Shown here: piece after piece, positions 1 to 64,000 of the stretch
Layout: the number at the start of each line of letters is the position of its first letter
How positions within the stretch are numbered: position 1 is the stretch's first letter
NCBI GenBank assembly: GCA_032718475.1
Contig: JAUCBJ010009060.1
Coordinates: 62,001 to 126,000 of the forward strand
Source: Nemertoderma westbladi
Lineage: Eukaryota; Animalia; Xenacoelomorpha
DNA: 64,000 bases
Direction: 5' to 3'
Notes under the pieces: model-generated
The model's database searches: none
What the model saw: the letters and a program-made list of their open reading frames with translations, nothing else
What the model was told of the DNA's origin: nothing
Program-made: the position numbers and the translations under genes

Positions 1-515
1 GACTACTATCAAGCCTAAATAAACTACAGGACATGCAGACTCCGAAATGATTAGGTAGTATGCGTTCTAACCCAGTAGTACGACTTATTCTTTAGACGGG
101 GGTTTACCTTACAGCTTTGGCTGCCCCTACTTCCCAACCGTTCTTTATCGGACAAGGGCTCTACACATACTGTAATCCGTTCAGACCTAACAACAGCCAG
201 ACAACTATCCAGCCTACAAATTATCTAAATAAATATTATACGCTACCTGTACAGACTACACAAACAAAGTACAGACTAAACGATGGCAGACTACTCTCAA
301 GCCTAAATAAACTGCAGGACATGCAGACTCCGAAATGATTAGGTAGTATGCGTTCTAACCCAGTAGTACGACTTATTCTTTAGTTGGGGGTTTACCTTAC
401 AGCATTGGCTGCCCCTACTTCCTAACCATTCTTTATCGGACAGGTGACCTACATACACTGCAATCCGTTCAGACTTAACAGCAATCAGACAACAGCCCAG
501 CCTACAAATTGTCTG
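1..515. repeat. Diverged tandem duplication, period 288 bp
   Basis: GACTACT(A/C)TCAAGCCTAAATAAACT... starts at 1 and again at 289; the copies stay collinear for about 225 bp with scattered mismatches. Confidence 0.85.
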
Positions 516-699
516 TACAATATGATCAGGCTTACAAGCCTTCTGTTCAATACTGGCCTACAAATAAATAAAACTGACAGAAATAGGCCTAAGTAAAATC
601 CCAATAAAAACCAGGCATCCCCGATTAATTATTAAGACCTACCGGCATATAATAATCAAATCGAATAATACTAATGTACTTATACGGAAGTACCGGTTA

Positions 700-815
700 G
701 GACAGTTAGGCCTACCGACCTACTGAAGTACCGATTCTGGCAGTTGGACCTACGGGCCTACGGCAGTACCGGTTCTGGCAGTTGGGCCTACTGACCTACA
801 GATGGACCGTTGGTT
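700..815. repeat. Short degenerate tandem repeat (~38 bp, about 3 copies)
   Basis: The pattern CAGTT(A/G)G(G/A)CCTAC..(A/G)CCTAC....AGTACCG.TTCTGG recurs. Confidence 0.6.
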
Positions 816-2619
816 TACCGGTTGACCGGTACTTTCAACTTTATTGCTTACTGCAATAAAGAAGCTATATCCGTTATTGTTCTTACCAGAACAATATTAA
901 ACTGTATTTAATGCCTACACTGCAATACAGACTAAATATCTGTTATTGTTCGCGCCTTCAGACCTTTGGCAGTTTAACCCGCCAAATTAGGATCTCTGTT
1001 AGATAATAAATCACCTTTAGCCTATGACAAATACTTGATTCACTACACTAGTCGAAACCAATCTGTGCGCGATCATTCACCCGCTGGATATACCCGGGAG
1101 ATTGGATTCGACGGCTTAATTTTATTGCTATGTAAGCCTAATGTATTATTCGACTGACAGTATTATATAATCTCTGACAATATTATTCACCTTCGGGAAA
1201 TATTAACAGTTCCTTTAGGACGTGGCGCTCTATCTATATAAACAGAGTTATGACTTAAACTACTCACAACGATATGGCTTAGTTATAATTCACATATATG
1301 GCGCATTCTTTAGGAAATGCTTCGTTATCAGTCTCACTCATACACAATGCTGCACAATACTGCACACTAATCTGCCGATCTTCACTGATTTTAATCACAT
1401 ATAAAAGGAACACAGGCCGACTCATGTAGGGTCTATCAAATAACATTAGATTTCACTTCAAACCACTTTAACATAAGTCACAATCGTTATATATAACCTT
1501 TCTCTCTTACCTTCGGTATATCAAGAATATTGGGTTTTCGGGGTTATTTATCGTTATTCCAAATATAATAATTCATCAACCAAATTATGAAGAACTGACA
1601 GTAAATAGCAGTATAACAATATAAAGTAAGCACAGTATGGGCCAGTTAAGCAGTGTTAACCGGTGCAGATAACATTGAGTTACCCAGTGTGATGTCAGAT
1701 AACGGATATATGTCCTTATAATTAAGCCTACTAGTGTTAGGCTAAAACAGAAAAGCACAAATATTCCAAAAGCCGGTTCTTAGGCTCTGGGCAAAAACAT
1801 AACACTGAACACTGATAAGAATAACTATAAGAATACCAGCTACCCTTATTCTACAAGATCTCACTCACCACAGAGAATGAGCATACAGATAGGAAATTCA
1901 GTTCAGTAGATCTGTGATAGGTCAAAATCAAAACCAACTCAAATCCTATTGGCAGATACAGAAAGCAGGGCTATGGGGCAACCTTCCCAAGCTGGTTGGA
2001 CGATCGAACATAGCCCAGATCCCTTCGTACAGCAAATCAGCCAATCAGCCGGTAGCTTGCACTATTCGAGCTAGAGATCCCTTTTAGAGCATTCCAGCGC
2101 CTTGGGGGGAACTTAAAGAACTACTAACTTAAAGAACTTAAAGAATGATATCTTACATTACTGGATAAGTTTTATAATTCTGGATAATTGGATAAGATTC
2201 AGTCAGGTCTGGTATTCTAGGTCATTGATCAAGAAAACTTGCCACCTCCATGCAGCATAAAGGAAGTGCCACCTGTAGGTGCATAGACCCTCTTACTAGG
2301 GCAAATATGGTCCTGTAACTAGGACCCTCGTCGTTCTGGGATAAGGACGCCCTTGGTCCTGGATTAAGGACCCATATACTTGGCTGCAGGGGTATATGGC
2401 CTGGCCAGGCAGATGGTGATCTACTGTACCAATGGCTGGTCAGGAGTAGAGTGTTCTCATGTCCACTCTGAGTGCACTTCACTGCAACCTGCACCTGGCA
2501 GCAGGGGTACAGGGCATGACCCAGCAGATGAGCTGCACAGTCAATGGTGGGTCATGTGCGCCAGAGTAGATATGGGTGATGGGCCTCATATCTGACTCCA
2601 CTGCGACACCCACCCTGTG

Positions 2620-4546
2620 GAATGGCAAATCAGGGTGTGGTATTTGCCCCGAGAGCTGACTCGGCAAAAAAAGCACCCCCAACCCCCACTATGGATTACA
2701 TTAGTAATGCGGAGGTCCAGCCACTAGCGGCCAGTGGAATGACTGGACACAATCGGCCTCACAGGCGTCAGTTATCTCATGACCGGCTGCCTGTCTCACC
2801 CCCTACTGGAGAGAGAGCGGCAAACAATTCTTTGAATCCCTTTCCTGATGACCTTTCTGTCCCAAACCCTGGGTCACCAGGGAGGCCAGATTGTGAGGGG
2901 AGAGGGATTCTGGAGTTGGAGGCTACTCTCATGTTCCACCCCGCCCAACAAAGCCATTGGTGAATCTGAGGCAAGTCACTAGACTAGCCTCAGTAAACAC
3001 CCTAACACTCGGGTCCTCAATGCGACACACAAGGTGAGCTGACTGCCTTGGCAGATAAGCTTTCTCTTAGTGCAGTGGGTGTTCAAGAGCACCGAATGCA
3101 GACTGGACAGACTGATGAGGTTCTGATTAAGGACATGGGGGGCGGTTGGCGACTCGCCCTCGCTTCAGCAGATGATAGTGGCAATGGTGGAATTGGTCTA
3201 TTGATGAATCCAACTGCACATGCAGCATTGGACAAAATAGACCAAATCTCTAACCGCATCATCCGTTGCCACTTCTCATGTTCTGGAAGACTGGCTAAGA
3301 AGTATCCTAAGGTGGTTCTGATTGTGTGCTACTCTCCAACTAGTGTTGCCCCTGTAGAGGAGGTGGAAAATTTCTACCAGAATCTACAAGCAGCTACTGA
3401 TGGAGTGGATCAGCATGCATTCTTAACATTCCTGGGAGACTTTAATGCAAGTCTGCATCAATCACCTACATCGCCCTGGGTCTATAGCAATAGTGTTAAC
3501 CAAAATTCCGTCCATCTTCAGGATTTTATCTCTGGAAATGGATTGTTTTCGGCTGGGACCCAGTTCAAGAAGCGAACTGGAAAGCTATGGACTCATAGTG
3601 AACCCAGTGGTCACAAGTCCCAGATAGACCATATCCTGTTTCGTAGGAAATACAGGAGCTCTATACAAGACAGTAATGCATTTACACTACGACCCTTCTA
3701 CAGTGATCACCGCCTTTTTGTGGCCAACGTAAGACTTAGTCTGCGTGCTAGCAGAACAACGAAATCTGCCTTTCCGCGGCATGACTATGGTCCTCTCTGT
3801 TGCAACAGCCAAGTGTGAGATCCAGCTTCACACTACAGCTGAGCAACAGGTATGAGGTTCTTGCCTCTGAGGCGGCAGATCACTGTGAGGGCTATACTGC
3901 CTTCACAGAGGCAGTTAAATTAGCAGCTGCAGAAACAGTTCCTGTTTACCCTCGAAACAGGAATCGGGCCCCCTGGACTGACAACAAAATTCAGAAGTGC
4001 CGAAATGACCTCTACAAGGCGCAGAAAGAGTCCCGACTCAAACAAACTACAGCGGCCAAGAATGCAGTTAAGGCTGCACCTAGGTCCCTGAACAGGCAGT
4101 ACTCTGTTAATTTACAGGAGCTAATAAAACAACAGGTTGATGCCATCAATGATGCTGACGACAGCAGGCAATCATCCCAGGCATGGAGATCGATCAACTT
4201 GCTTGCGGTCGAAAAAGCCAACCAACCACCAAGGTTAAGGCTGAATCACCAGCCGATCGCCTCAATGGTTGGAAGGCCCACTTTGACTTTGAAAAGCTCC
4301 TCAATAATGACAGGGTATTGCCTGATAACTTTATAGAAGTAAAAGTGTCTGAGTCTGTACTCGCAGATATTCCCATTGGTGATATCTCCTTTGCAGAAGT
4401 GAAGGCTGCTGCAAAGAGCATTAAGACCAATCGTGCCAGTGGAGTAGATGGTGTTCCCCCTGAGGTCTTTAAAATACCTGAGTGTTTAAAGCTCATCTAT
4501 CCCATCATAGTAGACATGTACCGAACAACAAGAGTCCCACAAGAAA
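2620..4546 (+). mobile_element. Decayed RTE-like non-LTR retrotransposon, 5' part (APE endonuclease and start of RT); 5' boundary uncertain
   Basis: APE motifs in ORF 3048-3818: VQEHR, GGIGLL, YSPT, LGDFNA, WTH, QIDHIL, SDH. Frameshifted continuation (3800-4546) reaches the RT N-terminal motif KTNRASGVDGVPPEVFK. The element is interrupted by a Gypsy insertion. Confidence 0.9.
3048..3818 (+). pseudogene. AP-endonuclease domain of the LINE ORF, frameshifted at both ends
   Basis: Complete set of APE catalytic motifs; the first motif (LASVNTLTL, ~2985) lies in another frame. Confidence 0.85.
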
Positions 4547-4740
4547 TGTTATATATATATTAGCCTGACCAATCCTGCAGTCCTGTAGTCTAATCATGAC
4601 TACAGGACTACTGCTGTACTGCATGCTGGATTACAGCAATACTGCTATTTTACCTGCTTACATGTATTATATTAATATAAACAATATTGCTTTGCTTATA
4701 TCAACTTATCTTGTTTATGATCCTACATCGGATCATCACA
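4547..4740 (+). repeat. Gypsy 5' LTR, truncated at its 5' end (194 bp)
   Basis: Identical to 9405-9598; ends ...TCACA immediately before the PBS. Confidence 0.92.
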
Positions 4741-4751
4741 TGGCGCTGCGA
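4741..4751 (+). promoter_or_regulatory. Primer-binding site, probably tRNA-Ser
   Basis: TGGCGCTGCGA directly follows the LTR and is complementary to a ...TCGCAGCGCCA tRNA 3' end, which resembles tRNA-Ser. Confidence 0.75.
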
Positions 4752-4775
4752 TTATTATAAACTTACGTGACTCTC

Positions 4776-7700
4776 ATGGCTTACTCCCATGACTCCACAC
4801 TTCCAGCCACCGATGACCGGGATGGCACGCTGTCGGAGTCCGACGTGTCTGCTACTGTGTCGCCCAAGACGCACCACACACGCAAACTGTCATACGACGA
4901 ACTGTTCCGTGCGCTTACCGATCACCAACGGGTTGCCGATGATCAGCATCGACGCGAGACAGAGGAATACCGCCGAGTTGTCGAAGAACAACGCCGAGAG
5001 GATGCACGCCGTGCAGATGAGCGCCTTGCAGCCCTAATCGAGGCGTTGCTTCCCCGTGCAGCTATCCCTCTGGCACCACCCACCATGCCTACAGCCGGTG
5101 ATCACGGCCCCAACCCCCGGCATCCCCCACGTGTCATTGATACACGCGCACTTGAGCGACTGGACGCCGATATCCGACTGCCAGAGTTCCGCACCTGGCG
5201 GCGTCAGTGGGAATTCTTCGTCCGCCAGCACAGACTGACTTCCTACCCTGTGGACGAGCAAACGGCAGCTCTTTTAGGAACTTTTACAACCCGCCTCGCT
5301 CGGTCAGTCGAAGTAAACTGTGCCCTGGACCTCAGCGACCCCACACTCGCCCCAAGTACTGTCCTCGATGCCCTTCAGGTTTATCTTCGGGGTCAATCCA
5401 ACCTTGCCCTCGACTATGTCAACTTCATTAACCGATCCCAACGGCCAGGGGAAACTGTCGATGAATACCGGATCGCCTTGGAGGATTTGGGGGCAGAACT
5501 TTGCACCCACTGCCGCAGCCACCAAATCGCTGTTCGCTTTGTTGCTGGCCTGCTCTGTGCAGAGACGAAGCAGAAACTACTCGCTCGCACTCCGTTCCCA
5601 GATCTCCCGGAAGTTATCGACATATCTCGGGCTGAGGAGGCAGCTTCGAGGGAACATGCAAACGTTCGCATTGGTGGCCCCACTAGCTCCGTGTACCGTG
5701 CAACTTCCCGGGAACTGCCCCGAGACAATGGCCGCCGCCGGGGCAGTCACCGCTCTGTGGATCGGCAATGTGGAAATTGTGGGGGCACCCCTCACACAAC
5801 CCGGTCCGACTGTCCTGCTTATGAGGTTATCTGTCTTAACTGTCAGCGTCGCGGCCACCTGCAGCGGATGTGTCGCAGCTCTGCCCCTGCTGCTACTCAT
5901 GGGAAAGTTGGCCTTCTTCGAACCCATCAGATCACTGACTCCACATCACATGGCACACGCCCCGAACGACCAGTACCGGCCCCATTAGTCTCTGTCACAA
6001 TTTCTGGAGCGCGTGGCAGCTGTACACTACTGGTTCTCCCAGACACTGGTTCCGATGTGAATATTATGGGTTTAACATTAGTTGGTCGGTTTGGGGAACA
6101 GCCAGACAGACTACATGAGTCGGCTCAGCAGGTAGAAGCAGCCAATGGTCTCTCACTACATATTGGTGGCTCCCTGCCCCTCACTATTTCCTTCCAGAAC
6201 CGCTCTCTCTCCACATCCTTCCTTATCAGCCGGGAGTATGATGGCATCCTTCTCTCCTGGAGAACGTGCACTGAACTGGGGATACTTAGGTACCATGACG
6301 CAGTCCCTCAGCCACTCATGGCAACTGCTATGGCCATTCAGCACCCTCAGACACCTGTGCAGTCAATGAGGCCACTGCCCCCACCCCTGGTGCTAAATGA
6401 GCCCCCCTTGGCTGAACAGGAGACAAAACGCACTGACATTCACCCGACTTGTCTTCCTACACCACCAGCCACAGTCGAGGGCCTCCGCAAACAAATCCTC
6501 AGTGAGTTCGCTGACGTCTTTGACCTGGAGGGCCCACTCCGACCCCAGGTTGGGCCCCCAATGTCTATTGACTTGGTCGAGGGTGCCATACCCTTCGCAG
6601 TCCGAGGGGCCCGGATCATTCCCCTTGCCTACCGTGAAGCTGCAAAAGAAAAACTTGACAAGATGCTGGCCGATGGTGTTATTGTACCAGTGACAAAACC
6701 TACCGAATGGTGCCACCCTCTTGTCGTAGTGCCAAAGAAACGTGGAGGTGTACGGATAACTGTAGACCTAACTAAACTCAATAAGTTTGTCCGCCGGCCA
6801 ATTTACCCCCTTCGTACACCACGAGATGCTGTCTCTGACATCCCAGGTGGGATGCAGTTTTTCTCCACTCTTGATGCAGTGGATGGTTACTGGCAGCTCC
6901 CACTGGAGGAGGCCTCCCAAGACTTGACCACATTCGCCACCCCCTGGGGCCGTTTTAAACATGTACGTGCTCCGATGGGACTCTGCTCCACAGGCGATGT
7001 ATACTGCCTACAGGGCGACCTTGCTCTCGGCTCTGTCCCACACACCCGGAAGATTGTCGATGATATCCTTGCTTTCTCACCCAATCTATCCGCCCATGTG
7101 GACCTGATCCGGCGAATCCTCCTCCGCTGCCGGGAGTCAGGGATCACGCTGCATCCAGGGAAGTTTGCCTTTGCACAGGAGCGTGTGGAGTTTGCTGGTT
7201 TTTACATTTCTGCCACCGGTATCGAGGCAGACCCTGCTAAACTCGCGGCAATCGCCTCCTTCCCACGGCCAAACAATATTACCCAGCTGCGCTCATTCCT
7301 CGGCATGGTTGAGCAACTGGGTACATTCACGCGTTGTATCGCTCCGACAGCTGCACCACTCCGGCCCCTCCTGCAGAAGAAAAACGCATTTGTCTGGGAG
7401 GAAATACATGATGAGGCATTCGCAGCTGTAAAAGCTGCCCTAACATCCATCCCTATTCTGGCAAACTTTAAACCCTGCCTCCCTACCATCCTCCAGACTG
7501 ATGCCTCACGTGTTAATGGCCTCGGTTACGTATTGCTGCAGGACCACGGTGAGTCCCGGCACCTAGTTCAGTGTGGTTCCCGCTTTATTTCAGAGACAGA
7601 GGGGCGGTATGCCATGGTTGAGCTGGAGCTGCTTGCAGTCACCTGGGCACTCCGCAAGTGCCGTATATTCCTCTCTGGCCTGGCAGACTTTGAAATAGTC

Positions 7701-9269
7701 ACCGATCATCGGCCCCTCGTTTCCATCCTCGATCACCACACACTGGATGAGGTGGAGAACCCTCGCCTCCAACGCCTTAAGGAGCGCACCATGGCCTACT
7801 CCTTCCATACCATATGGGCTGCTGGGAAATCCCATTGTATCCCGGATGCCTTGTCCCGCGCCCCAGTTGCAGACCCTACTGCAGAGGACTTGGCAGATGA
7901 ACTGGACCTAGTCTACTCCCCTGCCACTGTCTCAGCCCTCGCCACATCCCTATCATCATCCACACACCTGGTGGACTCCCTCATTATATCTCTCAAGGAT
8001 GCTGCGAGTTTGGACCCAACATACCAGGAACTCCTCCATGCAGTTCAGAGTGGTTTCCCCATTAAACCTATGGGCGCGCTCCTCCCATACTGGAAACTGC
8101 GGGATAAACTTTCCTGGGACACTGGCCTTGTCCTCTATGATAATAGACTAGTAGTCCCCATGGGAATGCGCCCCGGTGTGCTCCAGCGACTTCATGCCTC
8201 CCACCAGGGAGTTGAACGTACAAAGCGTCGTGCGCGCCTCGCCGTTTTCTGGCCTAATATTGGTGAAGACATCCGTCACATGGTGGACTCATGTGGCCTC
8301 TGCCAGGAATCACGCCCGAGCCAGCCCCGTGAACCACTACTCCAGGAGGACCAACCAAGCAGACCATTCGAGGACACCTCTGCAGACCTATTTGATGTTA
8401 GTGGACGTAGCTACCTCGTCTACACCTGCCGGTTCTCTGGATGGCCCTGTGTCACGGAGTGGAGGTCCCCTCCCACAGCATCTGCAGTCACCAGGGCCCT
8501 CTCACGTGAATTCTCTGCAACTGGAGTACCTATACGACTCCGCACTGATGGTGGACCCCAATTTGACGCCCATGACTTCCGTGCCTTTGCCCAATGTTGG
8601 GGTGTCTCCCTCTCACCTTCCTCACCCTACAACCCATCCTCCAATGGCCACGCCGAGGCGGCAGTCAAAGCGATGAAGAACCTGGTTAAGAAGTCTGGAT
8701 TCCTAACAGATGCATTCAACCAGGGCCTCTTGGAATGGCGTAACACTCCGAACTCCACAGGACTGTCCCCTGCACAGATTGTATTCGGTGCCCCCTTACG
8801 CTCCCTCGTACCGGCACATCACACAACTTACGCCCCCCAGTGGTGTACTATCGCCGAGGTGGCTGACCGTCGCTCAGATGTTAAGGCAACTGAACGGGCA
8901 GCCCATGACCAGCACACCCGTGGCCTTCCCCGTCTCTACCTGGGAACCACAGTTCTACTACAAGACCCCAACACTAAGCGTTGGGATCGTACTGGCACCA
9001 TCGTACAGGTTGGGCCCCACAGAGATTATAAGATTAAACTAGCGAGTGGGCGTGTGTACCGCCGTAACCGCCGCTTTCTACGCCCAGCTACACCTCCCCA
9101 CCCCACCCCAACCCTGGAACCCACTCAACCACCGCAAACCCATGTTTCAACTGACCCCACCACCACCACTGCGCCACAGCCAGAGCGGCGTGTACAATTC
9201 GCACCTGAGCCTTTGCCTTTACCACAACGGCGCAGCCAGCGAAAAATCCGCCCCCCAGACTATCTTTAG
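4776..9269 (+). CDS. Gag-Pol polyprotein (Gag with two zinc knuckles, protease, RT, RNase H, integrase)
   Basis: Knuckles [15 protein letters not shown] and [14 protein letters not shown]; protease LPDTGS; [11 protein letters not shown] and IVDD; RNase H TDAS, ELE, TDH, DALSR; integrase HASH..CGLC, ADL, TDGGPQF, SNGHAE. First ATG is at 4776 (the ORF track starts at GTG 4767). Confidence 0.95.
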
Positions 9270-9302
9270 TTTAGCTGCGCCATAGGTCACCTACGCTCAG
9301 CT

Positions 9303-9312
9303 AGAAGGGGGG
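9303..9312 (+). promoter_or_regulatory. Polypurine tract
   Basis: AGAAGGGGGG immediately precedes TGTGG. Confidence 0.85.
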
Positions 9313-9598
9313 TGTGGAGATCCCTTGAGACTGACCCAATGCATGGCTTACTACGTTTAGATACTGTATGATATATTCTGGTAGTCTGTACCTTTTACCG
9401 GTACTGTTATATATATATTAGCCTGACCAATCCTGCAGTCCTGTAGTCTAATCATGACTACAGGACTACTGCTGTACTGCATGCTGGATTACAGCAATAC
9501 TGCTATTTTACCTGCTTACATGTATTATATTAATATAAACAATATTGCTTTGCTTATATCAACTTATCTTGTTTATGATCCTACATCGGATCATCACA
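9313..9598 (+). repeat. Gypsy 3' LTR, full length (286 bp, TGTG...CACA)
   Basis: Begins right after the PPT, has inverted termini TGTG/CACA, and its last 194 bp match the 5' LTR. Confidence 0.88.
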
Positions 9599-9624
9599 AT
9601 AAGTTGGTGCCAGTTCCCAAGAAG
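9599..9624 (+). pseudogene. Resumption of the LINE RT after the Gypsy insertion (KLVPVPKK)
   Basis: Encodes the LVPVPKK motif that normally follows VPQE-x in LINE RT domain 0/1; truncated immediately afterwards. Confidence 0.75.
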
Positions 9625-10210
9625 CACTACTACTAAACAACTTATTAACCCGGAATGACGCCACCCTTAGAGACATAGGTAAGTTTGCTGCTAGGCAGGG
9701 ATTGCCGGCACAACAACCCCAGAAGTTTATGGGCACCCACAAACATTGGAGGACGTTTAAAACCTATGTCGACGAACAACTGACCAACAGCACTTTTACT
9801 CCCAACGAGAAATTCAACTATCTACTACAGATGCTCCATCGAGAATCGAGAGCCATTACTGATAATTTCGTCAGCAATGAAAGAGCGTTTGAACTAGCTA
9901 TGAAATCACTTAGCGACATCTACGGGAATAAAACCAAGATGGCACAGTCGATAGTGGAAGATTTCGGTAAGGGCGGAAAGATTACGACGCCGTTGGAGCT
10001 GTTGAACTTAGCGAACGCCATCTCGAACGCATTAGACATCTTAAGGACGGTAAATCTGCCTCATCATGGTGATCACGCCGAAGTTTTAAAGAGCATAATA
10101 AGACGTTTGAACATGCGTTACCGACAGAAATGGCGAAAACTGGAAAATAAACTGGAGGGTCAAGACAAAGTGTTGACGCTTCAACATATCCATGATATGA
10201 TAGCTAACTA
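9625..10210 (+). pseudogene. Isolated BEL/Pao gag fragment (capsid/DUF1759-like), a diverged relative of the large element
   Basis: KFAARQGLPAQQPQKF..EKFNYLLQ..AFELA..IYG aligns with KFAARQGLPVQQPPKF..EKFNYLLQ..AFELA..IYG at ~33545-34010. Confidence 0.85.
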
Positions 10211-10250
10211 CTACTACTAGGATAGGCATGCTGCATTGCAGCTGTATTTT
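10204..10250 (-). mobile_element. 3' tip of an RTE-type LINE or derived SINE with (TAG)n tail
   Basis: (CTA)n...GGCATGCTGCATTGCAGCTG is shared with the RTE 3' end at ~60705-60746. Confidence 0.6.
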
Positions 10251-10380
10251 TCTGGGCATTCGATTTCAGTTGTGTATTTTGATTACTAAAGGTTAGAGGT
10301 AGAGGTTTCCTAAGAGTTTTCCTCTATCGATTCTTGTAGCTTTTGTTCAAAAATGTATGCACCGCTCAGAGATATAATCT

Positions 10381-10532
10381 CACGGCATAAACTAAATGTT
10401 CTGTGAAATTCCACAGCATAACCTAAACGTGCTGTGAAATTTCACGGCATAAACTATACCTGCCGCGAAATTTCACGGCATAAACTAAACGTGCCGCGAA
10501 ATTTCACGGCAAAACTAAACATGCCGCGAATT
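10381..10532. repeat. 31-bp tandem repeat, 5 copies
   Basis: CACGGCATAAACTAAACGTGCCGCGAAATTT-type units at 10381, 10412, 10443, 10474 and 10505. Confidence 0.9.
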
Positions 10533-11060
10533 GAGGTTATTTCTTTATTAACTGTGTCCGTTGTGGGCCACCGTAATAAAGAATGGATATATATGGATAT
10601 ATATATGGATATTGAAATAATATTAAATCAATGTACACTCTTAAAGCTGCAGCGAAAAAATGTAGCTAATTTCCTAGGTTACATATAAAATAATAATATT
10701 ATTTTTAAGAACATTAATTTTACTACTTTGCAGAAATTAAATTAAAAAATATTCAGACAAATATATTGTGGAATAAACTATTTCAGATATAAGCCTACAA
10801 CAGCCATGCCATGGATGCATTCATGTTATTATATCTTTTGTCATTTACCTGAGATAGCAATACAACATTTATAGCGGCACAGGCACAGACACACGCAACA
10901 TTTATAGTATACAGATTCAATATGAATTGGGACTAGAAAGCCAGCAAGCTGGCTGGAAGGAGCCCGGGTGAAGAATCCTACAGTATTTACAAGACTATTA
11001 CAAATAAAAACCTTGTCGGTCAGCAGTAAGTAAACTAAACAATTGTCTAAACTATAAGGC

Positions 11061-12633
11061 GTGGGGCTAGCTGACTTTGTGGCTCGTCCCACAAAATAAA
11101 AAATGAAACTTTGCTATGACAACACACCCGGTTCTATTAAATTTGCGTGATTTGAGTTTTATGCTCGCACCACTATTTGTAAGAAATGTTAAAATTTATC
11201 TTACAGTATGTCAATGTAGTAATGGTATTAAAATATAATTAAATTAATTTACACTATTAACAATCCATTTTATGGATTTATTTCATGTGTATATAATTTT
11301 TTTTTTTTTTTTTTTGTTTGAAATAAATTTATACAAATTATTATTGTCATCAATGTAAAACGATTAATCATAAATATAAAAGAAGTAGATCGTACCAACA
11401 ACGTAATAATTTACACAAATTTACACTATTAATGCTTCAGCTAAAAAATGATGCTAATCCTATGTAATAATAAAAATAAGAATATTATTTTTAAGAACTT
11501 TCTACATATATCCTATACAAAATAATCAGCCCAATGATTCGTGGAATAATAATATAATCCTACTGCAGTGGTATATTTTATTTGTTTATTGACAACTCAA
11601 CTATTTTCTGTCTATCCCTGAGAGCTGATAAAGGATGTGTAGACTCAGCCAGCAGCAGGAGGGGTGTAGTCAAGAAATTCCTGCATTGATGGAATTCTAT
11701 CTCAGGCAGCCCTGCACTCAACCATTCCTACACAGCTAGCTGCTGCAGCAGCTCAGGGGAAGAGTTGTTACTTTACCATTGCTTTTAATTTCGCGACAAA
11801 ATAATTTCAAAAAAACGAAATATATCGAATACCACACATAGAATCGATCTGATATTTTGTAACGCGATTATGAACCACCAAAGCAATTTACTTTTAAAAT
11901 TTCAACAAAATCGCCGGGCAGGAAGTGCCTGAACCTTGATAATTATCAGTCAGTCAGTGTTATATATCCTGAGATTTTTACAGTAAGTATCCCGCAGATT
12001 TTTACAGTAAGTATCCCGCCTGTCGAGGGGGCTCCTAAATACAGGCAGGATGGTAGACTTTAAAGAATGCTGTCTGGGCTGGAATAGCAACACTGCTGCC
12101 TATTACAATTCCCCTCTGGTTAAGCTACAGTAAAAAATCCCAGCAGCTAGCAGCTCTACACCCCCGCAGAGACTATATTAAATGGGCAGGATTAAATTTG
12201 TACTCAATAATTGTGAAGTTTTATTTACGTTTAGATCAATTAAATACACATTTATTAAAGAAAATCACGTGAACTAATTAAAAACTGCAATGTAATGGGG
12301 TATGGGGATTACAGCTATATAACTTTTAAGTATAATTATTTAAATCTTATACATACTATAAAATAATTAATTTCCTTTAAAAGGCAGGTTGAAAATGGTG
12401 TTTTTACCGTAATCAACTGAATTAACTGCTATTATCTTAGCTTCTCGAAGGCCACACGGAAATTCAACTTGGAAAATTTCTAAACTTTTGCCAAACAAAC
12501 ATGTGTACCAAGTTGGATATATTTCATCGAGGATTGGCTTTAAAATTGAACACTGCAAAAAAAAGCGACAGAACGACAGGTTGATTAATGGTACCCCTAC
12601 GCTAAGGCTCACTCACTTCGTGGCTCGCCCCAC
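11061..12633. mobile_element. Possible non-autonomous DINE/Helentron-like element
   Basis: GTGGGGCTAGC at 11061 sits within a local hairpin and is inverted relative to GCTCGCCCCAC ending at 12633; an internal (CAGT)n tract lies at ~11947. No ORF. Confidence 0.3.
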
Positions 12634-12645
12634 AGTAGTGTGGGA

Positions 12646-12912
12646 GCCATGGTCCATATATTACTGATCCTGGGGGTAGTGGCAGCCCTGGGCCACGAGG
12701 GGGTATTTTATTTTTTTTACTATTAGTTTTTTTAATGGCAGCCATGGTCCAATACTATTATACTGATTCTGGGAGCAGTGGCAGCCCTGGGCCACGAGGA
12801 GGGGTATTTTATTTTTTTTTTACTATTTGTTTTTTTAATGGCAGCCATGGGCCAACTGTTATCTGATTATGGGGTGATGGCAGCCCTGGGCCACGTGGGG
12901 TATTTTTTTTTC
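12646..12912. repeat. ~100-bp tandem repeat, about 2.7 copies
   Basis: GCCATGG...GGCAGCCCTGGGCCACG.GGGGTATTTT units at 12646, 12741 and 12844. Confidence 0.85.
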
Positions 12913-12934
12913 TTTAGCAGTATTTATATTTTAT

Positions 12935-14824
12935 TATAGAATTATATTCCCTAAATGCCGTGGATTTTCAAAATTTTATTTTATTCGAATTAACTTTGTA
13001 AAAGATTACTTTGAGTCCTCATTTGTGTTTGTTCTATCATTTGTACGCCTATTGGTCAAGTGGTTCAGTAGCTCAGTCGGTAGAGCGTTGGAAATTATAT
13101 GTGTAGTAGGTATTGAGTTCGAATCCTAGTAAGTGCGAATTATTTTTTGTGCAGAATTTCAACTCATTTAAATTAACCGCTACAAATTAATTGCATTTGT
13201 CTGTACCAATGAGACTGTAGTTATTTGATTGTAACCAATGTCGTGCAAGTTATATATTAGCTGGACCAATAGCTATCTTTAAAAACCTGTTAGAACCTAT
13301 AGAACAATCGAGAATTTTCTCGATTGATTGCAGCACAAATTTGCTATATAAAGGTGCGATTTGTTCATTAGTTATACCTCTCAGATTATCTTATCTTATC
13401 AATATTCTGTCGTGCTTAGTTTATTTCAGATTACATTGTATTATAATTATATCTTCTGTAATAAAGTCAGAATTATCGCTAATCTGCTTTTTCTATCTGT
13501 TTTACCATGATTCACCACGGTGAACCCAACTAAGGGACAGGATGGCCGGCTAGAGATCGGGCCGCAGCAATGAACGGGAACATCGGGGGAATGTAGACAA
13601 GAGACAACCCGCAATACCATCTTGAGTTATTCGCCCATCGCCTGAAAGGTTAGACAGCGTTCGACGCCTCGCTACCTAAGCGTAAGACCAAAGATCAAAA
13701 GGTAGAAGTAGTGACACGCTGTGAGCCTAAAATTACATCTTAGGGACTGTACTGTCTTGATTCAGGAAAAACCACAGTAGACCTTCACATTCCTACGGGG
13801 GGAGAGAGAGAGCAGGCAGATACTAGTACGCAGATAGGACGTAGGCACACCGGTACGAAGCATACAAATTGGTAGGGTGCAGCAAACTGTACGCCTAACT
13901 CTTGCTAAGTGCAGGTGCGTGTGCGACTATTTGTAGTACAACAGTGTCCATTGCATTAGAACTTGTAGGCTAGGAGGGTCGTTGTGTTTCACCTGAATTA
14001 GGATTGTACCGTTCAGGCGGTAGGGCAGTTTACAACTAGGCGCAAATAAATTGAGGCTATTAGGGATATACTAACATCTACCGTGTCCCCGCCAACGCCC
14101 TAATAGGAAGTTACCCGGACTACCTGGGTGACTAAAATTCTAGATAGGAGCCAGGATAGCTATTAGTAACTGTACGCCTACTGTAGTAAACTAACACATC
14201 TCTTCTTAGTATCAGGGACCTGGTACCTAAAATTGCCGAATTCTGGGCGTAGCATTAACCTTATGCCTGAATTTGAGTCCTGGAAATACGCAAGAGGGGA
14301 AGGAACCTTATCATTCGTGAGTATTGGACCTACAAGTTACAAAATTAGAATATTCGTAAAATGCACACCGTACCCAGTAATTATATATGTGAAGGAGCAA
14401 AACTGCTTTTGACCGTTCAGAATTAACACACGCGCGTTAGAAATTATTTACACCTCAAAATATATAAAATTAACTTTCGTCCGTACTGTGCTTTGCCCGC
14501 TAGTTAGACATCTCCAAATCTCTGCCTCTGTACCTAGCTAGCGTCCCTTCGCCCAACCATATAAATCACACCGCGGCAAAGTATACGAGCCCCTTAGTCC
14601 GTCAGTGAGTCAGCCTGATTTTAGGATTCGCTGCGCGGGATTTTGTTTTATCGAAGTTTGTCTGCTCGTAGACTGTTTTCTGCCTCACCGGTTATAAGAG
14701 ATCGATACTGCAATATATTCGCTTACTTAGAGTTTACTGTTTTGGTGAGAAGGTCGGATTTATGATTTGATTCACAAACTTTACAGTAGGATATTGCAGG
14801 TATTGTTACCGTCTCTTCCATATA
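12935..14824 (+). repeat. BEL LTR-containing direct repeat 1 (true LTR 3' end uncertain)
   Basis: Homology starts at TATAGAATTATATTC; contains CCAAT boxes, TATA (~13345) and AATAAA (~13460). Confidence 0.85.
13062..13148 (+). ncRNA. tRNA-like Pol III cassette in LTR1
   Basis: A-box/D-arm TAGCTCAGTCGGTAGAGC, B-box GAGTTCGAATCC and a T6 terminator; acceptor and anticodon stems do not pair. Confidence 0.7.
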
Positions 14825-15633
14825 GTAGGAATATGTTTTACTGAACTACGGTTCGGTAGGACTAAAGTTATTTGAAAATTTTGTATTTTGAGGTAAAAAT
14901 TTATATTTGATTAGCTAAGTGCTAATTTTTTGAAATAAAATTTGATTTGAACCGCGTGTAAAATATTTTTGGAATTGAATACCGGTGTTTAAAAGGGTTT
15001 AAATACCATATTGTACCGGTACAAAATTTTCGTAAAAGTAAAACCTAACTCTTTTGTTTTTCAGGATTCAGAACTCATTTCTAGACTGTAACGGGAGCAA
15101 GACCGTGTTTAGCAAGTTTGGGAGATAGATAACTCAACAACTTTGGTTGGGAAAATCGCGCTTCGTCCGCAACGTTAAAAACGGAAAGGTTCACGTTCGG
15201 TTTGTATCTGGGAATCTGTTTTTCTGGAGAATTATTGGAGTGGGTGAGTTCGAAAAGTTGCATAAATAAGTTAGGCATTACCGTATTAGTTAAAATTATT
15301 GTGGGTTCCACTGTCTCAAGTATTTATGCATTCCGTATGATTTCTTTGTTCATTGCTGAATTAGTCCGTATTATTGTATTTAATTTACCTTTTGATAACG
15401 CATATCGTTATCCGATTTATTTGTTATAAAATTGGCCGCTAGGCTAATTTTATTATATACTTATTCCGTGACATTTATTTGCTGTAAAATTGGCCGTTTA
15501 GGCTAATTTTATCCATCTGCTATAAAATCGGCCGGTAGGCTAATTTTATATGACTGTAATTAGTACCGTTTAGATATAAATACGGTAAACTCGATACTTT
15601 GACACTCACTTTACTTGACTTACAACTACCGAA

Positions 15634-18600
15634 ATGAGTGACAAACAAGACTATACGAAGAATACACAAACCGACTATGACTCATGCGACGGAGATAAGT
15701 CAGCAGCGGAAGAACAACAGGGGAAGACTCGCGAGCCTACCGAACCTACACCGTGTGCGTCACCAGTACATCCAACGGGAGTACCGGATGCCGTAGTACG
15801 AGGCGACGGCAGGACCGAGGACTTTCTAACTGTTCCGCAACCTAGATACAGGGAAACGGACATGGTAAGTTCAGCAGGAAGCCAGGAGAGCGTGGTTAGA
15901 AGCGTCGGTGGATACATGGCGCATATTACCAGGAGTATTGGAGAAGGCCAACGCATATTAGACGAGTTGACCGCTCCGATGTCTCGATTCGAGTTCTACA
16001 CCCTCCAGGTTAGAGTACAGAGTAAAGTATATAAGTCCGTAGATAATCTAGTTGGCCTACAAGATCTAGCTAGACAGAGACAGGACATGGATACTCAACT
16101 TAGAATCCTCGAGAAACTAATGATCGCTAGAGAGAAACTGATTCAGTTTAAGTCGACGATTAGACAGATACAACAGGAACAAGCGGACCAGTTGTTAGGT
16201 GAGTCAGTTTCGGACGAATTATTACAGCCCGAGGAAGAACAGGAACTGTACCGACTGGATGGACAATTGAAACATCTGACGGACCACTTACGTATGTGCG
16301 GCGAGGATGTCGGAGATTGGGAAACCGTGCCGGAATATACGAGGGAAACTTCACCCGTACGAATCGAATCGGCACCGGGAATACTGAATCAATCACTGGT
16401 GAGTATTCGCAGCGAGATTAACGAGGTAAGCATGGTCACGTCAGAAGTTGCTCGACAACAGCAACAGTTCTACAGACAGCAACACGAGATGGAAGAACAA
16501 ACTCAACTGCTAATGATACAAACAGCGGTAGAGGAAGAGAAAATACGTGTTGCGAATGTAGCGAGAATCTCTCATCTGCAGGAACAAGCCGAACTCGAAG
16601 CGGCCGAAATGGAAAGGTTAGAGTTGGACATTGCCCAACAAGCGGCAGCGGCCGAGTTAGCGCAACGAACGGCAACAGCCGAGTTAGAGCGACAAACGGC
16701 AGCGGCAGCGGCAGCGGCCGAGTTAGAGCGACAAACGGAAGCGGCAGAGTTAGAAAGAAAAAGGTTAGTTTCAGAAGCCAGAGTCGAGATGAAGACACGG
16801 CAAATAAAAGCCCAACAAGCGATACGACAAGCAGAGTTCGAGGCGCAACAACAACAAACGGAACAACGAGAAAAGGAAGTTAAACTTCGTTTCGAACTTG
16901 AGAAAAGGGCGAGAGAATTAGCCGAAACCAAGGAAAATCTGGATCTTCTAGCCCGTGATCGATCGATGAGATCTCGTGACGGACATGATTTGGACCAGAT
17001 AGAGGTAAGGCACCGCCAAATCCAGGAACGACTAAAGGAAGGTTCGATAGGAGCACCTGGACGGGAACGACAATTAGTAAAGGACTTATGTCAAAGATTC
17101 CCTCAAGTAACCCCTATGTTCGCACCAGTTACAACTAAGGAACCTGTTTCGATTGCGGGTAGTAGTGATATTTCTCCTATCCATGGTGCGACGGAACACA
17201 GGTTTGTTATTCCGGACAAGTTTACACCGCCAAGAGCAACGTCGTCGCCTATTCCGAAAGTCAAGGTAAGTAACCCACCGATTACAGATCGTAGTAGTTT
17301 GTTGACTGGACCTGCACTACTGACGACTAAACAGGTGAGTCCACCGTCGACACCTAAACCCGTTACACACTACGCTTACCCAATGACGTTTAGGCCAACA
17401 AGGCCTTTGGATTCAAATGCTGTCATTCGACCACGACTTCAGTTTACATCGCAATCTACGACTTCGAGGAAGACTTGTGAGCCTACCGAACAACGGAGAA
17501 CAGTGGATACGCGACCGTTCAACCAGTGTACATCGCAATCTACGACTTCGAGGAAGACTTGTGAGCCTACCGAACAACGGAGACTAGTGGATACGCGACC
17601 GTTCAACCAGTTTACATCGCAATCTACGACTTCGAGGAAGACTTGTGAGCCTACCGAACAACGGAGATCAGTGGACGATGTTCCGAAACGAAACGTTAGA
17701 ATTCGTACGACACAACGGACGCGAGCACGTCGACCACCATATCCAGATGATAGTAGTACTTCGAGCGAATCGGATTACCCGAAACGCGAGGTATTTAGAA
17801 CAGGGGCGGCCGATGAATATAAACGCGAGCGTTCAGACAACTCCTTTGCAGACAATCCTCCACAGAATACACCAACACAGAAGGCGTTACAACCAACGGA
17901 CGCAATCAGTACACAACAGTTCGCCGACATCCTGCGACCAGTTGTTAACAAGTTGGCTCAGATCGAGGAGCGTCTGGAGGAAGTTCAAACCGATAGTTCG
18001 AGGAACACTGAATTCGAACACAATAGACACCCGAAGGAACCACAAAGACCGGTACCTTCAAAACACCCATCGTATCAGGGAAAAGCGCCAAGAAGGGATA
18101 TCAACCAGTGTACCAACCAAGGACGCGAAACTCTGAACGTTGCCGAGGAGATAGCGAAATTCGCAGCCAGACAGGGATTGCCGGTGCAACAACCACCGAA
18201 GTTTTCCGGTAGCTCAAAACACTGGCACACTTTCGTAGACTATATCGAATCTCAGATCGCCGTGTGCGCCTTTACATCACGGGAGAAGTTTAATTACCTG
18301 CTTCAAACGTTGTCAGGAGAACCTAAACGTTTGGCAGAGACCTTCGTTGGTGTACCGGACGCCTTTCGAACTAGCGTACGATCGTTTAACTTCGATATAT
18401 GGAGGTACAGTCAGTATGGCCAGGTCAGTAATAGAGGAACTCTGTAAGGGAGGGGCTATCACTAAACCCGTCGACTTATTAAAACTGGCCGACGAGATAA
18501 AGAACGCTATCACTACTTTAAGATCCATTGGACAACTTGACTACGGGAATACCCCTACAGTCCTATTAAAGATCATAGGACGACTCCACCATCGACTTCG

Positions 18601-21600
18601 TCGGGAGTGGAGAAAGATCGAATACCAGCGAGAAGAGCGGGGTGGATTCTTAAAACTAGAGGATGTGTACCTTTTGATATCCAGGGAAGCAGTTGTAGAA
18701 ACTCGATCCAACTACACTGACCAGCACATCGTAGCAGAAGGGATCACCTTGCCATCCTCCAACCGACAAAAACCCCAGACAACATCCACCAAGACGGCCA
18801 CTTACGCCACACCGACGGAATCACGACAATTCTCGGACGGTAGTAGGGTATCTGCGCCCATTGGGACAAAACAGACGAGACAACAACTCAGTACCGACTT
18901 CAGCGGCTGCCAATACTGCGAGCATTTAGGCAAGCGGTATATCGGTCACAAGTTGCGAGGTTGTCGACAGTTTCGCGAGTTAAACTCGGAAGAACGACGG
19001 CTGCAGATACGGCCATTGGACTCTTGTTGGCGGTGTACGCGACACGGACACGTCCGTAAAGATTGCCCAAATACCGACACTTGTCCATCCTGTGGACGCA
19101 ACCACGACGGTCTGCTCCACACAGACAGCCACACACCGACAAAACGCTTCGCCAGGGAACACCCGGAAGCAGCAGCGAGATGTGATGCGGCCTACAGAAA
19201 ACGAGAATCGAAAACGACTCCGACCTTCGTGACCCATATTGAGGATTGCTTCTCAGAACAACCCGGATCGTCGGACGAAGAGTCAGAAGACGACGACGTA
19301 TATTCGGATGGAGATGAACAGCCATCGATCGCGCTTCTGACTACTGACCAACTAAAGGGATTTAGTGTAATTCCGATTAAGATTACTGGCACAAAGGGGA
19401 GTAAGAGAATCTACGCTATTCTAGATTCAGCCTCATCTCACAGTTACGTGGATGAAAAGATAGCTGATGTAGTGACGGATCTCAGACAAGGTAAGCGCGT
19501 CAGTTATACCGTAAGTAGTATGCACGGACAGCGTGCAATACCAGTGACACGAGTCAAGTTAAACTTAGACTCTCTTCTTCCGAAATCGCAACACAGCGAG
19601 AGGGAGAGGTCTTTGTTACCCTTCAAGGATTTGACCTTTGCGGCCACCAAAGACTTTAGTAACCTACTAGGTCCGGTCCCAGAACAATCCTTGGAGGACC
19701 GTAAGTATTTCAGACACCTTGGTGTACCCGAATGTCCTGTCAATTATAGATCGGTAGCCATGCTGATCGGGACAGACCAATTCAACCTACACCAAGTGTG
19801 GGAAACCAGACCATCGGCAGTCGTAGCGGGAAACGCATACGCCTGCAGAACGCCGATAGGGTGGTATACTCGAGCGCCTGTGCGCACACTAGACGTAAGT
19901 GACGAGGAAGACGATGTACAAAGTACATGTAGTTTATTAACTACAAATTCAATTCATTCCTTCTCACACGACGTGAACCATACTACACTACAGTCGACAA
20001 AACATGACAGACGTGTGACTAGTATGATAAGTCACAAGGAGCAGCTAACCCACCAGGTGAGTTTAGAACTTGGGGAGAAGACGAGTCAGCTAGAGATTCC
20101 ATCGACGACAGATGATAACGCCGGAAGGCTTGCGAGTCTACCTACCCCAATAACCTCAACAATACCCGTCGATATCGATAATGACGCGTTGAGAAATCAT
20201 CAATTGGAACAAGCTGTATTGGACAAAGAATTAACGGAGAAGACTATCAGGTGGTTAGAACAAGATACAGCTGAACCTGGTAGCTACGAACCTTGTATGT
20301 CGGAACAGGAGAAACAATCTTTGAGGATCATGGAAGATACTATCCGCCAGACGGAGGACGGACATTATGAGGTAGGGATGTTATGGCGTAGCCAAAGTCC
20401 TAAACTTATAAATAACTACCCACTAGCTTTAAGACGTCTACACTCAATACGGCAACGTCTATTAAAGGACGAGAAAGCCCATCTGCAGTACAACACTCAG
20501 ATGGAGACGTATTTGACTAAGGGATACGCTATCCGAATGACTAACCCAGAGATAGTGACTAACCAGACATACTACCTGCCACATCACTACGTGAGACACC
20601 CCGACAAACCAGATAAAGTACGCGTAGTCAATGACTGTGCGGCTCTGTTTGAGGGAATGTCCCTCAATAGCGAGTTGATGGATGGACCAAACATGAATAA
20701 TTATCTTATGGGGGTGATTATGCGCTTCCGTCAGCGTCAAGTAGCTTTTACTTGTGACGTTGAAGCGATGTTTCACCAAGTGAGAGCGTTAGAGCGAGAC
20801 AGAGACAGTTTGCGGTTCCTCTGGTACCCGGAAGGAGACTTAAGTCTACCACCGGCGACTTACCAAATGCAAGTTCGCGTTTTCGGTGCCAGGGACAGCC
20901 CAAACTGCACGATGTACGCCCTAAAACAAGCCGCTAGGGATCAGAAACACCTGTATGACCCAGAGATAATTAGGATTGTGGAACGTGACTTCTACGTCGA
21001 CGACGGATTACAGAGTTGCGACACAGTAGAACGTGCTACAACAGTAGCACATCAATTACGGGACTGCTTAGCGGGCGGAGGTTTTAACCTCACCAAATTC
21101 GCCTCAAACAGTGCCGAATTAGTAGACTCATTCGGAACGACTGAGCGTGGAGGTGGTGACATAGACCTAGAGTTCGAACCACTACCAACGACCAAGGTGT
21201 TGGGGCTCTTTTGGGACCCAAACACAGACAACTTTCGAGTGAAAGTGAGACTGGACAGTCAAGAAAACACACTGACAAAGAGATCATGCTTGTCAAAATT
21301 GAGCCGATTGTTCGATCCATTAGGATTCATCAGTCCAATTATACTGCAAGCCCGCATTTATATGCGCAGTATTTGGAAGGATGGACTGACATGGGACGAG
21401 CCGATCTCATCAGACCAAGTGGACTTATGGAAGACCTGGGAGGCGGAATTATCTTCGCTAGAGGATTATTCCATACCCAGAGTCTACTTTCCATTACAAA
21501 CAACATTTCCTGACAACTTGGAATTACACTGTTTTTCTGACGCCAGTGACAACGGTTTTGGTGTGGCAGCGTACTTGCGCAGACAAGTAGACTCAGCAGA

Positions 21601-24448
21601 ATTCGATGTTTCGCTCATTACTTCTAAGGCAAAAACAATGCCTACTAAGTATATGACGACACCACGAGCTGAGCTACAAGCCGCAACCCTGTCAACCACC
21701 ATCGTGAACCTTATACAGACAGAACTACAGTCAAGTTTACAGATATTTTATTGGACTGACGCGACGTTGGTTTTATTTTACATAAACAACGACACACTTG
21801 AATTCAAGACATTCGTAGCTAACCGTCGTGCAGAAATTCTAGACTGTTCAATAAAAGAGGATTGGCGACATTGTCCCGGACCACAAAACCCAGCTGATAT
21901 TGCGTCGTGAGGAATGATGCCTGAGGAATTCTGTAAACCGGAAAACAAAGAATTTTGGCAACACGGACCCCAATTCTTGCAGAAATCGATGCAAGATTGG
22001 CCACCGTTATACGACAACAAGTCTAACACCATCCCTAAGGACGCCGAAATCAAGAAACCAAAAAAGGGGAAGGCAAAGAAAAAGACGACGGCGACAAAAC
22101 TCAAGAAAAAACCGAAGGCGAAATGGAAAGCGATAACTTCAAAGGTCAAGAGAGGAAGACTTGCGAGCCTTTCTACACCAGACATATCGCCAGACGGTCA
22201 AACAGACACGTTACTAGACAGCCAACCAGACATTTTGCCAGACATATCACAAAATGTTCTACCAGACACTAGTAACATACTGACAAATAGTAAAGCCGCA
22301 GTTTCTCTATTGGAGCGGCCTTCTATTGACAAACAACCAGATACGTTACCAGACGTATTGCCAGACACGTTGCTAGACGGTCAACCAGACGTTTTGCCAG
22401 ACACGTCACTAGATATTTCGCCAGATGTTCCGCGAAACATTTTACCAGACATGTCACAAAATGTTCTACCAGACATTAGTAATGTATTGACAAATAGTGA
22501 AGCCGCAGTTTCCCTATTGGAGCGGCCTTGTATTGACAAACTACCAATTTTGACACACTTGAGCAACCATAAGCATGGTGAAACCTCATGTATTACAGAT
22601 GTGGGTAGTACCTACGCTAATGTAAATACAGGTGTTACTCTGCGCTCAAGAGACATACCAAACTTGCAACCTATGGTGAAACCTGGGATTAATATCGGCA
22701 GAAAAATAAGTTTACCGAAACCCACTGACCCCATAGAGTTCAAACCACCATTAACGATCAACTTACAAAGTACCGACAATCAAGGTAAGAAGACAAAGAA
22801 GGACAAATTACTTGTAGACCGGACGGATCAATAGTCAACAAGGGAATACCTACCGGCGGACCCGTGGGCCCTTCTAGTAATTCAAAACCTTCCAAAATCT
22901 CCATTGACTTACCTGATGACGTCACAAATACTTACGTCGACCGTATTGTAAACCTAACAGACTCTTGGACAAACGTTTGCCGAAAATTAGCGTGGATTGT
23001 ACGTTTTGTACAATACGTTAAAGGCAAACGTGACTTTACACGTCGACTTACATTGGCTGAGATTGACAGGTGTGAAATTAAATTAATTCGCCATTACCAA
23101 CTGCGATATTTCGCGCGCGAATTCACATCTATAAATCAAGGTCAACCAATCAAGTCGTCACCAATACTGAGTTGGAGTCCGATTATTTATAATGGCTTAA
23201 TTTGTCATAAATCTCGGCTTCAAAACATTGACTTTAACACAAACTTTAGATACCCAATAATAATACCACAACATCACGAACTACAACGTGCAATGATACT
23301 GGACGCACATTTACATCTGAAACACGCTGGAAGACACCACTGTCTTTCCTACTTACGTACAAGATTTGTATTAATTAGACCCAGTAAAGCGTTAAGTTCA
23401 GTGACACGTACGTGTATTATTTGTAAAAAGGTACATTCTAGAATAGGTACCCAAGAAATGAGTGAACTTCCACAAGCACGACTTCAAGCATTCAGACCAC
23501 CTTTTACAGAGACTGGAATTGATTGCTTTGGTCCCATACATACGAAACGTGGACGTATACTAGTAAAACGCTGGGGACTGATTTTCACATGTATGTCCAG
23601 TAGGGCAGTTCATATTGAACGTGTGATGGATCTTTCCACCAACGCGTTTATACTAGCATTGCGGCGATTTATCGCTAGACGCGGACTAGTAAAATGCTTG
23701 TACTCAGACCAAGGGACAAACTTTGTTGGTGCTCGAAATGAGATTGCTAGAGCCTTTAAGAAATTAGATCATGATCAAATCTCGAACGAACTACAACCTC
23801 ACAAGATTGTTTGGAAGTTTAATCCTCCAGATAGTCCATGGAGAGGCGGAGTCTGGGAGAGATTGATTAGATCTATCAAAGACGGCCATGGCAAAGGTCA
23901 TTCCAGTAAACCACATATTGACAGACGACCAACTGACAACACTGTTTGTTGAAATCGAGGCAATACTAAATACTAGACCAATAGTATTAGTACCCGATGA
24001 CAAACAATCTCAGTTTGCTTTGACACCGGCACACCTGCTAATGCAGGCACCGACTACATTAATGACGCCTATTTCTATTCCAATAGAAAGCGATAGCTAC
24101 GGTAGAAAAGCGTGGAAAATCACGCAACTACTGGCTAACAAATTCTGGGAAATATGGCAAAACCATTATTTGCCCTCTATTTCTGCCAGAACAACTTGGT
24201 ACAATAACACCCGCGCATTAAAGCCGGGAGATCACGTGCTGTTAGCGGAAGTGAATCTAAAAAGACGCTTCTGGATAACAGGTGTAATTTTAGCCACACA
24301 TCCATCTATGGATGGAGTGACAAGAACTGTGACGGTACGGACAATTGACGGTCGTACAGTAGACAGACCGACTCAACGTCTCGTACTTCTTGAAGAGACT
24401 CGTAACGAGTCTGGAGACTACAAATCTCCACCTAATATTAGTAAATAA
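15634..24448 (+). pseudogene. BEL gag-pol copy 1, disrupted
   Basis: Highly similar to 30687-39986, but with +1 frameshifts at ~18365 and ~23878, a CGA>TGA stop at 21908-21910 and a -1 frameshift at ~22820. Confidence 0.9.
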
Positions 24449-25109
24449 TTAGGAGTTTACAAATAGATTTCCACGTACCTGTACACCGTAGTAAGGACAG
24501 CGGTAGAATTCCATTGTCTTTATATGTGAACATTGAGGGTAGTACCCTTATGTGTCACATAGGAGCGGGATTTGTAGGTATAAGAAATGGAATTCTACTT
24601 GGAACTCACAATATTGAGACATTTTCGAAATTTTAGACAATCCATTTGGATTTGAAAAATTTTTAAAATTTTCTCCAGTGAATAGATTTCAGGGTACAGT
24701 CGGGTGGAACTTAAAATTAGAGAAACAAGAGAGGAAGACTTGCGAGCCTTTCTTAAAATTTTAATTAAATTTTACACGGTCTTGTTTCAATAAGTTACGT
24801 CAATAAATAGACTCCCCTATATTTATTACTAATTCTTGATTGCTTATTTTCTGATAATAGTTTGGGATCAAAAGGTGAGTATTTTAGACTCACAGCCAGT
24901 TTAGCCCAAATTCGTTTTTATTTCGGCAAAAAATTTTAGATAAGAAGCAGCGTGTCATTAAAGAAACCCTAGATCTTAGGCTATGGGTAGGAGGTTAGAG
25001 CGTTGTCGAGCCCAAAGGGCAGACGAAACTCTCACGTCTCCTCACAACTAACTACAAACTCTGTTGTATTCCCTCTAGTAGTAATGATTATGTAACTACA
25101 CCCCTAATT

Positions 25110-27119
25110 ATGGAGAAAGGGATACAAGGAGAGCCGAGATGGGGATATGATATCCAAGAGGAGGCAGCAGCGCCATTCGAAAGATTTGGAGCCAAGGACT
25201 ACACTATATTTGGTATAAAGGAATTATCGGAAAGTACAGCGAAACTCGCGAGAACTAAATATGACTCAAATGTATTAAAGAGAAGACAAAACGCATTAAA
25301 CGAAAGAATCGAAAGTTTGCGCAAAACCTTCAATGAACTTTACCCGTACGACGCTTTGTGTGATACGGGAGACATTAGCGAAGACCCCGATACTGAAATT
25401 AGTCGTTTGTATCATACCATGCAATACCTGAAGGCGCACGAACCTATGCCCGCGGTACGCAGATGAATTCGATGGAATGCATCTTTACAGACGAACTCGA
25501 GGGGACGATAGAGAAACCAAGGAAGCATTTTCAGTTTATAAACTTTATTATCAATGCGGTTCTTGTATGCGCGAACAACGAAATGCGATTCCGATGCGTT
25601 TGAATAAGGAAAATCCCGAACCGATATTGGCGAGGTGTTCGAACCATCAACAACTATGTTACCCTATGAAGGAGAACGTATCGTGGAGATTACGGATGAA
25701 TCACGGCAGACGCGCGCGCCTATCGGTCACCTTGGTGATGATTTCGAAGTAACTACTACGATCGCTGACGATCCTTTAGAGGAACTTCTTGAGATAGAAA
25801 GGAACCTCCCGAAGAAATCTCAGACGGAGATTCGACAACTTGAAGCAACAGATGCTATAGTTTGTATACAACCTTCAGAAACCTACCAACCCATAGATCC
25901 AGATGATTACGATTATAGTGTGGGAGGAAGCGCTCGACCGATTGGAGATCTTATATACGAACGAGTGTGGTACCCTGCCAATACGATGTGTGGTAAATGT
26001 GGCGTCGCTGGACATCATATGACAAAGTGCAGTGGAAAGCACATTACTACGACTCAGCTAATCTGTGGATGGTGTGGGGATCAAGGGTCTCATACCTTTT
26101 ATACTTGCTGGAGATTTATGGCTCAATGTACTTATTGCAATATAAAAGGACATCGAGCATCTGAATGCCAACTAAGAGACATACCTTATGAACACGAATC
26201 TGTAAAACTCGTGAGGAAATTATTTGATGAGTGGGAAGATTTAGCCGACGAACATGTATCGGCACAAAGAAGACGATTTCCGATGAGGGCGCATCTTGGA
26301 TTTTGGGCGGTAAATCCCCAAACGATGATGTCGGAAGGATACATCTCCGCTATGCCCCAATATGACGAACTTATCGAGGTAGTCGATATTTTGCCCCACG
26401 ACAGCGGATTCCGAGTAGTGCGCGAGTATCTACTACAGATTCACCCGGATAACAAAAACACGTGGAATTTTCAGAAAGTCGTTAATCGCATTACGTATGG
26501 TGAATTCGATCGTTTCCGAACTGAAAAGCGGAATAAAGGAGCTTGGTTAACCGTCGCATGGGCGTACCGAGCCGCGTTTTACCATAAACGTATACGAGCG
26601 AGCGTATTCGAGGAAGAGGAGGTCCTAGAGGCGACGAATATACCAGCCACTCCGGTTGCGCCGTCTGCACGTCACCCTCGGGAGGACGGACAGGGTAGGA
26701 TCATACGGGTCCAGAAAGTGGGCCAACAATTAAAGAAAATTATTAATATAGAAGAACGCAAGGGAGTTGAGCCGACCATTCGAGTTACTCGGGATACGGT
26801 ATCGCTTCCTAGAGAACCAGTAGGAGGATCGGGACATACACCAGCTGATCAACAGGGGGCGCAAGCTACTCTTGGGTCTGCGTCGTCCGCTTCTCGCGCG
26901 TTCCCAGACGTTCTACCAACTGTAGTGACAACTGATCGGTCACGAGGAATCGGTCGAGGTTTTGGGATGCCAAATAGACGAATTTGCGAGGAAATAGTCG
27001 CACCGTCTCTCAACGTCCAAACGAAACCAGTGACTCGCCCCACGAGTCCCATATCGCGAGCAAAGTCACCTGTGCGCAGTTTTCGAGGACGCGGCAGGGC
27101 TCGATCCACTAAGCGATAA
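25110..27119 (+). pseudogene. Extra ORF2 copy 1: internal 1717-bp deletion removes the exonuclease domain; zinc knuckles retained
   Basis: Junction CAACAACTA|TGTTACCC at 25656/25657 joins copy-2 positions 41193 and 42911; there is also a +1 insertion near 25459. Confidence 0.9.
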
Positions 27120-27215
27120 AAGGGAGGGCAAGGGTGGACGGAAGACTCGTGAGCCTTTCTTATGATTTGTGATTTATTTGAATTATATTTATATTTAGTA
27201 AGTTTTGTATTCTGG

Positions 27216-27430
27216 AAAACTCATATTTAGTAAAACTTATATTTAGTAAAACTTATATTTAGTAAAACTTATATTTAGTAAGACTTATATTTGTAAAACT
27301 TATATTTAGTAAGACTTATATTTTGTAAGAATTTATATTTTATATTTGTGATTATTCCGAACTTATGCAATTTATATTATTCCGAACTTATGCAATTTAT
27401 ATTGTTCCGAATATTATGCAATTTATATTT
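27216..27430. repeat. 3' UTR minisatellites (16-bp AAAACTTATATTTAGT and 25-bp CCGAACTTATGCAATTTATATTATT)
   Basis: Visible tandem units; copy numbers differ from the equivalent region at 44460-44685. Confidence 0.8.
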
Positions 27431-28117
27431 TATAAGCAGTATTTGTATTTACAGTGAAATAGAAAGTAAGAGTAGATGGAAGACTCGTGGGCCTTTCTTA
27501 TAGTTTCATTTGTAAAGTGTTATATTTTGTATTTAGAAAGTTTTATAGTCAGAAAGTTTTGTGCTTAGAAAGACTCATATTTGTAATTATTCCAAACTTA
27601 TGCAATCTACATTTAGGTACGAAAGTATTTGTAATTACTTGAATTTATGCAATATTTGAGATGCAATAGTAGATGGAAGACTCGCGAGCCTTTCTTATTG
27701 TTTTCATTTATTTGTATTTGTAATTGTTTGAATTTATGCAATATTGAGATGCAATAGATTTATATTGGTGAATTTAATTTAGATTTATATTGTACTTACT
27801 TAGTAAAGCCTTAAATACGTAAAGTTTGAATTTGTAATTATTTTTGTATCGAATCATTACGTAGAAAGGAAGTATTATTTGAAATTTAATTGTAAATATG
27901 TAAGTACGCCCTAAGTATTCTATAGTTTGATTGATTATTGGTGAAAACCGTATATTTTATGCACGATAATATCCTGTTTTCATGGAGCGGTATAGAATTA
28001 TATTCCCTAAATGCCGTGGATTTTCAAAATTTTATTTTATTCGAATTAACTTTGTAAAAGATTGCTTTGAGTCCTCATTTGTATTTGTTATATCTATTGT
28101 ACGCCTATTGGTCAAGT

Positions 28118-28204
28118 GGTTCAGTAGCTCAGTCGGTAGAGCGTTGGAAATTATATGTGTAGTAGGTATTGAGTTCGAATCCTAGTAAGTGCGAATTATT
28201 TTTT
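28118..28204 (+). ncRNA. tRNA-like Pol III cassette in LTR2
   Basis: Identical to 13062-13148. Confidence 0.7.
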
Positions 28205-28261
28205 GTGCAGAATTTCAACTCATTTAAATTAACCGCTACAAATTAATTGCATTTGTCTGTA

Positions 28262-28521
28262 CCAATGAGACTGTAGTTATTTGATTGTAACCAATGTCGT
28301 GCAAGTTATATATTAGCTGGACCAATAGCTATCTTTAAAAACCTGTTAGAACCTATAGAACAATCGAGAATTTTCTCGATTGATTGCAGCACAAATTTGC
28401 TATATAAAGGTGCGATTTGTTCATTAGTTATACCTCTCAGATTATCTTATCTTATCAATATTCTGTCGTGCTTAGTTTATTTCAGATTACATTGTATTAT
28501 AATTATATCTTCTGTAATAAA
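28262..28521 (+). promoter_or_regulatory. LTR Pol II promoter and polyadenylation signal
   Basis: CCAAT at 28262, 28291 and 28322; TATATAAA at 28401; Inr-like TTAGTT about 25 bp later; AATAAA at 28516. Confidence 0.65.
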
Positions 28522-30686
28522 GTCAGAATTATCGCTAATCTGCTTTTCTATCTGTTTTACCATGATTCACTACGGTGAACCCAACCTAAGGGACAGGATG
28601 GCCGGCTAGAGATCGGGCCGCAGCAATGAACGGGAACATCGGGGGAATGTAGACCAGAGACAACCCGCAATACCATCTTGAGTTATTCGCCCATCGCCTG
28701 AAAGGTTAGACAGCGTTCGACGCCTTGCTACCTAAGTGTAAGACCAAAAGATCAAAAGGTAGAAGTAGTGACACGCTGTGAGCCTAAAATTACATCTTAG
28801 GGACTGTACTGTCTTGATTCAGGAAAAACCACAGTAGACCTTCATATTCCTACGGGGGGGAGAGGGAAAGAGCAGGCAGATACTAGTACGCAGATAGGAC
28901 GTAGGCACACCGGTACGAAGCATACAAATTGGTAGGGTGCAGCAAACTGTACGCCTAACTCTTGCTAAGTGCAGGTGTGTGTGCGACTATTTGTAGTACG
29001 ACAGTGTCCATTGCATTAGAACTTGTAGGCTAGGGGGGTTGCTGTGTTTTCACCTGAATTGGGATTGTACCGTTCAGGCGGTAGGGCAGTTTACAGCTAG
29101 GCGCAAATAAATTGAGGCTATTAGGGATACTAACATCTACCGTGTCCCCGCCAACGCCCTAATAGGAAGTTACCCGGACTACCTGGGTGACTAAAATTCT
29201 AGATAGGAGCCAGGATAGCTATTAGTAACTGTACGCCTACAGTAGTAAACTAACACATCTCTTCTTAGTATCAGGGACCTGGTACCTAAAATTGCCGAAT
29301 TCTGGGCGTAGCATTAACCTTATGCCTGAATTTGAGTCCTGGAAATACGCAAGAGGGGAAGGAACCTTATCATTCGTGAGTATTGGACCTACAAGTTACA
29401 AAATTAGAATATTCGTAAAATGCACACCGTACCCAGTAATTATATATGTGAAGGAGCAAAACTGTTTTTGACCGTTCAGAATTAACACACGCGCGTTAGA
29501 AATTATTTACACCTCAAAATATATAAAATTAACTTTCGTCCTTACTGTGCTTTGCCCGCTAGTTAGACATCTCCAAATCTCTGCCTGTACCTAGCTAGCG
29601 TCCCTTCGCCCAACCATATAAATCACACCGCGGCAAAGTATACGAGCCCCTTAGTCCGTCAGTGAGTCAGCCTGATTTTAGGATTCGCTGCGCGGGATTT
29701 TGTTTTATCGAAGTTTGTCTGCTCGTAGACTGTTTTCTGCCTCACCGGTTATAAGAGATCGATACTGCAATATATTCGCTTACTTAGAGTTTACTGTTTT
29801 GGTGAGAAGGTCGGATTTATGATTTGATTCACAAACTTTACAGTAGGATATTGCAGGTATTGTTACTGTCTCTTCGAATAGTAGGAATATGTTTTACTGA
29901 ACTACGGTTCGGTAGGACTAAAGTTATTTGAAAATTTTGTATTTTGAGGTAAAAATTTATATTTGATTAGCTAAGTGCTAATTTTTTGAAATAAAATTTG
30001 ATTTGAACCGCGTGTAAAATATTTTGGAATTGAATACCGGTGTTTAAAAGGGTTTAAATACCATATTGTACCGGTACAAAATTTTCGTAAAGTAAAACCT
30101 AACTCTTTTGTTTTTCAGGATTCAGAACTCATTTCTAGACTGTAACGGGAGCAAGACCGTGTTTAGCAAGTTTGGGAGATAGATAACTCAACAACTTTGG
30201 TTGGGAAAATCGCGCTTCGTCCGCAACGTTAAAAACGGAAAGGTTCACGTCCGGTTTGTATCTGGGAATCTGTTTTTCTGGAGAATTATTGGAGTGGGTG
30301 AGTTCGAAAAGTTGCATAAATAAGTTAGGCATTACCGTATTAGTTAAAATTATTGTGGGTTCCACTGTCTCAAGTATTTATGCATTCCGTATGATTTCTT
30401 TGTTCATTGCTGAATTAGTCCGTATTATTGTATTTAATTTACCTTTTGATAACGCATATCGTTATCCGATTTATTTGTTATAAAATTGGCCGCTAGGCTA
30501 ATTTTATTATATACTTATTCCGTGACATTTATTTGCTGTAAAATTGGCCGTTTAGGCTAATTTTATCCATCTGCTATAAAATCGGCCGGTAGGCTAATTT
30601 TATATGACTGTAATTAGTACCGTTTAGATAAACTACGGTAAGTTTGATACTTTGACACTCACTTTACTTGACTTACAACTACCGAA

Positions 30687-33600
30687 ATGAGTGACAAACA
30701 AGACTATACGAAAAATACACAAACCGACTATGACTCATGCGACGGAGATAAGTCAGCAGCGGAAGAACAACAGGGGAAGACTCGCGAGCCTACCGAACCT
30801 ACACCGTGTGCGTCACCAGTACATCCAACGGGAGTACCGGATGCCGTAGTACGAGGCGACGGCAGGACCGAGGACTTTCTAACTGTTCCGCAACCTAGAT
30901 ACAGGGAAACGGACATGGTAAGTTCAGTAGGAAGCCAGGAGAGCGTGGTTAGAAGCGTCGGTGGATACATGGCGCATATTACCAGGAGTATTGGAGAAGG
31001 CCAACGCATATTAGACGGGTTGACCGCTCCGATGTCTCGATTCGAGTTCTACACCCTCCAGGTTAGAGTACAGAGTAAAGTATATAAGTCCGTAGATAAT
31101 CTAGTTGGCCTACAAGATCTAGCTAGACAGAGACAGGACATGGATACTCAACTTAGAATCCTCGAGAAACTAATGATCGCTAGAGAGAAACTGATTCAGT
31201 TTAAGTCGACGATTAGACAGATACAACAGGAACAAGCGGACCAGTTGTTAGGTGAGTCAGTTTCGGACGAATTATTACAGCCCGAGGAAGAACAGGAACT
31301 GTACCGACTGGATGGACAATTGAAACATCTGACGGACCACTTACGTATGTGCGGCGAGGATGTCGGAGATTGGGAAACCGTGCCGGAATATACGAGGGAA
31401 ACTTCACCCGTACGAATCGAATCGGCACCGGGAATACTGAATCAATCACTGGTGAGTATTCGCAGCGAGATTAACGAGGTAAGCATGGTCACGTCAGAAG
31501 TTGCTCGACAACAGCAACAGTTCTACAGACAGCAACACGAGATGGAAGAACAAACTCAACTGCTAATGATACAAACAGCGGTAGAGGAAGAGAAAATACG
31601 TGTTGCGAATGTAGCGAGAATCTCTCATCTGCAGGAACAAGCCGAACTCGAAGCGGCCGAAATGGAAAGGTTAGAGTTGGACATTGCCCAACAAGCGGCA
31701 GCGGCCGAGTTAGCGCAACGAACGGCAACAGCCGAGTTAGAGCGACAAACGGCAGCGGCAGCGGCAGCGGCCGAGTTAGAGCGACAAACGGAAGCGGCAG
31801 AGTTAGAAAGAAAAAGGTTAGTTTCAGAAGCCAGAGTCGAGATGAAGACACGGCAAATAAAAGCCCAACAAGCGATACGACAAGCAGAGTTCGAGGCGCA
31901 ACAACAACAAACGGAACAACGAGAAAAGGAAGTTAAACTTCGTTTCGAACTTGAGAAAAGGGCGAGAGAATTAGCCGAAACCAAGGAAAATCTGGATCTT
32001 CTAGCCCGTGATCGATCGATGAGATCTCGTGACGGACATGATTTGGACCAGATAGAGGTAAGGCACCGCCAAATCCAGGAACGACTAAAGGAAGGTTCGA
32101 TAGGAGCACCTGGACGGGAACGACAATTAGTAAAGGACTTATGTCAAAGATTCCCTCAAGTAACCCCTATGTTCGCACCAGTTACAACTAAGGAACCTGT
32201 TTCGATTGCGGGTAGTAGTGATATTTCTCCTATCCATGGTGCGACGGAACACAGGTTTGTTATTCCGGACAAGTTTACACCGCCAAGAGCAACGTCGTCG
32301 CCTATTCCGAAAGTCAAGGTAAGTAACCCGCCGATTACGGATCGTAGTAGTTTGTTGACTGGACCTGCACTACTGACGACTAAACAGGTGAGTCCACCGT
32401 CGACACCTAAACCCGTTACACACTACGCTTACCCAATGACGTTTCGACCTACAAGGCCGGTAGATTCAAATGCTGTCATTCGCCCACCGGTTCAGTTTAC
32501 ATCGCAATCTACGACTTCGAGGAAGACTTGTGAGCCTACCGAACAACGGAGACCAGTGGATACGCGACCGTTCAACCAGTTTACATCGCAATCTACGACT
32601 TCGAGGAAGACTTGTGAGCCTACCGAACAACGGAGAACAGTGGATACGCGACCGTTCAATCAGTGTACATCGCAATCTACGACTTCGAGGAAGACTTGTG
32701 AGCCTACCGAACAACGGAGACTAGTGGATACGCGACAGTTCAACCAGCGTGCATCGCAATCTACGACTTCGAGGAAGACTTGTGAGCCTACCGAACAACG
32801 GAGACTAGTGGATACGCGACAGTTCAACCAGTTTACATCGCAATCTACGACTTCGAGGAAGACTTGTGAGCCTACCGAACAACGGAGACTAGTGGATACG
32901 CGACAGTTCAACCAGTTTACATCGCAATCTACGACTTCGAGGAAGACTTGTGAGCCTACTGAACAACGGAGACTAGTGGATACGCGACAGTTCAACCAGC
33001 GTGCATCGCAATCTACGACTTCGAGGAAGACTTGTGAGCCTACCGAACAACGGAGATCAGTGGACGATGTTACGAAACGAAACGTGAGAATTCGTACGAC
33101 GCAACGGACGCGAGCACATCGACCTCCATATCCAGATGATAGTAGTACTTCGAGCGAATCGGATTACCCGAAACGCGAGGTATTTAGAACAGGGGCGGCC
33201 GATGAATATAAACGCGAGCGTTCAGACAACTCCTTTATAGACAATCCTCCACAGAATACACCAACACAGAAGGCGTTACAACCAACGGACGCAATCAGTA
33301 CTCAACAATTCGCCGACATCATGCGACCAGTTGTTAACAAGTTGGCTCAGATCGAGGAGCGTCTGGAGGAAGTTCAAACCGATAGTTCGAGGAACACTGA
33401 ATTCGAACACAATAGACACCCGAAGGAACCACAAAGACCGGTACCTTCAAAACACCCATCGTATCAGGGAAAAGCGCCAAGAAGGGATATCAACCAGATT
33501 ACCAACCAAGGACGCGAAACTCTGAACGTTGCCGAGGAGATAGCGAAATTCGCAGCCAGACAGGGATTGCCGGTGCAACAACCACCGAAGTTTTCTGGTA

Positions 33601-36600
33601 GCTCAAAACACTGGCATACATTCGTAGACTATATCGAATCTCAGATCGCCGTGTGCGCCTTTACATCACGGGAGAAGTTTAATTACCTGCTTCAAACGTT
33701 GTCAGGAGAACCTAAACGTTTGGCAGAGACCTTCGTTGGTGTACCGGACGCCTTCGAACTAGCGTACGATCGTTTAACTTCGATATACGGAGGTACAGTC
33801 AGTATGGCCAGGTCAGTAATAGAGGAACTCTGTAAGGGAGGGGCTATTACTAAACCCGTCGACTTATTAAAACTGGCTGACGAGATAAGGAACGCTATCA
33901 CTACTTTAAGATCCATTGGACAACTTGACTACGGGAATACCCCTACAGTCCTATTAAAGATCATAGGACGACTCCACCATCGACTTCGTCGGGAGTGGAG
34001 AAAGATCGAATACCAGCGAGAAGAGCGGGGTGGATTCTTAAAACTGGAGGATGTGTACCTTTTGATATCCAGGGAGGCAGTAGTAGAAACTCGATCCAAC
34101 TACACTGACCAGCACATCGTGGCAGAAGGAATCACATTGCCATCCTCCAACCGGCAAAAACCCCAGACAACATCCACTAAGACGGCCACTTACACCACAC
34201 CAACGGAATCACGACAATTCTCGGACGGTAGTAGGGTATCTGCGCCCATTGGGATAAAACAGACGAGACAACAACTCAGTACCGACTTCAGCGGCTGCCA
34301 ATACTGCGAGCATCTAGGCAAGCGGTATATCGGTCACAAGTTGAGGGGTTGTCGACAGTTTCGCGAGTTGAACTCGGAAGAACGACGGCTGCAGATACGG
34401 CCACTGGACTCTTGTTGGCGGTGTACGCGACACGGACACGTTCGCAAGGATTGCCCAAATACCGACACTTGTCCATCCTGTGGACGCAACCACGACGGTC
34501 TGCTCCACACAGACAGCCACACGCCGACAAAACGCTTCGCCAGAGAACACCCGGAAGCAGCAGCGAGATGTGATGCGGCCTACAGAAAACGAGAATCGAA
34601 AACGACTCCAACCTTCGTGACCCATATTGAGGATTGCTTCTCAGAACAATCCGGATCGTCGGACGAAGAGTTAGAAGACGACGACGAATATTCCAATGGA
34701 GACGAACAACCGTCGATCGCGCTTCTGACCACTGACCAACTGAAGGGATTCAGTGTAATCCCGATTAAGATTACTGGCACAAAGGGGAGTAAGAGAATTT
34801 ACGCGATCCTTGATTCAGCCTCATCCCACAGCTATGTGGACGAAAAGATAGCTGACGTCGTGACGGATCTCAAACAAGGTAAGCGCGTCAGTTACACCGT
34901 GAGTAGTATGCACGGACAGCGTGCAATACCAGTGACACGAGTCAAGTTAAACTTAGACTCTCTTCTTCCGAAATCGCAACACAGCGAGAGGGAGAGGTCT
35001 TTGTTACCCTTCAAGGATTTGACCTTTGCGGCCACCAAAGACTTTAGTAACTTACTAGGTCCGGTCCCAGAACAATCCTTGGAGGACCGTAAGTATTTCA
35101 GACACCTTGGTGTACCCGAATGTCCTGTCAATTATAGATCGGTAGCCATGCTGATCGGGACAGACCAATTCAACCTACACCAAGTGTGGGAAACCAGACC
35201 ATCGGCAGTTGTAGCGGGAAACGCATACGCCTGCAGAACGCCGATAGGGTGGTATACTCGAGCGCCTGTGCGCACACTAAACGTAAGTGACGAGGAAGAC
35301 GATGTACAAAGTACATGTAGTTTACTAACTACAAATTCAATCCATTCCTTTTCACACGATGTGGACCATACTACACTACAGTCGACAAAACATGACAGAC
35401 GTGTAACTAGTATGATAAGTAGTCACAAGGAGCAGCTAATCCACAAGGTGAGTTTAGAACTTGGGGAGAAGACGAGTCAGCTAGAGATTCCATCGACGAC
35501 AGATGATAGGCTTGCGAGTCTACCTACCCCAACAACCTCAACAATACCCATCGATATCGATGATGACGTGTTGAGAAATCATCAAGTGGAACAAGCTGCA
35601 CTGGACAAAGAATTAACGGAGAAGACTATCAGGTGGTTAGAACAAGATACAGCTGAACCTGGTAGCTACGAACCTTGTATGTCGGAACAGGAGAAACAAG
35701 CTCTGAAGATCATGGAAGATACTATCCGCCAGACGAAAGACGGACATTATGAGGTGGGGATGTTATGGCGTAGCCAAAGTCCTAAACTTATAAACAACTA
35801 CCCACTGGCTTTAAGACGTCTACACTCAATACGGCAACGTCTATTAAAGGACGAGAAAGCCCATCTGCAGTACAACACTCAGATGGAGACGTATTTGACT
35901 AAGGGATATGCTATCCGAATGACTAACCCAGAGATAGTGACTAACCAGACATACTACCTGCCACATCACTATGTGAGACATCCCGACAAACCAGATAAAG
36001 TACGTGTAGTCAATGATTGTGCGGCTCTATTTGAGGGAATGTCCCTCAATAGTGAGTTGATGGATGGACCAAACATGAATAATTATCTTATGGGGGTGAT
36101 TATGCGCTTCCGTCAGCGTCAAGTAGCCTTTACTTGCGACGTTGAAGCGATGTTTCACCAAGTGAAAGCGTTAGAGCGAGACAGAGACAGTTTGCGGTTC
36201 CTCTGGTATCCGGAAGGAGACTTAAGTCTACCACCAGCGACTTACCAAATGCAAGTTCGCGTTTTCGGTGCCAGAGACAGCCCAAACTGCACGATGTACG
36301 CCCTAAAACAAGCCGCTAGAGATCAGAAACACCTATATGACCCAGAGATAATTAGGATTGTGGAGCGTGACTTTTACGTTGACGACGGTTTACAGAGTTG
36401 CGACACAGTAGAACGTGCTACAACAGTAGCACATCAATTACGGGACTGCTTAGCGGGCGGAGGTTTTAACCTCACCAAATTCGCCTCAAACAGTGCCGAA
36501 TTAGTAGACTCATTCGGAACGACTGAGCGTGGAGGTGGTGACATAGACCTAGAGTTCGAACCACTACCGACGACCAAGGTGTTGGGGCTCTTTTGGGACC

Positions 36601-39600
36601 CAAACACGGACAACTTCCGAGTGAAGGTGAGACTGGACAGTCAAGAGAACACACTGACAAAGAGATCATGCTTGTCAAAATTGAGCCGATTGTTCGATCC
36701 GTTAGGATTCATCAGTCCAGTGATACTGCAAGCCCGCATTTATATGCGCAGTATTTGGAAGGTTGGACTAACATGGGACGAGCCGATCTCATCAGACCAA
36801 GTGGACTTATGGAAGACCTGGGAGGCGGAATTATCTTCGCTAGAGGATTATTCCATACCCAGAGTTTACTTTCCATTACAAACTACATTTCCTGACAACT
36901 TGGAATTACATTGTTTTTCTGACGCCAGTGACAACGGTTTTGGTGTGGCAGCGTACTTGCGCAGACAAGTAGACTCAGAAGCATTCGATGTTTCGCTCAT
37001 TACTTCTAAGGCAAAAACAATGCCTACTAAGTATATGACGACACCACGAGCTGAGCTACAAGCCGCAACCCTGTCAACCACCATCGTGAACCTTATACAG
37101 ACAGAATTACAGTCAAGTTTACAGATATTTTATTGGACTGACGCGACGTTGGTTTTATTTTACATAAACAACGACACACTTGAATTCAAGACATTCGTAG
37201 CTAACCGTCGCGCAGAAATTCTAGACCGTTCAATAAAAGAGGATTGGCGACATTGTCCCGGACCACAAAACCCAGCTGATATTGCGTCGCGAGGAATGAT
37301 GCCCGAGGAATTCTGTAAACCGGAAAACAAAGAATTTTGGCAACACGGACCCCAATTCTTGCAGAAATCGACACAAGATTGGCCTCCGTTATACGACAAC
37401 AAATCTAATACTATCCCTAAGGACGCCGAAATCAAGAAACCAAAAAAGGGGAAGGCAAAGAAAAAGACGACGGCGACAAAACTCAAGAAAAAACCGAAGG
37501 CGAAATGGAAAGATATAACTTCAAAGGTCAAGAGAGGAAGACTTGCGAGCCTTTCTACACCAGACATATCGCCAGACGGTCAACCAGACACGTTACTAGA
37601 CGATCAACCAGACGTTTTGCCAGACATATCACAAAATGTTCTACCAGACACTAGTGACATACTGACAAACAGTAAAGCCGCAGTTTCCCTATTGGAGCGG
37701 CCTTCTATTGACAAACAACCAGATGCGTTACCAGACGTATCACCAGACACATTACTAGACGGTCAACCAGACGTTTTGCCAGACATATCACAAAATGTTC
37801 TACCAGACACTAGTGACATACTGACAAACAGTAAAGCCGCAGTTTCCCTATTGGAGCGGCCTTCTATTGACAAACAACCAGATGCGTTACCAGACGTATC
37901 GCCAGACACGTTACTAGACGGTCAACCAGACGTTTTGCCAGACACGTCACTAGATAATTCGCCGGATGTTCCGCGAAACATTTTACCAGACATGTCACAA
38001 AATGTTCTACCGGACATTAGTAATGTATCGACTAACAGTAAAGCCGCAGTTTCCCTATTGGAGCGGCCTTGTATTGACAAACTACCAATTTTGACACACT
38101 TGAGCAACCATAAGCATGGTGAAACCTCATGTATTACAGATGTGGGTAGTACCTACGCTAATGTAAATACAGGTGTTACTTTGCGCTCAAGAGACATACC
38201 GAACTTGCAACCTATGGTGAGACCTGGGATTAATGTCGGCAGAAAAATAAGTTTACCGAAACCTGCTGACCCCATAGAGTTCAAACCACCATTAACGATC
38301 GACTTACAAAGTACCGACAATCAAGGTAAGAAGACGAAGAAGGACAAATTACTTGTAGACCCGGACGGATCAACAGTCAACAAGGGAATACTTACCGGCG
38401 GACCCGTGGGCCCTTCTAGTAATTCAAAACCTTCCAAAATCTCCATTGACTTACCTGATGACGTCACAAATACTCACATCGACCGGATTGTAAACTTAAC
38501 AGACTCTTGGACAAACGCTTGCCGAAAATTAGCGTGGATTGTACGTTTCGTACAATACGTTAAAGGCAAACGTGACTTTACACGTCGACTTACATTGGCT
38601 GAGATTGACAGGTGTGAGATTAAATTAATTCGCCATTACCAACTGCGATATTTCGCGCGCGAATTCACATCTATAAATCAAGGTCAACCAATCAAGTCGT
38701 CACCAATACTGAGTTGGAGTCCGATTATTTATAATGGCTTAATTTGTCATAAATCACGGCTTCAAAACATTGACTTTAACACAAACTTTAGATACCCAAT
38801 AATAATACCCCAACATCACAAACTACAACGTGCAATGATACTGGACGCACATTTACATCTGAAACATGCTGGAAGACACCACTGTCTTTCTTACTTACGT
38901 ACAAGATTTGTATTGATTAGACCTAGTAAAGCGTTAAGTTCAGTGACACGTACGTGTATTATTTGTAAAAAGGTACATTCTAGAATAGGTACCCAAGAAA
39001 TGAGTGAACTACCACAAGCACGACTTCAAGCATTCAGACCACCTTTTACAGAGACTGGAATTGATTGCTTTGGTCCCATACATACGAAACGTGGACGTAT
39101 ACTAGTAAAACGCTGGGGACTGATTTTCACATGTATGTCCAGTAGGGCAGTTCATATTGAACGTGTGATGGATCTTTCCACCAACGCGTTTATACTAGCA
39201 CTGCGGCGATTTATCGCTAGACGCGGACTAGTAAAATGCTTGTACTCAGACCAAGGGACAAACTTTGTTGGTGCTCGGAATGAGATTGCTAGAGCTTTTA
39301 AGAAATTAGATCATGATCAAATCTCGAACGAACTACAACCTCACAAGATTGTTTGGAAGTTTAATCCTCCAGATAGTCCTTGGAGAGGCGGAGTCTGGGA
39401 GAGACTGATTAGATCTATAAAGACAGCCATGGCAAAGGTCATTCCAGTAAACCACATATTGACAGACGACCAACTGACAACACTGTTTGTTGAAATCGAG
39501 GCAATACTAAATACTAGACCAATAGTATTAGTACCCGATGACAAACAATCTCAGTTTGCTTTGACACCGGCACACCTGCTTATGCAGGCACCGACCACAT

Positions 39601-39986
39601 TGACACCTATTTCTATTCCAATAGAAAGCGACAGCTACGGTAGAAAAGCGTGGAAAATCACGCAACTACTGGCTAACAAATTCTGGGAAATATGGCAAAA
39701 CCATTATTTGCCCTCTATTTCTGCCAGAACAACTTGGTATAATAACACCCGCGCATTAAAGCCGGGAGATCACGTGCTGTTAGCGGAAGTGAATCTAAAA
39801 AGACGCTTCTGGATAACAGGTGTAATTTTAGCCACACATCCATCTATGGATGGAGTGACAAGAACTGTGACGGTACGGACAATTGACGGTCGTACAGTAG
39901 ACAGACCGACTCAACGTCTCGTACTTCTTGAAGAGACTCATAACGAGTCTGGAGACTACAAATCTCCACCTAATACTAGTAAATAA
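30687..39986 (+). CDS. Intact BEL/Pao Gag-Pol polyprotein, 3099 aa
   Basis: Coiled-coil N-terminus; DUF1759-like capsid; BEL triple Cys/His (CQYC..H..C, CWRC....H....C, CPSC...H...LH); protease LDSAS; RT YLPHH, DVEAMF, FGARDSP, YVDD; RNase H FSDAS, PRAEL, WTD, NPADIASRG; integrase HHCC, DCFGP, SDQGTNF, GGVWE. Confidence 0.96.
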   Translation: MSDKQDYTKNTQTDYDSCDGDKSAAEEQQGKTREPTEPTPCASPVHPTGVPDAVVRGDGRTEDFLTVPQPRYRETDMVSSVGSQESVVRSVGGYMAHITRSIGEGQRILDGLTAPMSRFEFYTLQVRVQSKVYKSVDNLVGLQDLARQRQDMDTQLRILEKLMIAREKLIQFKSTIRQIQQEQADQLLGESVSDELLQPEEEQELYRLDGQLKHLTDHLRMCGEDVGDWETVPEYTRETSPVRIESAPGILNQSLVSIRSEINEVSMVTSEVARQQQQFYRQQHEMEEQTQLLMIQTAVEEEKIRVANVARISHLQEQAELEAAEMERLELDIAQQAAAAELAQRTATAELERQTAAAAAAAELERQTEAAELERKRLVSEARVEMKTRQIKAQQAIRQAEFEAQQQQTEQREKEVKLRFELEKRARELAETKENLDLLARDRSMRSRDGHDLDQIEVRHRQIQERLKEGSIGAPGRERQLVKDLCQRFPQVTPMFAPVTTKEPVSIAGSSDISPIHGATEHRFVIPDKFTPPRATSSPIPKVKVSNPPITDRSSLLTGPALLTTKQVSPPSTPKPVTHYAYPMTFRPTRPVDSNAVIRPPVQFTSQSTTSRKTCEPTEQRRPVDTRPFNQFTSQSTTSRKTCEPTEQRRTVDTRPFNQCTSQSTTSRKTCEPTEQRRLVDTRQFNQRASQSTTSRKTCEPTEQRRLVDTRQFNQFTSQSTTSRKTCEPTEQRRLVDTRQFNQFTSQSTTSRKTCEPTEQRRLVDTRQFNQRASQSTTSRKTCEPTEQRRSVDDVTKRNVRIRTTQRTRAHRPPYPDDSSTSSESDYPKREVFRTGAADEYKRERSDNSFIDNPPQNTPTQKALQPTDAISTQQFADIMRPVVNKLAQIEERLEEVQTDSSRNTEFEHNRHPKEPQRPVPSKHPSYQGKAPRRDINQITNQGRETLNVAEEIAKFAARQGLPVQQPPKFSGSSKHWHTFVDYIESQIAVCAFTSREKFNYLLQTLSGEPKRLAETFVGVPDAFELAYDRLTSIYGGTVSMARSVIEELCKGGAITKPVDLLKLADEIRNAITTLRSIGQLDYGNTPTVLLKIIGRLHHRLRREWRKIEYQREERGGFLKLEDVYLLISREAVVETRSNYTDQHIVAEGITLPSSNRQKPQTTSTKTATYTTPTESRQFSDGSRVSAPIGIKQTRQQLSTDFSGCQYCEHLGKRYIGHKLRGCRQFRELNSEERRLQIRPLDSCWRCTRHGHVRKDCPNTDTCPSCGRNHDGLLHTDSHTPTKRFAREHPEAAARCDAAYRKRESKTTPTFVTHIEDCFSEQSGSSDEELEDDDEYSNGDEQPSIALLTTDQLKGFSVIPIKITGTKGSKRIYAILDSASSHSYVDEKIADVVTDLKQGKRVSYTVSSMHGQRAIPVTRVKLNLDSLLPKSQHSERERSLLPFKDLTFAATKDFSNLLGPVPEQSLEDRKYFRHLGVPECPVNYRSVAMLIGTDQFNLHQVWETRPSAVVAGNAYACRTPIGWYTRAPVRTLNVSDEEDDVQSTCSLLTTNSIHSFSHDVDHTTLQSTKHDRRVTSMISSHKEQLIHKVSLELGEKTSQLEIPSTTDDRLASLPTPTTSTIPIDIDDDVLRNHQVEQAALDKELTEKTIRWLEQDTAEPGSYEPCMSEQEKQALKIMEDTIRQTKDGHYEVGMLWRSQSPKLINNYPLALRRLHSIRQRLLKDEKAHLQYNTQMETYLTKGYAIRMTNPEIVTNQTYYLPHHYVRHPDKPDKVRVVNDCAALFEGMSLNSELMDGPNMNNYLMGVIMRFRQRQVAFTCDVEAMFHQVKALERDRDSLRFLWYPEGDLSLPPATYQMQVRVFGARDSPNCTMYALKQAARDQKHLYDPEIIRIVERDFYVDDGLQSCDTVERATTVAHQLRDCLAGGGFNLTKFASNSAELVDSFGTTERGGGDIDLEFEPLPTTKVLGLFWDPNTDNFRVKVRLDSQENTLTKRSCLSKLSRLFDPLGFISPVILQARIYMRSIWKVGLTWDEPISSDQVDLWKTWEAELSSLEDYSIPRVYFPLQTTFPDNLELHCFSDASDNGFGVAAYLRRQVDSEAFDVSLITSKAKTMPTKYMTTPRAELQAATLSTTIVNLIQTELQSSLQIFYWTDATLVLFYINNDTLEFKTFVANRRAEILDRSIKEDWRHCPGPQNPADIASRGMMPEEFCKPENKEFWQHGPQFLQKSTQDWPPLYDNKSNTIPKDAEIKKPKKGKAKKKTTATKLKKKPKAKWKDITSKVKRGRLASLSTPDISPDGQPDTLLDDQPDVLPDISQNVLPDTSDILTNSKAAVSLLERPSIDKQPDALPDVSPDTLLDGQPDVLPDISQNVLPDTSDILTNSKAAVSLLERPSIDKQPDALPDVSPDTLLDGQPDVLPDTSLDNSPDVPRNILPDMSQNVLPDISNVSTNSKAAVSLLERPCIDKLPILTHLSNHKHGETSCITDVGSTYANVNTGVTLRSRDIPNLQPMVRPGINVGRKISLPKPADPIEFKPPLTIDLQSTDNQGKKTKKDKLLVDPDGSTVNKGILTGGPVGPSSNSKPSKISIDLPDDVTNTHIDRIVNLTDSWTNACRKLAWIVRFVQYVKGKRDFTRRLTLAEIDRCEIKLIRHYQLRYFAREFTSINQGQPIKSSPILSWSPIIYNGLICHKSRLQNIDFNTNFRYPIIIPQHHKLQRAMILDAHLHLKHAGRHHCLSYLRTRFVLIRPSKALSSVTRTCIICKKVHSRIGTQEMSELPQARLQAFRPPFTETGIDCFGPIHTKRGRILVKRWGLIFTCMSSRAVHIERVMDLSTNAFILALRRFIARRGLVKCLYSDQGTNFVGARNEIARAFKKLDHDQISNELQPHKIVWKFNPPDSPWRGGVWERLIRSIKTAMAKVIPVNHILTDDQLTTLFVEIEAILNTRPIVLVPDDKQSQFALTPAHLLMQAPTTLTPISIPIESDSYGRKAWKITQLLANKFWEIWQNHYLPSISARTTWYNNTRALKPGDHVLLAEVNLKRRFWITGVILATHPSMDGVTRTVTVRTIDGRTVDRPTQRLVLLEETHNESGDYKSPPNTSK
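32493..33066 (+). repeat. 84-bp (28-aa) in-frame repeat in gag, 7 copies (3 in copy 1 at ~17440-17675)
   Basis: QFTSQSTTSRKTCEPTEQRRLVDTRQFN units. Confidence 0.95.
37560..38085 (+). repeat. Pro-Asp-rich repeats with a 159-bp duplication between RNase H and integrase
   Basis: QPDVLPDISQNVLPDTSDILTNSKAAVSLLERPSIDK... at 37604 and 37763; copy 1 has one fewer unit. Confidence 0.85.
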
Positions 39987-40647
39987 TTAGGAGTTCACAA
40001 ATAGATTTCCACGTACCTGTACACCGTAGTAAGGACAGCGGTAGAATTCCATTGTCTTTATATGTGAACATTGAGGGTAGTACCCTTATGTGTCACATAG
40101 GAGCGGGATTTGTAGGTATAAGAAATGGAATTCTACTTGGAACTCACAATATTGAGACATTTTCGAAATTTTAGACAATCCATTTGGATTTGAAAAATTT
40201 TTAAATTTTCTCCAGTGAATAGATTTCAGGGTACAGTCGGGTGGAACTTAAAATTAGAGAAACAAGAGAGGAAGACTTGCGAGCCTTTCTTAAAAATTTT
40301 AATTAAATTTTACACGGTCTTGTTTCAATAAGTTACGTCAAAAAATAGACTCCCCTGTATTTATTTCTAATTCTTGATTGCTTATTTTCTGATAATAGTT
40401 TGGGATCAAAAAGTGAGTATTTTAGACTCACAGCCAGTTTAGCCCAAATTCGTTTTTATTTCGGCAAAAAATTTTAGATAAGAAGCAGCGTGTCATTAAA
40501 GAAACCCTAGATCTTAGGCTATGGGTAGGAGGTTAGAGCGTTGTCGAGCCCAAAGGGCAGACGAAACTCTCACGTCTCCTCACAACTAACTACAAACTCT
40601 GTTGTATTCCCTCTAGTAGTAATGATTATGTAACTACACCCCTAATT

Positions 40648-43600
40648 ATGGAGAAAGGGATACAAGGAGAGCCGAGATGGGGATATGATATCCAAGAGGA
40701 GGCAGCAGCGCCATTCGAAAGATTTGGAGCCAAGGATTATACTATATTCGGTATAAAAGAATTATCGGAAAGTACAGCGAAACTCGCGAGAACTAAATAT
40801 GACTCAAATGTATTAAAGAGAAGGCAAAACGCATTAAACGAAAGAATCGAAAGTTTGCGCCAAACCTTCAACGAACTTTACCCGTACGACACTTTATGTG
40901 ATACGGGAGATATTTGCGAAGACCCCGACACTGAAATTAGTCGTTTGTATCATACCATGCAATACCTGAAGGCGCACGAACCTATGCCCGCGGTAAGAGA
41001 TGAATTCGATGGAATGCATCTTTACAGACGAACTCGAGGGGACGATAGAGAAACCAAGGAAGCATTTTCAGTTTATAAACTTTATTATCAATGCGGTTCT
41101 TGTATGCGCGAACAACGAAATGCGATTCCAATGCGTTTGAATAAGGAAAATCCCGAACCGATATTGGCGAGGTGTTCGAACCATCAACAACTACGCTACC
41201 AGGAAGGAGGGTATCCTTTATCGAATCCATATCATTCATTTGCTATGACCGGACCAAAGGCGGGAGAAACTGTCATTTACCCACCTAAGGTTGTTGAACC
41301 CGATGTATTTGAACTTACGCTGGACGAGGCAAATCAGTCAACCCGCGAAAAGAAAGAAGCTCTTAGCCTATACAGAGCCTACAAGGCTTTCGAGAAAGGT
41401 GAGATGGAAGAATGGGGTGGAAGACTCGCGAGCCTACCTTGCCATTGGACGTCACACGATCAAACTCCAGCTAAGGAGATGACACCGGAAGTTTTCGAGA
41501 GCATAAACTTTGCTCAAAACGTTATTCAGAGACTACAGATTGCATCCCCGGAGAGGACAAGAGAAATGCAACCGTATAGTACTTCAACTACGAAACCATT
41601 GAGTACGACACTCAACTTTCCTATTAGTATACCAGTCCGACAGGATACGACGTACGAAATACCCATCGTGGATCATCCAGAAATCATTTCAAACTTGGAG
41701 TTTCTTCCTGCAGTTGTTTTCAGTGATATGAGTAAGATATATGATTTACGTAGACATATTACTCAAAAGGTCGTGTACAACGTTCCACCTCATATTCAAG
41801 ACTTCAAGGAACTGGATAGAGCTGGTGCCGATATAGCTCCGAGTAATTTGAAGGGATATTTAACCAAGACGATTCGTTTATGGATTGGAACCGGAACCTT
41901 CGAGTCGGATACAGATATTGCCGCGGATTGGCGAGGTAAGGTTATTAGCTTCGAAGATGATAAGGATATAGAGAAGATTTGGCAACCTTCGGAAGAATTG
42001 TTGGACGAATGGAATAGAACGTTTAGATCGTTTCAGGAAAATGGTTACATGTTTTACGATAACGAGGGCGGCAGTCATCAGCAGAGTTTGACTTCTAAGA
42101 CTATACAGATTAGAGCGGCGGACGGAGTCTTGCACGTTTTCAGTAGACAGAGGAGCGACAAACGAATGCCGATACCTCCAGCGAATACAAAGCGACACCA
42201 TCTTATCACCGACATAGTAAAGAAGATGGACCAAGCTTGTAATATTGACGCTAGAATGTTACCGAAGATGGTAAGAAACATGATTTTAGATAAAACTGTT
42301 GTAAAGATTGGATCAGGAGTAAGGGAGGACTTAATTAGCGACTTCGCCGGCATGACGGACAGCGATGACCGACTACCGACACCTTACGTCGACACTCGAC
42401 CTCTTATTTTGTGGTCTATAGAACAGGGATATTTTCGTGAGTATAATACTCAGAAGACTGGAACTGGATACATTTCCTACCTGTTATTCAATTGGGATTA
42501 TAAGGAAAATAAGAGAAACAAGTATATTGAAACTTATGGAGAAGGTGATACTCCAGATATGAGTGAGTTTGAATCACAGCTTAAATGGAGAGGATGCGTG
42601 TATTGGGCTATTACGTCACCTCCAAGAGCGGTCTTACAATATTATTTAGCAATAGAGTCGTCAGTGAATGTTTGCCTAATCGCCGACATTGTGTCTCGGA
42701 CTCTCAAAAGACATCCACTTTGTCTCGGAGAAGATCATACTTTCTACATGGAAGGGAGAATTCGTACCGACGTGTTTAGACAATTCCTTGAACCCTTCTA
42801 CAACTCCGACGCTCAGTGTAATGCCTTTACTCGAGCAGGATTTAGTATATTTCGAGACGTGTATCTTCGCTGTGCGGGATCTCTTATCGAAAGACCATCT
42901 ATGTTTACATTGTTACCCTATGAAGGAGAACGTATCGTGGAGATTACGGAAGAATCACGGCAGACGCGCGCGCCTATCGGTCACCTTGGTGATGATTTCG
43001 AAGTAACTACTACGATCGCTGACGATCCTTTAGAGGAACTTCTTGAGATAGAAAGGAACCTCCCGAAGAAATCTCAGATGGAGATTCGACAACTTGAAGC
43101 AACAGATGCTATAGTTTGTATACAACCTTCAGATACCTACCAACCCATAGACCCAGATGATTACGATTATAGTATGGGAGGAAGCACTCGACCGATTGGA
43201 GATCTTATATACGAACGAGTGTGGTACCCTGCCAATACGATGTGTAGTAAATGTGGCGTCGCTGGACATCATATGACAAAGTGCAGTGGAAAGCACATTA
43301 CTACGACTCAGCTAATCTGTGGATGGTGTGGGGATCAAGGGTCTCATACCTTTTATACTTGCTGGAGATTTATGGCTCAATGTACTTATTGCAATATAAA
43401 AGGACATCGAGCATCTGAATGCCAACTAAGAGACATACCTTATGAACACGAATCTGTAAAACTCGTGAGGAAGTTATTTGATGAGTGGGAAGATTTAGCC
43501 GACGAACATGTATCGGCACAAAGAAGACGGTTTCCGATGAGAGCGCATCTCGGATTTTGGGCGGTAAATCCTCAAACGATGATGTCGGAAGGATATATCT

Positions 43601-44373
43601 CCGCTATGCCCCAATATGACGAACTTATCGAGGTAGTCGATATTTTGCCCCACGACAGCGGATTCCGAGTAGTGCGCGAGTATCTACTACAGATTCACCC
43701 GGATAACAAAAACACGTGGAATTTTCAGAAAGTCGTTAATCGCATTACGTATGGTGAATTCGATCGTTTCCGAACTGAAAGGCGGAATAAAGGAGCTTGG
43801 TTAACCGTTGCATGGGCGTACCGAGCCGCGTTTTACCATAAACGTATACGAGCGAGCGTATTCGAGGAAGAAGAGGTCCTAGAGGCGACAAATATACCAG
43901 CCACTCCGGTTGCGCCGTCTGCACGTCACCCTCGGGAGGACGGACAGGGTAGGATCATACGGGTCCAGAAAGTGGGCCAACAATTAAAGAAAATTATTAA
44001 TATAGAAGAACGCAAGGGAGTTGAGCCGACCATTCGAGTTACTCGGGATACGGTATCGCTTCCTAGAGAACCAGTAGGAGGATCGGGACATACACCAGCT
44101 GATCAACAGGGGGCGCAAGCTACTCTTGGGTCTGCGTCGTCCGCTTCTCGCGCGTTCCCAGACGTTCTACCAACTGTAGTGACAACTGATCGGTCACGAG
44201 GAATCGGTCGAGGTTTTGGGATGCCAAATAGACGAATTTGCGAGGAAATAGTCGCACCGTCTCTCAACGTCCAAACGAAACCAGTGACTCGCCCCACGAG
44301 TCCCATATCGCGAGCAAAGTCACCTGTGCGCAGTTTTCGAGGACGCGGCAGGGCTCGATCCACTAAGCGATAA
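40648..44373 (+). CDS. Accessory ORF2, 1241 aa: putative Zn ribbon, DEDDy 3'-5' exonuclease-like domain, three CCHC-type zinc knuckles and a basic disordered tail
   Basis: ExoI FYDNEG (D471, E473) followed by TIQI..LHVF; ExoII LPKMVRNMILDKTVVKIGSGVRED (D561); YVDT; ExoIII-like YW...QYYLAIE (Y666, E670). Knuckles CSKCGVAGHHMTKC, CGWCGDQGSHTFYTC and CTYCNIKGHRASEC at 43243-43422. Confidence 0.85.
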   Translation: MEKGIQGEPRWGYDIQEEAAAPFERFGAKDYTIFGIKELSESTAKLARTKYDSNVLKRRQNALNERIESLRQTFNELYPYDTLCDTGDICEDPDTEISRLYHTMQYLKAHEPMPAVRDEFDGMHLYRRTRGDDRETKEAFSVYKLYYQCGSCMREQRNAIPMRLNKENPEPILARCSNHQQLRYQEGGYPLSNPYHSFAMTGPKAGETVIYPPKVVEPDVFELTLDEANQSTREKKEALSLYRAYKAFEKGEMEEWGGRLASLPCHWTSHDQTPAKEMTPEVFESINFAQNVIQRLQIASPERTREMQPYSTSTTKPLSTTLNFPISIPVRQDTTYEIPIVDHPEIISNLEFLPAVVFSDMSKIYDLRRHITQKVVYNVPPHIQDFKELDRAGADIAPSNLKGYLTKTIRLWIGTGTFESDTDIAADWRGKVISFEDDKDIEKIWQPSEELLDEWNRTFRSFQENGYMFYDNEGGSHQQSLTSKTIQIRAADGVLHVFSRQRSDKRMPIPPANTKRHHLITDIVKKMDQACNIDARMLPKMVRNMILDKTVVKIGSGVREDLISDFAGMTDSDDRLPTPYVDTRPLILWSIEQGYFREYNTQKTGTGYISYLLFNWDYKENKRNKYIETYGEGDTPDMSEFESQLKWRGCVYWAITSPPRAVLQYYLAIESSVNVCLIADIVSRTLKRHPLCLGEDHTFYMEGRIRTDVFRQFLEPFYNSDAQCNAFTRAGFSIFRDVYLRCAGSLIERPSMFTLLPYEGERIVEITEESRQTRAPIGHLGDDFEVTTTIADDPLEELLEIERNLPKKSQMEIRQLEATDAIVCIQPSDTYQPIDPDDYDYSMGGSTRPIGDLIYERVWYPANTMCSKCGVAGHHMTKCSGKHITTTQLICGWCGDQGSHTFYTCWRFMAQCTYCNIKGHRASECQLRDIPYEHESVKLVRKLFDEWEDLADEHVSAQRRRFPMRAHLGFWAVNPQTMMSEGYISAMPQYDELIEVVDILPHDSGFRVVREYLLQIHPDNKNTWNFQKVVNRITYGEFDRFRTERRNKGAWLTVAWAYRAAFYHKRIRASVFEEEEVLEATNIPATPVAPSARHPREDGQGRIIRVQKVGQQLKKIINIEERKGVEPTIRVTRDTVSLPREPVGGSGHTPADQQGAQATLGSASSASRAFPDVLPTVVTTDRSRGIGRGFGMPNRRICEEIVAPSLNVQTKPVTRPTSPISRAKSPVRSFRGRGRARSTKR

Positions 44374-45244
44374 AAGGGAGGGCAAGGGTGGACGGAAGAC
44401 TCGTGAGCCTTTCTTATGATTTGTGATTTATTTGAATTTATATTTATATTTGTGTTTATTCCGAACTTAAGCAATTTGTATTGTTCCGAATTTATGAAAT
44501 ACGACTTATATTTAGTAAGAATTTATATTTGTAAGAATTTATATTTTATATTTGTAATTATTTAGAACTTATGCAATTTATATTATTTCGAACTTATGCA
44601 ATTTATATTATTTCGAACTTATGCAATTTATATTATTCCGAACTTATGCAATTTATATTGTTCCGAATACTATGCAATTTATATCTTATAAGCAGTATTT
44701 GTATTTACAGTGAAATAGAAAGTAAGAGTAGATGGAAGACTCGTAGGCCTTTCTTATAGTTTCACTTGTAAAGTGTTATATTTTGTATTTAGAAAGTTTT
44801 ATAGATAGAAAGTTTTGTGCTTAGAAAGACTCATATTTGTAATTATTCCGAACTTATGCAATCTACATTTAGGTACGAAAGTATTTGTAATTACTTGAAT
44901 TTATGCAATATTTGAGATGCAATAGTAGATGGAAGACTCGCGAGCCTTTCTTATTGTTTTCATTTATTTGTATTTGTAATTACTTGAATTTATGCAATAT
45001 TGAGATGCAATAGATTTATATTGGTGAATTTAATTTAGATTTATATTGTACTTACTTAGTAAAGCTTTAAATACGTAAAGTTTGAATTTGTAATTATTTG
45101 TATCGAATCATTACGTAGAAAGGAAGTATTATTTGAAATTTAATTGTAAATATGTAAGTACGCCCTAAGTGTTCTATAGTTTGATTGATTATTGGTGAAA
45201 ACCGTATATTTTATGCACGATAATATCCTGTTTTCATGGAGCGG

Positions 45245-47141
45245 TATAGAATTATATTCTCTAAATGCCGTGGATTTTCAAAATTTTATTTTATTCGAAT
45301 TAACTTTGTAAAAGATTGCTTTGAATCCTCATTTGTATTTGTTATATCGCCTATCGGTCAAGTGGTTCAGTAGCTCAGTCGGTAGAGCGTTGGAAATTAT
45401 ATGTGTAGTAGGTATTGAGTTCGAATCCTAGTAAGTGCGAATTATTTTTTGTGCAGAATTTCAACTCATTTAAATTAACCGCTACAAATTAATTGCATTT
45501 GTCTGTACCAATGAGACTGTAGTTATTTGATTGTAACCAATGTCGTGCAAGTTATATATTAGCTGGACCAATAGCTATCTTTAAAACCTTGTTAGAACCT
45601 ATAGATCAATCGAGAATTTTCTCGATTGATTGCAGCACAAATTTGGTATAAAAGGGTGCGATTTGTTCATTAGTTATCTTTCTCATCTATGCTTCTCAGA
45701 TTATCTTATCTTATCAATATTCTGTCGTGCTTAGTTTATTTCAGATTACATTGTATTATAATTATATTTTCTGTAATAAAGTCAGAATTATCGCTAATCT
45801 GCTTTTCTATCTGTTTTACCATGGATTCACTACGGTGAACAAACCTAAGGGACAGGATGACCGGCTAGAGATCGGGCCGCAGCAATGAACGGGAACATCG
45901 GGGGAATGTAGACCAGAGACAACCCGCAATACCATCTTGAGTTATTCGCCCATCGCCTGAAAGGTTAGACAGCGTTCGATCCTTGCTACCTAAGTGTAAG
46001 ACCAAAAGATCAAAAGGTAGAAGTAGTGACACGCTGTGAGCCTAAAATTACATCTTAGAGACTGTACTGTCTTGATTCAGGAAAAACCGCAGTAGACCTT
46101 CATATTCCTACGGGGGGGAGAGGGAAAGAGCGCAGGCAGATACTAGTACGCAGATAGGACGTAGGCACACCGGTACAAGGCATACACATTGGTTAGGGTG
46201 CAGCAAACTGTACGCCTAACTCTTGCTAAGTGCAGGTGTGTGTGCGACTATTTGTAGTACGACAGTGTCCATTGCATTATAACTTGTAGGCTAGGGGGGT
46301 TGCTGTGTTTTCACCTGAATTGGGATTGTACCGTTCAGGCGGTAGGGCAGTTTACAGCTAGGCGCAAATAAATTGAGGCTATTAGGGATACTAACATCTA
46401 CCGTGTCCCCGCCAACGCCCTAATAGGAAGTTACCCGGACTACCTGGGTGACTAAAATTCTAGATAAGAGCCAGGATAGCTATTAGTAACTGTACGCCTA
46501 CAGTAGTAAACTAACACATCTCTTCTTAGTATCAGGGACCTGGTACCTAAAATTGCCGAATTCTGGGCGTAGCATTAACCTTATGCCTGAATTTGAGTCC
46601 TGGAAATACGCAAGAGGGGAAGGAACCTTATCATTCGTGAGTATTGGACCTACAAGTTACAAAATTAGAATATTCGTAAAATGCACACCGTACCCAGTAA
46701 TTATATATGTGAAGGAGCAAAACTGTTTTTGACCGTTCAGAATTAACACACGCGCGTTAGAAATTATTTACACCTCAAAATATATAAAATTAACTTTCGT
46801 CCTTACTGTGCTTTGCCCGCTAGTTAGACATCTCCAAATCTCTGCCTGTACCTAGCTAGCGTCCCTTCGCCCAACCATATAAATCACACCGCGGCAAAGT
46901 ATACGAGCCCTTTAGTCCGTCAGTGAGTCAGCCTGATTTTAGGATTCGCTGCGCGGGATTTTGTTTTATCGAAGTTTGTCTGCTCGTAGACTGTTTTCTG
47001 CCTCACCGGTTATAAGAGATCGATACTGCAATATATTCGCTTACTTAGAGTTTACTGTTTTGGTGAGAAGGTCGGATTTATGATTTGATTCACAAACTTT
47101 ACAGTAGGATATTGCAGGTATTGTTACTGTCTCTTCGAATA
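45245..47141 (+). repeat. BEL LTR-containing direct repeat 3
   Basis: Homology ends at CTCTTCGAATA (47141); no TSD matches the left flank. Confidence 0.85.
45364..45450 (+). ncRNA. tRNA-like Pol III cassette in LTR3
   Basis: Identical to the other two copies. Confidence 0.7.
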
Positions 47142-47432
47142 AGTGTGCTACACGAGTGGTATGTTATAAGAACGGACAGTGTGCTGCACGAGTGGTATGT
47201 TACATGAACAAAATATAGCCACGAGGATCAGCGCATGGAAAAGTACATTGACAAAAGTACGTGGTCCCTTAAAACTGCACGCGAACTGCCTGTTCAGTAG
47301 AAATGGGTTAGATGGGAGAGTAAGCATCAGGGGCAAGTGGCTAAACTGGTTAGCGCTACTGATGAGGCCTGATAGGCTGAAACGTACGTATAGCGCTGGT
47401 TCAACCCCCGGTGACGTGCTTCCTCATTTTTT
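47142..47432 (+). mobile_element. Small retrozyme/SINE-like or Penelope-derived element with Pol III boxes and a hammerhead
   Basis: 36-bp duplication at the 5' end; A-box TGGCTAAACTGG (47338), B-box GGTTCAACCCC (47398) and T6 (47427-47432) surround a hammerhead. Confidence 0.55.
47352..47397 (+). ncRNA. Type I minimal hammerhead ribozyme
   Basis: Stem I AGCGCTA/TAGCGCT, core CTGATGA, stem II GGCCT-GAT-AGGCT, GAAA, palindromic minimal stem III ACGTACGT, cleavage triplet GTA ending at 47390. Confidence 0.88.
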
Positions 47433-47710
47433 CCATTTCTGAACGAAACCATAATATTACATCATGCTGATAAAAAACCGTATAGGGTATGTATCTTTTG
47501 CTGCAATAAAATTCCAAAATTTTATAAATATAATAATAATAATAATATAAAAAATAGTATAAAATATAATACCGATTCCGTCTTTGATAAATTGTTGATG
47601 TTAATTGCTTTCAATTATTAAAATGCAATAACAATTATTTTATAATATACTAGGCGAGTAACGAATTACATAATATTATGTATTTTAATTTATTGTCATC
47701 CTACATTATC

Positions 47711-50700
47711 CGGTTGTTATACACAACGACTATGGTCGTTATACACAAGGACTACGGTCGTTATACACAAGGACTACGGTCGTTATACACAAGGACTAAG
47801 GTCGTTATACACAAGGACTACGGTCGTTATACACAAGAACTACGGTCGTTATACACAAGGACATCGGTTGTTATACACAAGGACTACGGTTGTTATACAC
47901 AAGGACTACGGTCGTTATACACAAGGACTAAGGTCGTTATACACAAGGACTACGGTCGTTATACACAAGAACTACGGTCGTTATACACAAGGACATCGGT
48001 TGTTATACACAAGGACTACGGTTGTTATACACAAGGACTACGGTCGTTATACACAAGGACTAAGGTCGTTATACACAAGGACTACGGTCGTTATACACAA
48101 GAACTACGGTCGTTATACACAAGGACATCGGTTGTTATACACAAGGACTAAGGTCGTTATACACAAGGACTACGGTTGTTATACACAAGGACTACGGTCG
48201 TTATACACAAGGACTACGGTCGTTATACACAAGGACTACGGTCGTTATACACAAGGACTACGGTTGTTATACACAAGGACTACGGTCGTTATACACAAGG
48301 ACTACGGTTGTTATACACAAGGACTACGGTCGTTATACACAAGGACTACGGTCGTTATACACAAGGACTACGGTCGTTATACACAAGGACTACGGTTGTT
48401 ATACACAAGGACTACGGTCGTTATACACAAGGACTACGGTTGTTATACACAAGGACTACGGTTGTTATACACAAGGACTACGGTCGTTATACACAAGGAC
48501 TACGGTCGTTATACACAAGGACTACGGTCGTTATACACAAGGACTACGGTTGTTATACACAAGGACTACGGTTGTTATACACAAGGACTACGGTTGTTAT
48601 ACACAAGGACTACGGTCGTTATACACAAGGACTACGGTCGTTATACACAAGGACTACGGTCGTTATACACAAGGACTACGGTCGTTATACACAAGGACTA
48701 CGGTTGTTATACACAAGGACTATGGTTGTTATACACAAGGACTACTGTTGTTATACACAAGGACTACGGTCGTTATAAACAAGGACTACGGTCGTTATAC
48801 ACAAGGACTACGGTCGTTATACACAAGGACTACGGTCGTTATACACAAGGACTACGGTCGTTATACACAAGGACTACGGTCGTTATACACAAGGACTACG
48901 GTTGTTATACACAAGGACTACGGTTGTTATACACAAGGACTACGGTCGTTATACACAAGGACTACGGTTGTTATACACAAGGACTACGGTTGTTATACAC
49001 AAGGACATCGGTTGTTATACACAAGGACTACGGTCGTTATACACAAGGACTACGGTCGTTATACACAAGGACTACGGTTGTTATACACAAGGACTACGGT
49101 TGTTATACACAAGGACTACGGTCGTTATACACAAGGACTACGGTTGTTATACACAAGGACTACGGTTGTTATACACAAGGACTACGGTCGTTATACACAA
49201 GGACTACGGTCGTTATACACAAGGACTACGGTTGTTATACACAAGGACTACGGTCAACCAAGGACTACGGTCGTTATACACAAGGACTACGGTCGTTATA
49301 CACAAGGACTACGGTTGTTATACACAAGGACTATGGTTGTTATACACAAGGACTACGGTCGTTATACACAAGGACTACGGTCGTTATACACAAGGACTAC
49401 GGTTGTTATACACAAGGACTACGGTCGTTATACACAAGGACTACGGTCGAACCAAGGACTACGGTCGTTATACACAAGGACTACGGTCGTTATACACAAG
49501 GACTACGGTTGTTATACACAAGGACTATGGTTGTTATACACAAGGACTACGGTTGTTATACACAAGGACTACGGTCGTTATAAACAAGGACTACGGTCGT
49601 TATACACAAGGACTACGGTCGTTATACACAAGGACTACGGTCGTTATACACAAGGACTACGGTTGTTATACACAAGGACTACGGTCGTTATACACAAGGA
49701 CTACGGTTGTTATACACAAGGACTACGGTCGTTATACACAAGGACTACGGTCGTTATACACAAGGACTACGGTTGTTATACACAAGGACTACGGTTGTTA
49801 TACACAAGGACTACGGTCGTTATACACAAGGACTACGGTTGTTATACACAAGAACTACGGTCGTTATACAGTACACAAGGACTACGGTCGTTATACACAA
49901 GGACTACGGTCGTTATACACAAGGACTACGGTCGTTATACACAAGGACTCCGGTCATTATACTCAAGGACTACGGTCGTTATACAGTACACAAGGACTAC
50001 GGTTGTTATACACAAGGACTACGGTTGTTATACACAAGGACTACGGTTGTTATACACAAGGACTACGGTTGTTATACACAAGGACTACGGTTGTTATACA
50101 CAAGGACTACGGTTGTTATACACAAGGACTACGGTTGTTATACACAAGGACTACGGTTGTTATACACAAGGACTACGGTTGTTATACACAAGGACTACGG
50201 TTGTTATACACAAGGACTACGGTTGTTATACACAAGGACTACGGTTGTTATACACAAGGACTACGGTTGTTATACACAAGGACTACGGTTGTTACACAAG
50301 GACTACGGTCGTTATACACAAGGACTACGGTCGTTATACACAAGGACTCCGGTGGTTATACACAAGGACTACGGTTGTTATACACAAGGACTACGGTCGT
50401 TATACACAAGGACTACGGTCGTTATACACAAGGACTACGGTCGTTATACACAAGGACTACGGTCGTTATACACAAGGACTACGGTTGTTATACACAAGGA
50501 CTACGGTTGTTATACACAAGGACTACGGTCGTTATACACAAGGACTACGGTCGTTATACACAAGGACTACGGTGGTTATACACAAGGACTACGGTCGTTA
50601 TACACAAGGACTACGGTCGTTATACACAAGGACTACGGTTGTTATACACAAGGACTACGGTCGTTATACACAAGGACTACGGTCGTTATACACAAGGACT

Positions 50701-53700
50701 ACGGTCGTTATACACAAGGACTACGGTCGTTATACACAAGGACTACGGTTGTTATACACAAGGACTACGGTCGTTATACACAAGGACTACGGTTGTTATA
50801 CACAAGGACTACGGTCGTTATACACAAGGACTACGGTTGTTATACACAAGGACTACGGTTGTTATACACAAGGACTACGGTTGTTATACACAAGGACTAC
50901 GGTTGTTATACACAAGGACTACGGTTGTTATACACAAGGACTACGGTTGTTCACAAGGACTACGGTCGTTATACACAAGGACTACGGTCGTTATACACAA
51001 GGACTACGGTTGTTATACACAAGGACTACGGTTGTTATACACAAGGACTACGGTTGTTATACACAAGGACTACGGTCGTTATACACAAGGACTACGGTCG
51101 TTATACACAAGGACTACGGTTGTTATACACAAGGACTACGGTCGTTATACACAAGGACTACGGTCGTTATACACAAGGACTACGGTCGTTATACACAAGG
51201 ACTACGGTTGTTATACACAAGGACTACGGTTGTTCACAAGGACTACGGTCGTTATACACAAGGACTACGGTCGTTATACACAAGGACTACGGTTGTTATA
51301 CACAAGGACTACGGTCGTTATACACAAGGACTACGGTCGTTATACACAAGGACTACGGTCGTTATACACAAGGACTACGGTTGTTATACACAAGGACTAC
51401 GGTCGTTATACACAAGGACTACGGTCGTTATACACAAGGACTACGGTCGTTATACACAAGGACTACGGTCGTTATACACAAGGACTACGGTTGTTATACA
51501 CAAGGACTACGGTCGTTATACACAAGGACTACGGTCGTTATACACAAGGACTACAGTCGTTATACAGTACACAAGGACTACGGTCGTTATACACAAGGAC
51601 TACGGTTGTTATACACAAGGACTACGGTTGTTATACACAAGGACTACGGTTGTTATACACAAGGACTACGGTCGTTATACACAAGGACTACGGTTGTTAT
51701 ACACAAGGACTACGGTTGTTATACACAAGGACTACGGTCGTTATACACAAGGACTACGGTTGTTATACACAAGGACTACGGTTGTTATACACAAGGACTA
51801 CGGTCGTTATACACAAGGACTACGGTCGTTATACACAAGGACTACGGTTGTTATACACAAGGACTACGGTGTTATACACAAGGACTACGGTCGTTATACA
51901 CAAGGACTACGGTCGTTATACACAAGGACTACGGTCGTTATACACAAGGACTACGGTTGTTATACACAAGGACTACGGTTGTTATACACAAGGACTACGG
52001 TCGTTATACACAAGGACTACGGTCGTTATACACAAGGACTACGGTTGTTATACACAAGGACTACGGTCGTTATACACAAGGACTACGGTCGTTATACACA
52101 AGGACTACGGTCGTTATACACAAGGACTACGGTCGTTATACACAAGGACTACGGTCGTTATACACAAGGACTACGGTTGTTATACACAAGGACTACGGTC
52201 GTTATACACAAGGACTACGGTCGTTATACACAAGGACTACGGTCGTTATACACAAGGACTACGGTCGTTATACACAAGGACTACGGTCGTTATACACAAG
52301 GACTACGGTCGTTATACACAAGGACTACGGTTGTTATACACAAGGACTACGGTCGTTATACACAAGGACTACGGTTGTTACACAAGGACTACGGTCGTTA
52401 TACACAAGGACTACGGTCGTTATACACAAGGACTACGGTTGTTATACACAAGGACTACGGTCGTTATACACAAGGACTACGGTCGTTATACACAAGGACT
52501 ACGGTCGTTATACACAAGGACTACGGTTGTTATACACAAGGACTACGGTCGTTATACACAAGGACTACGGTTGTTATACACAAGGACTACGGTTGTTATA
52601 CACAAGGACTACGGTTGTTATACACAAGGACTACGGTTGTTATACACAAGGACTACGGTTGTTCACAAGGACTACGGTCGTTATACACAAGGACTACGGT
52701 CGTTATACACAAGGACTACGGTTGTTATACACAAGGACTACGGTTGTTATACACAAGGACTACGGTTGTTCACAAGGACTACGGTCGTTATACACAAGGA
52801 CTACGGTCGTTATACACAAGGACTACGGTGGTTATACACAAGGACTACGGTTGTTATACACAAGGACTACGGTTGTTCACAAGGACTACGGTCGTTATAC
52901 ACAAGGACTACGGTCGTTATACACAAGGACTCCGGTGGTTATACACAAGGACTACGGTCGTTATACACAAGGACTACGGTCGTTATACACAAGGACTACG
53001 GTTGTTATACACAAGGACTACGGTCGTTATACACAAGGACTACGGTCGTTATACACAAGGACTACGGTCGTTATACACAAGGACTACGGTCGTTATACAC
53101 AAGGACTACGGTTGTTACACAAGGACTACGGTCGTTATACACAAGGACTACGGTCGTTATACACAAGGACTACGGTTGTTATACACAAGGACTACGGTTG
53201 TTATACACAAGGACTACGGTTGTTATACACAAGGACTACGGTTGTTATACACAAGGACTACGGTTGTTATACACAAGGACTACGGTTGTTCACAAGGACT
53301 ACGGTCGTTATACACAAGGACTACGGTCGTTATACACAAGGACTACGGTTGTTATACACAAGGACTACGGTTGTTATACACAAGGACTACGGTTGTTCAC
53401 AAGGACTACGGTCGTTATACACAAGGACTACGGTCGTTATACACAAGGACTACGGTTGTTATACACAAGGACTACGGTCGTTATACACAAGGACTACGGT
53501 CGTTATACACAAGGACTACGGTCGTTATACACAAGGACTACGGTTGTTATACACAAGGACTACGGTTGTTCACAAGGACTACGGTCGTTATACACAAGGA
53601 CTACGGTCGTTATACACAAGGACTACGGTTGTTATACACAAGGACTACGGTCGTTATACACAAGGACTACGGTCGTTATACACAAGGACTACGGTCGTTA

Positions 53701-56700
53701 TACACAAGGACTACGGTTGTTATACACAAGGACTACGGTCGTTATACACAAGGACTACGGTCGTTATACACAAGGACTACGGTCGTTATACACAAGGACT
53801 ACGGTCGTTATACACAAGGACTACGGTTGTTATACACAAGGACTACGGTCGTTATACACAAGGACTACGGTCGTTATACACAAGGACTACAGTCGTTATA
53901 CAGTACACAAGGACTACGGTCGTTATACACAAGGACTACGGTTGTTATACACAAGGACTACGGTTGTTATACACAAGGACTACGGTTGTTATACACAAGG
54001 ACTACGGTCGTTATACACAAGGACTACGGTTGTTATACACAAGGACTACGGTTGTTATACACAAGGACTACGGTCGTTATACACAAGGACTACGGTTGTT
54101 ATACACAAGGACTACGGTTGTTATACACAAGGACTACGGTCGTTATACACAAGGACTACGGTCGTTATACACAAGGACTACGGTTGTTATACACAAGGAC
54201 ATACGGTGTTATACACAAGGACTACGGTCGTTATACACAAGGACTACGGTCGTTATACACAAGGACTACGGTCGTTATACACAAGGACTACGGTTGTTAT
54301 ACACAAGGACTACGGTTGTTATACACAAGGACTACGGTCGTTATACACAAGGACTACGGTCGTTATACACAAGGACTACGGTTGTTATACACAAGGACTA
54401 CGGTCGTTATACACAAGGACTACGGTCGTTATACACAAGGACTACGGTCGTTATACACAAGGACTACGGTCGTTATACACAAGGACTACGGTCGTTATAC
54501 ACAAGGACTACGGTTGTTATACACAAGGACTACGGTCGTTATACACAAGGACTACGGTCGTTATACACAAGGACTACGGTCGTTATACACAAGGACTACG
54601 GTCGTTATACACAAGGACTACGGTCGTTATACACAAGGACTACGGTCGTTATACACAAGGACTACGGTTGTTATACACAAGGACTACGGTCGTTATACAC
54701 AAGGACTACGGTTGTTACACAAGGACTACGGTCGTTATACACAAGGACTACGGTCGTTATACACAAGGACTACGGTTGTTATACACAAGGACTACGGTCG
54801 TTATACACAAGGACTACGGTCGTTATACACAAGGACTACGGTCGTTATACACAAGGACTACGGTTGTTATACACAAGGACTACGGTCGTTATACACAAGG
54901 ACTACGGTTGTTATACACAAGGACTACGGTTGTTATACACAAGGACTACGGTTGTTATACACAAGGACTACGGTTGTTATACACAAGGACTACGGTTGTT
55001 CACAAGGACTACGGTCGTTATACACAAGGACTACGGTTGTTATACACAAGGACTACGGTTGTTATACACAAGGACTACGGTTGTTATACACAAGGACTAC
55101 GGTTGTTCACAAGGACTACGGTCGTTATACACAAGGACTACGGTCGTTATACACAAGGACTACGGTCGTTATACACAAGGACTACGGTCGTTATACACAA
55201 GGACTACGGTTGTTATACACAAGGACTACGGTTGTTATACACAAGGACTACGGTTGTTCACAAGGACTACGGTTGTTATACACAAGGACTACGGTTGTTA
55301 TACACAAGGACTACGGTTGTTCACAAGGACTACGGTCGTTATACACAAGGACTACGGTCGTTATACACAAGGACTACGGTCGTTATACACAAGGACTACG
55401 GTCGTTATACACAAGGACTACGGTTGTTATACACAAGGACTACGGTTGTTATACACAAGGACTACGGTTGTTCACAAGGACTACGGTTGTTATACACAAG
55501 GACTACGGTTGTTATACACAAGGACTACGGTTGTTCACAAGGACTACGGTCGTTATACACAAGGACTACGGTCGTTATACACAAGGACTACGGTCGTTAT
55601 ACACAAGGACTACGGTCGTTATACACAAGGACTACGGTCGTTATACACAAGGACTACGGTCGTTATACACAAGGACTACGGTCGTTATACACAAGGACTA
55701 CGGTTGTTATACACAAGGACTACGGTTGTTATACACAAGGACTACGGTTGTTCACAAGGACTACGGTTGTTATACACAAGGACTACGGTTGTTATACACA
55801 AGGACTACGGTTGTTCACAAGGACTACGGTCGTTATACACAAGGACTACGGTCGTTATACACAAGGACTACGGTTGTTATACACAAGGACTACGGTCGTT
55901 ATACACAAGGACTACGGTCGTTATACACAAGGACTACGGTCGTTATACAGTACACAAGGACTACGGTCGTTATACACAAGGACTACGGTTGTTATACACA
56001 AGGACTACGGTTGTTATACACAAGGACTACGGTTGTTATACACAAGGACTACGGTCGTTATACACAAGGACTACGGTTGTTATACACAAGGACTACGGTT
56101 GTTATACACAAGGACTACGGTCGTTATACACAAGGACTACGGTTGTTATACACAAGGACTACGGTTGTTATACACAAGGACTACGGTCGTTATACACAAG
56201 GACTACGGTCGTTATACACAAGGACTACGGTTGTTATACACAAGGACTACGGTGTTATACACAAGGACTACGGTCGTTATACACAAGGACTACGGTCGTT
56301 ATACACAAGGACTACGGTCGTTATACACAAGGACTACGGTTGTTATACACAAGGACTACGGTTGTTATACACAAGGACTACGGTCGTTATACACAAGGAC
56401 TACGGTCGTTATACACAAGGACTACGGTTGTTATACACAAGGACTACGGTCGTTATACACAAGGACTACGGTCGTTATACACAAGGACTACGGTCGTTAT
56501 ACACAAGGACTACGGTCGTTATACACAAGGACTACGGTCGTTATACACAAGGACTACGGTTGTTATACACAAGGACTACGGTCGTTATACACAAGGACTA
56601 CGGTCGTTATACACAAGGACTACGGTCGTTATACACAAGGACTACGGTCGTTATACACAAGGACTACGGTCGTTATACACAAGGACTACGGTCGTTATAC

Positions 56701-59329
56701 ACAAGGACTACGGTTGTTATACACAAGGACTACGGTCGTTATACACAAGGACTACGGTTGTTCACAAGGACTACGGTCGTTATACACAAGGACTACGGTC
56801 GTTATACACAAGGACTACGGTTGTTATACACAAGGACTACGGTCGTTATACACAAGGACTACGGTCGTTATACACAAGGACTACGGTCGTTATACACAAG
56901 GACTACGGTTGTTATACACAAGGACTACGGTCGTTATACACAATGACTACGGTTGTTATACACAAGGACTACGGTTGTTATACACAAGGACTACGGTTGT
57001 TATACACAAGGACTACGGTTGTTATACACAAGGACTACGGTTGTTCACAAGGACTACGGTCGTTATACACAAGGACTACGGTTGTTATACACAAGGACTA
57101 CGGTTGTTATACACAAGGACTACGGTTGTTATACACAAGGACTACGGTTGTTCACAAGGACTACGGTCGTTATACACAAGGACTACGGTCGTTATACACA
57201 AGGACTACGGTTGTTATACACAAGGACTACGGTTGTTATACACAAGGACTACGGTTGTTCACAAGGACTACGGTCGTTATACACAAGGACTACGGTCGTT
57301 ATACACAAGGACTACGGTTGTTATACACAAGGACTACGGTCGTTATACACAAGGACTACGGTCGTTATACACAAGGACTACGGTCGTTATACACAAGGAC
57401 TACGGTTGTTATACACAAGGACTACGGTTGTTCACAAGGACTACGGTCGTTATACACAAGGACTACGGTCGTTATACACAAGGACTACGGTTGTTATACA
57501 CAAGGACTACGGTCGTTATACACAAGGACTACGGTCGTTATACACAAGGACTACGGTCGTTATACACAAGGACTACGGTTGTTATACACAAGGACTACGG
57601 TCGTTATACACAAGGACTACGGTCGTTATACACAAGGACTACGGTCGTTATACACAAGGACTACGGTCGTTATACACAAGGACTACGGTTGTTATACACA
57701 AGGACTACGGTCGTTATACACAAGGACTACGGTCGTTATACACAAGGACTACAGTCGTTATACAGTACACAAGGACTACGGTCGTTATACACAAGGACTA
57801 CGGTTGTTATACACAAGGACTACGGTTGTTATACACAAGGACTACGGTTGTTATACACAAGGACTACGGTCGTTATACACAAGGACTACGGTTGTTATAC
57901 ACAAGGACTACGGTTGTTATACACAAGGACTACGGTCGTTATACACAAGGACTACGGTTGTTATACACAAGGACTACGGTTGTTATACACAAGGACTACG
58001 GTCGTTATACACAAGGACTACGGTCGTTATACACAAGGACTACGGTTGTTATACACAAGGACATCGGTGTTATACACAAGGACTACGGTCGTTATACACA
58101 AGGACTACGGTCGTTATACACAAGGACTACGGTCGTTATACACAAGGACTACGGTTGTTATACACAAGGACTACGGTTGTTATACACAAGGACTACGGTC
58201 GTTATACACAAGGACTACGGTCGTTATACACAAGGACTACGGTTGTTATACACAAGGACTACGGTCGTTATACACAAGGACTACGGTCGTTATACACAAG
58301 GACTACGGTCGTTATACACAAGGACTACGGTCGTTATACACAAGGACTACGGTCGTTATACACAAGGACTACGGTTGTTATACACAAGGACTACGGTCGT
58401 TATACACAAGGACTACGGTCGTTATACACAAGGACTACGGTCGTTATACACAAGGACTACGGTCGTTATACACAAGGACTACGGTCGTTATACACAAGGA
58501 CTACGGTCGTTATACACAAGGACTACGGTTGTTATACACAAGGACTACGGTCGTTATACACAAGGACTACGGTTGTTCACAAGGACTACGGTCGTTATAC
58601 ACAAGGACTACGGTCGTTATACACAAGGACTACGGTTGTTATACACAAGGACTACGGTCGTTATACACAAGGACTACGGTCGTTATACACAAGGACTACG
58701 GTCGTTATACACAAGGACTACGGTTGTTATACACAAGGACTACGGTCGTTATACACAATGACTACGGTTGTTATACACAAGGACTACGGTTGTTATACAC
58801 AAGGACTACGGTTGTTATACACAAGGACTACGGTTGTTATACACAAGGACTACGGTTGTTCACAAGGACTACGGTCGTTATACACAAGGACTACGGTTGT
58901 TATACACAAGGACTACGGTTGTTATACACAAGGACTACGGTTGTTATACACAAGGACTACGGTTGTTCACAAGGACTACGGTCGTTATACACAAGGACTA
59001 CGGTCGTTATACACAAGGACTACGGTCGTTATACACAAGGACTACGGTCGTTATACACAAGGACTACGGTTGTTATACACAAGGACTACGGTTGTTATAC
59101 ACAAGGACTACGGTTGTTCACAAGGACTACGGTTGTTATACACAAGGACTACGGTTGTTATACACAAGGACTACGGTTGTTCACAAGGACTACGGTCGTT
59201 ATACACAAGGACTACGGTCGTTATACACAAGGACTACGGTCGTTATACACAAGGACTACGGTCGTTATACACAAGGACTACGGTTGTTATACACAAGGAC
59301 TACGGTTGTTATACACAAGGACTACGGTT
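47711..59329. repeat. 22-bp satellite array (GTTATACACAAGGACTACGGTY), roughly 530 units
   Basis: 11.6 kb of near-perfect units with a C/T dimorphism and rare -3, -2, -1 and +5 variants. Confidence 0.99.
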
Positions 59330-60489
59330 CTTTTTATCAGTTACACCGAATATTTGAATGCGGTCCAAACAATCGGAGTAGCTAATTTAATTCTAGAAAC
59401 CTTTCCGGAAATGTTGACAATAATAATGACGTGGCGGCACTCGAGTGCAAACACAACAGAAGTTTCGGAAAATTTCATTTAGTTCAATGGCCTCCTTGGA
59501 TAGCCGAAGAGTCGCTATGGTGATTAGGTATATAGACAGCTTTCCATCCCCTATTACCCATCCGGCACTCTCATTTTTGGCAACGTTATTAAATTACGAT
59601 ACAATGCGTCGGATTGTCGATTTTCTCCAGGACAGCGAATGTACAGTACTGTACCTAAATCTAATCTGAGGATTTAGAATGAATGTGGCTCGGTAGAATT
59701 CATATTGCCGGCTGCCCCAGTGGATGAGTTTACCTTACATGGACATCATTATAGGCGACCTTATGACCGACAGGGTTGCGTCACTCGTGCTCTAGGCAGG
59801 GCGAATCTTTCGGTTAGTCGTAAACGCTACGTACATTTGAAGAAGCCGGGAAAACGAATGGGCATTTTTTGATAATTGAGTTGCTTGAATAGCAGGATAC
59901 CCTGAATATGTTAAGAGTTACCACAATGGCTTCCATGTATCTCAGATTTTCAAGTAAAGTATTATAATGAAATTTTTTTACTATTTAAATTTAAATGTAC
60001 AATACATTTTTACAATACAAATGTAAAAACATTTATTGCAGTAACAACTTTTTATAATATCATAAACGCGTATTGCGTAAAATAGGTACTTGATTTATTA
60101 ATAGTACGTAATTAAGTTATCATATAGTTAATGAATAATTTACTGTGTAGTTGTGGTATTTTATTCAGTAATTGGTTTTATATTTTAGGTTAGCGTAGTG
60201 TTTTATTTGTATAATATTGCATTTGAAACAAAATAACATAAGGATCCCCTTCTCGGAAAGCCGCCGTCTTTTAAAAAAGGAAGTAGGCCATGGGGCTAAC
60301 TTATATTCAATAGTGAATTGTTAATGATTTTTACACACTCTAGGCCTACTGAAATGTTCTAATGTATGAATAAATTCATTTATCTACTTTAGGTCTACAC
60401 AAAATGTAGCGGCTGCATCAATTTACACAGTAATATTATAGTCTGTAACTACATTCACATAAAGTGACTGTAAATAAACATAAACACTC

Positions 60490-60685
60490 TACTACGACTA
60501 CCACTACTAAGTCGAGCGAGCTCTGACAGTGGAAATGAGGTTCTTTCAGGCTCCCCTATTCTCCACAACATTACCACATTTCTTCAGTGTCCAGGTCTCA
60601 CCCCCGTATAAAAGTACACTTTCCACTGTGGCTCTAAAGAACATGGTCTTCCGGTGCGGGATAGGTCTGCGTCTGATTTACAGAT
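60490..60685 (-). pseudogene. RTE-type LINE remnant (post-RT region) with (TAG)n-like tail
   Basis: The minus strand translates to KTMFFRATVESVLLYGGETWTL. Confidence 0.8.
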
Positions 60686-60702
60686 GGTATCCATGTTTTG
60701 AT

Positions 60703-61140
60703 ATACTACTACTACGACTACGCTCGGCATGCTGCATTGCAGCTGCATTATATATATATTACATATATGTTATGAATGTTGTGCCGGCTTGTCAAATTTG
60801 CGCCGCCACAACTCCCTATCCCCATGACATTTGCGAGATCATCCGCATCTTAAAGGCCAGAGTCCTTGGAAGTCGTCAACGTTCTTTAGTTGCCTATATC
60901 GATCGTGGTCAAGATTCTATTATTAACATTAAATGTCATGAATTCGGTCTTGGAACATTTATATGTAATCCAACCTCCTAAGAAGCCCTTTCGACTTTGT
61001 TCAGTAAAATTGTGCATCTGCTAGCGTATTAGAAAGCAGGTCGATGTCATCCGCAAAGTCGGAGTATGTGACTGTAGTTGCCGGATATCCGCTACTTCTA
61101 CATTTTTTGTAGTGTAAACCCAAGACCTTCTCCATGTAAA
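60703..61140 (-). pseudogene. RTE-type LINE remnant: RT catalytic region joined to the 3' end
   Basis: Minus strand gives YPATTVTYSDFADDIDLLSNTL...EVGLHIN..KTEFM, then ...GCAGCTGCAATGCAGCATGCC and a TAG-repeat tail. Confidence 0.8.
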
Positions 61141-61173
61141 TAATCAAACACAAGCTATTTCTAAAGGACAATA

Positions 61174-62422
61174 CCGATTCTCCGTACTTAGTTCCAAGTT
61201 AAGCCTCATGCGAATTTAGTTCCATTGGAAACGAATTTAGTTCCAATTTTGGCGAATTTAGTTCCAATTTAGGCGAACTTAGTTCCAATAACTAGAGAAA
61301 AACGAAAACGAATTTATTTCCAATGCATGCGAACTTAGTTCCAATGTATGCAAACTTAGTTCCAATGGATGCGAATTTAGTTCCAATGCATGCGAACTTA
61401 GTTCCAATGCATGCGAACTTAGTTCCAATGGATGCGAATTTAGTTCCAATGCATGCGAACTTAGTTCCAATGCATGCGAACTTAGTTCCAATGCATGCGA
61501 ACTTAGTTCCAATGGTTGCGAATTTAGTTCCAAGGGAAGCAAATTTAGTTCCAATGTTTCAGGTGTGAGGCGAGCCACGTATTTGGCGAAGAATCTGTTT
61601 AATGAAACTATTAGGTGGATGGTTAAATAATAAATGTAAATAACTAACCCATAACGCCCAACCTCCTAACCAAAACAATCTTATCCCAAACAACGCCCAA
61701 CCTCTTAACCCAAACAATTCAATTAAGTTCATTAGATTTAATCATTTAAAATGATATTCATTGTAAAAAAACAACGCCCAAGCTCTTAACCCAAACTACG
61801 CCCAACCTCCTAACCCAATCAACGCCCATCCACCTCAACCGAAACAACTGGTAAATATTGTAATTGATGTGAAAATGGCACAATGTGCATGACTTGAGTA
61901 TAGACTACTATATAGACTTAGTCAGTCAGTATCAGCATACTCGTGATTAATATATAATTCAAAAAGTGTAATTATACATTTAATTCATTAATAATAATTC
62001 GTTTTTTAAAAATGACAGAAGGGTTTTACAATTATTTACAATTCTTGTTGACCCTGACCCACCCCAAATAGTGGCAATACGCAAAAGGCTTCGCCTACTA
62101 CGCCTCCCACGATTGAAACATTGGAACTAAGTTCGTACCCATTGGAACTAAATTCGCTTCCATTGGAACTAAATTCGCATGCATTGGAACTAAATTCGCC
62201 TCCATTGGAACTAAATTCGCATGCATTGGAACTAAATTCGCATGCATTGGAGTTCCCATCCATTGGAACTAAATTCGTTTTGATATTCTGGGATTGGAAC
62301 TAAGTTTGCCTCGATTGGAACTAAGTTCGCTTTGTAAAATTTATTTTGGAACTAAATTCGTTTCAATTGGAACTAAGTTCGCCTTTGAAAATGTGCGATT
62401 GGAACTAAGTTCGTGCTACCGG
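61174..62422. mobile_element. Foldback/MITE-like non-autonomous DNA element with arms built from 21-bp subrepeats
   Basis: GCGAAYTTAGTTCCAATGCAT units at ~61185-61555 and inverted units at ~62120-62415; CCG...CGG termini; internal AACGCCCAACCTCCTAACC repeats; no TSD recognised. Confidence 0.75.
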
Positions 62423-62968
62423 TTTAACGCTGCAGTAATATGCTGGTTGACAAGATTGTTAAGAAACTACATATTTCCCATGTGCTGTAGATTACAAATG
62501 GACAAATCTAAAGTAAATGAATGTGTAAGGTTATTACAAACGCTAATGATACATTATCACCATTTCTACATTTCGTGTGACAGGTAATAAGGCATCAGTG
62601 TCACTTTGGAATTGAACCAGAGACTCACTTTGATTAATGTTATGCCATGTTTTTGTCGATGGGCATCTCGCCTTTATGTGGTTTGAATAAATTCGGCGAC
62701 TTACAGTCAATAAACACCCGCGAGACTATTGATTTTATTAAAAATATCATGGGCCGAATCGCCCATAATTACGCATTCAATTCAGCAACTGGAGGTAAAT
62801 TAGTTGATTACTTGGGCCAATTGTTTGTTAATCTCCAAAACCCAGATCGCCGGTGTAGCAAATTAGGGGATGGGGACAAAATTCGGGGTCAGATAGGGGG
62901 TTGGGGAGGGGGGGGGGGGGGGGGGGACTCAGCGCAAACAAAACGCATGAAAAATCCAACTGTGTATA

Positions 62969-63932
62969 ACTAGGGCCTACACTAACTGGAACTAGTGCCT
63001 ACACTAACAAGATCTAGGGCCTACACAAACTAGAACTAGGGCCTACACTAACTGGAACTAGTGCCTACACTAACTAGATCTAGTGCCTACACTAACTAGA
63101 TCTAGGGCCTACACTAACTAGAACTAGTGCCTACACTATCTAGATCTAGGGCCTACACAAACTAGAACTAGGGCCTACACTAACTGGAACGAGTGCCTAC
63201 ACTAACTAGATCTAGGGCCTACACTAACTAGATCTAGGGCCTACACTAACTAGATCTAGGGCCTACACAAACTAGAACTAGGGCCTACACTAACTGGAAC
63301 TAGTGCCTACACTAACTAGATCTAGGGCCTACACTAACTAGAACTAGTGCCTACACTAACTAGATCTAGGGCCTACACAAACTAGAACTAGGGTCTACAC
63401 TAACTGGAACTAGTGCCTACACTAACTAGATCTAGGGCCTACACTAACTAGATCTAGGGCCTACACAAACTAGAACTAGGGCCTACACTAACTGGAACTA
63501 GTGCCTACACTAACTAGATCTAGTGCCTACACTAACTAGATCTAGGGCCTACACTAACTAGAACTAGTGCCGACACTAACTAGATCTAGAACCTACACAA
63601 ACTAGGGCCTACACTAACTGGAACTAGTGCCTACACTAACTAGATCTAGGGCCTACAATAACTAGATCTAGGGCCTACACAAACTAGAACTAGGGCCTAC
63701 ACTAACTGGAACTAGTGCCTACACTAACTAGATCTAGGGCCTACACTAACTAGATCTAGGGCCTACACTAACTAGAACTAAGGCCTACACTAACTGGAAC
63801 TAGTGCCTACACTAACTAGAGTTAGTGCCTACACTAACTAGATCTAGGGCCTACACTAACTAGAACTAGGGCCTTCACTAACTAGATCTAGGGCCTACAC
63901 AAACTAGAACTAGGGCCTACACTAACTAGAAC
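62969..63932. repeat. 22-bp minisatellite (TAGKGCCTACACWAACTRGAWC), about 44 units
   Basis: Direct inspection; unit variants recur in short higher-order patterns. Confidence 0.95.
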
Positions 63933-64000
63933 ACCAACAATCCAATGTAGTGTAAACACTTTTAGATATTAAATTATTATATAAACTCCACTAACACAGT

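Follow-up and report, generated by a model that had tools for sequence, protein, structure and literature searches.

What would a 20-nt sequence be doing at intervals along the body of an LTR retrotransposon? Cis signals of LTR retroelements normally lie in the LTR or the leader, and a family-specific tag distributed over gag, pol, the UTRs and an accessory ORF would represent a new arrangement for them. The first-pass annotation of the window (the whole 64-kb stretch of DNA analyzed here) described about 15 dispersed copies of a frame-independent hairpin and proposed a packaging, export or dimerization signal, or a binding site for the zinc knuckles of Gag or ORF2.

The Host Element

The window contains two tandem copies (units 1 and 2) of a 19-kb BEL/Pao LTR retrotransposon, with three LTRs.

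12935..14824, + strand: LTR1, ~1.9 kb, starts TAT and finishes ATA; motif-free (self-BLAST, end inspection)
14825..27990, + strand: internal region of unit 1; divergence from unit 2, 2.3%
27991..29880, + strand: LTR2, common to units 1 and 2; motif-free (self-BLAST, PWM)
30687..39986, + strand: unit 2 Gag-Pol ORF, 3099 aa, with the BEL/Pao domain set
34296..34508, + strand: Gag Cys-His cluster, three knuckle-like motifs
40537..44373, + strand: unit 2 ORF2, first ATG at 40648, about 1240 aa
~42052-42660, + strand: putative RNase-D/DEDD-like domain in ORF2, from weak profile matches
43243-43422, + strand: three CCHC-type knuckles in ORF2
45245..47141, + strand: LTR3; motif-free (self-BLAST)

The LTRs are long terminal direct repeats of 1.9 kb that lie 1.6–3.2% apart. 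No target-site duplication was found around the array, the ends are TAT...ATA and not TG...CA, and the element has no tRNA-type PBS starting with TGG; these three traits are typical of LTR retrotransposons, not defining. TATA ends are named among LTR variants (PMC8220671). The single gag-pol ORF has the order Gag-PR-RT-RH-IN and includes DUF1759, Pao peptidase A17 and DUF5641. Its nearest RT/RH relatives are BEL/Pao polyproteins (36–43% identity), with PF05380 in 120 of the 120 matches listed (of 277), and three Cys-His motifs in Gag are a BEL/Pao feature. The host is a BEL/Pao LTR retrotransposon. Its unit 2 polyprotein contains long lineage-specific insertions (aa 1 to ~900, ~1550–1650 and ~2250–2600), and unit 1 is disrupted by frameshifts and one stop in gag-pol and by a 1717-nt deletion in ORF2. 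Contigs from four sequencing runs over 38000–45240 reveal a multi-copy family with diverged members, some contigs being less than 90% alike; none of 40 variant rows (40 listed of 474) falls in the six motif sites of that interval, where 0.7 would be expected, too few to be informative. ARAGORN found no tRNA, and Rfam gave three sub-threshold chance matches over 10000–48000, none at the motif.

Gag and ORF2 contain three knuckles each. On weak profile hits, ORF2 appears to resemble an RNase-D-type exonuclease joined to three CCHC knuckles. A profile of three ORF2 sequences had the RNA-trimming TbRND (7C42) as its top match (E 0.0016), carried by the knuckle region of the homologs; matches to the nuclease region were weak (EXD2, E 0.082; WRN, E 0.091). 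Positions like D-x-E, D and Y-L-x-x-(E/D) line up by eye in all three sequences. The nuclease-like domain had no Pfam match at E 10, and AlphaFold models had pLDDT values of 30–33 and no match in a fold search. A full-library search yielded four relatives of ORF2, two with the same architecture, and two word-based searches yielded none. Pfam and PDB searches found no DNA-binding domain in ORF2 or Gag-N; a bHLH-like look of the ORF2 N-terminus had no support from either and was rejected.

A Dispersed and Symmetric Motif

The whole window was scanned on both strands for the pattern with ≤3 mismatches, using 100 dinucleotide shuffles as a control. The 33 matches occupy 27 places (exact at 20), whereas the shuffles gave a mean of 0.01 and a maximum of 1 (n = 100); the dispersed motif is real. 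Strand bias and restriction to the element, put forward earlier as a check, are both seen in the 64-kb window, with sense-strand matches at 26 of the 27 places and all 27 inside the two element copies. As had been claimed, the LTRs are free of it (0 of 27 sites in any of the three). True sites score 18–35 bits by PWM; the best scores were −4.0/+1.9 bits in LTR2, 1.9 in the 5' leader, which has no site, and ≤8.6 in the window flanks.

30775..30794, + strand: Gag N-terminal extension, KTREPT frame
32521..33044, + strand: seven copies, one per 84-nt Gag tandem repeat (32521, 32605, 32689, 32773, 32857, 32941, 33025)
35505..35524, + strand: PR-RT linker; variant with positions 6 and 15 exchanged, which could be an inverted copy
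37536..37555, + strand: RNase H-integrase linker, GRLASL frame
40270..40289, + strand: between pol and ORF2, non-coding
41419..41438, + strand: GRLASL frame, ORF2 N-terminal part; unit 1 lacks this region through its deletion
42959..42978, + strand: degenerate motif, ORF2 between nuclease-like domain and knuckles; 25705 in unit 1
44394..44413, + strand: 3' UTR copy a
44734..44753, + strand: 3' UTR copy b, 2 mismatches
44931..44950, + strand: 3' UTR copy c
15722, 17468, 17552, 17636, 20123, 22154, 24733, 25705, 27140, 27478, 27675, + strand: unit 1 sites

The coordinates given earlier were right throughout except for the PR-RT variant, which starts at 35505, not ~35508. The individual sites behind the count of about 15 are also real, but the degenerate 42959 site had been overlooked and, because seven unit 2 sites are copies of one Gag repeat (which accounts for three more in unit 1), unit 2 has 10 contexts and not 15 independent ones. 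Six are coding and four non-coding; the total would be eight if a single origin is assumed for all three 3'-UTR sites. Occurrence in two reading frames (KTREPT/KTCEPT versus GRLASL) and in non-coding DNA was confirmed. The 35505 site matches the pattern on the minus strand only (2 mismatches), and the region upstream of it is 9 nt shorter than its unit 1 counterpart; the unit 1 partner, 20123, matches on both strands (2 mismatches). At 42959, positions 8 and 13 are both altered (U-A to G-C); its score of 20.7 bits was reached in 0 of 500 shuffled 15-kb regions and in 1 of 100 in another shuffle run. The contexts are spaced 0.2–2.7 kb apart, about one per 1–3 kb across ~14 kb, which is more even than random (P 0.008 for eight contexts; 0.035 without 42959). 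Coding sites are confined to lineage-specific linkers or the orphan-like ORF2, where 0–16 of the 120 listed homologs align.

The motif is a 20-bp pseudo-palindrome with the half-site GRWAGRCTYR, palindromic at 10–16 of its 20 positions. Columns 1/20, 4/17, 5/16 and 7/14 are invariant and mirror-symmetric (P 0.015–0.08), and the two halves vary independently. G10 never varies, 10 of the 11 distinct variants have G12, positions 9 and 11 are only C/U, and UGCG forms the center in 3 of 10 contexts. The center may resemble N-box, BANP or p53 sites. At GRLASL-frame sites, chance agreement of the codon choice with the motif has P ~0.002 per site. The motif edges are sharp and flank identity is near chance in most site pairs, with 28 nt in common between 37536 and 40270 and 24 nt between 30775 and the Gag repeat. 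The 3'-UTR copies are identical at 17–19 of 20 positions in the motif versus 9–12 of 20 in the flanks. Between units, one motif substitution was seen and ~4 were expected, which is not significantly above background conservation. The 84-nt repeat, present three times in unit 1 and seven times in unit 2, has one of its eight variable columns in the motif, as expected for 20/84. Motif-mediated deletion was considered and rejected, as neither the unit 1 ORF2 deletion nor the 15 listed joints (of 48) run from site to site.

In the host, motif frequency is known for the 64-kb window only. Among 64 related BEL loci of at least 5 kb, none has a comparable dispersed motif. At ≤4 mismatches, 80 metagenomic BEL loci gave three matches, all at four mismatches, and a best PWM score of 15 bits; because these loci are distant (37–45% RT identity; 32 of 80 span Gag to IN) and none has an ORF2 homolog, they test BEL elements in general and not sister families. 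Exact-pattern scans gave 0 matches in viral contigs and 0 in metagenome contigs (22-nt form), related-locus scans of viral contigs retained no locus, and no such motif was found for BEL/Pao elements in the open-access literature. These data support a nucleic-acid-level, family-specific and symmetric motif, and the even spacing, 3'-UTR identity and absence from related loci suggest selection of some kind.

RNA Folding and a Possible Self-Recognition Tag

Folding did not bear out the hairpin. Single copies have energies between −0.4 and −4.9 kcal/mol, no improvement on shuffled sequence (z +1.1 to −1.2), and for 8 of 10 variants the antisense strand is the one that folds more stably. Stem probability is ≤0.25 at 8 of 9 sites with 40-nt flanks and >0.5 at 5 of 9 with 10-nt flanks; a structure common to the flanks was not found (Stouffer z between +1.6 and −1.7 in six settings). 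Covariation, suggested earlier as a check, was scored on 11 rows, in which 2 cells differ on both sides; 113 of 500 shuffles matched the score. At 20123, the replacement of A-C by G-U, once taken as structural, amounts to two third-position changes, both synonymous, and may alternatively reflect an inverted copy. An extended flank stem (register G1-C16) fits 37536 and 40270, not the whole set, and was discarded. A stable hairpin is not supported, and "symmetric pseudo-palindrome" is the preferred name. Of the proposed cis signal, the frame-independent, nucleic-acid-level part stands without the stable hairpin, and packaging, export or dimerization is a plausible candidate role. Sense duplexes were predicted at −8 to about −25 kcal/mol for all 55 site-by-site combinations (mean −18.8), and antisense duplexes are predicted to be equally stable (mean −19.6). 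In a hand count, a G-U pair was kept on the sense strand in six of eight changes compatible with one strand (P 0.14).

The reading that we favor, tentatively, is that the motif may be a self-recognition tag on the element RNA, bound by the element's own CCHC proteins (Gag nucleocapsid and ORF2). Each copy would be too weak as a lone hairpin, yet self-complementary, and could toggle between two states: a Y-G-Y-G-looped hairpin stabilized by protein, and a duplex formed with any of the other copies. Both guanines of the loop would be held by knuckles. On an RNA roughly double the length normal for BEL elements, sites at even intervals would act as starting points for RNP assembly, for the alignment of dimers and for protection. 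The element would gain new copies through tandem duplication or short ectopic copying events, and these would survive only at positions where the protein can accommodate them. The sense-strand bias, the invariant G10 and nearly invariant G12 beside C/U-only positions 9 and 11, and the stable predicted sense duplexes argue for such a tag, as do the G-U pairs kept on the sense strand, the U-A to G-C double change at one site, and the two knuckle arrays with TbRND as first match of the ORF2 profile. There is precedent in the binding of knuckles to exposed loop guanines (RSV UGCG tetraloop, PMC5035970; HIV GGUG/GGAG loops, PMC7599994) and in retroviral dimer signals, described as pseudopalindromes that pass from hairpin to extended duplex (PMC7599994). 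Against it count the poor hairpin energies, the better antisense folding and equally stable antisense duplexes, the absence of flank structure, covariation at shuffle level and a 5' leader without a site. Stem letters are invariant instead of covarying, which knuckles reading 4–6 nt leave unexplained, as the tag does the CpG excess described below; the TbRND match comes from the knuckle region, and nuclease-region matches are weak (E 0.08–0.09). Six of 10 contexts lie downstream of 40200 and, judging from splice-like sites (30118, 40413 and 40616), are probably in a spliced ORF2 mRNA, so the tag would not select unspliced genomes. The RSV precedent also cuts the other way, since mutation of UGCG is described as not reducing specific recognition by full Gag (PMC5035970).

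If the RNA tag is real, its short site and small knuckle domains form a ready pair for studying how a very long retroelement RNA is recognized.

CpG Content and Alternative Explanations

Gag-N and ORF2 have an excess of synonymous CpG (odds ratio 2.7–3.2; P 3e-5 to 7e-8), a new observation here; the ratio is 0.54–1.1 in RT-RH and IN. Neighbors in the window are depleted (young Gypsy ORF, 0.15–0.19; LINE fragment, 0.17–0.25). Among relatives, all from other hosts, 50 BEL ORFs have a median synonymous ratio of 0.52 and a maximum of 1.11, and the internal CpG o/e of 1.17 exceeds that of all 64 related loci (median 0.74). CpG is not hypermutable between units (0.082 versus 0.043–0.096 for other dinucleotides). 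With distance from a motif site, CpG o/e runs 1.30, 1.05, 1.20 and 1.08, with no steady fall; the motif-free leader and LTR are undepleted (1.46 and 0.92), and a second, motif-free BEL fragment of ~0.7 kb in the window has 0.99. The missing CpG loss may point to escape from host silencing.

A DNA-level reading, absent from the earlier list, is somewhat doubtful in itself and nearly as likely as the RNA tag. A dimeric ORF2 or host protein on dsDNA would keep the element body unmethylated, as VANC does in the case of VANDAL transposons. Such a protein would suit the mirror-symmetric invariant columns with their separately varying halves, the poor RNA folding, the site readable as inverted and the even spacing; coding partly confounds the symmetry, since in the GRLASL frame positions 3/18, 6/15 and 9/12 all fall third in their codons. 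The CpG excess of Gag-N and ORF2 against the depleted Gypsy and LINE and the lack of CpG hypermutability point the same way, but the CpG relatives come from other hosts, CpG does not fall with distance from a site, and the motif-free leader, LTR and second BEL fragment are undepleted. The motif-bearing Gag repeat expands (3 versus 7) as VANC targets are described to do (PMC5735166), although the motifs of VANC are densely packed in non-coding DNA and six of the 10 contexts here fall in coding sequence. The LTR promoter has no site, ORF2 and Gag-N have no DNA-binding domain in the searches above, and the recognizable parts of ORF2 are of RNA type. In an unlikely variant, ORF2 would read the tag on DNA or nascent RNA and protect no family but its own from silencing by methylation or small RNAs; this would explain why the CpG excess is kept while neighbors lose CpG. 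If tag and ORF2 do avoid silencing, this would bear on the open question of anti-silencing outside plants; a 2019 review describes transposon-encoded anti-silencing as known only from plants (PMC6719617).

The motif might instead be a neutral by-product, which we consider rather unlikely: a template-switching quasi-palindrome, copied ectopically (20–28 nt) and by tandem duplication into regions without protein constraint, with copies alike through recent copying or gene conversion. The 28-nt and 24-nt tracts shared by 37536/40270 and by 30775 and the Gag repeat look like the outcome of copying, coding sites occur only where few homologs align (0–16 of 120 listed), motif conservation between units is not significantly above background, and variation in the Gag repeat is as expected. 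Template-switch mutagenesis can also yield symmetric double changes of the kind seen. Sharp edges on an exactly centered palindrome with near-chance flanks do not suit this account, and neither do the too-even spacing, the 3'-UTR copies conserved amid diverged flanks, or the lack of a comparable motif in all 64 related loci. Short direct repeats should be lost during reverse transcription, so keeping ten copies would be costly. Very improbable is a peptide signal, in which RLASL(P/S) would serve for cleavage by a protease or as a site of phospho/14-3-3 type, with the remaining copies as passengers. RLASL does occur at three sites at or near domain junctions (PR-RT linker, RH-IN linker, ORF2), the 9-nt unit difference at the PR-RT site preserves RLASLP, variation at the RLASL sites is synonymous except in the last residue, and RLASL(P/S) may resemble R-x-x-S-x-P and L/P cleavage sites. 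However, 7 of 10 contexts are non-coding or in the other frame, the codons match the DNA motif (P ~0.002 per site under peptide-only constraint), and none of the 120 BEL homologs listed (of 277) has the peptides.

Comparison with Known Systems

Retroviral Psi/DIS elements, as described for RSV (SL-C UGCG), HIV-1 (DIS, SL2, SL3) and MoMuLV (DIS-1/DIS-2) (PMC5035970, PMC7599994), share with the motif a short pseudopalindrome able to form a hairpin or intermolecular duplex, a central UGCG-like loop with two guanines, and element-encoded CCHC knuckles as putative cognates. They are few, stable and clustered in the 5' leader; the motif here does not occur in the leader, extends across 14 kb, coding linkers included, and has weak predicted folding. 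The VANC/VANDAL system of Arabidopsis offers a family-specific short motif in many co-oriented copies, partly via tandem repeats (PMC5735166, PMC6719617), with an accessory ORF and signs of methylation escape, for which CpG content is the sole proxy here. VANDALs are described as plant DNA transposons with 8–9-nt non-palindromic motifs, dense in non-coding DNA (PMC5735166, PMC6719617), unlike a 20-nt palindrome at kilobase spacing, mostly coding, in an animal LTR retrotransposon; ORF2 is unrelated to VANC as far as tested and is only a candidate binder. Plant Copia Sireviruses, as described, combine a high-copy palindromic motif with a CpG core (the repeated motif, RM), multiple PPTs, an extra 3' ORF and CpG-rich DNA (PMC2829016). 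Their RMs cluster in LTRs and just upstream of the extra ORF (PMC2829016), whereas the motif of this animal BEL/Pao element avoids LTRs and spans gag, pol and ORF2.

For ORF2, the DEDDy-exonuclease ORF3 of bdelloid Juno/Vesta is likewise a 3' accessory ORF with RNase-D-like motifs (PMC5408684), and TbRND is described as an exonuclease followed by RNA-holding CCHC knuckles (PMC7797062). ORF2, at about 1240 aa, is far larger, with a nuclease identity suggested by weak matches, and the available text on Juno/Vesta describes dUTPase/GPY-F features and no dispersed motif (PMC5408684). CERV of the C. elegans Gypsy element Cer1 differs from ORF2 in being Gag-derived with a C4-type loop, and the available text describes no repeated cis motif (PMC10309623); it resembles the putative ORF2 role as a self-encoded cysteine-rich factor acting on its own genomic RNA (PMC10309623).

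Architecture and Relatives of the Host Element

The genome region around the motif is animal-type, and the host element is, judged by its domain order and nearest relatives, a BEL/Pao retrotransposon. Its main features are listed here.

Features of the element (window positions)
12935-14824, 27991-29880 and 45245-47141: three direct repeats (LTR1, LTR2 and LTR3), 1.9 kb each, flanking two internal regions; found by self-alignment
Unit 2, the second of two tandem element copies: 19,151 bp including both LTRs
40537-44373: second ORF of unit 2 (ORF2)
Motif contexts in unit 2: Gag N-terminus, Gag repeat, PR-RT linker, RH-IN linker, intergenic, ORF2 (two), 3' UTR (three)

The array (12935-47141) runs LTR-internal-LTR-internal-LTR, with the middle LTR shared, and ends in TAT...ATA; no target-site duplication was found around it. 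The LTRs differ pairwise by 1.8%, 1.6%, and 3.2%, suggesting that different element copies have recombined. Unit 2 encodes a Gag-Pol of 3099 aa with the BEL/Pao Pfam set; the RT/RH identity of the closest polyproteins is 36-43%, and their length is mostly 1700-2300 aa. Unit 1 diverges from unit 2 by 2.3% (308 of 13,129 aligned sites) and is damaged by frameshifts, one stop, and a 1717-nt deletion in ORF2, the gag-pol differences being mostly synonymous (138 versus 66). Contigs from four public runs, aligned to 38000-45240, show a multi-copy family that includes members less than 90% alike.

The ends and primer site of the element are atypical. The 11 nt after the LTR (29881-29891; also at 14825) are unlike a tRNA primer site and are perfectly complementary to an 11-nt stretch within LTR2 (28843-28853) and LTR3 (46101), the LTR1 counterpart having one mismatch. 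This stretch coincides with an initiator-like sequence, and AATAAA lies at 29106. The complementarity used in Tf1 self-priming is also 11 nt long. Tf1-type self-priming is possible in this BEL/Pao element; self-priming is described in PMC4600332. Acceptor-like sites with branch points (30118 and 40616) and donor-like sites (30918 and 40413) suggest that the leader contains an intron and that ORF2 has a spliced mRNA. Directly upstream of gag, a different short motif occurs three to four times in the 5' leader (~30485-30600). Within U3, every LTR carries a tRNA-like sequence whose segments resemble A and B boxes (~28110-28195 and the corresponding positions of LTR1 and LTR3); ARAGORN did not call it.

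Number, Placement, and Novelty of the Motif

The first-pass annotation had reported dispersed copies of one ~20-nt motif, and this feature proved both real and unusual: 33 matches at 27 places in the window, against a maximum of one in 100 shuffles. All 27 places fall inside the two internal regions and the LTRs, leader, and flanks score only at background, which bears out the earlier remark that it was not seen in the LTRs. Once the 84-nt Gag repeat is collapsed, unit 2 has 10 contexts. These include a previously overlooked degenerate site at 42959, which is significant (20.7 bits, a score reached in 0 of 500 shuffles and in 1 of 100 in another run). The edges are sharp, with flank identity near chance in most site pairs; 37536 and 40270 have 28 nt in common, 30775 and the Gag repeat have 24 nt, and the UTR copies also share longer stretches. 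Outside ORF2, coding copies occur only in parts to which 0-16 of 120 homologs align. The contexts are spaced such that their largest gap falls below the value predicted for random placement (P = 0.008 for eight contexts, 0.035 without 42959, and 0.047 for 10).

Among 80 BEL loci from metagenomes, which are distant, lack ORF2, and are not sister families, the motif was absent from all; the only three matches had four mismatches each. No 18-mer recurred in three independent contexts in any of the 64 loci of at least 5 kb, and the same script recovered the motif in eight contexts of the present element. The open-access literature searched yielded no description of such a motif dispersed inside BEL/Pao elements. 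The nearest LTR-element precedent is the repeated motifs of Sireviruses, which, unlike the present one, sit in LTRs (PMC2829016).

Symmetry without a Stable Hairpin

The motif had been described as a hairpin, a claim that the evidence does not support. Folding energies of ten variants ran from -0.4 to -4.9 kcal/mol (z between +1.1 and -1.2 relative to mononucleotide shuffles), and the antisense strand folded more stably in eight of them. Stem probability exceeded 0.5 at five of nine sites with 10-nt flanks and was at most 0.25 at eight of nine with 40-nt flanks; no common structure contributed by the flanks was found. Across the 11 distinct motif rows 83% of cells pair, the covariation score was reached by 113 of 500 shuffles, and pair 6/15 is Watson-Crick in no variant. 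The A-C to G-U change is indeed present at 20123/35505, but in the GRLASL frame, one of two reading frames over the motif, it amounts to a pair of synonymous changes, and it can also be read as a half-site swap or an inverted copy. What is solid in the structural claim is the symmetry: each half fits GRWAGRCTYR, and no context departs from the others at positions 1/20, 4/17, 5/16, and 7/14 (P = 0.015-0.08, with codon position as a partial confounder).

A Possible RNA Tag or DNA Site

Because the sites are evenly spaced, have sharp symmetric edges, include conserved UTR copies, and do not occur in the relatives, selection on the motif is probable. Direct tests within the window are weak (one substitution between units versus ~4 expected), and neutral copying is a less likely alternative. 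A peptide signal is very improbable; the encoded peptides were not found in the 120 BEL homologs listed. Two testable models compete for the function, a tag on the element's RNA bound by its own CCHC knuckles and an anti-silencing site on DNA. If the motif is functional, we place the tag slightly ahead because of the RNA-type proteins and the Y-G-Y-G center, though we hold it only tentatively.

The center is Y-G-Y-G in 10 of 11 variants, which keeps it self-complementary through G-U pairs and preserves two guanines of the kind bound by retroviral knuckles (PMC5035970 and PMC7599994). Of eight strand-informative changes, six favor the sense strand (P = 0.14), and at site 42959 a U-A pair is replaced on both sides by G-C. 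Every site is predicted to pair with every other one (mean -18.8 kcal/mol, compared with -19.6 for the antisense strand), which resembles HIV and MoMuLV, whose dimer signals are pseudopalindromic. Gag and ORF2 have three Cys-His motifs each. ORF2 has two distant relatives with its full architecture; a three-sequence profile had TbRND as its top match (E = 0.0016, mainly via the knuckles) and Lin28 as its next, and over the nuclease-like part it matched EXD2 and WRN weakly. Structure models and fold search did not confirm a nuclease fold. TbRND, a DEDD exonuclease, holds RNA with its CCHC fingers (PMC7797062), and bdelloid LTR elements have DEDDy 3' ORFs (PMC5408684). ORF2 (40537-44373) forms a small family with P0124 and P0125, two unnamed ENA proteins; its members share a nuclease-like domain and three knuckles, after which comes a conserved F-x-x-x-A-D domain. 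Selective genome packaging by such a tag is opposed by the site-free leader and, if the splice-like sites are used, by the six contexts that would lie within spliced ORF2 mRNA.

Dimeric DNA-binding proteins read long symmetric sites with invariant, non-covarying letters, and the motif has this form. The CpG content of the element is also unusual. Synonymous CpG is enriched in the Gag N-terminal part and ORF2 (OR = 2.7-3.2, P at most 3e-5) and close to neutral in RT-RH and IN (0.54-1.1). The Gypsy (0.15-0.19) and LINE (0.17-0.25) of the window avoid it strongly, as do 50 related BEL ORFs (median 0.52, maximum 1.11). Since, in addition, CpG sites mutate no faster than others between the units, it appears that this host removes CpG from other transposons and that this lineage has escaped. 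VANC proteins bring about such an escape through a family-specific repeated motif (PMC5735166), and we infer that the present motif might be linked to CpG retention. However, CpG content does not follow distance to the sites, motif-free parts of the element and the second BEL fragment in the window are likewise undepleted, and a search for DNA-binding domains in ORF2 and the Gag N-terminal part found none. We hold a VANC-like DNA site to be only slightly less likely than the RNA tag. Synonymous CpG usage differs 10-20-fold among the window's transposons (BEL 30687-33500 and 40648-44373 versus 4761-9269 and 3006-3818).

An RNA tag and anti-silencing are compatible, as ORF2 on nascent RNA could serve both. 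Membership of the retroviral Psi/DIS class was rejected (the motif lies outside the leader and has no stable stem), as was that of the VANC class (sites not dense and mostly coding); by analogy, the motif may nonetheless act like either system.

Neighboring Sequences

A Gypsy-like element (4547-9598; two identical 194-bp LTRs, one 1502-aa ORF) adjoins the fragment of a second BEL family (9603-10220), which is 46% identical to the present Gag over 178 aa. At ~47325-47420, inspection by eye and folding revealed a minimal hammerhead-ribozyme-like core (CUGAUGA at 47359, 7-bp outer stem) flanked by A-box-like and B-box-like sequences; it had no Rfam match and is reminiscent of SINE-like hammerhead repeats. 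A 22-nt satellite (~531 copies) occupies 47711-59328, and another 22-nt array lies at 62968-63932.

Follow-up and report, generated by a model that had tools for sequence, protein, structure and literature searches.

A BEL/Pao retroelement of Nemertoderma westbladi carries a predicted DEDDy exonuclease-like domain and zinc knuckles in an accessory ORF in the env position

Introduction

Frame, Cutfield and Poulter reportedly described in Gene, in 2001, an exonuclease/zinc-finger gene lying 3′ of the integrase in BEL-like Cer elements of Caenorhabditis elegans. On that account, these elements would share with the locus described here the superfamily, the position of the gene and both kinds of domain, and differ from it in BEL lineage and host. 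Among cellular proteins, the RNase D of Trypanosoma brucei has a role with mitochondrial guide RNAs. At roughly 350 aa it likewise unites a DEDDy domain and a CCHC knuckle in one chain (PDB 7c42, 7c45), which offers an analogy and not a shown ancestry.

In bdelloid rotifers, the Gypsy-like elements Juno and Vesta and the Terminons carry an RNase D-like DEDDy ORF3, whose presence was not clearly related to copy number in the published account (PMC5408684). An initial annotation of our locus had mentioned such captures in bdelloid Gypsy-like elements, and they are indeed on record there. In the worm element Cer19, a separate ORF2 exists besides gag-pol and env, its function not being named in the available portion of the source (PMC7084138). 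Finally, the self-primed Ty3/gypsy elements Tf1 and Tj1 have a primer site complementary to their own LTR (PMC4600332).

Here we analyze a 64,000-nucleotide window of the Nemertoderma westbladi genome (assembly GCA_032718475.1, contig JAUCBJ010009060.1, positions 62,001–126,000), in which the second open reading frame (ORF2) of a BEL/Pao element encodes a DEDDy exonuclease-like domain followed by zinc knuckles. Like the rotifer ORF3, ORF2 is a separate frame in the env position, lacks a membrane segment and has one candidate Asp-to-Glu change, which yields DEED in the rotifers and would affect the fourth position in ORF2 (PMC5408684). The rotifer elements, by the same source, are Gypsy-like with TG..CA LTRs of 159–551 bp, whereas this one is BEL/Pao with TAT..ATA LTRs of 1.9 kb; compared by description only, ORF2 also differs from ORF3 in being a 1241-aa multidomain protein with three knuckles. 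In contrast to Tf1 and Tj1, the self-complementary primer site here belongs to a BEL/Pao element, and its predicted complement lies 853 bases into an 1890-bp LTR. The initial annotation did not know this architecture from BEL/Pao. Literature searches returned no openly available publication describing an exonuclease ORF or self-priming in BEL/Pao, which does not imply absence from print. The C. elegans gene reported in 2001 makes the novelty of the exonuclease/knuckle ORF for BEL/Pao doubtful.

Results

The element that contains ORF2 is of BEL/Pao type, measures 19.2 kb and is the second of two copies arranged in tandem, with all features on the forward strand. In copy 2, a single gag-pol ORF of 3099 aa (30687–39986) matches Peptidase_A17, DUF1759 and DUF5641 in Pfam and retains the DSA, YVDD, DAS and integrase motifs. 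The BEL/Pao domain set is thereby complete: gag-pol with DUF1759, protease, YVDD reverse transcriptase (RT), RNase H (Peptidase_A17), integrase and DUF5641. The RT-RNase H region is 38–44% identical to the matches listed, the named ones being from cnidarians, molluscs, echinoderms and a tunicate. The middle LTR (27991–29880, 1890 bp) ends in TAT...ATA instead of TG..CA, which is absent, and serves both as the 3′ LTR of copy 1 and as the 5′ LTR of copy 2; other contigs also depart from the element at its boundary. Two candidate poly(A) signals lie in this LTR, at 28516 and 29106. The 3′ LTR of copy 2 (45245–47141) follows a short purine-rich, polypurine tract-like stretch, so that both ORFs of copy 2 are enclosed by direct LTRs. 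Comparison of the three LTRs gave 23–46 mismatches per pair over about 1.9 kb. No target-site duplication was found around the two-copy array, whose flanks differ. Copy 1 (12935–27990, with its 5′ LTR at 12935–14824) has a gag-pol disrupted by frame changes and an ORF2 remnant (25110–27119) with a frameshift near aa 115, from which aa ~184–754, including the whole nuclease domain, are missing.

The ORF2 of copy 2 (40648–44373) is, as first annotated, stop-free over 1241 aa; it begins 661 bp past the gag-pol ORF. That annotation's failure to see an obvious signal peptide or transmembrane stretch also holds: hydropathy over 19 residues peaks at 1.38, under that of a typical transmembrane helix, and the N-terminus is polar, leaving no env-type signal peptide and anchor in ORF2. 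The protein instead displays a putative CxxC-x23-CxxH zinc site (aa 149–179, 41092–41184; a pattern lacking a family match) before the nuclease domain, three CCHC knuckles after it (aa 866–925, 43243–43422; PF00098 at E = 0.0019, below the curated cut-off) and a basic RGRGR tail at the C-terminus. Consensus matches mark a candidate splice donor just 5′ of the gag ATG (30635–30643) and a candidate acceptor with pyrimidine tract 32 bases 5′ of the ORF2 ATG (40598–40616). We infer from these that ORF2 would be expressed from a spliced, env-like subgenomic mRNA, with donor at ~30638 and acceptor at 40616.

The exonuclease-like domain of WRN/EXD2/RNase D type spans aa ~425–680 (41920–42687) and was assigned from ESM Atlas features, profiles, alignment and modeling. 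The motifs named in the initial annotation were located at aa 469, 485, 495, 538, 555, 580 and 664. However, the profile search which it proposed came back empty, with no match to PF01612 at E up to 10 and no Pfam exonuclease match at all in ORF2; NCBIfam DnaQ matches at E = 0.025, in the ExoI region only. Atlas features pointed to PF01612 clusters in 24 of 30 matches, with scores up to 0.92, where shuffled proteins reach 0.9 in 4–10 of 100 cases. In a purpose-built EXD2/WRN-type profile the ExoII block scored P = 7e-4, equaled by one of 2000 shuffles and none of 120 control proteins, and hhalign gave E = 0.0024 at a probability of 12%. Ordered motif blocks reached z = 5.7 and 6.9, ExoII contributing most. 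The DEDDy assignment thus beats chance, yet is invisible to standard searches.

In a 22-row alignment ORF2 keeps all five invariant columns, among them the predicted catalytic residues D471 (42058), E473 (42064) and D561 (42328). D561 was aligned as the ExoII Asp in 58 of 58 MAFFT alignments, behind an insertion of ~33 aa; the ExoI DxE register (D471/E473) was recovered in 8/8 runs with a 20-sequence set and 0/8 with a 15-sequence set. The ExoIII YxxxD motif has no Asp in either register. By eye the candidate pair is Y666/E670 (42643/42655), an uncertain register, but in all 58 runs MAFFT places the helix at aa 641–655, where no acidic residue occurs and V651 takes the position; model pLDDT is ~40 there. 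The annotated replacement of the last Asp therefore stands as regards the missing Asp, but its identification with Glu hangs on the by-eye register. Because D471, E473 and D561 survive at an overall identity of 15–24% to aligned DEDDy proteins, we consider the domain somewhat more apt to be catalytically active than inert.

AlphaFold on the single ORF2 sequence gave a pLDDT of 31.5, whereas a model supplied with borrowed exonuclease rows reached 79–84 in the core. Structure searches with the latter returned DEDD proteins (best Z 9.2, rmsd 3.9, 163 residues aligned), a result that is partly circular because the model was built with those rows; Atlas features are the one support for an RNase H-like fold independent of them. 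The top fold matches were EXD2, WRN exonuclease, Nibbler/Mut-7, NrnC, EXD1 and Egalitarian, and since they tied, the donor subfamily cannot be named. With these proteins of the PF01612 branch ORF2 shares the core motifs, and it differs from them by low identity (15–24%) and large insertions. Taken together, fold family and architecture agree with the initial DEDDy identification but a Pfam family match does not exist; we strongly infer a DEDDy fold and regard it as very probable.

Searches for ORF2 homologues were negative: phmmer with aa 1–850 found 0 matches among 1.84 billion representatives, a 5.8-billion word search with aa 400–950 found none at lengths of 682–2172, the only ones covered, and none appeared in viral and metagenome contigs, phages, plasmids or PDB sequences. 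In contig records, a sister family ~83% identical spans the nuclease domain with 0–2 gaps. A 926-aa ORF downstream of the integrase at another locus (L004) was rejected as cargo, being a second gag.

Between copies 1 and 2, ORF2 shows 19 synonymous and 11 non-synonymous differences over 601 codons outside the nuclease domain (dN/dS 0.17–0.24, p at most 1.3e-4). By this estimate, obtained from two copies and from sequence flanking the nuclease domain, ORF2 is under purifying selection; the comparison had been proposed with the initial annotation, and the synonymous excess was found. The nuclease domain itself was lost at least three times independently, by deletions joining 40787 to 42820 and 40803 to 42932 in other contigs and by the one in copy 1, and is dispensable in cis.

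A TGG-type primer site is missing behind the LTR of both copies and of all 11 LTR-readable relatives, in contrast to a neighboring Gypsy element that carries one. The 11 bases at the primer-binding-site position (29881–29891), not of tRNA type, begin at the first post-LTR base and are perfectly complementary, in the correct polarity, to 28843–28853 in the LTR. A three-helix duplex involving the end of the LTR and the leader is predicted around this candidate self-primer, which forms its core. The 11-base match was held by 18 of 20,000 LTR shuffles, and the best LTR-leader duplex has −33 kcal/mol versus −22 at the next site. The LTR also has a tRNA-like stretch, which we dismissed as a primer: neither ARAGORN nor Rfam called it, and the primer-site position has no complements other than those at 28843 and 46101. 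In relatives, a splice-aware test found an LTR-complementary primer site in 8 of 11, several forming the pairing only across a predicted splice junction; a contiguous-duplex test found it in 2 of 11. It is likely, judging from sequence, that this element, which lacks a tRNA landing site, primes its own copying.

Discussion

Our preferred reading, held tentatively, is that ORF2 is a selected accessory gene whose product is a likely WRN/EXD2/RNase D-type 3′–5′ exoribonuclease with RNA-binding knuckles, likely acting in trans against host RNA surveillance and not in making the primer. With no tRNA site and self-priming likely, an action against host RNA defense is therefore the more probable of the two. 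The protein would be a trans-acting factor for RNA 3′ trimming or RNA binding, probably in conflict with the host: the knuckles and basic tail might hold single-stranded RNA on the element ribonucleoprotein, and the nuclease might trim the 3′ ends of silencing guides or host-added tails. That ORF2 counters small-RNA silencing is plausible.

A rather unlikely alternative is that the domain is catalytically impaired and ORF2 works as Egalitarian and EXD1 do, as an RNA-binding adaptor by which an unusually long genomic RNA is exported, transported or packaged. Structure searches returned both proteins level with active enzymes, Glu or no acid at all occupies the fourth catalytic position, and knuckles and tail suit RNA binding. 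However, all five invariant positions, three of them acidic, persist despite extreme divergence, and rotifer ORFs with a D-to-E change are still read as possibly active (PMC5408684).

It is less probable still that the nuclease matures the self-primer or another replication intermediate. In this scheme, an RNA containing 28843–28853 would anneal downstream of the LTR, and trimming of its protruding 3′ end to the duplex would yield a 3′-OH. Position and polarity of the 11-bp complement fit. The 11-mer is situated 440 bases 3′ of the most evident TATA box (28401), unlike in Tf1, where the RNA 5′ end itself serves as primer (PMC4600332), so that extra primer processing could be needed here. Against this, the integrase-to-3′ LTR spacing is below 500 bp in 11/11 LTR-readable relatives, and those sharing the self-primer trait therefore lack the nuclease gene. 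Moreover, the bases 3′ of the candidate primer are predicted to be paired, leaving no free overhang, and ensemble pairing probability is 0.0 for a transcript from 28430, against 0.7–1.0 for starts from 28700 onward. Among the 40 of 80 rows covered for primer-site variants, a frequent change at 28845 disrupts one primer pair, and copy 1 has no compensating change. In Tf1 the cut is reportedly made by the element's own RNase H (work cited in PMC4600332). The fullest version, slightly more doubtful again, has the captured nuclease finishing the element's own primer: a primer deep in the expanded LTR would anneal behind the LTR end and ORF2 would trim it to the exact RT start. If true, this would be a retroelement encoding both a primer and a dedicated primer-processing enzyme.

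We judge it very improbable that ORF2 lies outside the DEDD family or represents captured DNA evolving neutrally. There is no Pfam, PDB-sequence or database match, and the low hhalign probability and the Atlas scores of shuffled proteins point the same way, but several methods agree on one family and one ExoII register, and the synonymous excess and 3.7-kb open frame speak against neutrality. Trimming of a host tRNA primer, put forward in the initial annotation and in keeping with RNase D-type enzymes trimming tRNA 3′ ends (PMC5408684), is the most improbable reading, because TGG-type primer sites are absent from the element and the 11 relatives, and the element's post-LTR bases pair with its own LTR.

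Returning to an accessory nuclease directed at host RNA surveillance, DEDD nucleases recur as non-envelope cargo of LTR elements, with no function shown for any in the literature found, and with ORF2 the pattern comes to include a BEL/Pao family of high copy number and marine-invertebrate type. Its natural nuclease-less derivatives and nuclease-free relatives allow comparison, and the element lends itself well to testing whether BEL/Pao can prime without tRNA. Should its product act on small RNAs or RNA tails, ORF2 would provide an animal example of a transposon encoding a suppressor of RNA surveillance.

Structure of the BEL/Pao element

A tandem array with the order LTR-internal-LTR-internal-LTR spans positions 12935-47141 of the window. 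Its three LTRs (~1.9 kb each) differ by 23-46 pairwise mismatches and have the termini TAT..ATA. No target-site duplication was found around the array, and the same 3' end base is the exit point in other contigs too. Copy 2 (27991-47141; 19,151 bp) carries a 3099-aa gag-pol ORF matching the BEL/Pao hallmark families, followed by a second ORF of 1241 aa (ORF2). Because BEL/Pao elements usually measure 4.2-10 kb and their LTRs 0.2-1.2 kb, according to the accessible part of PMC3118150, this element is unusually large. Its RT-RNase H shares at most 44% identity with any match found, the named matches being from marine invertebrates, and the family was seen in sequencing runs from four studies. 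Coding tandem repeats swell gag-pol, with 84-bp units in gag (32492-33064) and longer ones separating RNase H from integrase (37572-38087); unit number differs between copies 1 and 2.

The window also holds an endonuclease fragment (3096-3818), a Ty3/gypsy element (4547-9598) whose 194-bp LTRs are identical and which carries a TGG-type primer site and a 1497-aa ORF, and then a BEL gag fragment (9672-10205). A ~12 kb array of a 22-bp satellite (47700-59400) is stop-free on the + strand and yields artefactual ORFs of >2500 aa. Inverted arrays of a 21-bp unit (61207-62333) resemble subterminal repeats such as those of foldback or MITE-like elements.

ORF2 encodes a putative DEDDy exonuclease

ORF2 (40648-44373, + strand) occupies the env position. 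The initial annotation read it as a DEDDy exonuclease with zinc knuckles, and the motifs it quoted, the three CCHC knuckles and the CxxC..CxxH pattern all lie where it placed them. ORF2 also lacks a membrane segment, as was noted then, and is therefore not an env. Standard searches were silent on the DEDDy domain: Pfam matched no exonuclease family, a PDB sequence search returned no match, and no homologue was found among 1.84 billion representative proteins.

In contrast, targeted tests (Atlas-type features, a purpose-built profile and an alignment) favored the assignment. Language-model features of aa 400-760 placed PF01612 clusters in 24 of 30 matches, with scores up to 0.92 and 167 shared features, slightly fewer than the 170 typical for true family members. 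A profile built from 17 bacterial EXD2/WRN-type exonucleases matched aa 538-562 (P=7e-4), a score equalled by 1 of 2000 shuffles and 0 of 120 BEL polyproteins; hhalign gave E=0.0024 at a probability of only 12%. Pairwise BLAST aligned E. coli RNase D in the same register, not significantly, and NCBIfam DnaQ reached the first motif block, ExoI, at E=0.025. In a 22-row alignment ORF2 keeps all five invariant columns (D471, E473, Q487, K553 and D561). Across alignment runs, ExoI placement varied with the sequence set (8/8 runs with 20 sequences versus 0/8 with 15). ExoIII, where the last catalytic Asp was proposed to be replaced by Glu, has two competing registers: W653..Y666..E670 fits by eye, whereas MAFFT always chose a helix at 641-655 that bears no acidic residue. 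A domain model had a core pLDDT of 79-84, falling to ~40 at ExoIII, where the borrowed exonuclease rows used in building it had already ended. Its top fold matches were nearly all DEDD proteins, a partly circular result given those rows, to which we attach little weight. Together, a DEDDy fold is strongly inferred.

ORF2 is selected and repeatedly lost

Over 601 codons shared by copies 1 and 2, ORF2 shows 19 synonymous and 11 non-synonymous differences. The resulting dN/dS of 0.17-0.24, a check that the initial annotation had proposed, bears out selection on parts outside the nuclease domain, which is missing from copy 1 (aa ~184-754). A sister family, ~83% identical, spans this domain without a gap over 337 bases and with 2 gaps over 732 bases. 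Two more deletion joints with different breakpoints jump across the nuclease region. ORF2 is therefore old enough to be shared between families, selected and repeatedly lost in cis; its presence, genomic context, selective maintenance and dispensability are all shown. This combination suggests that ORF2 acts in trans. A predicted splice donor lies upstream of gag and a predicted acceptor 32 bases ahead of the ORF2 start; both are consensus matches only and suggest expression from an env-like subgenomic mRNA. A contig from one sequencing run, X4, covers 40707-42593 gap-free.

The element probably primes itself

No TGG-type primer site follows the LTR of the element, whereas the neighboring Gypsy element has one. 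Instead, the 11 bases directly following the LTR (29881-29891) perfectly complement 28843-28853 within it, a match with a chance level of 18/20000 LTR shuffles and 10/15354 internal 11-mers. Two findings speak against it: one pair of this duplex is lost in a common variant at 28845, which copy 1 carries uncompensated, and the pairing is unfavored for an RNA starting near the clearest TATA box. The element is probably self-priming.

Upstream of the CCAAT boxes and TATA, 28108-28205 and the LTR copies contain tRNA-like A and B boxes and then a T run, resembling Helenus TRIMs as described in the accessible part of PMC10886601; the present element is of autonomous type. Loose ends seen in three runs at 29869-29889 suggest that some copies repeat the LTR end and primer site as a short tandem duplication. 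One X4 contig differs from 29036-29737 at 97 of 701 bases, all A>G among those listed, and a loose end at 29819 looks like a template-switch oligo. X4, though listed as DNA, may be cDNA with ADAR-edited LTR RNA.

For comparison, the 80 best BEL loci among 526 in metagenome contigs were taken as relatives; 60 contained the integrase end, 19 an LTR pair and 11 a usable LTR end (approximate in L001 and L059), the other 8 pairs being dropped as unreadable. A TGG-type site was found in 0/11 of these readable loci, and in 11/11 the integrase lies <500 bp from the 3' LTR. In eight, the element's own LTR holds a complement of 10-15 bases, contiguous in two and in six (L040:972-1420, L050:2079-2800, L035:1851-2270, L041, L049 and L069) formed only across a canonical GTAAG..YAG intron junction. 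Such junction-spanning matches of 10-15 bases after the 5' LTR were reached in 0-3 of 100 shuffles. L035, L041 and L049 are one family sharing one sequence, leaving four distinct cases, which fit a splice-built self-primer. ORF2 had no match among the best 80 loci (best E=0.45), and none of the 8 same-strand ORFs among 14 found downstream matched an exonuclease family. Because the complement recurs with so short a gap and no ORF2 match, self-priming looks like a lineage trait without need of the nuclease.

Possible role of ORF2

Exonuclease-like cargo has precedents. The rotifer elements Juno and Vesta carry DEDDy ORF3s of no demonstrated function that bear a DEED motif (accessible parts of PMC5408684, repeated in PMC6431247 and PMC5718144). 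Cer19 has a non-env ORF2 whose function is not named in the portion of PMC7084138 available. The available portions of PMC3118150, PMC2774666 and PMC11662393 mention no exonuclease-type BEL/Pao cargo, and those of PMC554778, PMC3601003, PMC8220671 and PMC11599104 no BEL/Pao self-priming.

We tentatively propose that ORF2 is an accessory, trans-acting protein that would trim RNA 3' ends, and that this trimming would serve a conflict with host RNA surveillance. It is somewhat unlikely that ORF2 is instead a dead RNA-binding adaptor. Trimming of the self-primer is improbable, as relatives with an LTR complement leave <500 bp after integrase. Still less credible is a non-DEDD or neutral cargo; 19 synonymous against 11 non-synonymous differences (dN/dS 0.17-0.24) speak against neutrality. 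Trimming of a tRNA primer has only a very slight chance of being correct, with no TGG-type site behind the element LTR or in any of the 11 relatives.

Frame et al. in 2001 reportedly described BEL elements of C. elegans with an exonuclease/zinc-finger gene in place of env; if so, this ends any claim that ORF2 is the first in BEL/Pao. Overall, ORF2 is a real, selected, orphan-sequence cargo gene, putatively of DEDDy-knuckle type, in a probably self-priming BEL/Pao element.

Follow-up and report, generated by a model that had tools for sequence, protein, structure and literature searches.

The window, the whole stretch of 64,000 nucleotides of Nemertoderma westbladi DNA that was analyzed, contains a complete type I hammerhead on the plus strand (47352 to 47397), set between a Pol III A box and a B box. 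Helix I (47352 to 47358 with 47391 to 47397) has seven Watson-Crick pairs; it is followed by the core segment CTGATGA (47359 to 47365), helix II (47366 to 47378), and the core segment GAAA (47379 to 47382). Helix III is made by the 8-base palindrome ACGTACGT (47382 to 47389), which is predicted to act as the intermolecular helix III of a double hammerhead. From the hammerhead consensus, and with weak hints from copies that start at 47388 to 47391, cleavage is predicted between 47390 and 47391, after the triplet GUA (GTA in the DNA). The motif therefore combines a CUGANGA and GAAA core, an NUH triplet, three helices, and an open helix I. A sequence-only reading of this DNA had proposed a complete type I core with a 7-bp stem I, a minimal palindromic stem III, and, taken together, a dimer-type hammerhead set inside a Pol III promoter of tRNA origin; each of these parts lies where it had been placed.

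The same reading had brought up the minimal hammerheads of Penelope-like elements (PLEs), and here the geometry differs. The helix lengths are those of canonical metazoan hammerheads (helix I of ∼6 to 7 bp, helix II of 4 to 5 bp, and helix III of 1 to 2 bp plus a palindromic loop), and the traits of the PLE minimal form (min-HHR), namely, a long helix II, a short helix I, and an extra base 5′ of helix II, are not seen in the motif. In Schistosoma mansoni, PLE min-HHRs are described with a helix II of 7 to 8 bp and a helix I of 4 to 5 bp (PMC4209133). The motif has U1.7 (47397), which is paired within the 7-bp helix I, and an A (47374) as the last base of loop II; a contact between U1.7 and the terminal A of loop II has been described for the schistosome ribozyme (PMC11875169).

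A sequence-only hammerhead pattern is nonsignificant by itself, being matched in 57 of 100 shuffles, but a structural descriptor, which gave a single match in the window, matched nowhere in 52-kb sequences simulated 300 times with an order-3 Markov model. The proposed Infernal search with Rfam Hammerhead_1 (RF00163) had a divided outcome: a 191-base input aligned to the full model with 21.6 bits and an E value of 0.0042, but this score lies below the gathering score of 34, and no match to a hammerhead was returned when 5 kb or the whole window served as input. There is no second copy of the element elsewhere in the window.

The ribozyme occupies the position of a tRNA anticodon arm. The A box (47338 to 47349, plus strand) forms, together with 47350 to 47354, a D-arm-like hairpin whose stem, GCTAA/TTAGC (47340 to 47354), overlaps stem I by 3 nt, and the B box (47398 to 47408, plus strand) abuts stem I and lies in the loop of a T-arm-like hairpin (47395 to 47412). 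Remnants of the D arm and the T arm flank helix I, suggesting that the ribozyme has taken the place of both the anticodon arm and the variable arm; the spacer between the boxes is 48 nt. A terminator-like run for Pol III, T6, follows at 47427 to 47432 on the plus strand, inside the mobile unit described below. The positions of the boxes and T6 define a predicted plus-strand Pol III transcript from the tRNA-like +1 to T6 (47330 to 47432), and when the A-box T is taken as tRNA position 8, tRNA position 1 falls at 47331. Under the patterns used, this pair of boxes is the sole such set in the window, and the chance of finding both boxes no more than 30 nt from a fixed motif is ∼1 × 10^-6. Thus, the arrangement of A box, B box, and T6 around a ribozyme in the anticodon-arm position, also part of the sequence-only reading, stands. 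Neither ARAGORN nor Rfam calls a tRNA at the element, so we infer its tRNA origin from the boxes and arms.

The surrounding animal DNA is rich in repeats: it contains a satellite with a 22-base unit, a tandem pair of BEL/Pao elements, and one Gypsy element. The latter (4547 to 9598) is a very recent insertion, as its 194-base LTRs are identical and its 1,502-aa reading frame (ORF) is open; the named relatives of its protein are crustacean, with ∼50% identity, and are not diagnostic of the host group. The BEL/Pao elements (12935 to 47141) have a central LTR of ∼1.9 kb in common. Their LTRs end in TAT...ATA instead of TG...CA and are not directly followed by a TGG primer site, and the array is without a flanking target duplication. 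An extra 3′ ORF of 1,278 aa (40537 to 44373, and also 25608 to 27119) has no Pfam match and a weak Atlas lead (0.82). All three BEL/Pao LTRs contain a tRNA-derived, Pol III-like cassette, identical in each (13061 to 13150, 28117 to 28206, and 45363 to 45452), in which an A box (at 13069, 28125, or 45371) is followed ∼45 bases on by a B-box-like motif and then by T6. ARAGORN makes no call in the cassette, which resembles Helenus but is found in an element with gag-pol ORFs. The satellite (47711 to 59328; 531 copies with 95% matches) begins 250 bases behind the hammerhead element, and a second 22-base array occupies 62968 to 63932. Near the two ends of the window lie an ORF of the AP-endonuclease type (3006 to 3818) and a minus-strand ORF (60511 to 60981) that resembles the 3′ fragment of a LINE and has short triplet repeats next to it.

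The neighboring BEL/Pao LTR (45245 to 47141, plus strand) lies outside the hammerhead element: the LTR self-alignment ends at 47141, and loose contig ends cluster at 47141 to 47144. We therefore rejected a link between the two as unrelated. The element had been thought to abut the BEL end directly, but a gap of 142 to 188 bases of low-copy DNA separates them, the family starting at ∼47284 in its long form and at 47330 in its short form. Between LTR and element, the low-copy stretch from 47142 to 47247 contains a short direct duplication, and its depth is 2- to 11-fold that of the flank in two (X1 and X2) of the four sequencing runs used.

Copies of the element were followed in the contigs of these four DNA-type sequencing runs (X1 to X4), which come from three studies. 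They are the ones that contain the stretch among six runs listed, and no RNA run was listed as containing it. Relative to the unique 3′ flank, the summed contig depth over 47336 to 47445 was 6,800- to 12,500-fold in X1 and 4,400- to 10,400-fold in X2; since overlapping contigs inflate this sum and it gives no exact copy number, it is safest read as thousands of copies. In X2, 1,857 contigs fell on 179 bases, 1,585 of them at an identity of at least 90%. Family copies that conserve the core, which the sequence-only reading had proposed to look for, thus exist at thousands of times the flank depth. The family depth drops at 47329 to 47331 and again at 47461 to 47465, delimiting a short form of the mobile unit (47330 to 47465, plus strand; ∼135 bp) that makes up ∼99% of the family depth. 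The contigs listed run on into hundreds of bases of unrelated flank, as expected of dispersed copies. No joint was head to tail among the nine in X2 or among the 15 listed of 24 joints in all four runs, with which arrays with long spacers remain compatible. Together, the depth limits, the unrelated flanks, and the lack of head-to-tail joints indicate that the unit starts at tRNA +1, is monomeric, and extends ∼30 bases past T6. A search for tandem arrays had been proposed, but no joint among those listed supports them; the previously drawn limits of 47330 to 47432 omit both the leader of the long form and the ∼30 bases of tail that follow T6. The element is a young, dispersed, noncoding repeat family with a complete hammerhead.

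The tail past T6 (47433 to 47465, plus strand) is AC-rich (A+C, 0.64) and nonrepetitive, and it is a candidate region for the start of reverse transcription (RT). Its depth equals that just before T6. Loose ends in the tail, next to mixed AT-rich flanks, are found at 47444 and at 47461 to 47465, ∼20 bases apart, of which 47444 may be a sequence variant. PLE copies can have an optional tail of 30 to 40 bases owing to two RT start sites, to which the two clusters of 3′ ends could correspond. The 3′ loose ends are AT-rich, with an agreement of 0.45 to 0.54 in X1 to X3, and their consensus has no simple repeat, poly(A), or microsatellite tail. At the window copy, no target-site duplication was found, the best match being 5 bases, at chance level; the direct repeat at 47325 to 47329 and 47460 to 47464 was rejected as a duplication, as the search gave three such matches and the second half of this one lies within the family tail. 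These observations bear on whether the element is a tRNA short interspersed element (SINE) mobilized by a LINE, with a captured hammerhead as passenger or brake and a tail that serves as a LINE-derived recognition sequence. Its A and B boxes do occupy SINE positions (PMC8969392), the inversions described below are compatible with twin priming, and the ORF at 3006 to 3818 is of the LINE endonuclease type. However, the lack of a simple-repeat tail, the missing target duplication at the window copy, and the internal T6 all argue against a SINE, an origin that we consider rather improbable.

Past 47465, the first 6 letters of the loose ends are common to all four runs, suggesting that the family tail is longer than that of the window copy. 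This would be in keeping with a unit that represents the 5′ pseudo-LTR (pLTR) end of a coding PLE with a tRNA-type promoter, the short copies being cDNAs that extend from the first RT start to the transcription start. Both fixed ends would then be explained without any read-through of T6, and a hammerhead together with an RT start at the pLTR-ORF junction has been described for an anole PLE (PMC11167929). Yet T6 would halt Pol III ahead of any ORF; the frame opened by the core ATG is 26 codons long, so there is no ORF here; the overall agreement past 47465 is just 0.45 to 0.67; and the helix lengths are canonical, not those reported for min-HHRs (PMC4209133). A pLTR origin appears unlikely to us.

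Sequence variation was examined most closely in X2, where 15 sites vary at a level of at least 1%. The hammerhead holds four: the free N7 (47363), a base of loop II (47372), the base of helix II (47378), and a position in loop III (47386), where the variant still pairs in the dimer through wobble. No X2 variant at this level disrupts the core or stem I, and none at or above 1% changes the length of T6. The 36 constrained positions among 132 hold 1 of the 15 variable sites (P = 0.046), and none of the 15 breaks a constrained position (P = 0.006, post hoc); the family is young, so low variation is little informative, and four variable sites outside the hammerhead are CpG changes close to the 1% threshold. 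The A box is also kept: G is the majority base at 47343 (>99%), and 58% of the X2 depth has G at 47345. As to the first pair of stem II, earlier described as G-U, this is true of the window copy but not of the family: position 47378 is C, giving the canonical G10.1-C11.1 pair, in 72% of the X2 depth and in 60 to 88% across the four runs, which leaves G-U in the minority. Damaged variants do occur in X4, namely, 47361 G>A (5.8%), 47375 G>A (14%), and 47392 A>T (20%; one contig), these core and helix variants at 6 to 20% of depth resting on one to three contigs; deletions of 8 and 9 bases at helix III are each found in single contigs. One 145-base X4 contig with a depth of 1,108 belongs to a distinct subfamily, with a change at 47392 and a 4-base insertion behind 47357 that possibly makes a bulged, compensated helix I; a change at 47411 would add a T-stem pair.

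Predicted folds favor action in pairs. In the monomer, helices I and II form (0.59 to 1.0), helix III hardly does (0.01), and the core is mispaired; the active fold costs 2.5 kcal/mol, and the overall folding energy is ordinary (z = −0.07). With two copies, the best unconstrained fold is a strand-swapped double hammerhead at all three lengths tried, and the palindrome (47382 to 47389) pairs with a probability of 0.77 to 0.84 in the dimer ensemble. Shuffled sequences reach the energy gain from dimerization, −9.6 kcal/mol, in 85 of 200 cases, so that only the shape of the dimer is informative. Cleavage is thus predicted to occur mainly when two transcripts pair, and as there is no tandem partner, dimers would need two separate transcripts. 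An axolotl hammerhead with a similar 2-bp helix III is reported to reach 22% cleavage as a monomer and to cleave better as a dimer (PMC7229834).

Signs of cutting were sought in the contig ends. Loose ends lie before 47390 in X2 (11 contigs) and before 47388 in X3 (7 contigs) and X4 (1 contig), a joint at 47391 is found in two studies, and the X2 depth steps from 301,822 to 346,468 at 47390. These observations hint weakly at cutting in vivo; the majority sequence of the X2 loose ends is like a diverged 5′ half, and older subfamilies may therefore explain them. A joint of 47358 to 47391 was discarded as cleavage evidence, since stem I is self-complementary and fold-back there explains the joint.

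The window copy is of the long form, which accounts for ∼1% of the family depth (35 to 77 times the flank), with 25 to 38 contigs that include the leader. This leader (47284 to 47329, plus strand) is a degenerate inverted repeat of 47412 to 47444. Its complementarity to the 3′ part is equaled in 0.6 to 0.8% of controls, and 6 of 1,000 shuffles pair as strongly; the long-form fold is mildly stable (z = −1.8; 26 of 500 shuffles are equally good). The leader may be an older, rod-folded version of the element or an ancient inverted end amplified with the unit. The majority sequence of the leader loose ends in other copies shows a change complementary to that of the tail variant at 47436.

Pairing of leader and tail yields a rod, as would be expected if the long form were a rod-folded circle and the element a retrozyme of the Sm-alpha type, in which hidden tandem arrays give rise to self-cleaved monomers circularized by RtcB and dispersed copies are by-products. 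The canonical metazoan geometry (PMC4209133; PMC7229834), the loose ends before 47388 to 47390, and the joint at 47391 are in line with such a cycle. It is difficult to reconcile, however, with X2 joints of which none is head to tail, with copies that end at +1 and in the tail and not at the cut, with a long-form fold that is only mildly stable, and with an internal terminator that would block Pol III multimers; a retrozyme cycle thus seems very improbable. The sub-terminal inverted repeats of the long form could instead speak for a Pol III small-RNA gene that moves with its terminator as DNA, either as a Helitron-type element or as a solo LTR of a Helenus-like TRIM; tRNA boxes are present in Helenus LTRs (PMC10886601), and movement as DNA would explain why terminator and tail travel together. 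On the other hand, ∼99% of the depth is without the leader and starts at tRNA +1, the 3′ ends are staggered, and there is no target duplication of 4 to 6 bases, no TG start in the short form, and no GC-rich 3′ hairpin. The inversions joined at their 5′ ends likewise suggest reverse transcription, and we see only a slim chance for transfer as DNA.

These inversions comprise 10 distinct opposite-strand joints, in 3 of which the short side stops precisely at 47462 or 47465. Each is represented by one contig per run, aligned at 80% likeness, and 6 of the 10 start in the leader, whose complementarity to the tail may mislead the alignment of joints starting there. The 5′ end at +1 and the opposite-strand joints point to reverse transcription. 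Twin priming by LINEs is one source of inverted joints, and the joint lengths fit it and PLE-type inversion equally. Staggered 3′ ends, as seen among the copies, are a Penelope-like trait, and inverted, 5′-truncated copies, in which both 3′ ends face outward, are another (10.1101/2021.04.23.441226). An anole PLE is described to prime internally in an AC-rich stem-loop, to target AT-rich DNA, and to insert uncut RNA (PMC11167929). The hammerhead, the AT-rich flanks, the AC-rich tail, and the lack of both a simple-repeat tail and a target duplication favor a PLE helper, whereas the AP-endonuclease ORF in the window suggests that LINE-type helpers exist in the genome and counts against it. Because the copies span the cut site, the main template would be uncut or rejoined RNA.

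We propose that the family is a noncoding Pol III retroelement whose uncut RNA is copied by a Penelope-like helper, through the helper's reverse transcriptase and endonuclease; we give this model about an even chance of being right. Pol III would start at ∼47330, and T6 would end most transcripts while a minority reads through into the tail. A lone transcript is predicted to cut poorly with its core misfolded; once the palindrome pairs two transcripts, a double hammerhead could form and cut after 47390, parting the A-box half from the B-box half. The helper may nick AT-rich DNA and begin cDNA synthesis within the AC-rich tail, and uncut read-through RNA would be copied back to +1, giving promoter-competent monomers that are sometimes inverted at the 5′ end. 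The hammerhead would then serve as a concentration-dependent brake and a helper-binding fold and not as a releaser of monomers from multimers. The weak point of read-through is that the tail lies past T6, so that the template must cross the terminator; nearly all copies retain T6 though the tail behind it is also copied, which the model does not predict.

In a more speculative extension, the element would be a self-splitting tRNA mimic that parasitizes Penelope elements, with strand-swapped transcripts cut at the anticodon position; the resulting 2′,3′-cyclic phosphate and 5′-OH ends would be held together like the halves of a spliced tRNA. Cutting would then cap the element's own RNA level, and joining of swapped halves by RtcB would recombine copies at the RNA stage. 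We regard this extension as quite improbable.

The ribozyme of known hammerhead retroelements serves to release monomers from tandem transcripts. In this family, copies are single and include the cut site, and cutting would ruin the template that bears the promoter; even so, both core and palindrome are kept across the common variants. The 135-base element therefore offers a direct test of what a hammerhead does in Penelope-type transposition, be it as a brake, a protein-binding fold, or a processing signal, and also of the proposal that PLEs mobilize short noncoding elements.

Among known systems, Schistosoma Sm-alpha, named in the sequence-only reading, is the right comparison. Sm-alpha and Sj-alpha likewise combine a tRNA-derived Pol III promoter with a type I hammerhead in a high-copy, noncoding repeat (PMC2770079, PMC6765202), and the best Rfam match of our element is Hammerhead_1, the end of loop II being shared. 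As described, Sm-alpha has a full tRNA with promoter and hammerhead in series, spans ∼335 bp, is often tandem, and gives multimeric transcripts (PMC6765202, PMC2770079, PMC8490949, PMC4918200). By comparison with these later descriptions, the element studied here has its ribozyme inside the promoter, which a cut would split, and is ∼135 bp long and monomeric with an internal T6. The non-LTR retrozymes of coral, mussel, and axolotl share with it a canonical type I hammerhead; its 2-bp helix III and tetraloop are like those of axolotl HHR_Amex2, which cuts better as a dimer, and PLEs have been proposed as retrozyme helpers (PMC7229834). Unlike the 150- to 450-bp tandem repeats described there as sources of circular RNA (PMC7229834), our family has tRNA boxes and no tandem joint; Pol III and SINE terms are absent from the text of that metazoan retrozyme paper. 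Pattern matches that might have been relatives, 11 in viral contigs and 4 in metagenome contigs, were dismissed as chance, as none of the 15 forms a stem I of more than 1 pair.

The likeness to PLE pLTR hammerheads lies in the palindromic helix III, AT-rich flanks, an AC-rich 3′ end, and possibly inverted copies (PMC4209133; PMC11167929), and uncut PLE RNA is reported to be an insertion substrate in vitro (PMC11167929). In contrast to PLEs, the element is without an ORF and has canonical helix lengths and a tRNA-type promoter with a terminator. It resembles tRNA-derived SINEs (PMC8969392) in its size, in an A box near the 5′ end followed by a B box, and in its dispersed, high-copy monomers, but the box spacer, described as 30 to 35 nt in SINEs, is longer here and filled by the ribozyme, and the terminator is inside the unit. 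While the element would work like the Sm-alpha/retrozyme type, it shows neither tandem joints nor an in-series layout, and its window copy shows neither the tail nor the target duplication of a SINE. Hammerheads placed by design between the two boxes of a tRNA, so that Pol III expresses them, are engineered enzymes that act in trans, whereas the element is natural and includes its own cleavage site. Searches of an open-access paper library listed no natural hammerhead between A and B boxes, and the supplements of PMC7229834, PMC4918200, and PMC4209133 could show similar layouts. The union of a tRNA promoter and a hammerhead is already known from Schistosoma Sm-alpha; what appears to be new, among the papers searched, is the nesting of one in the other within a monomeric element.
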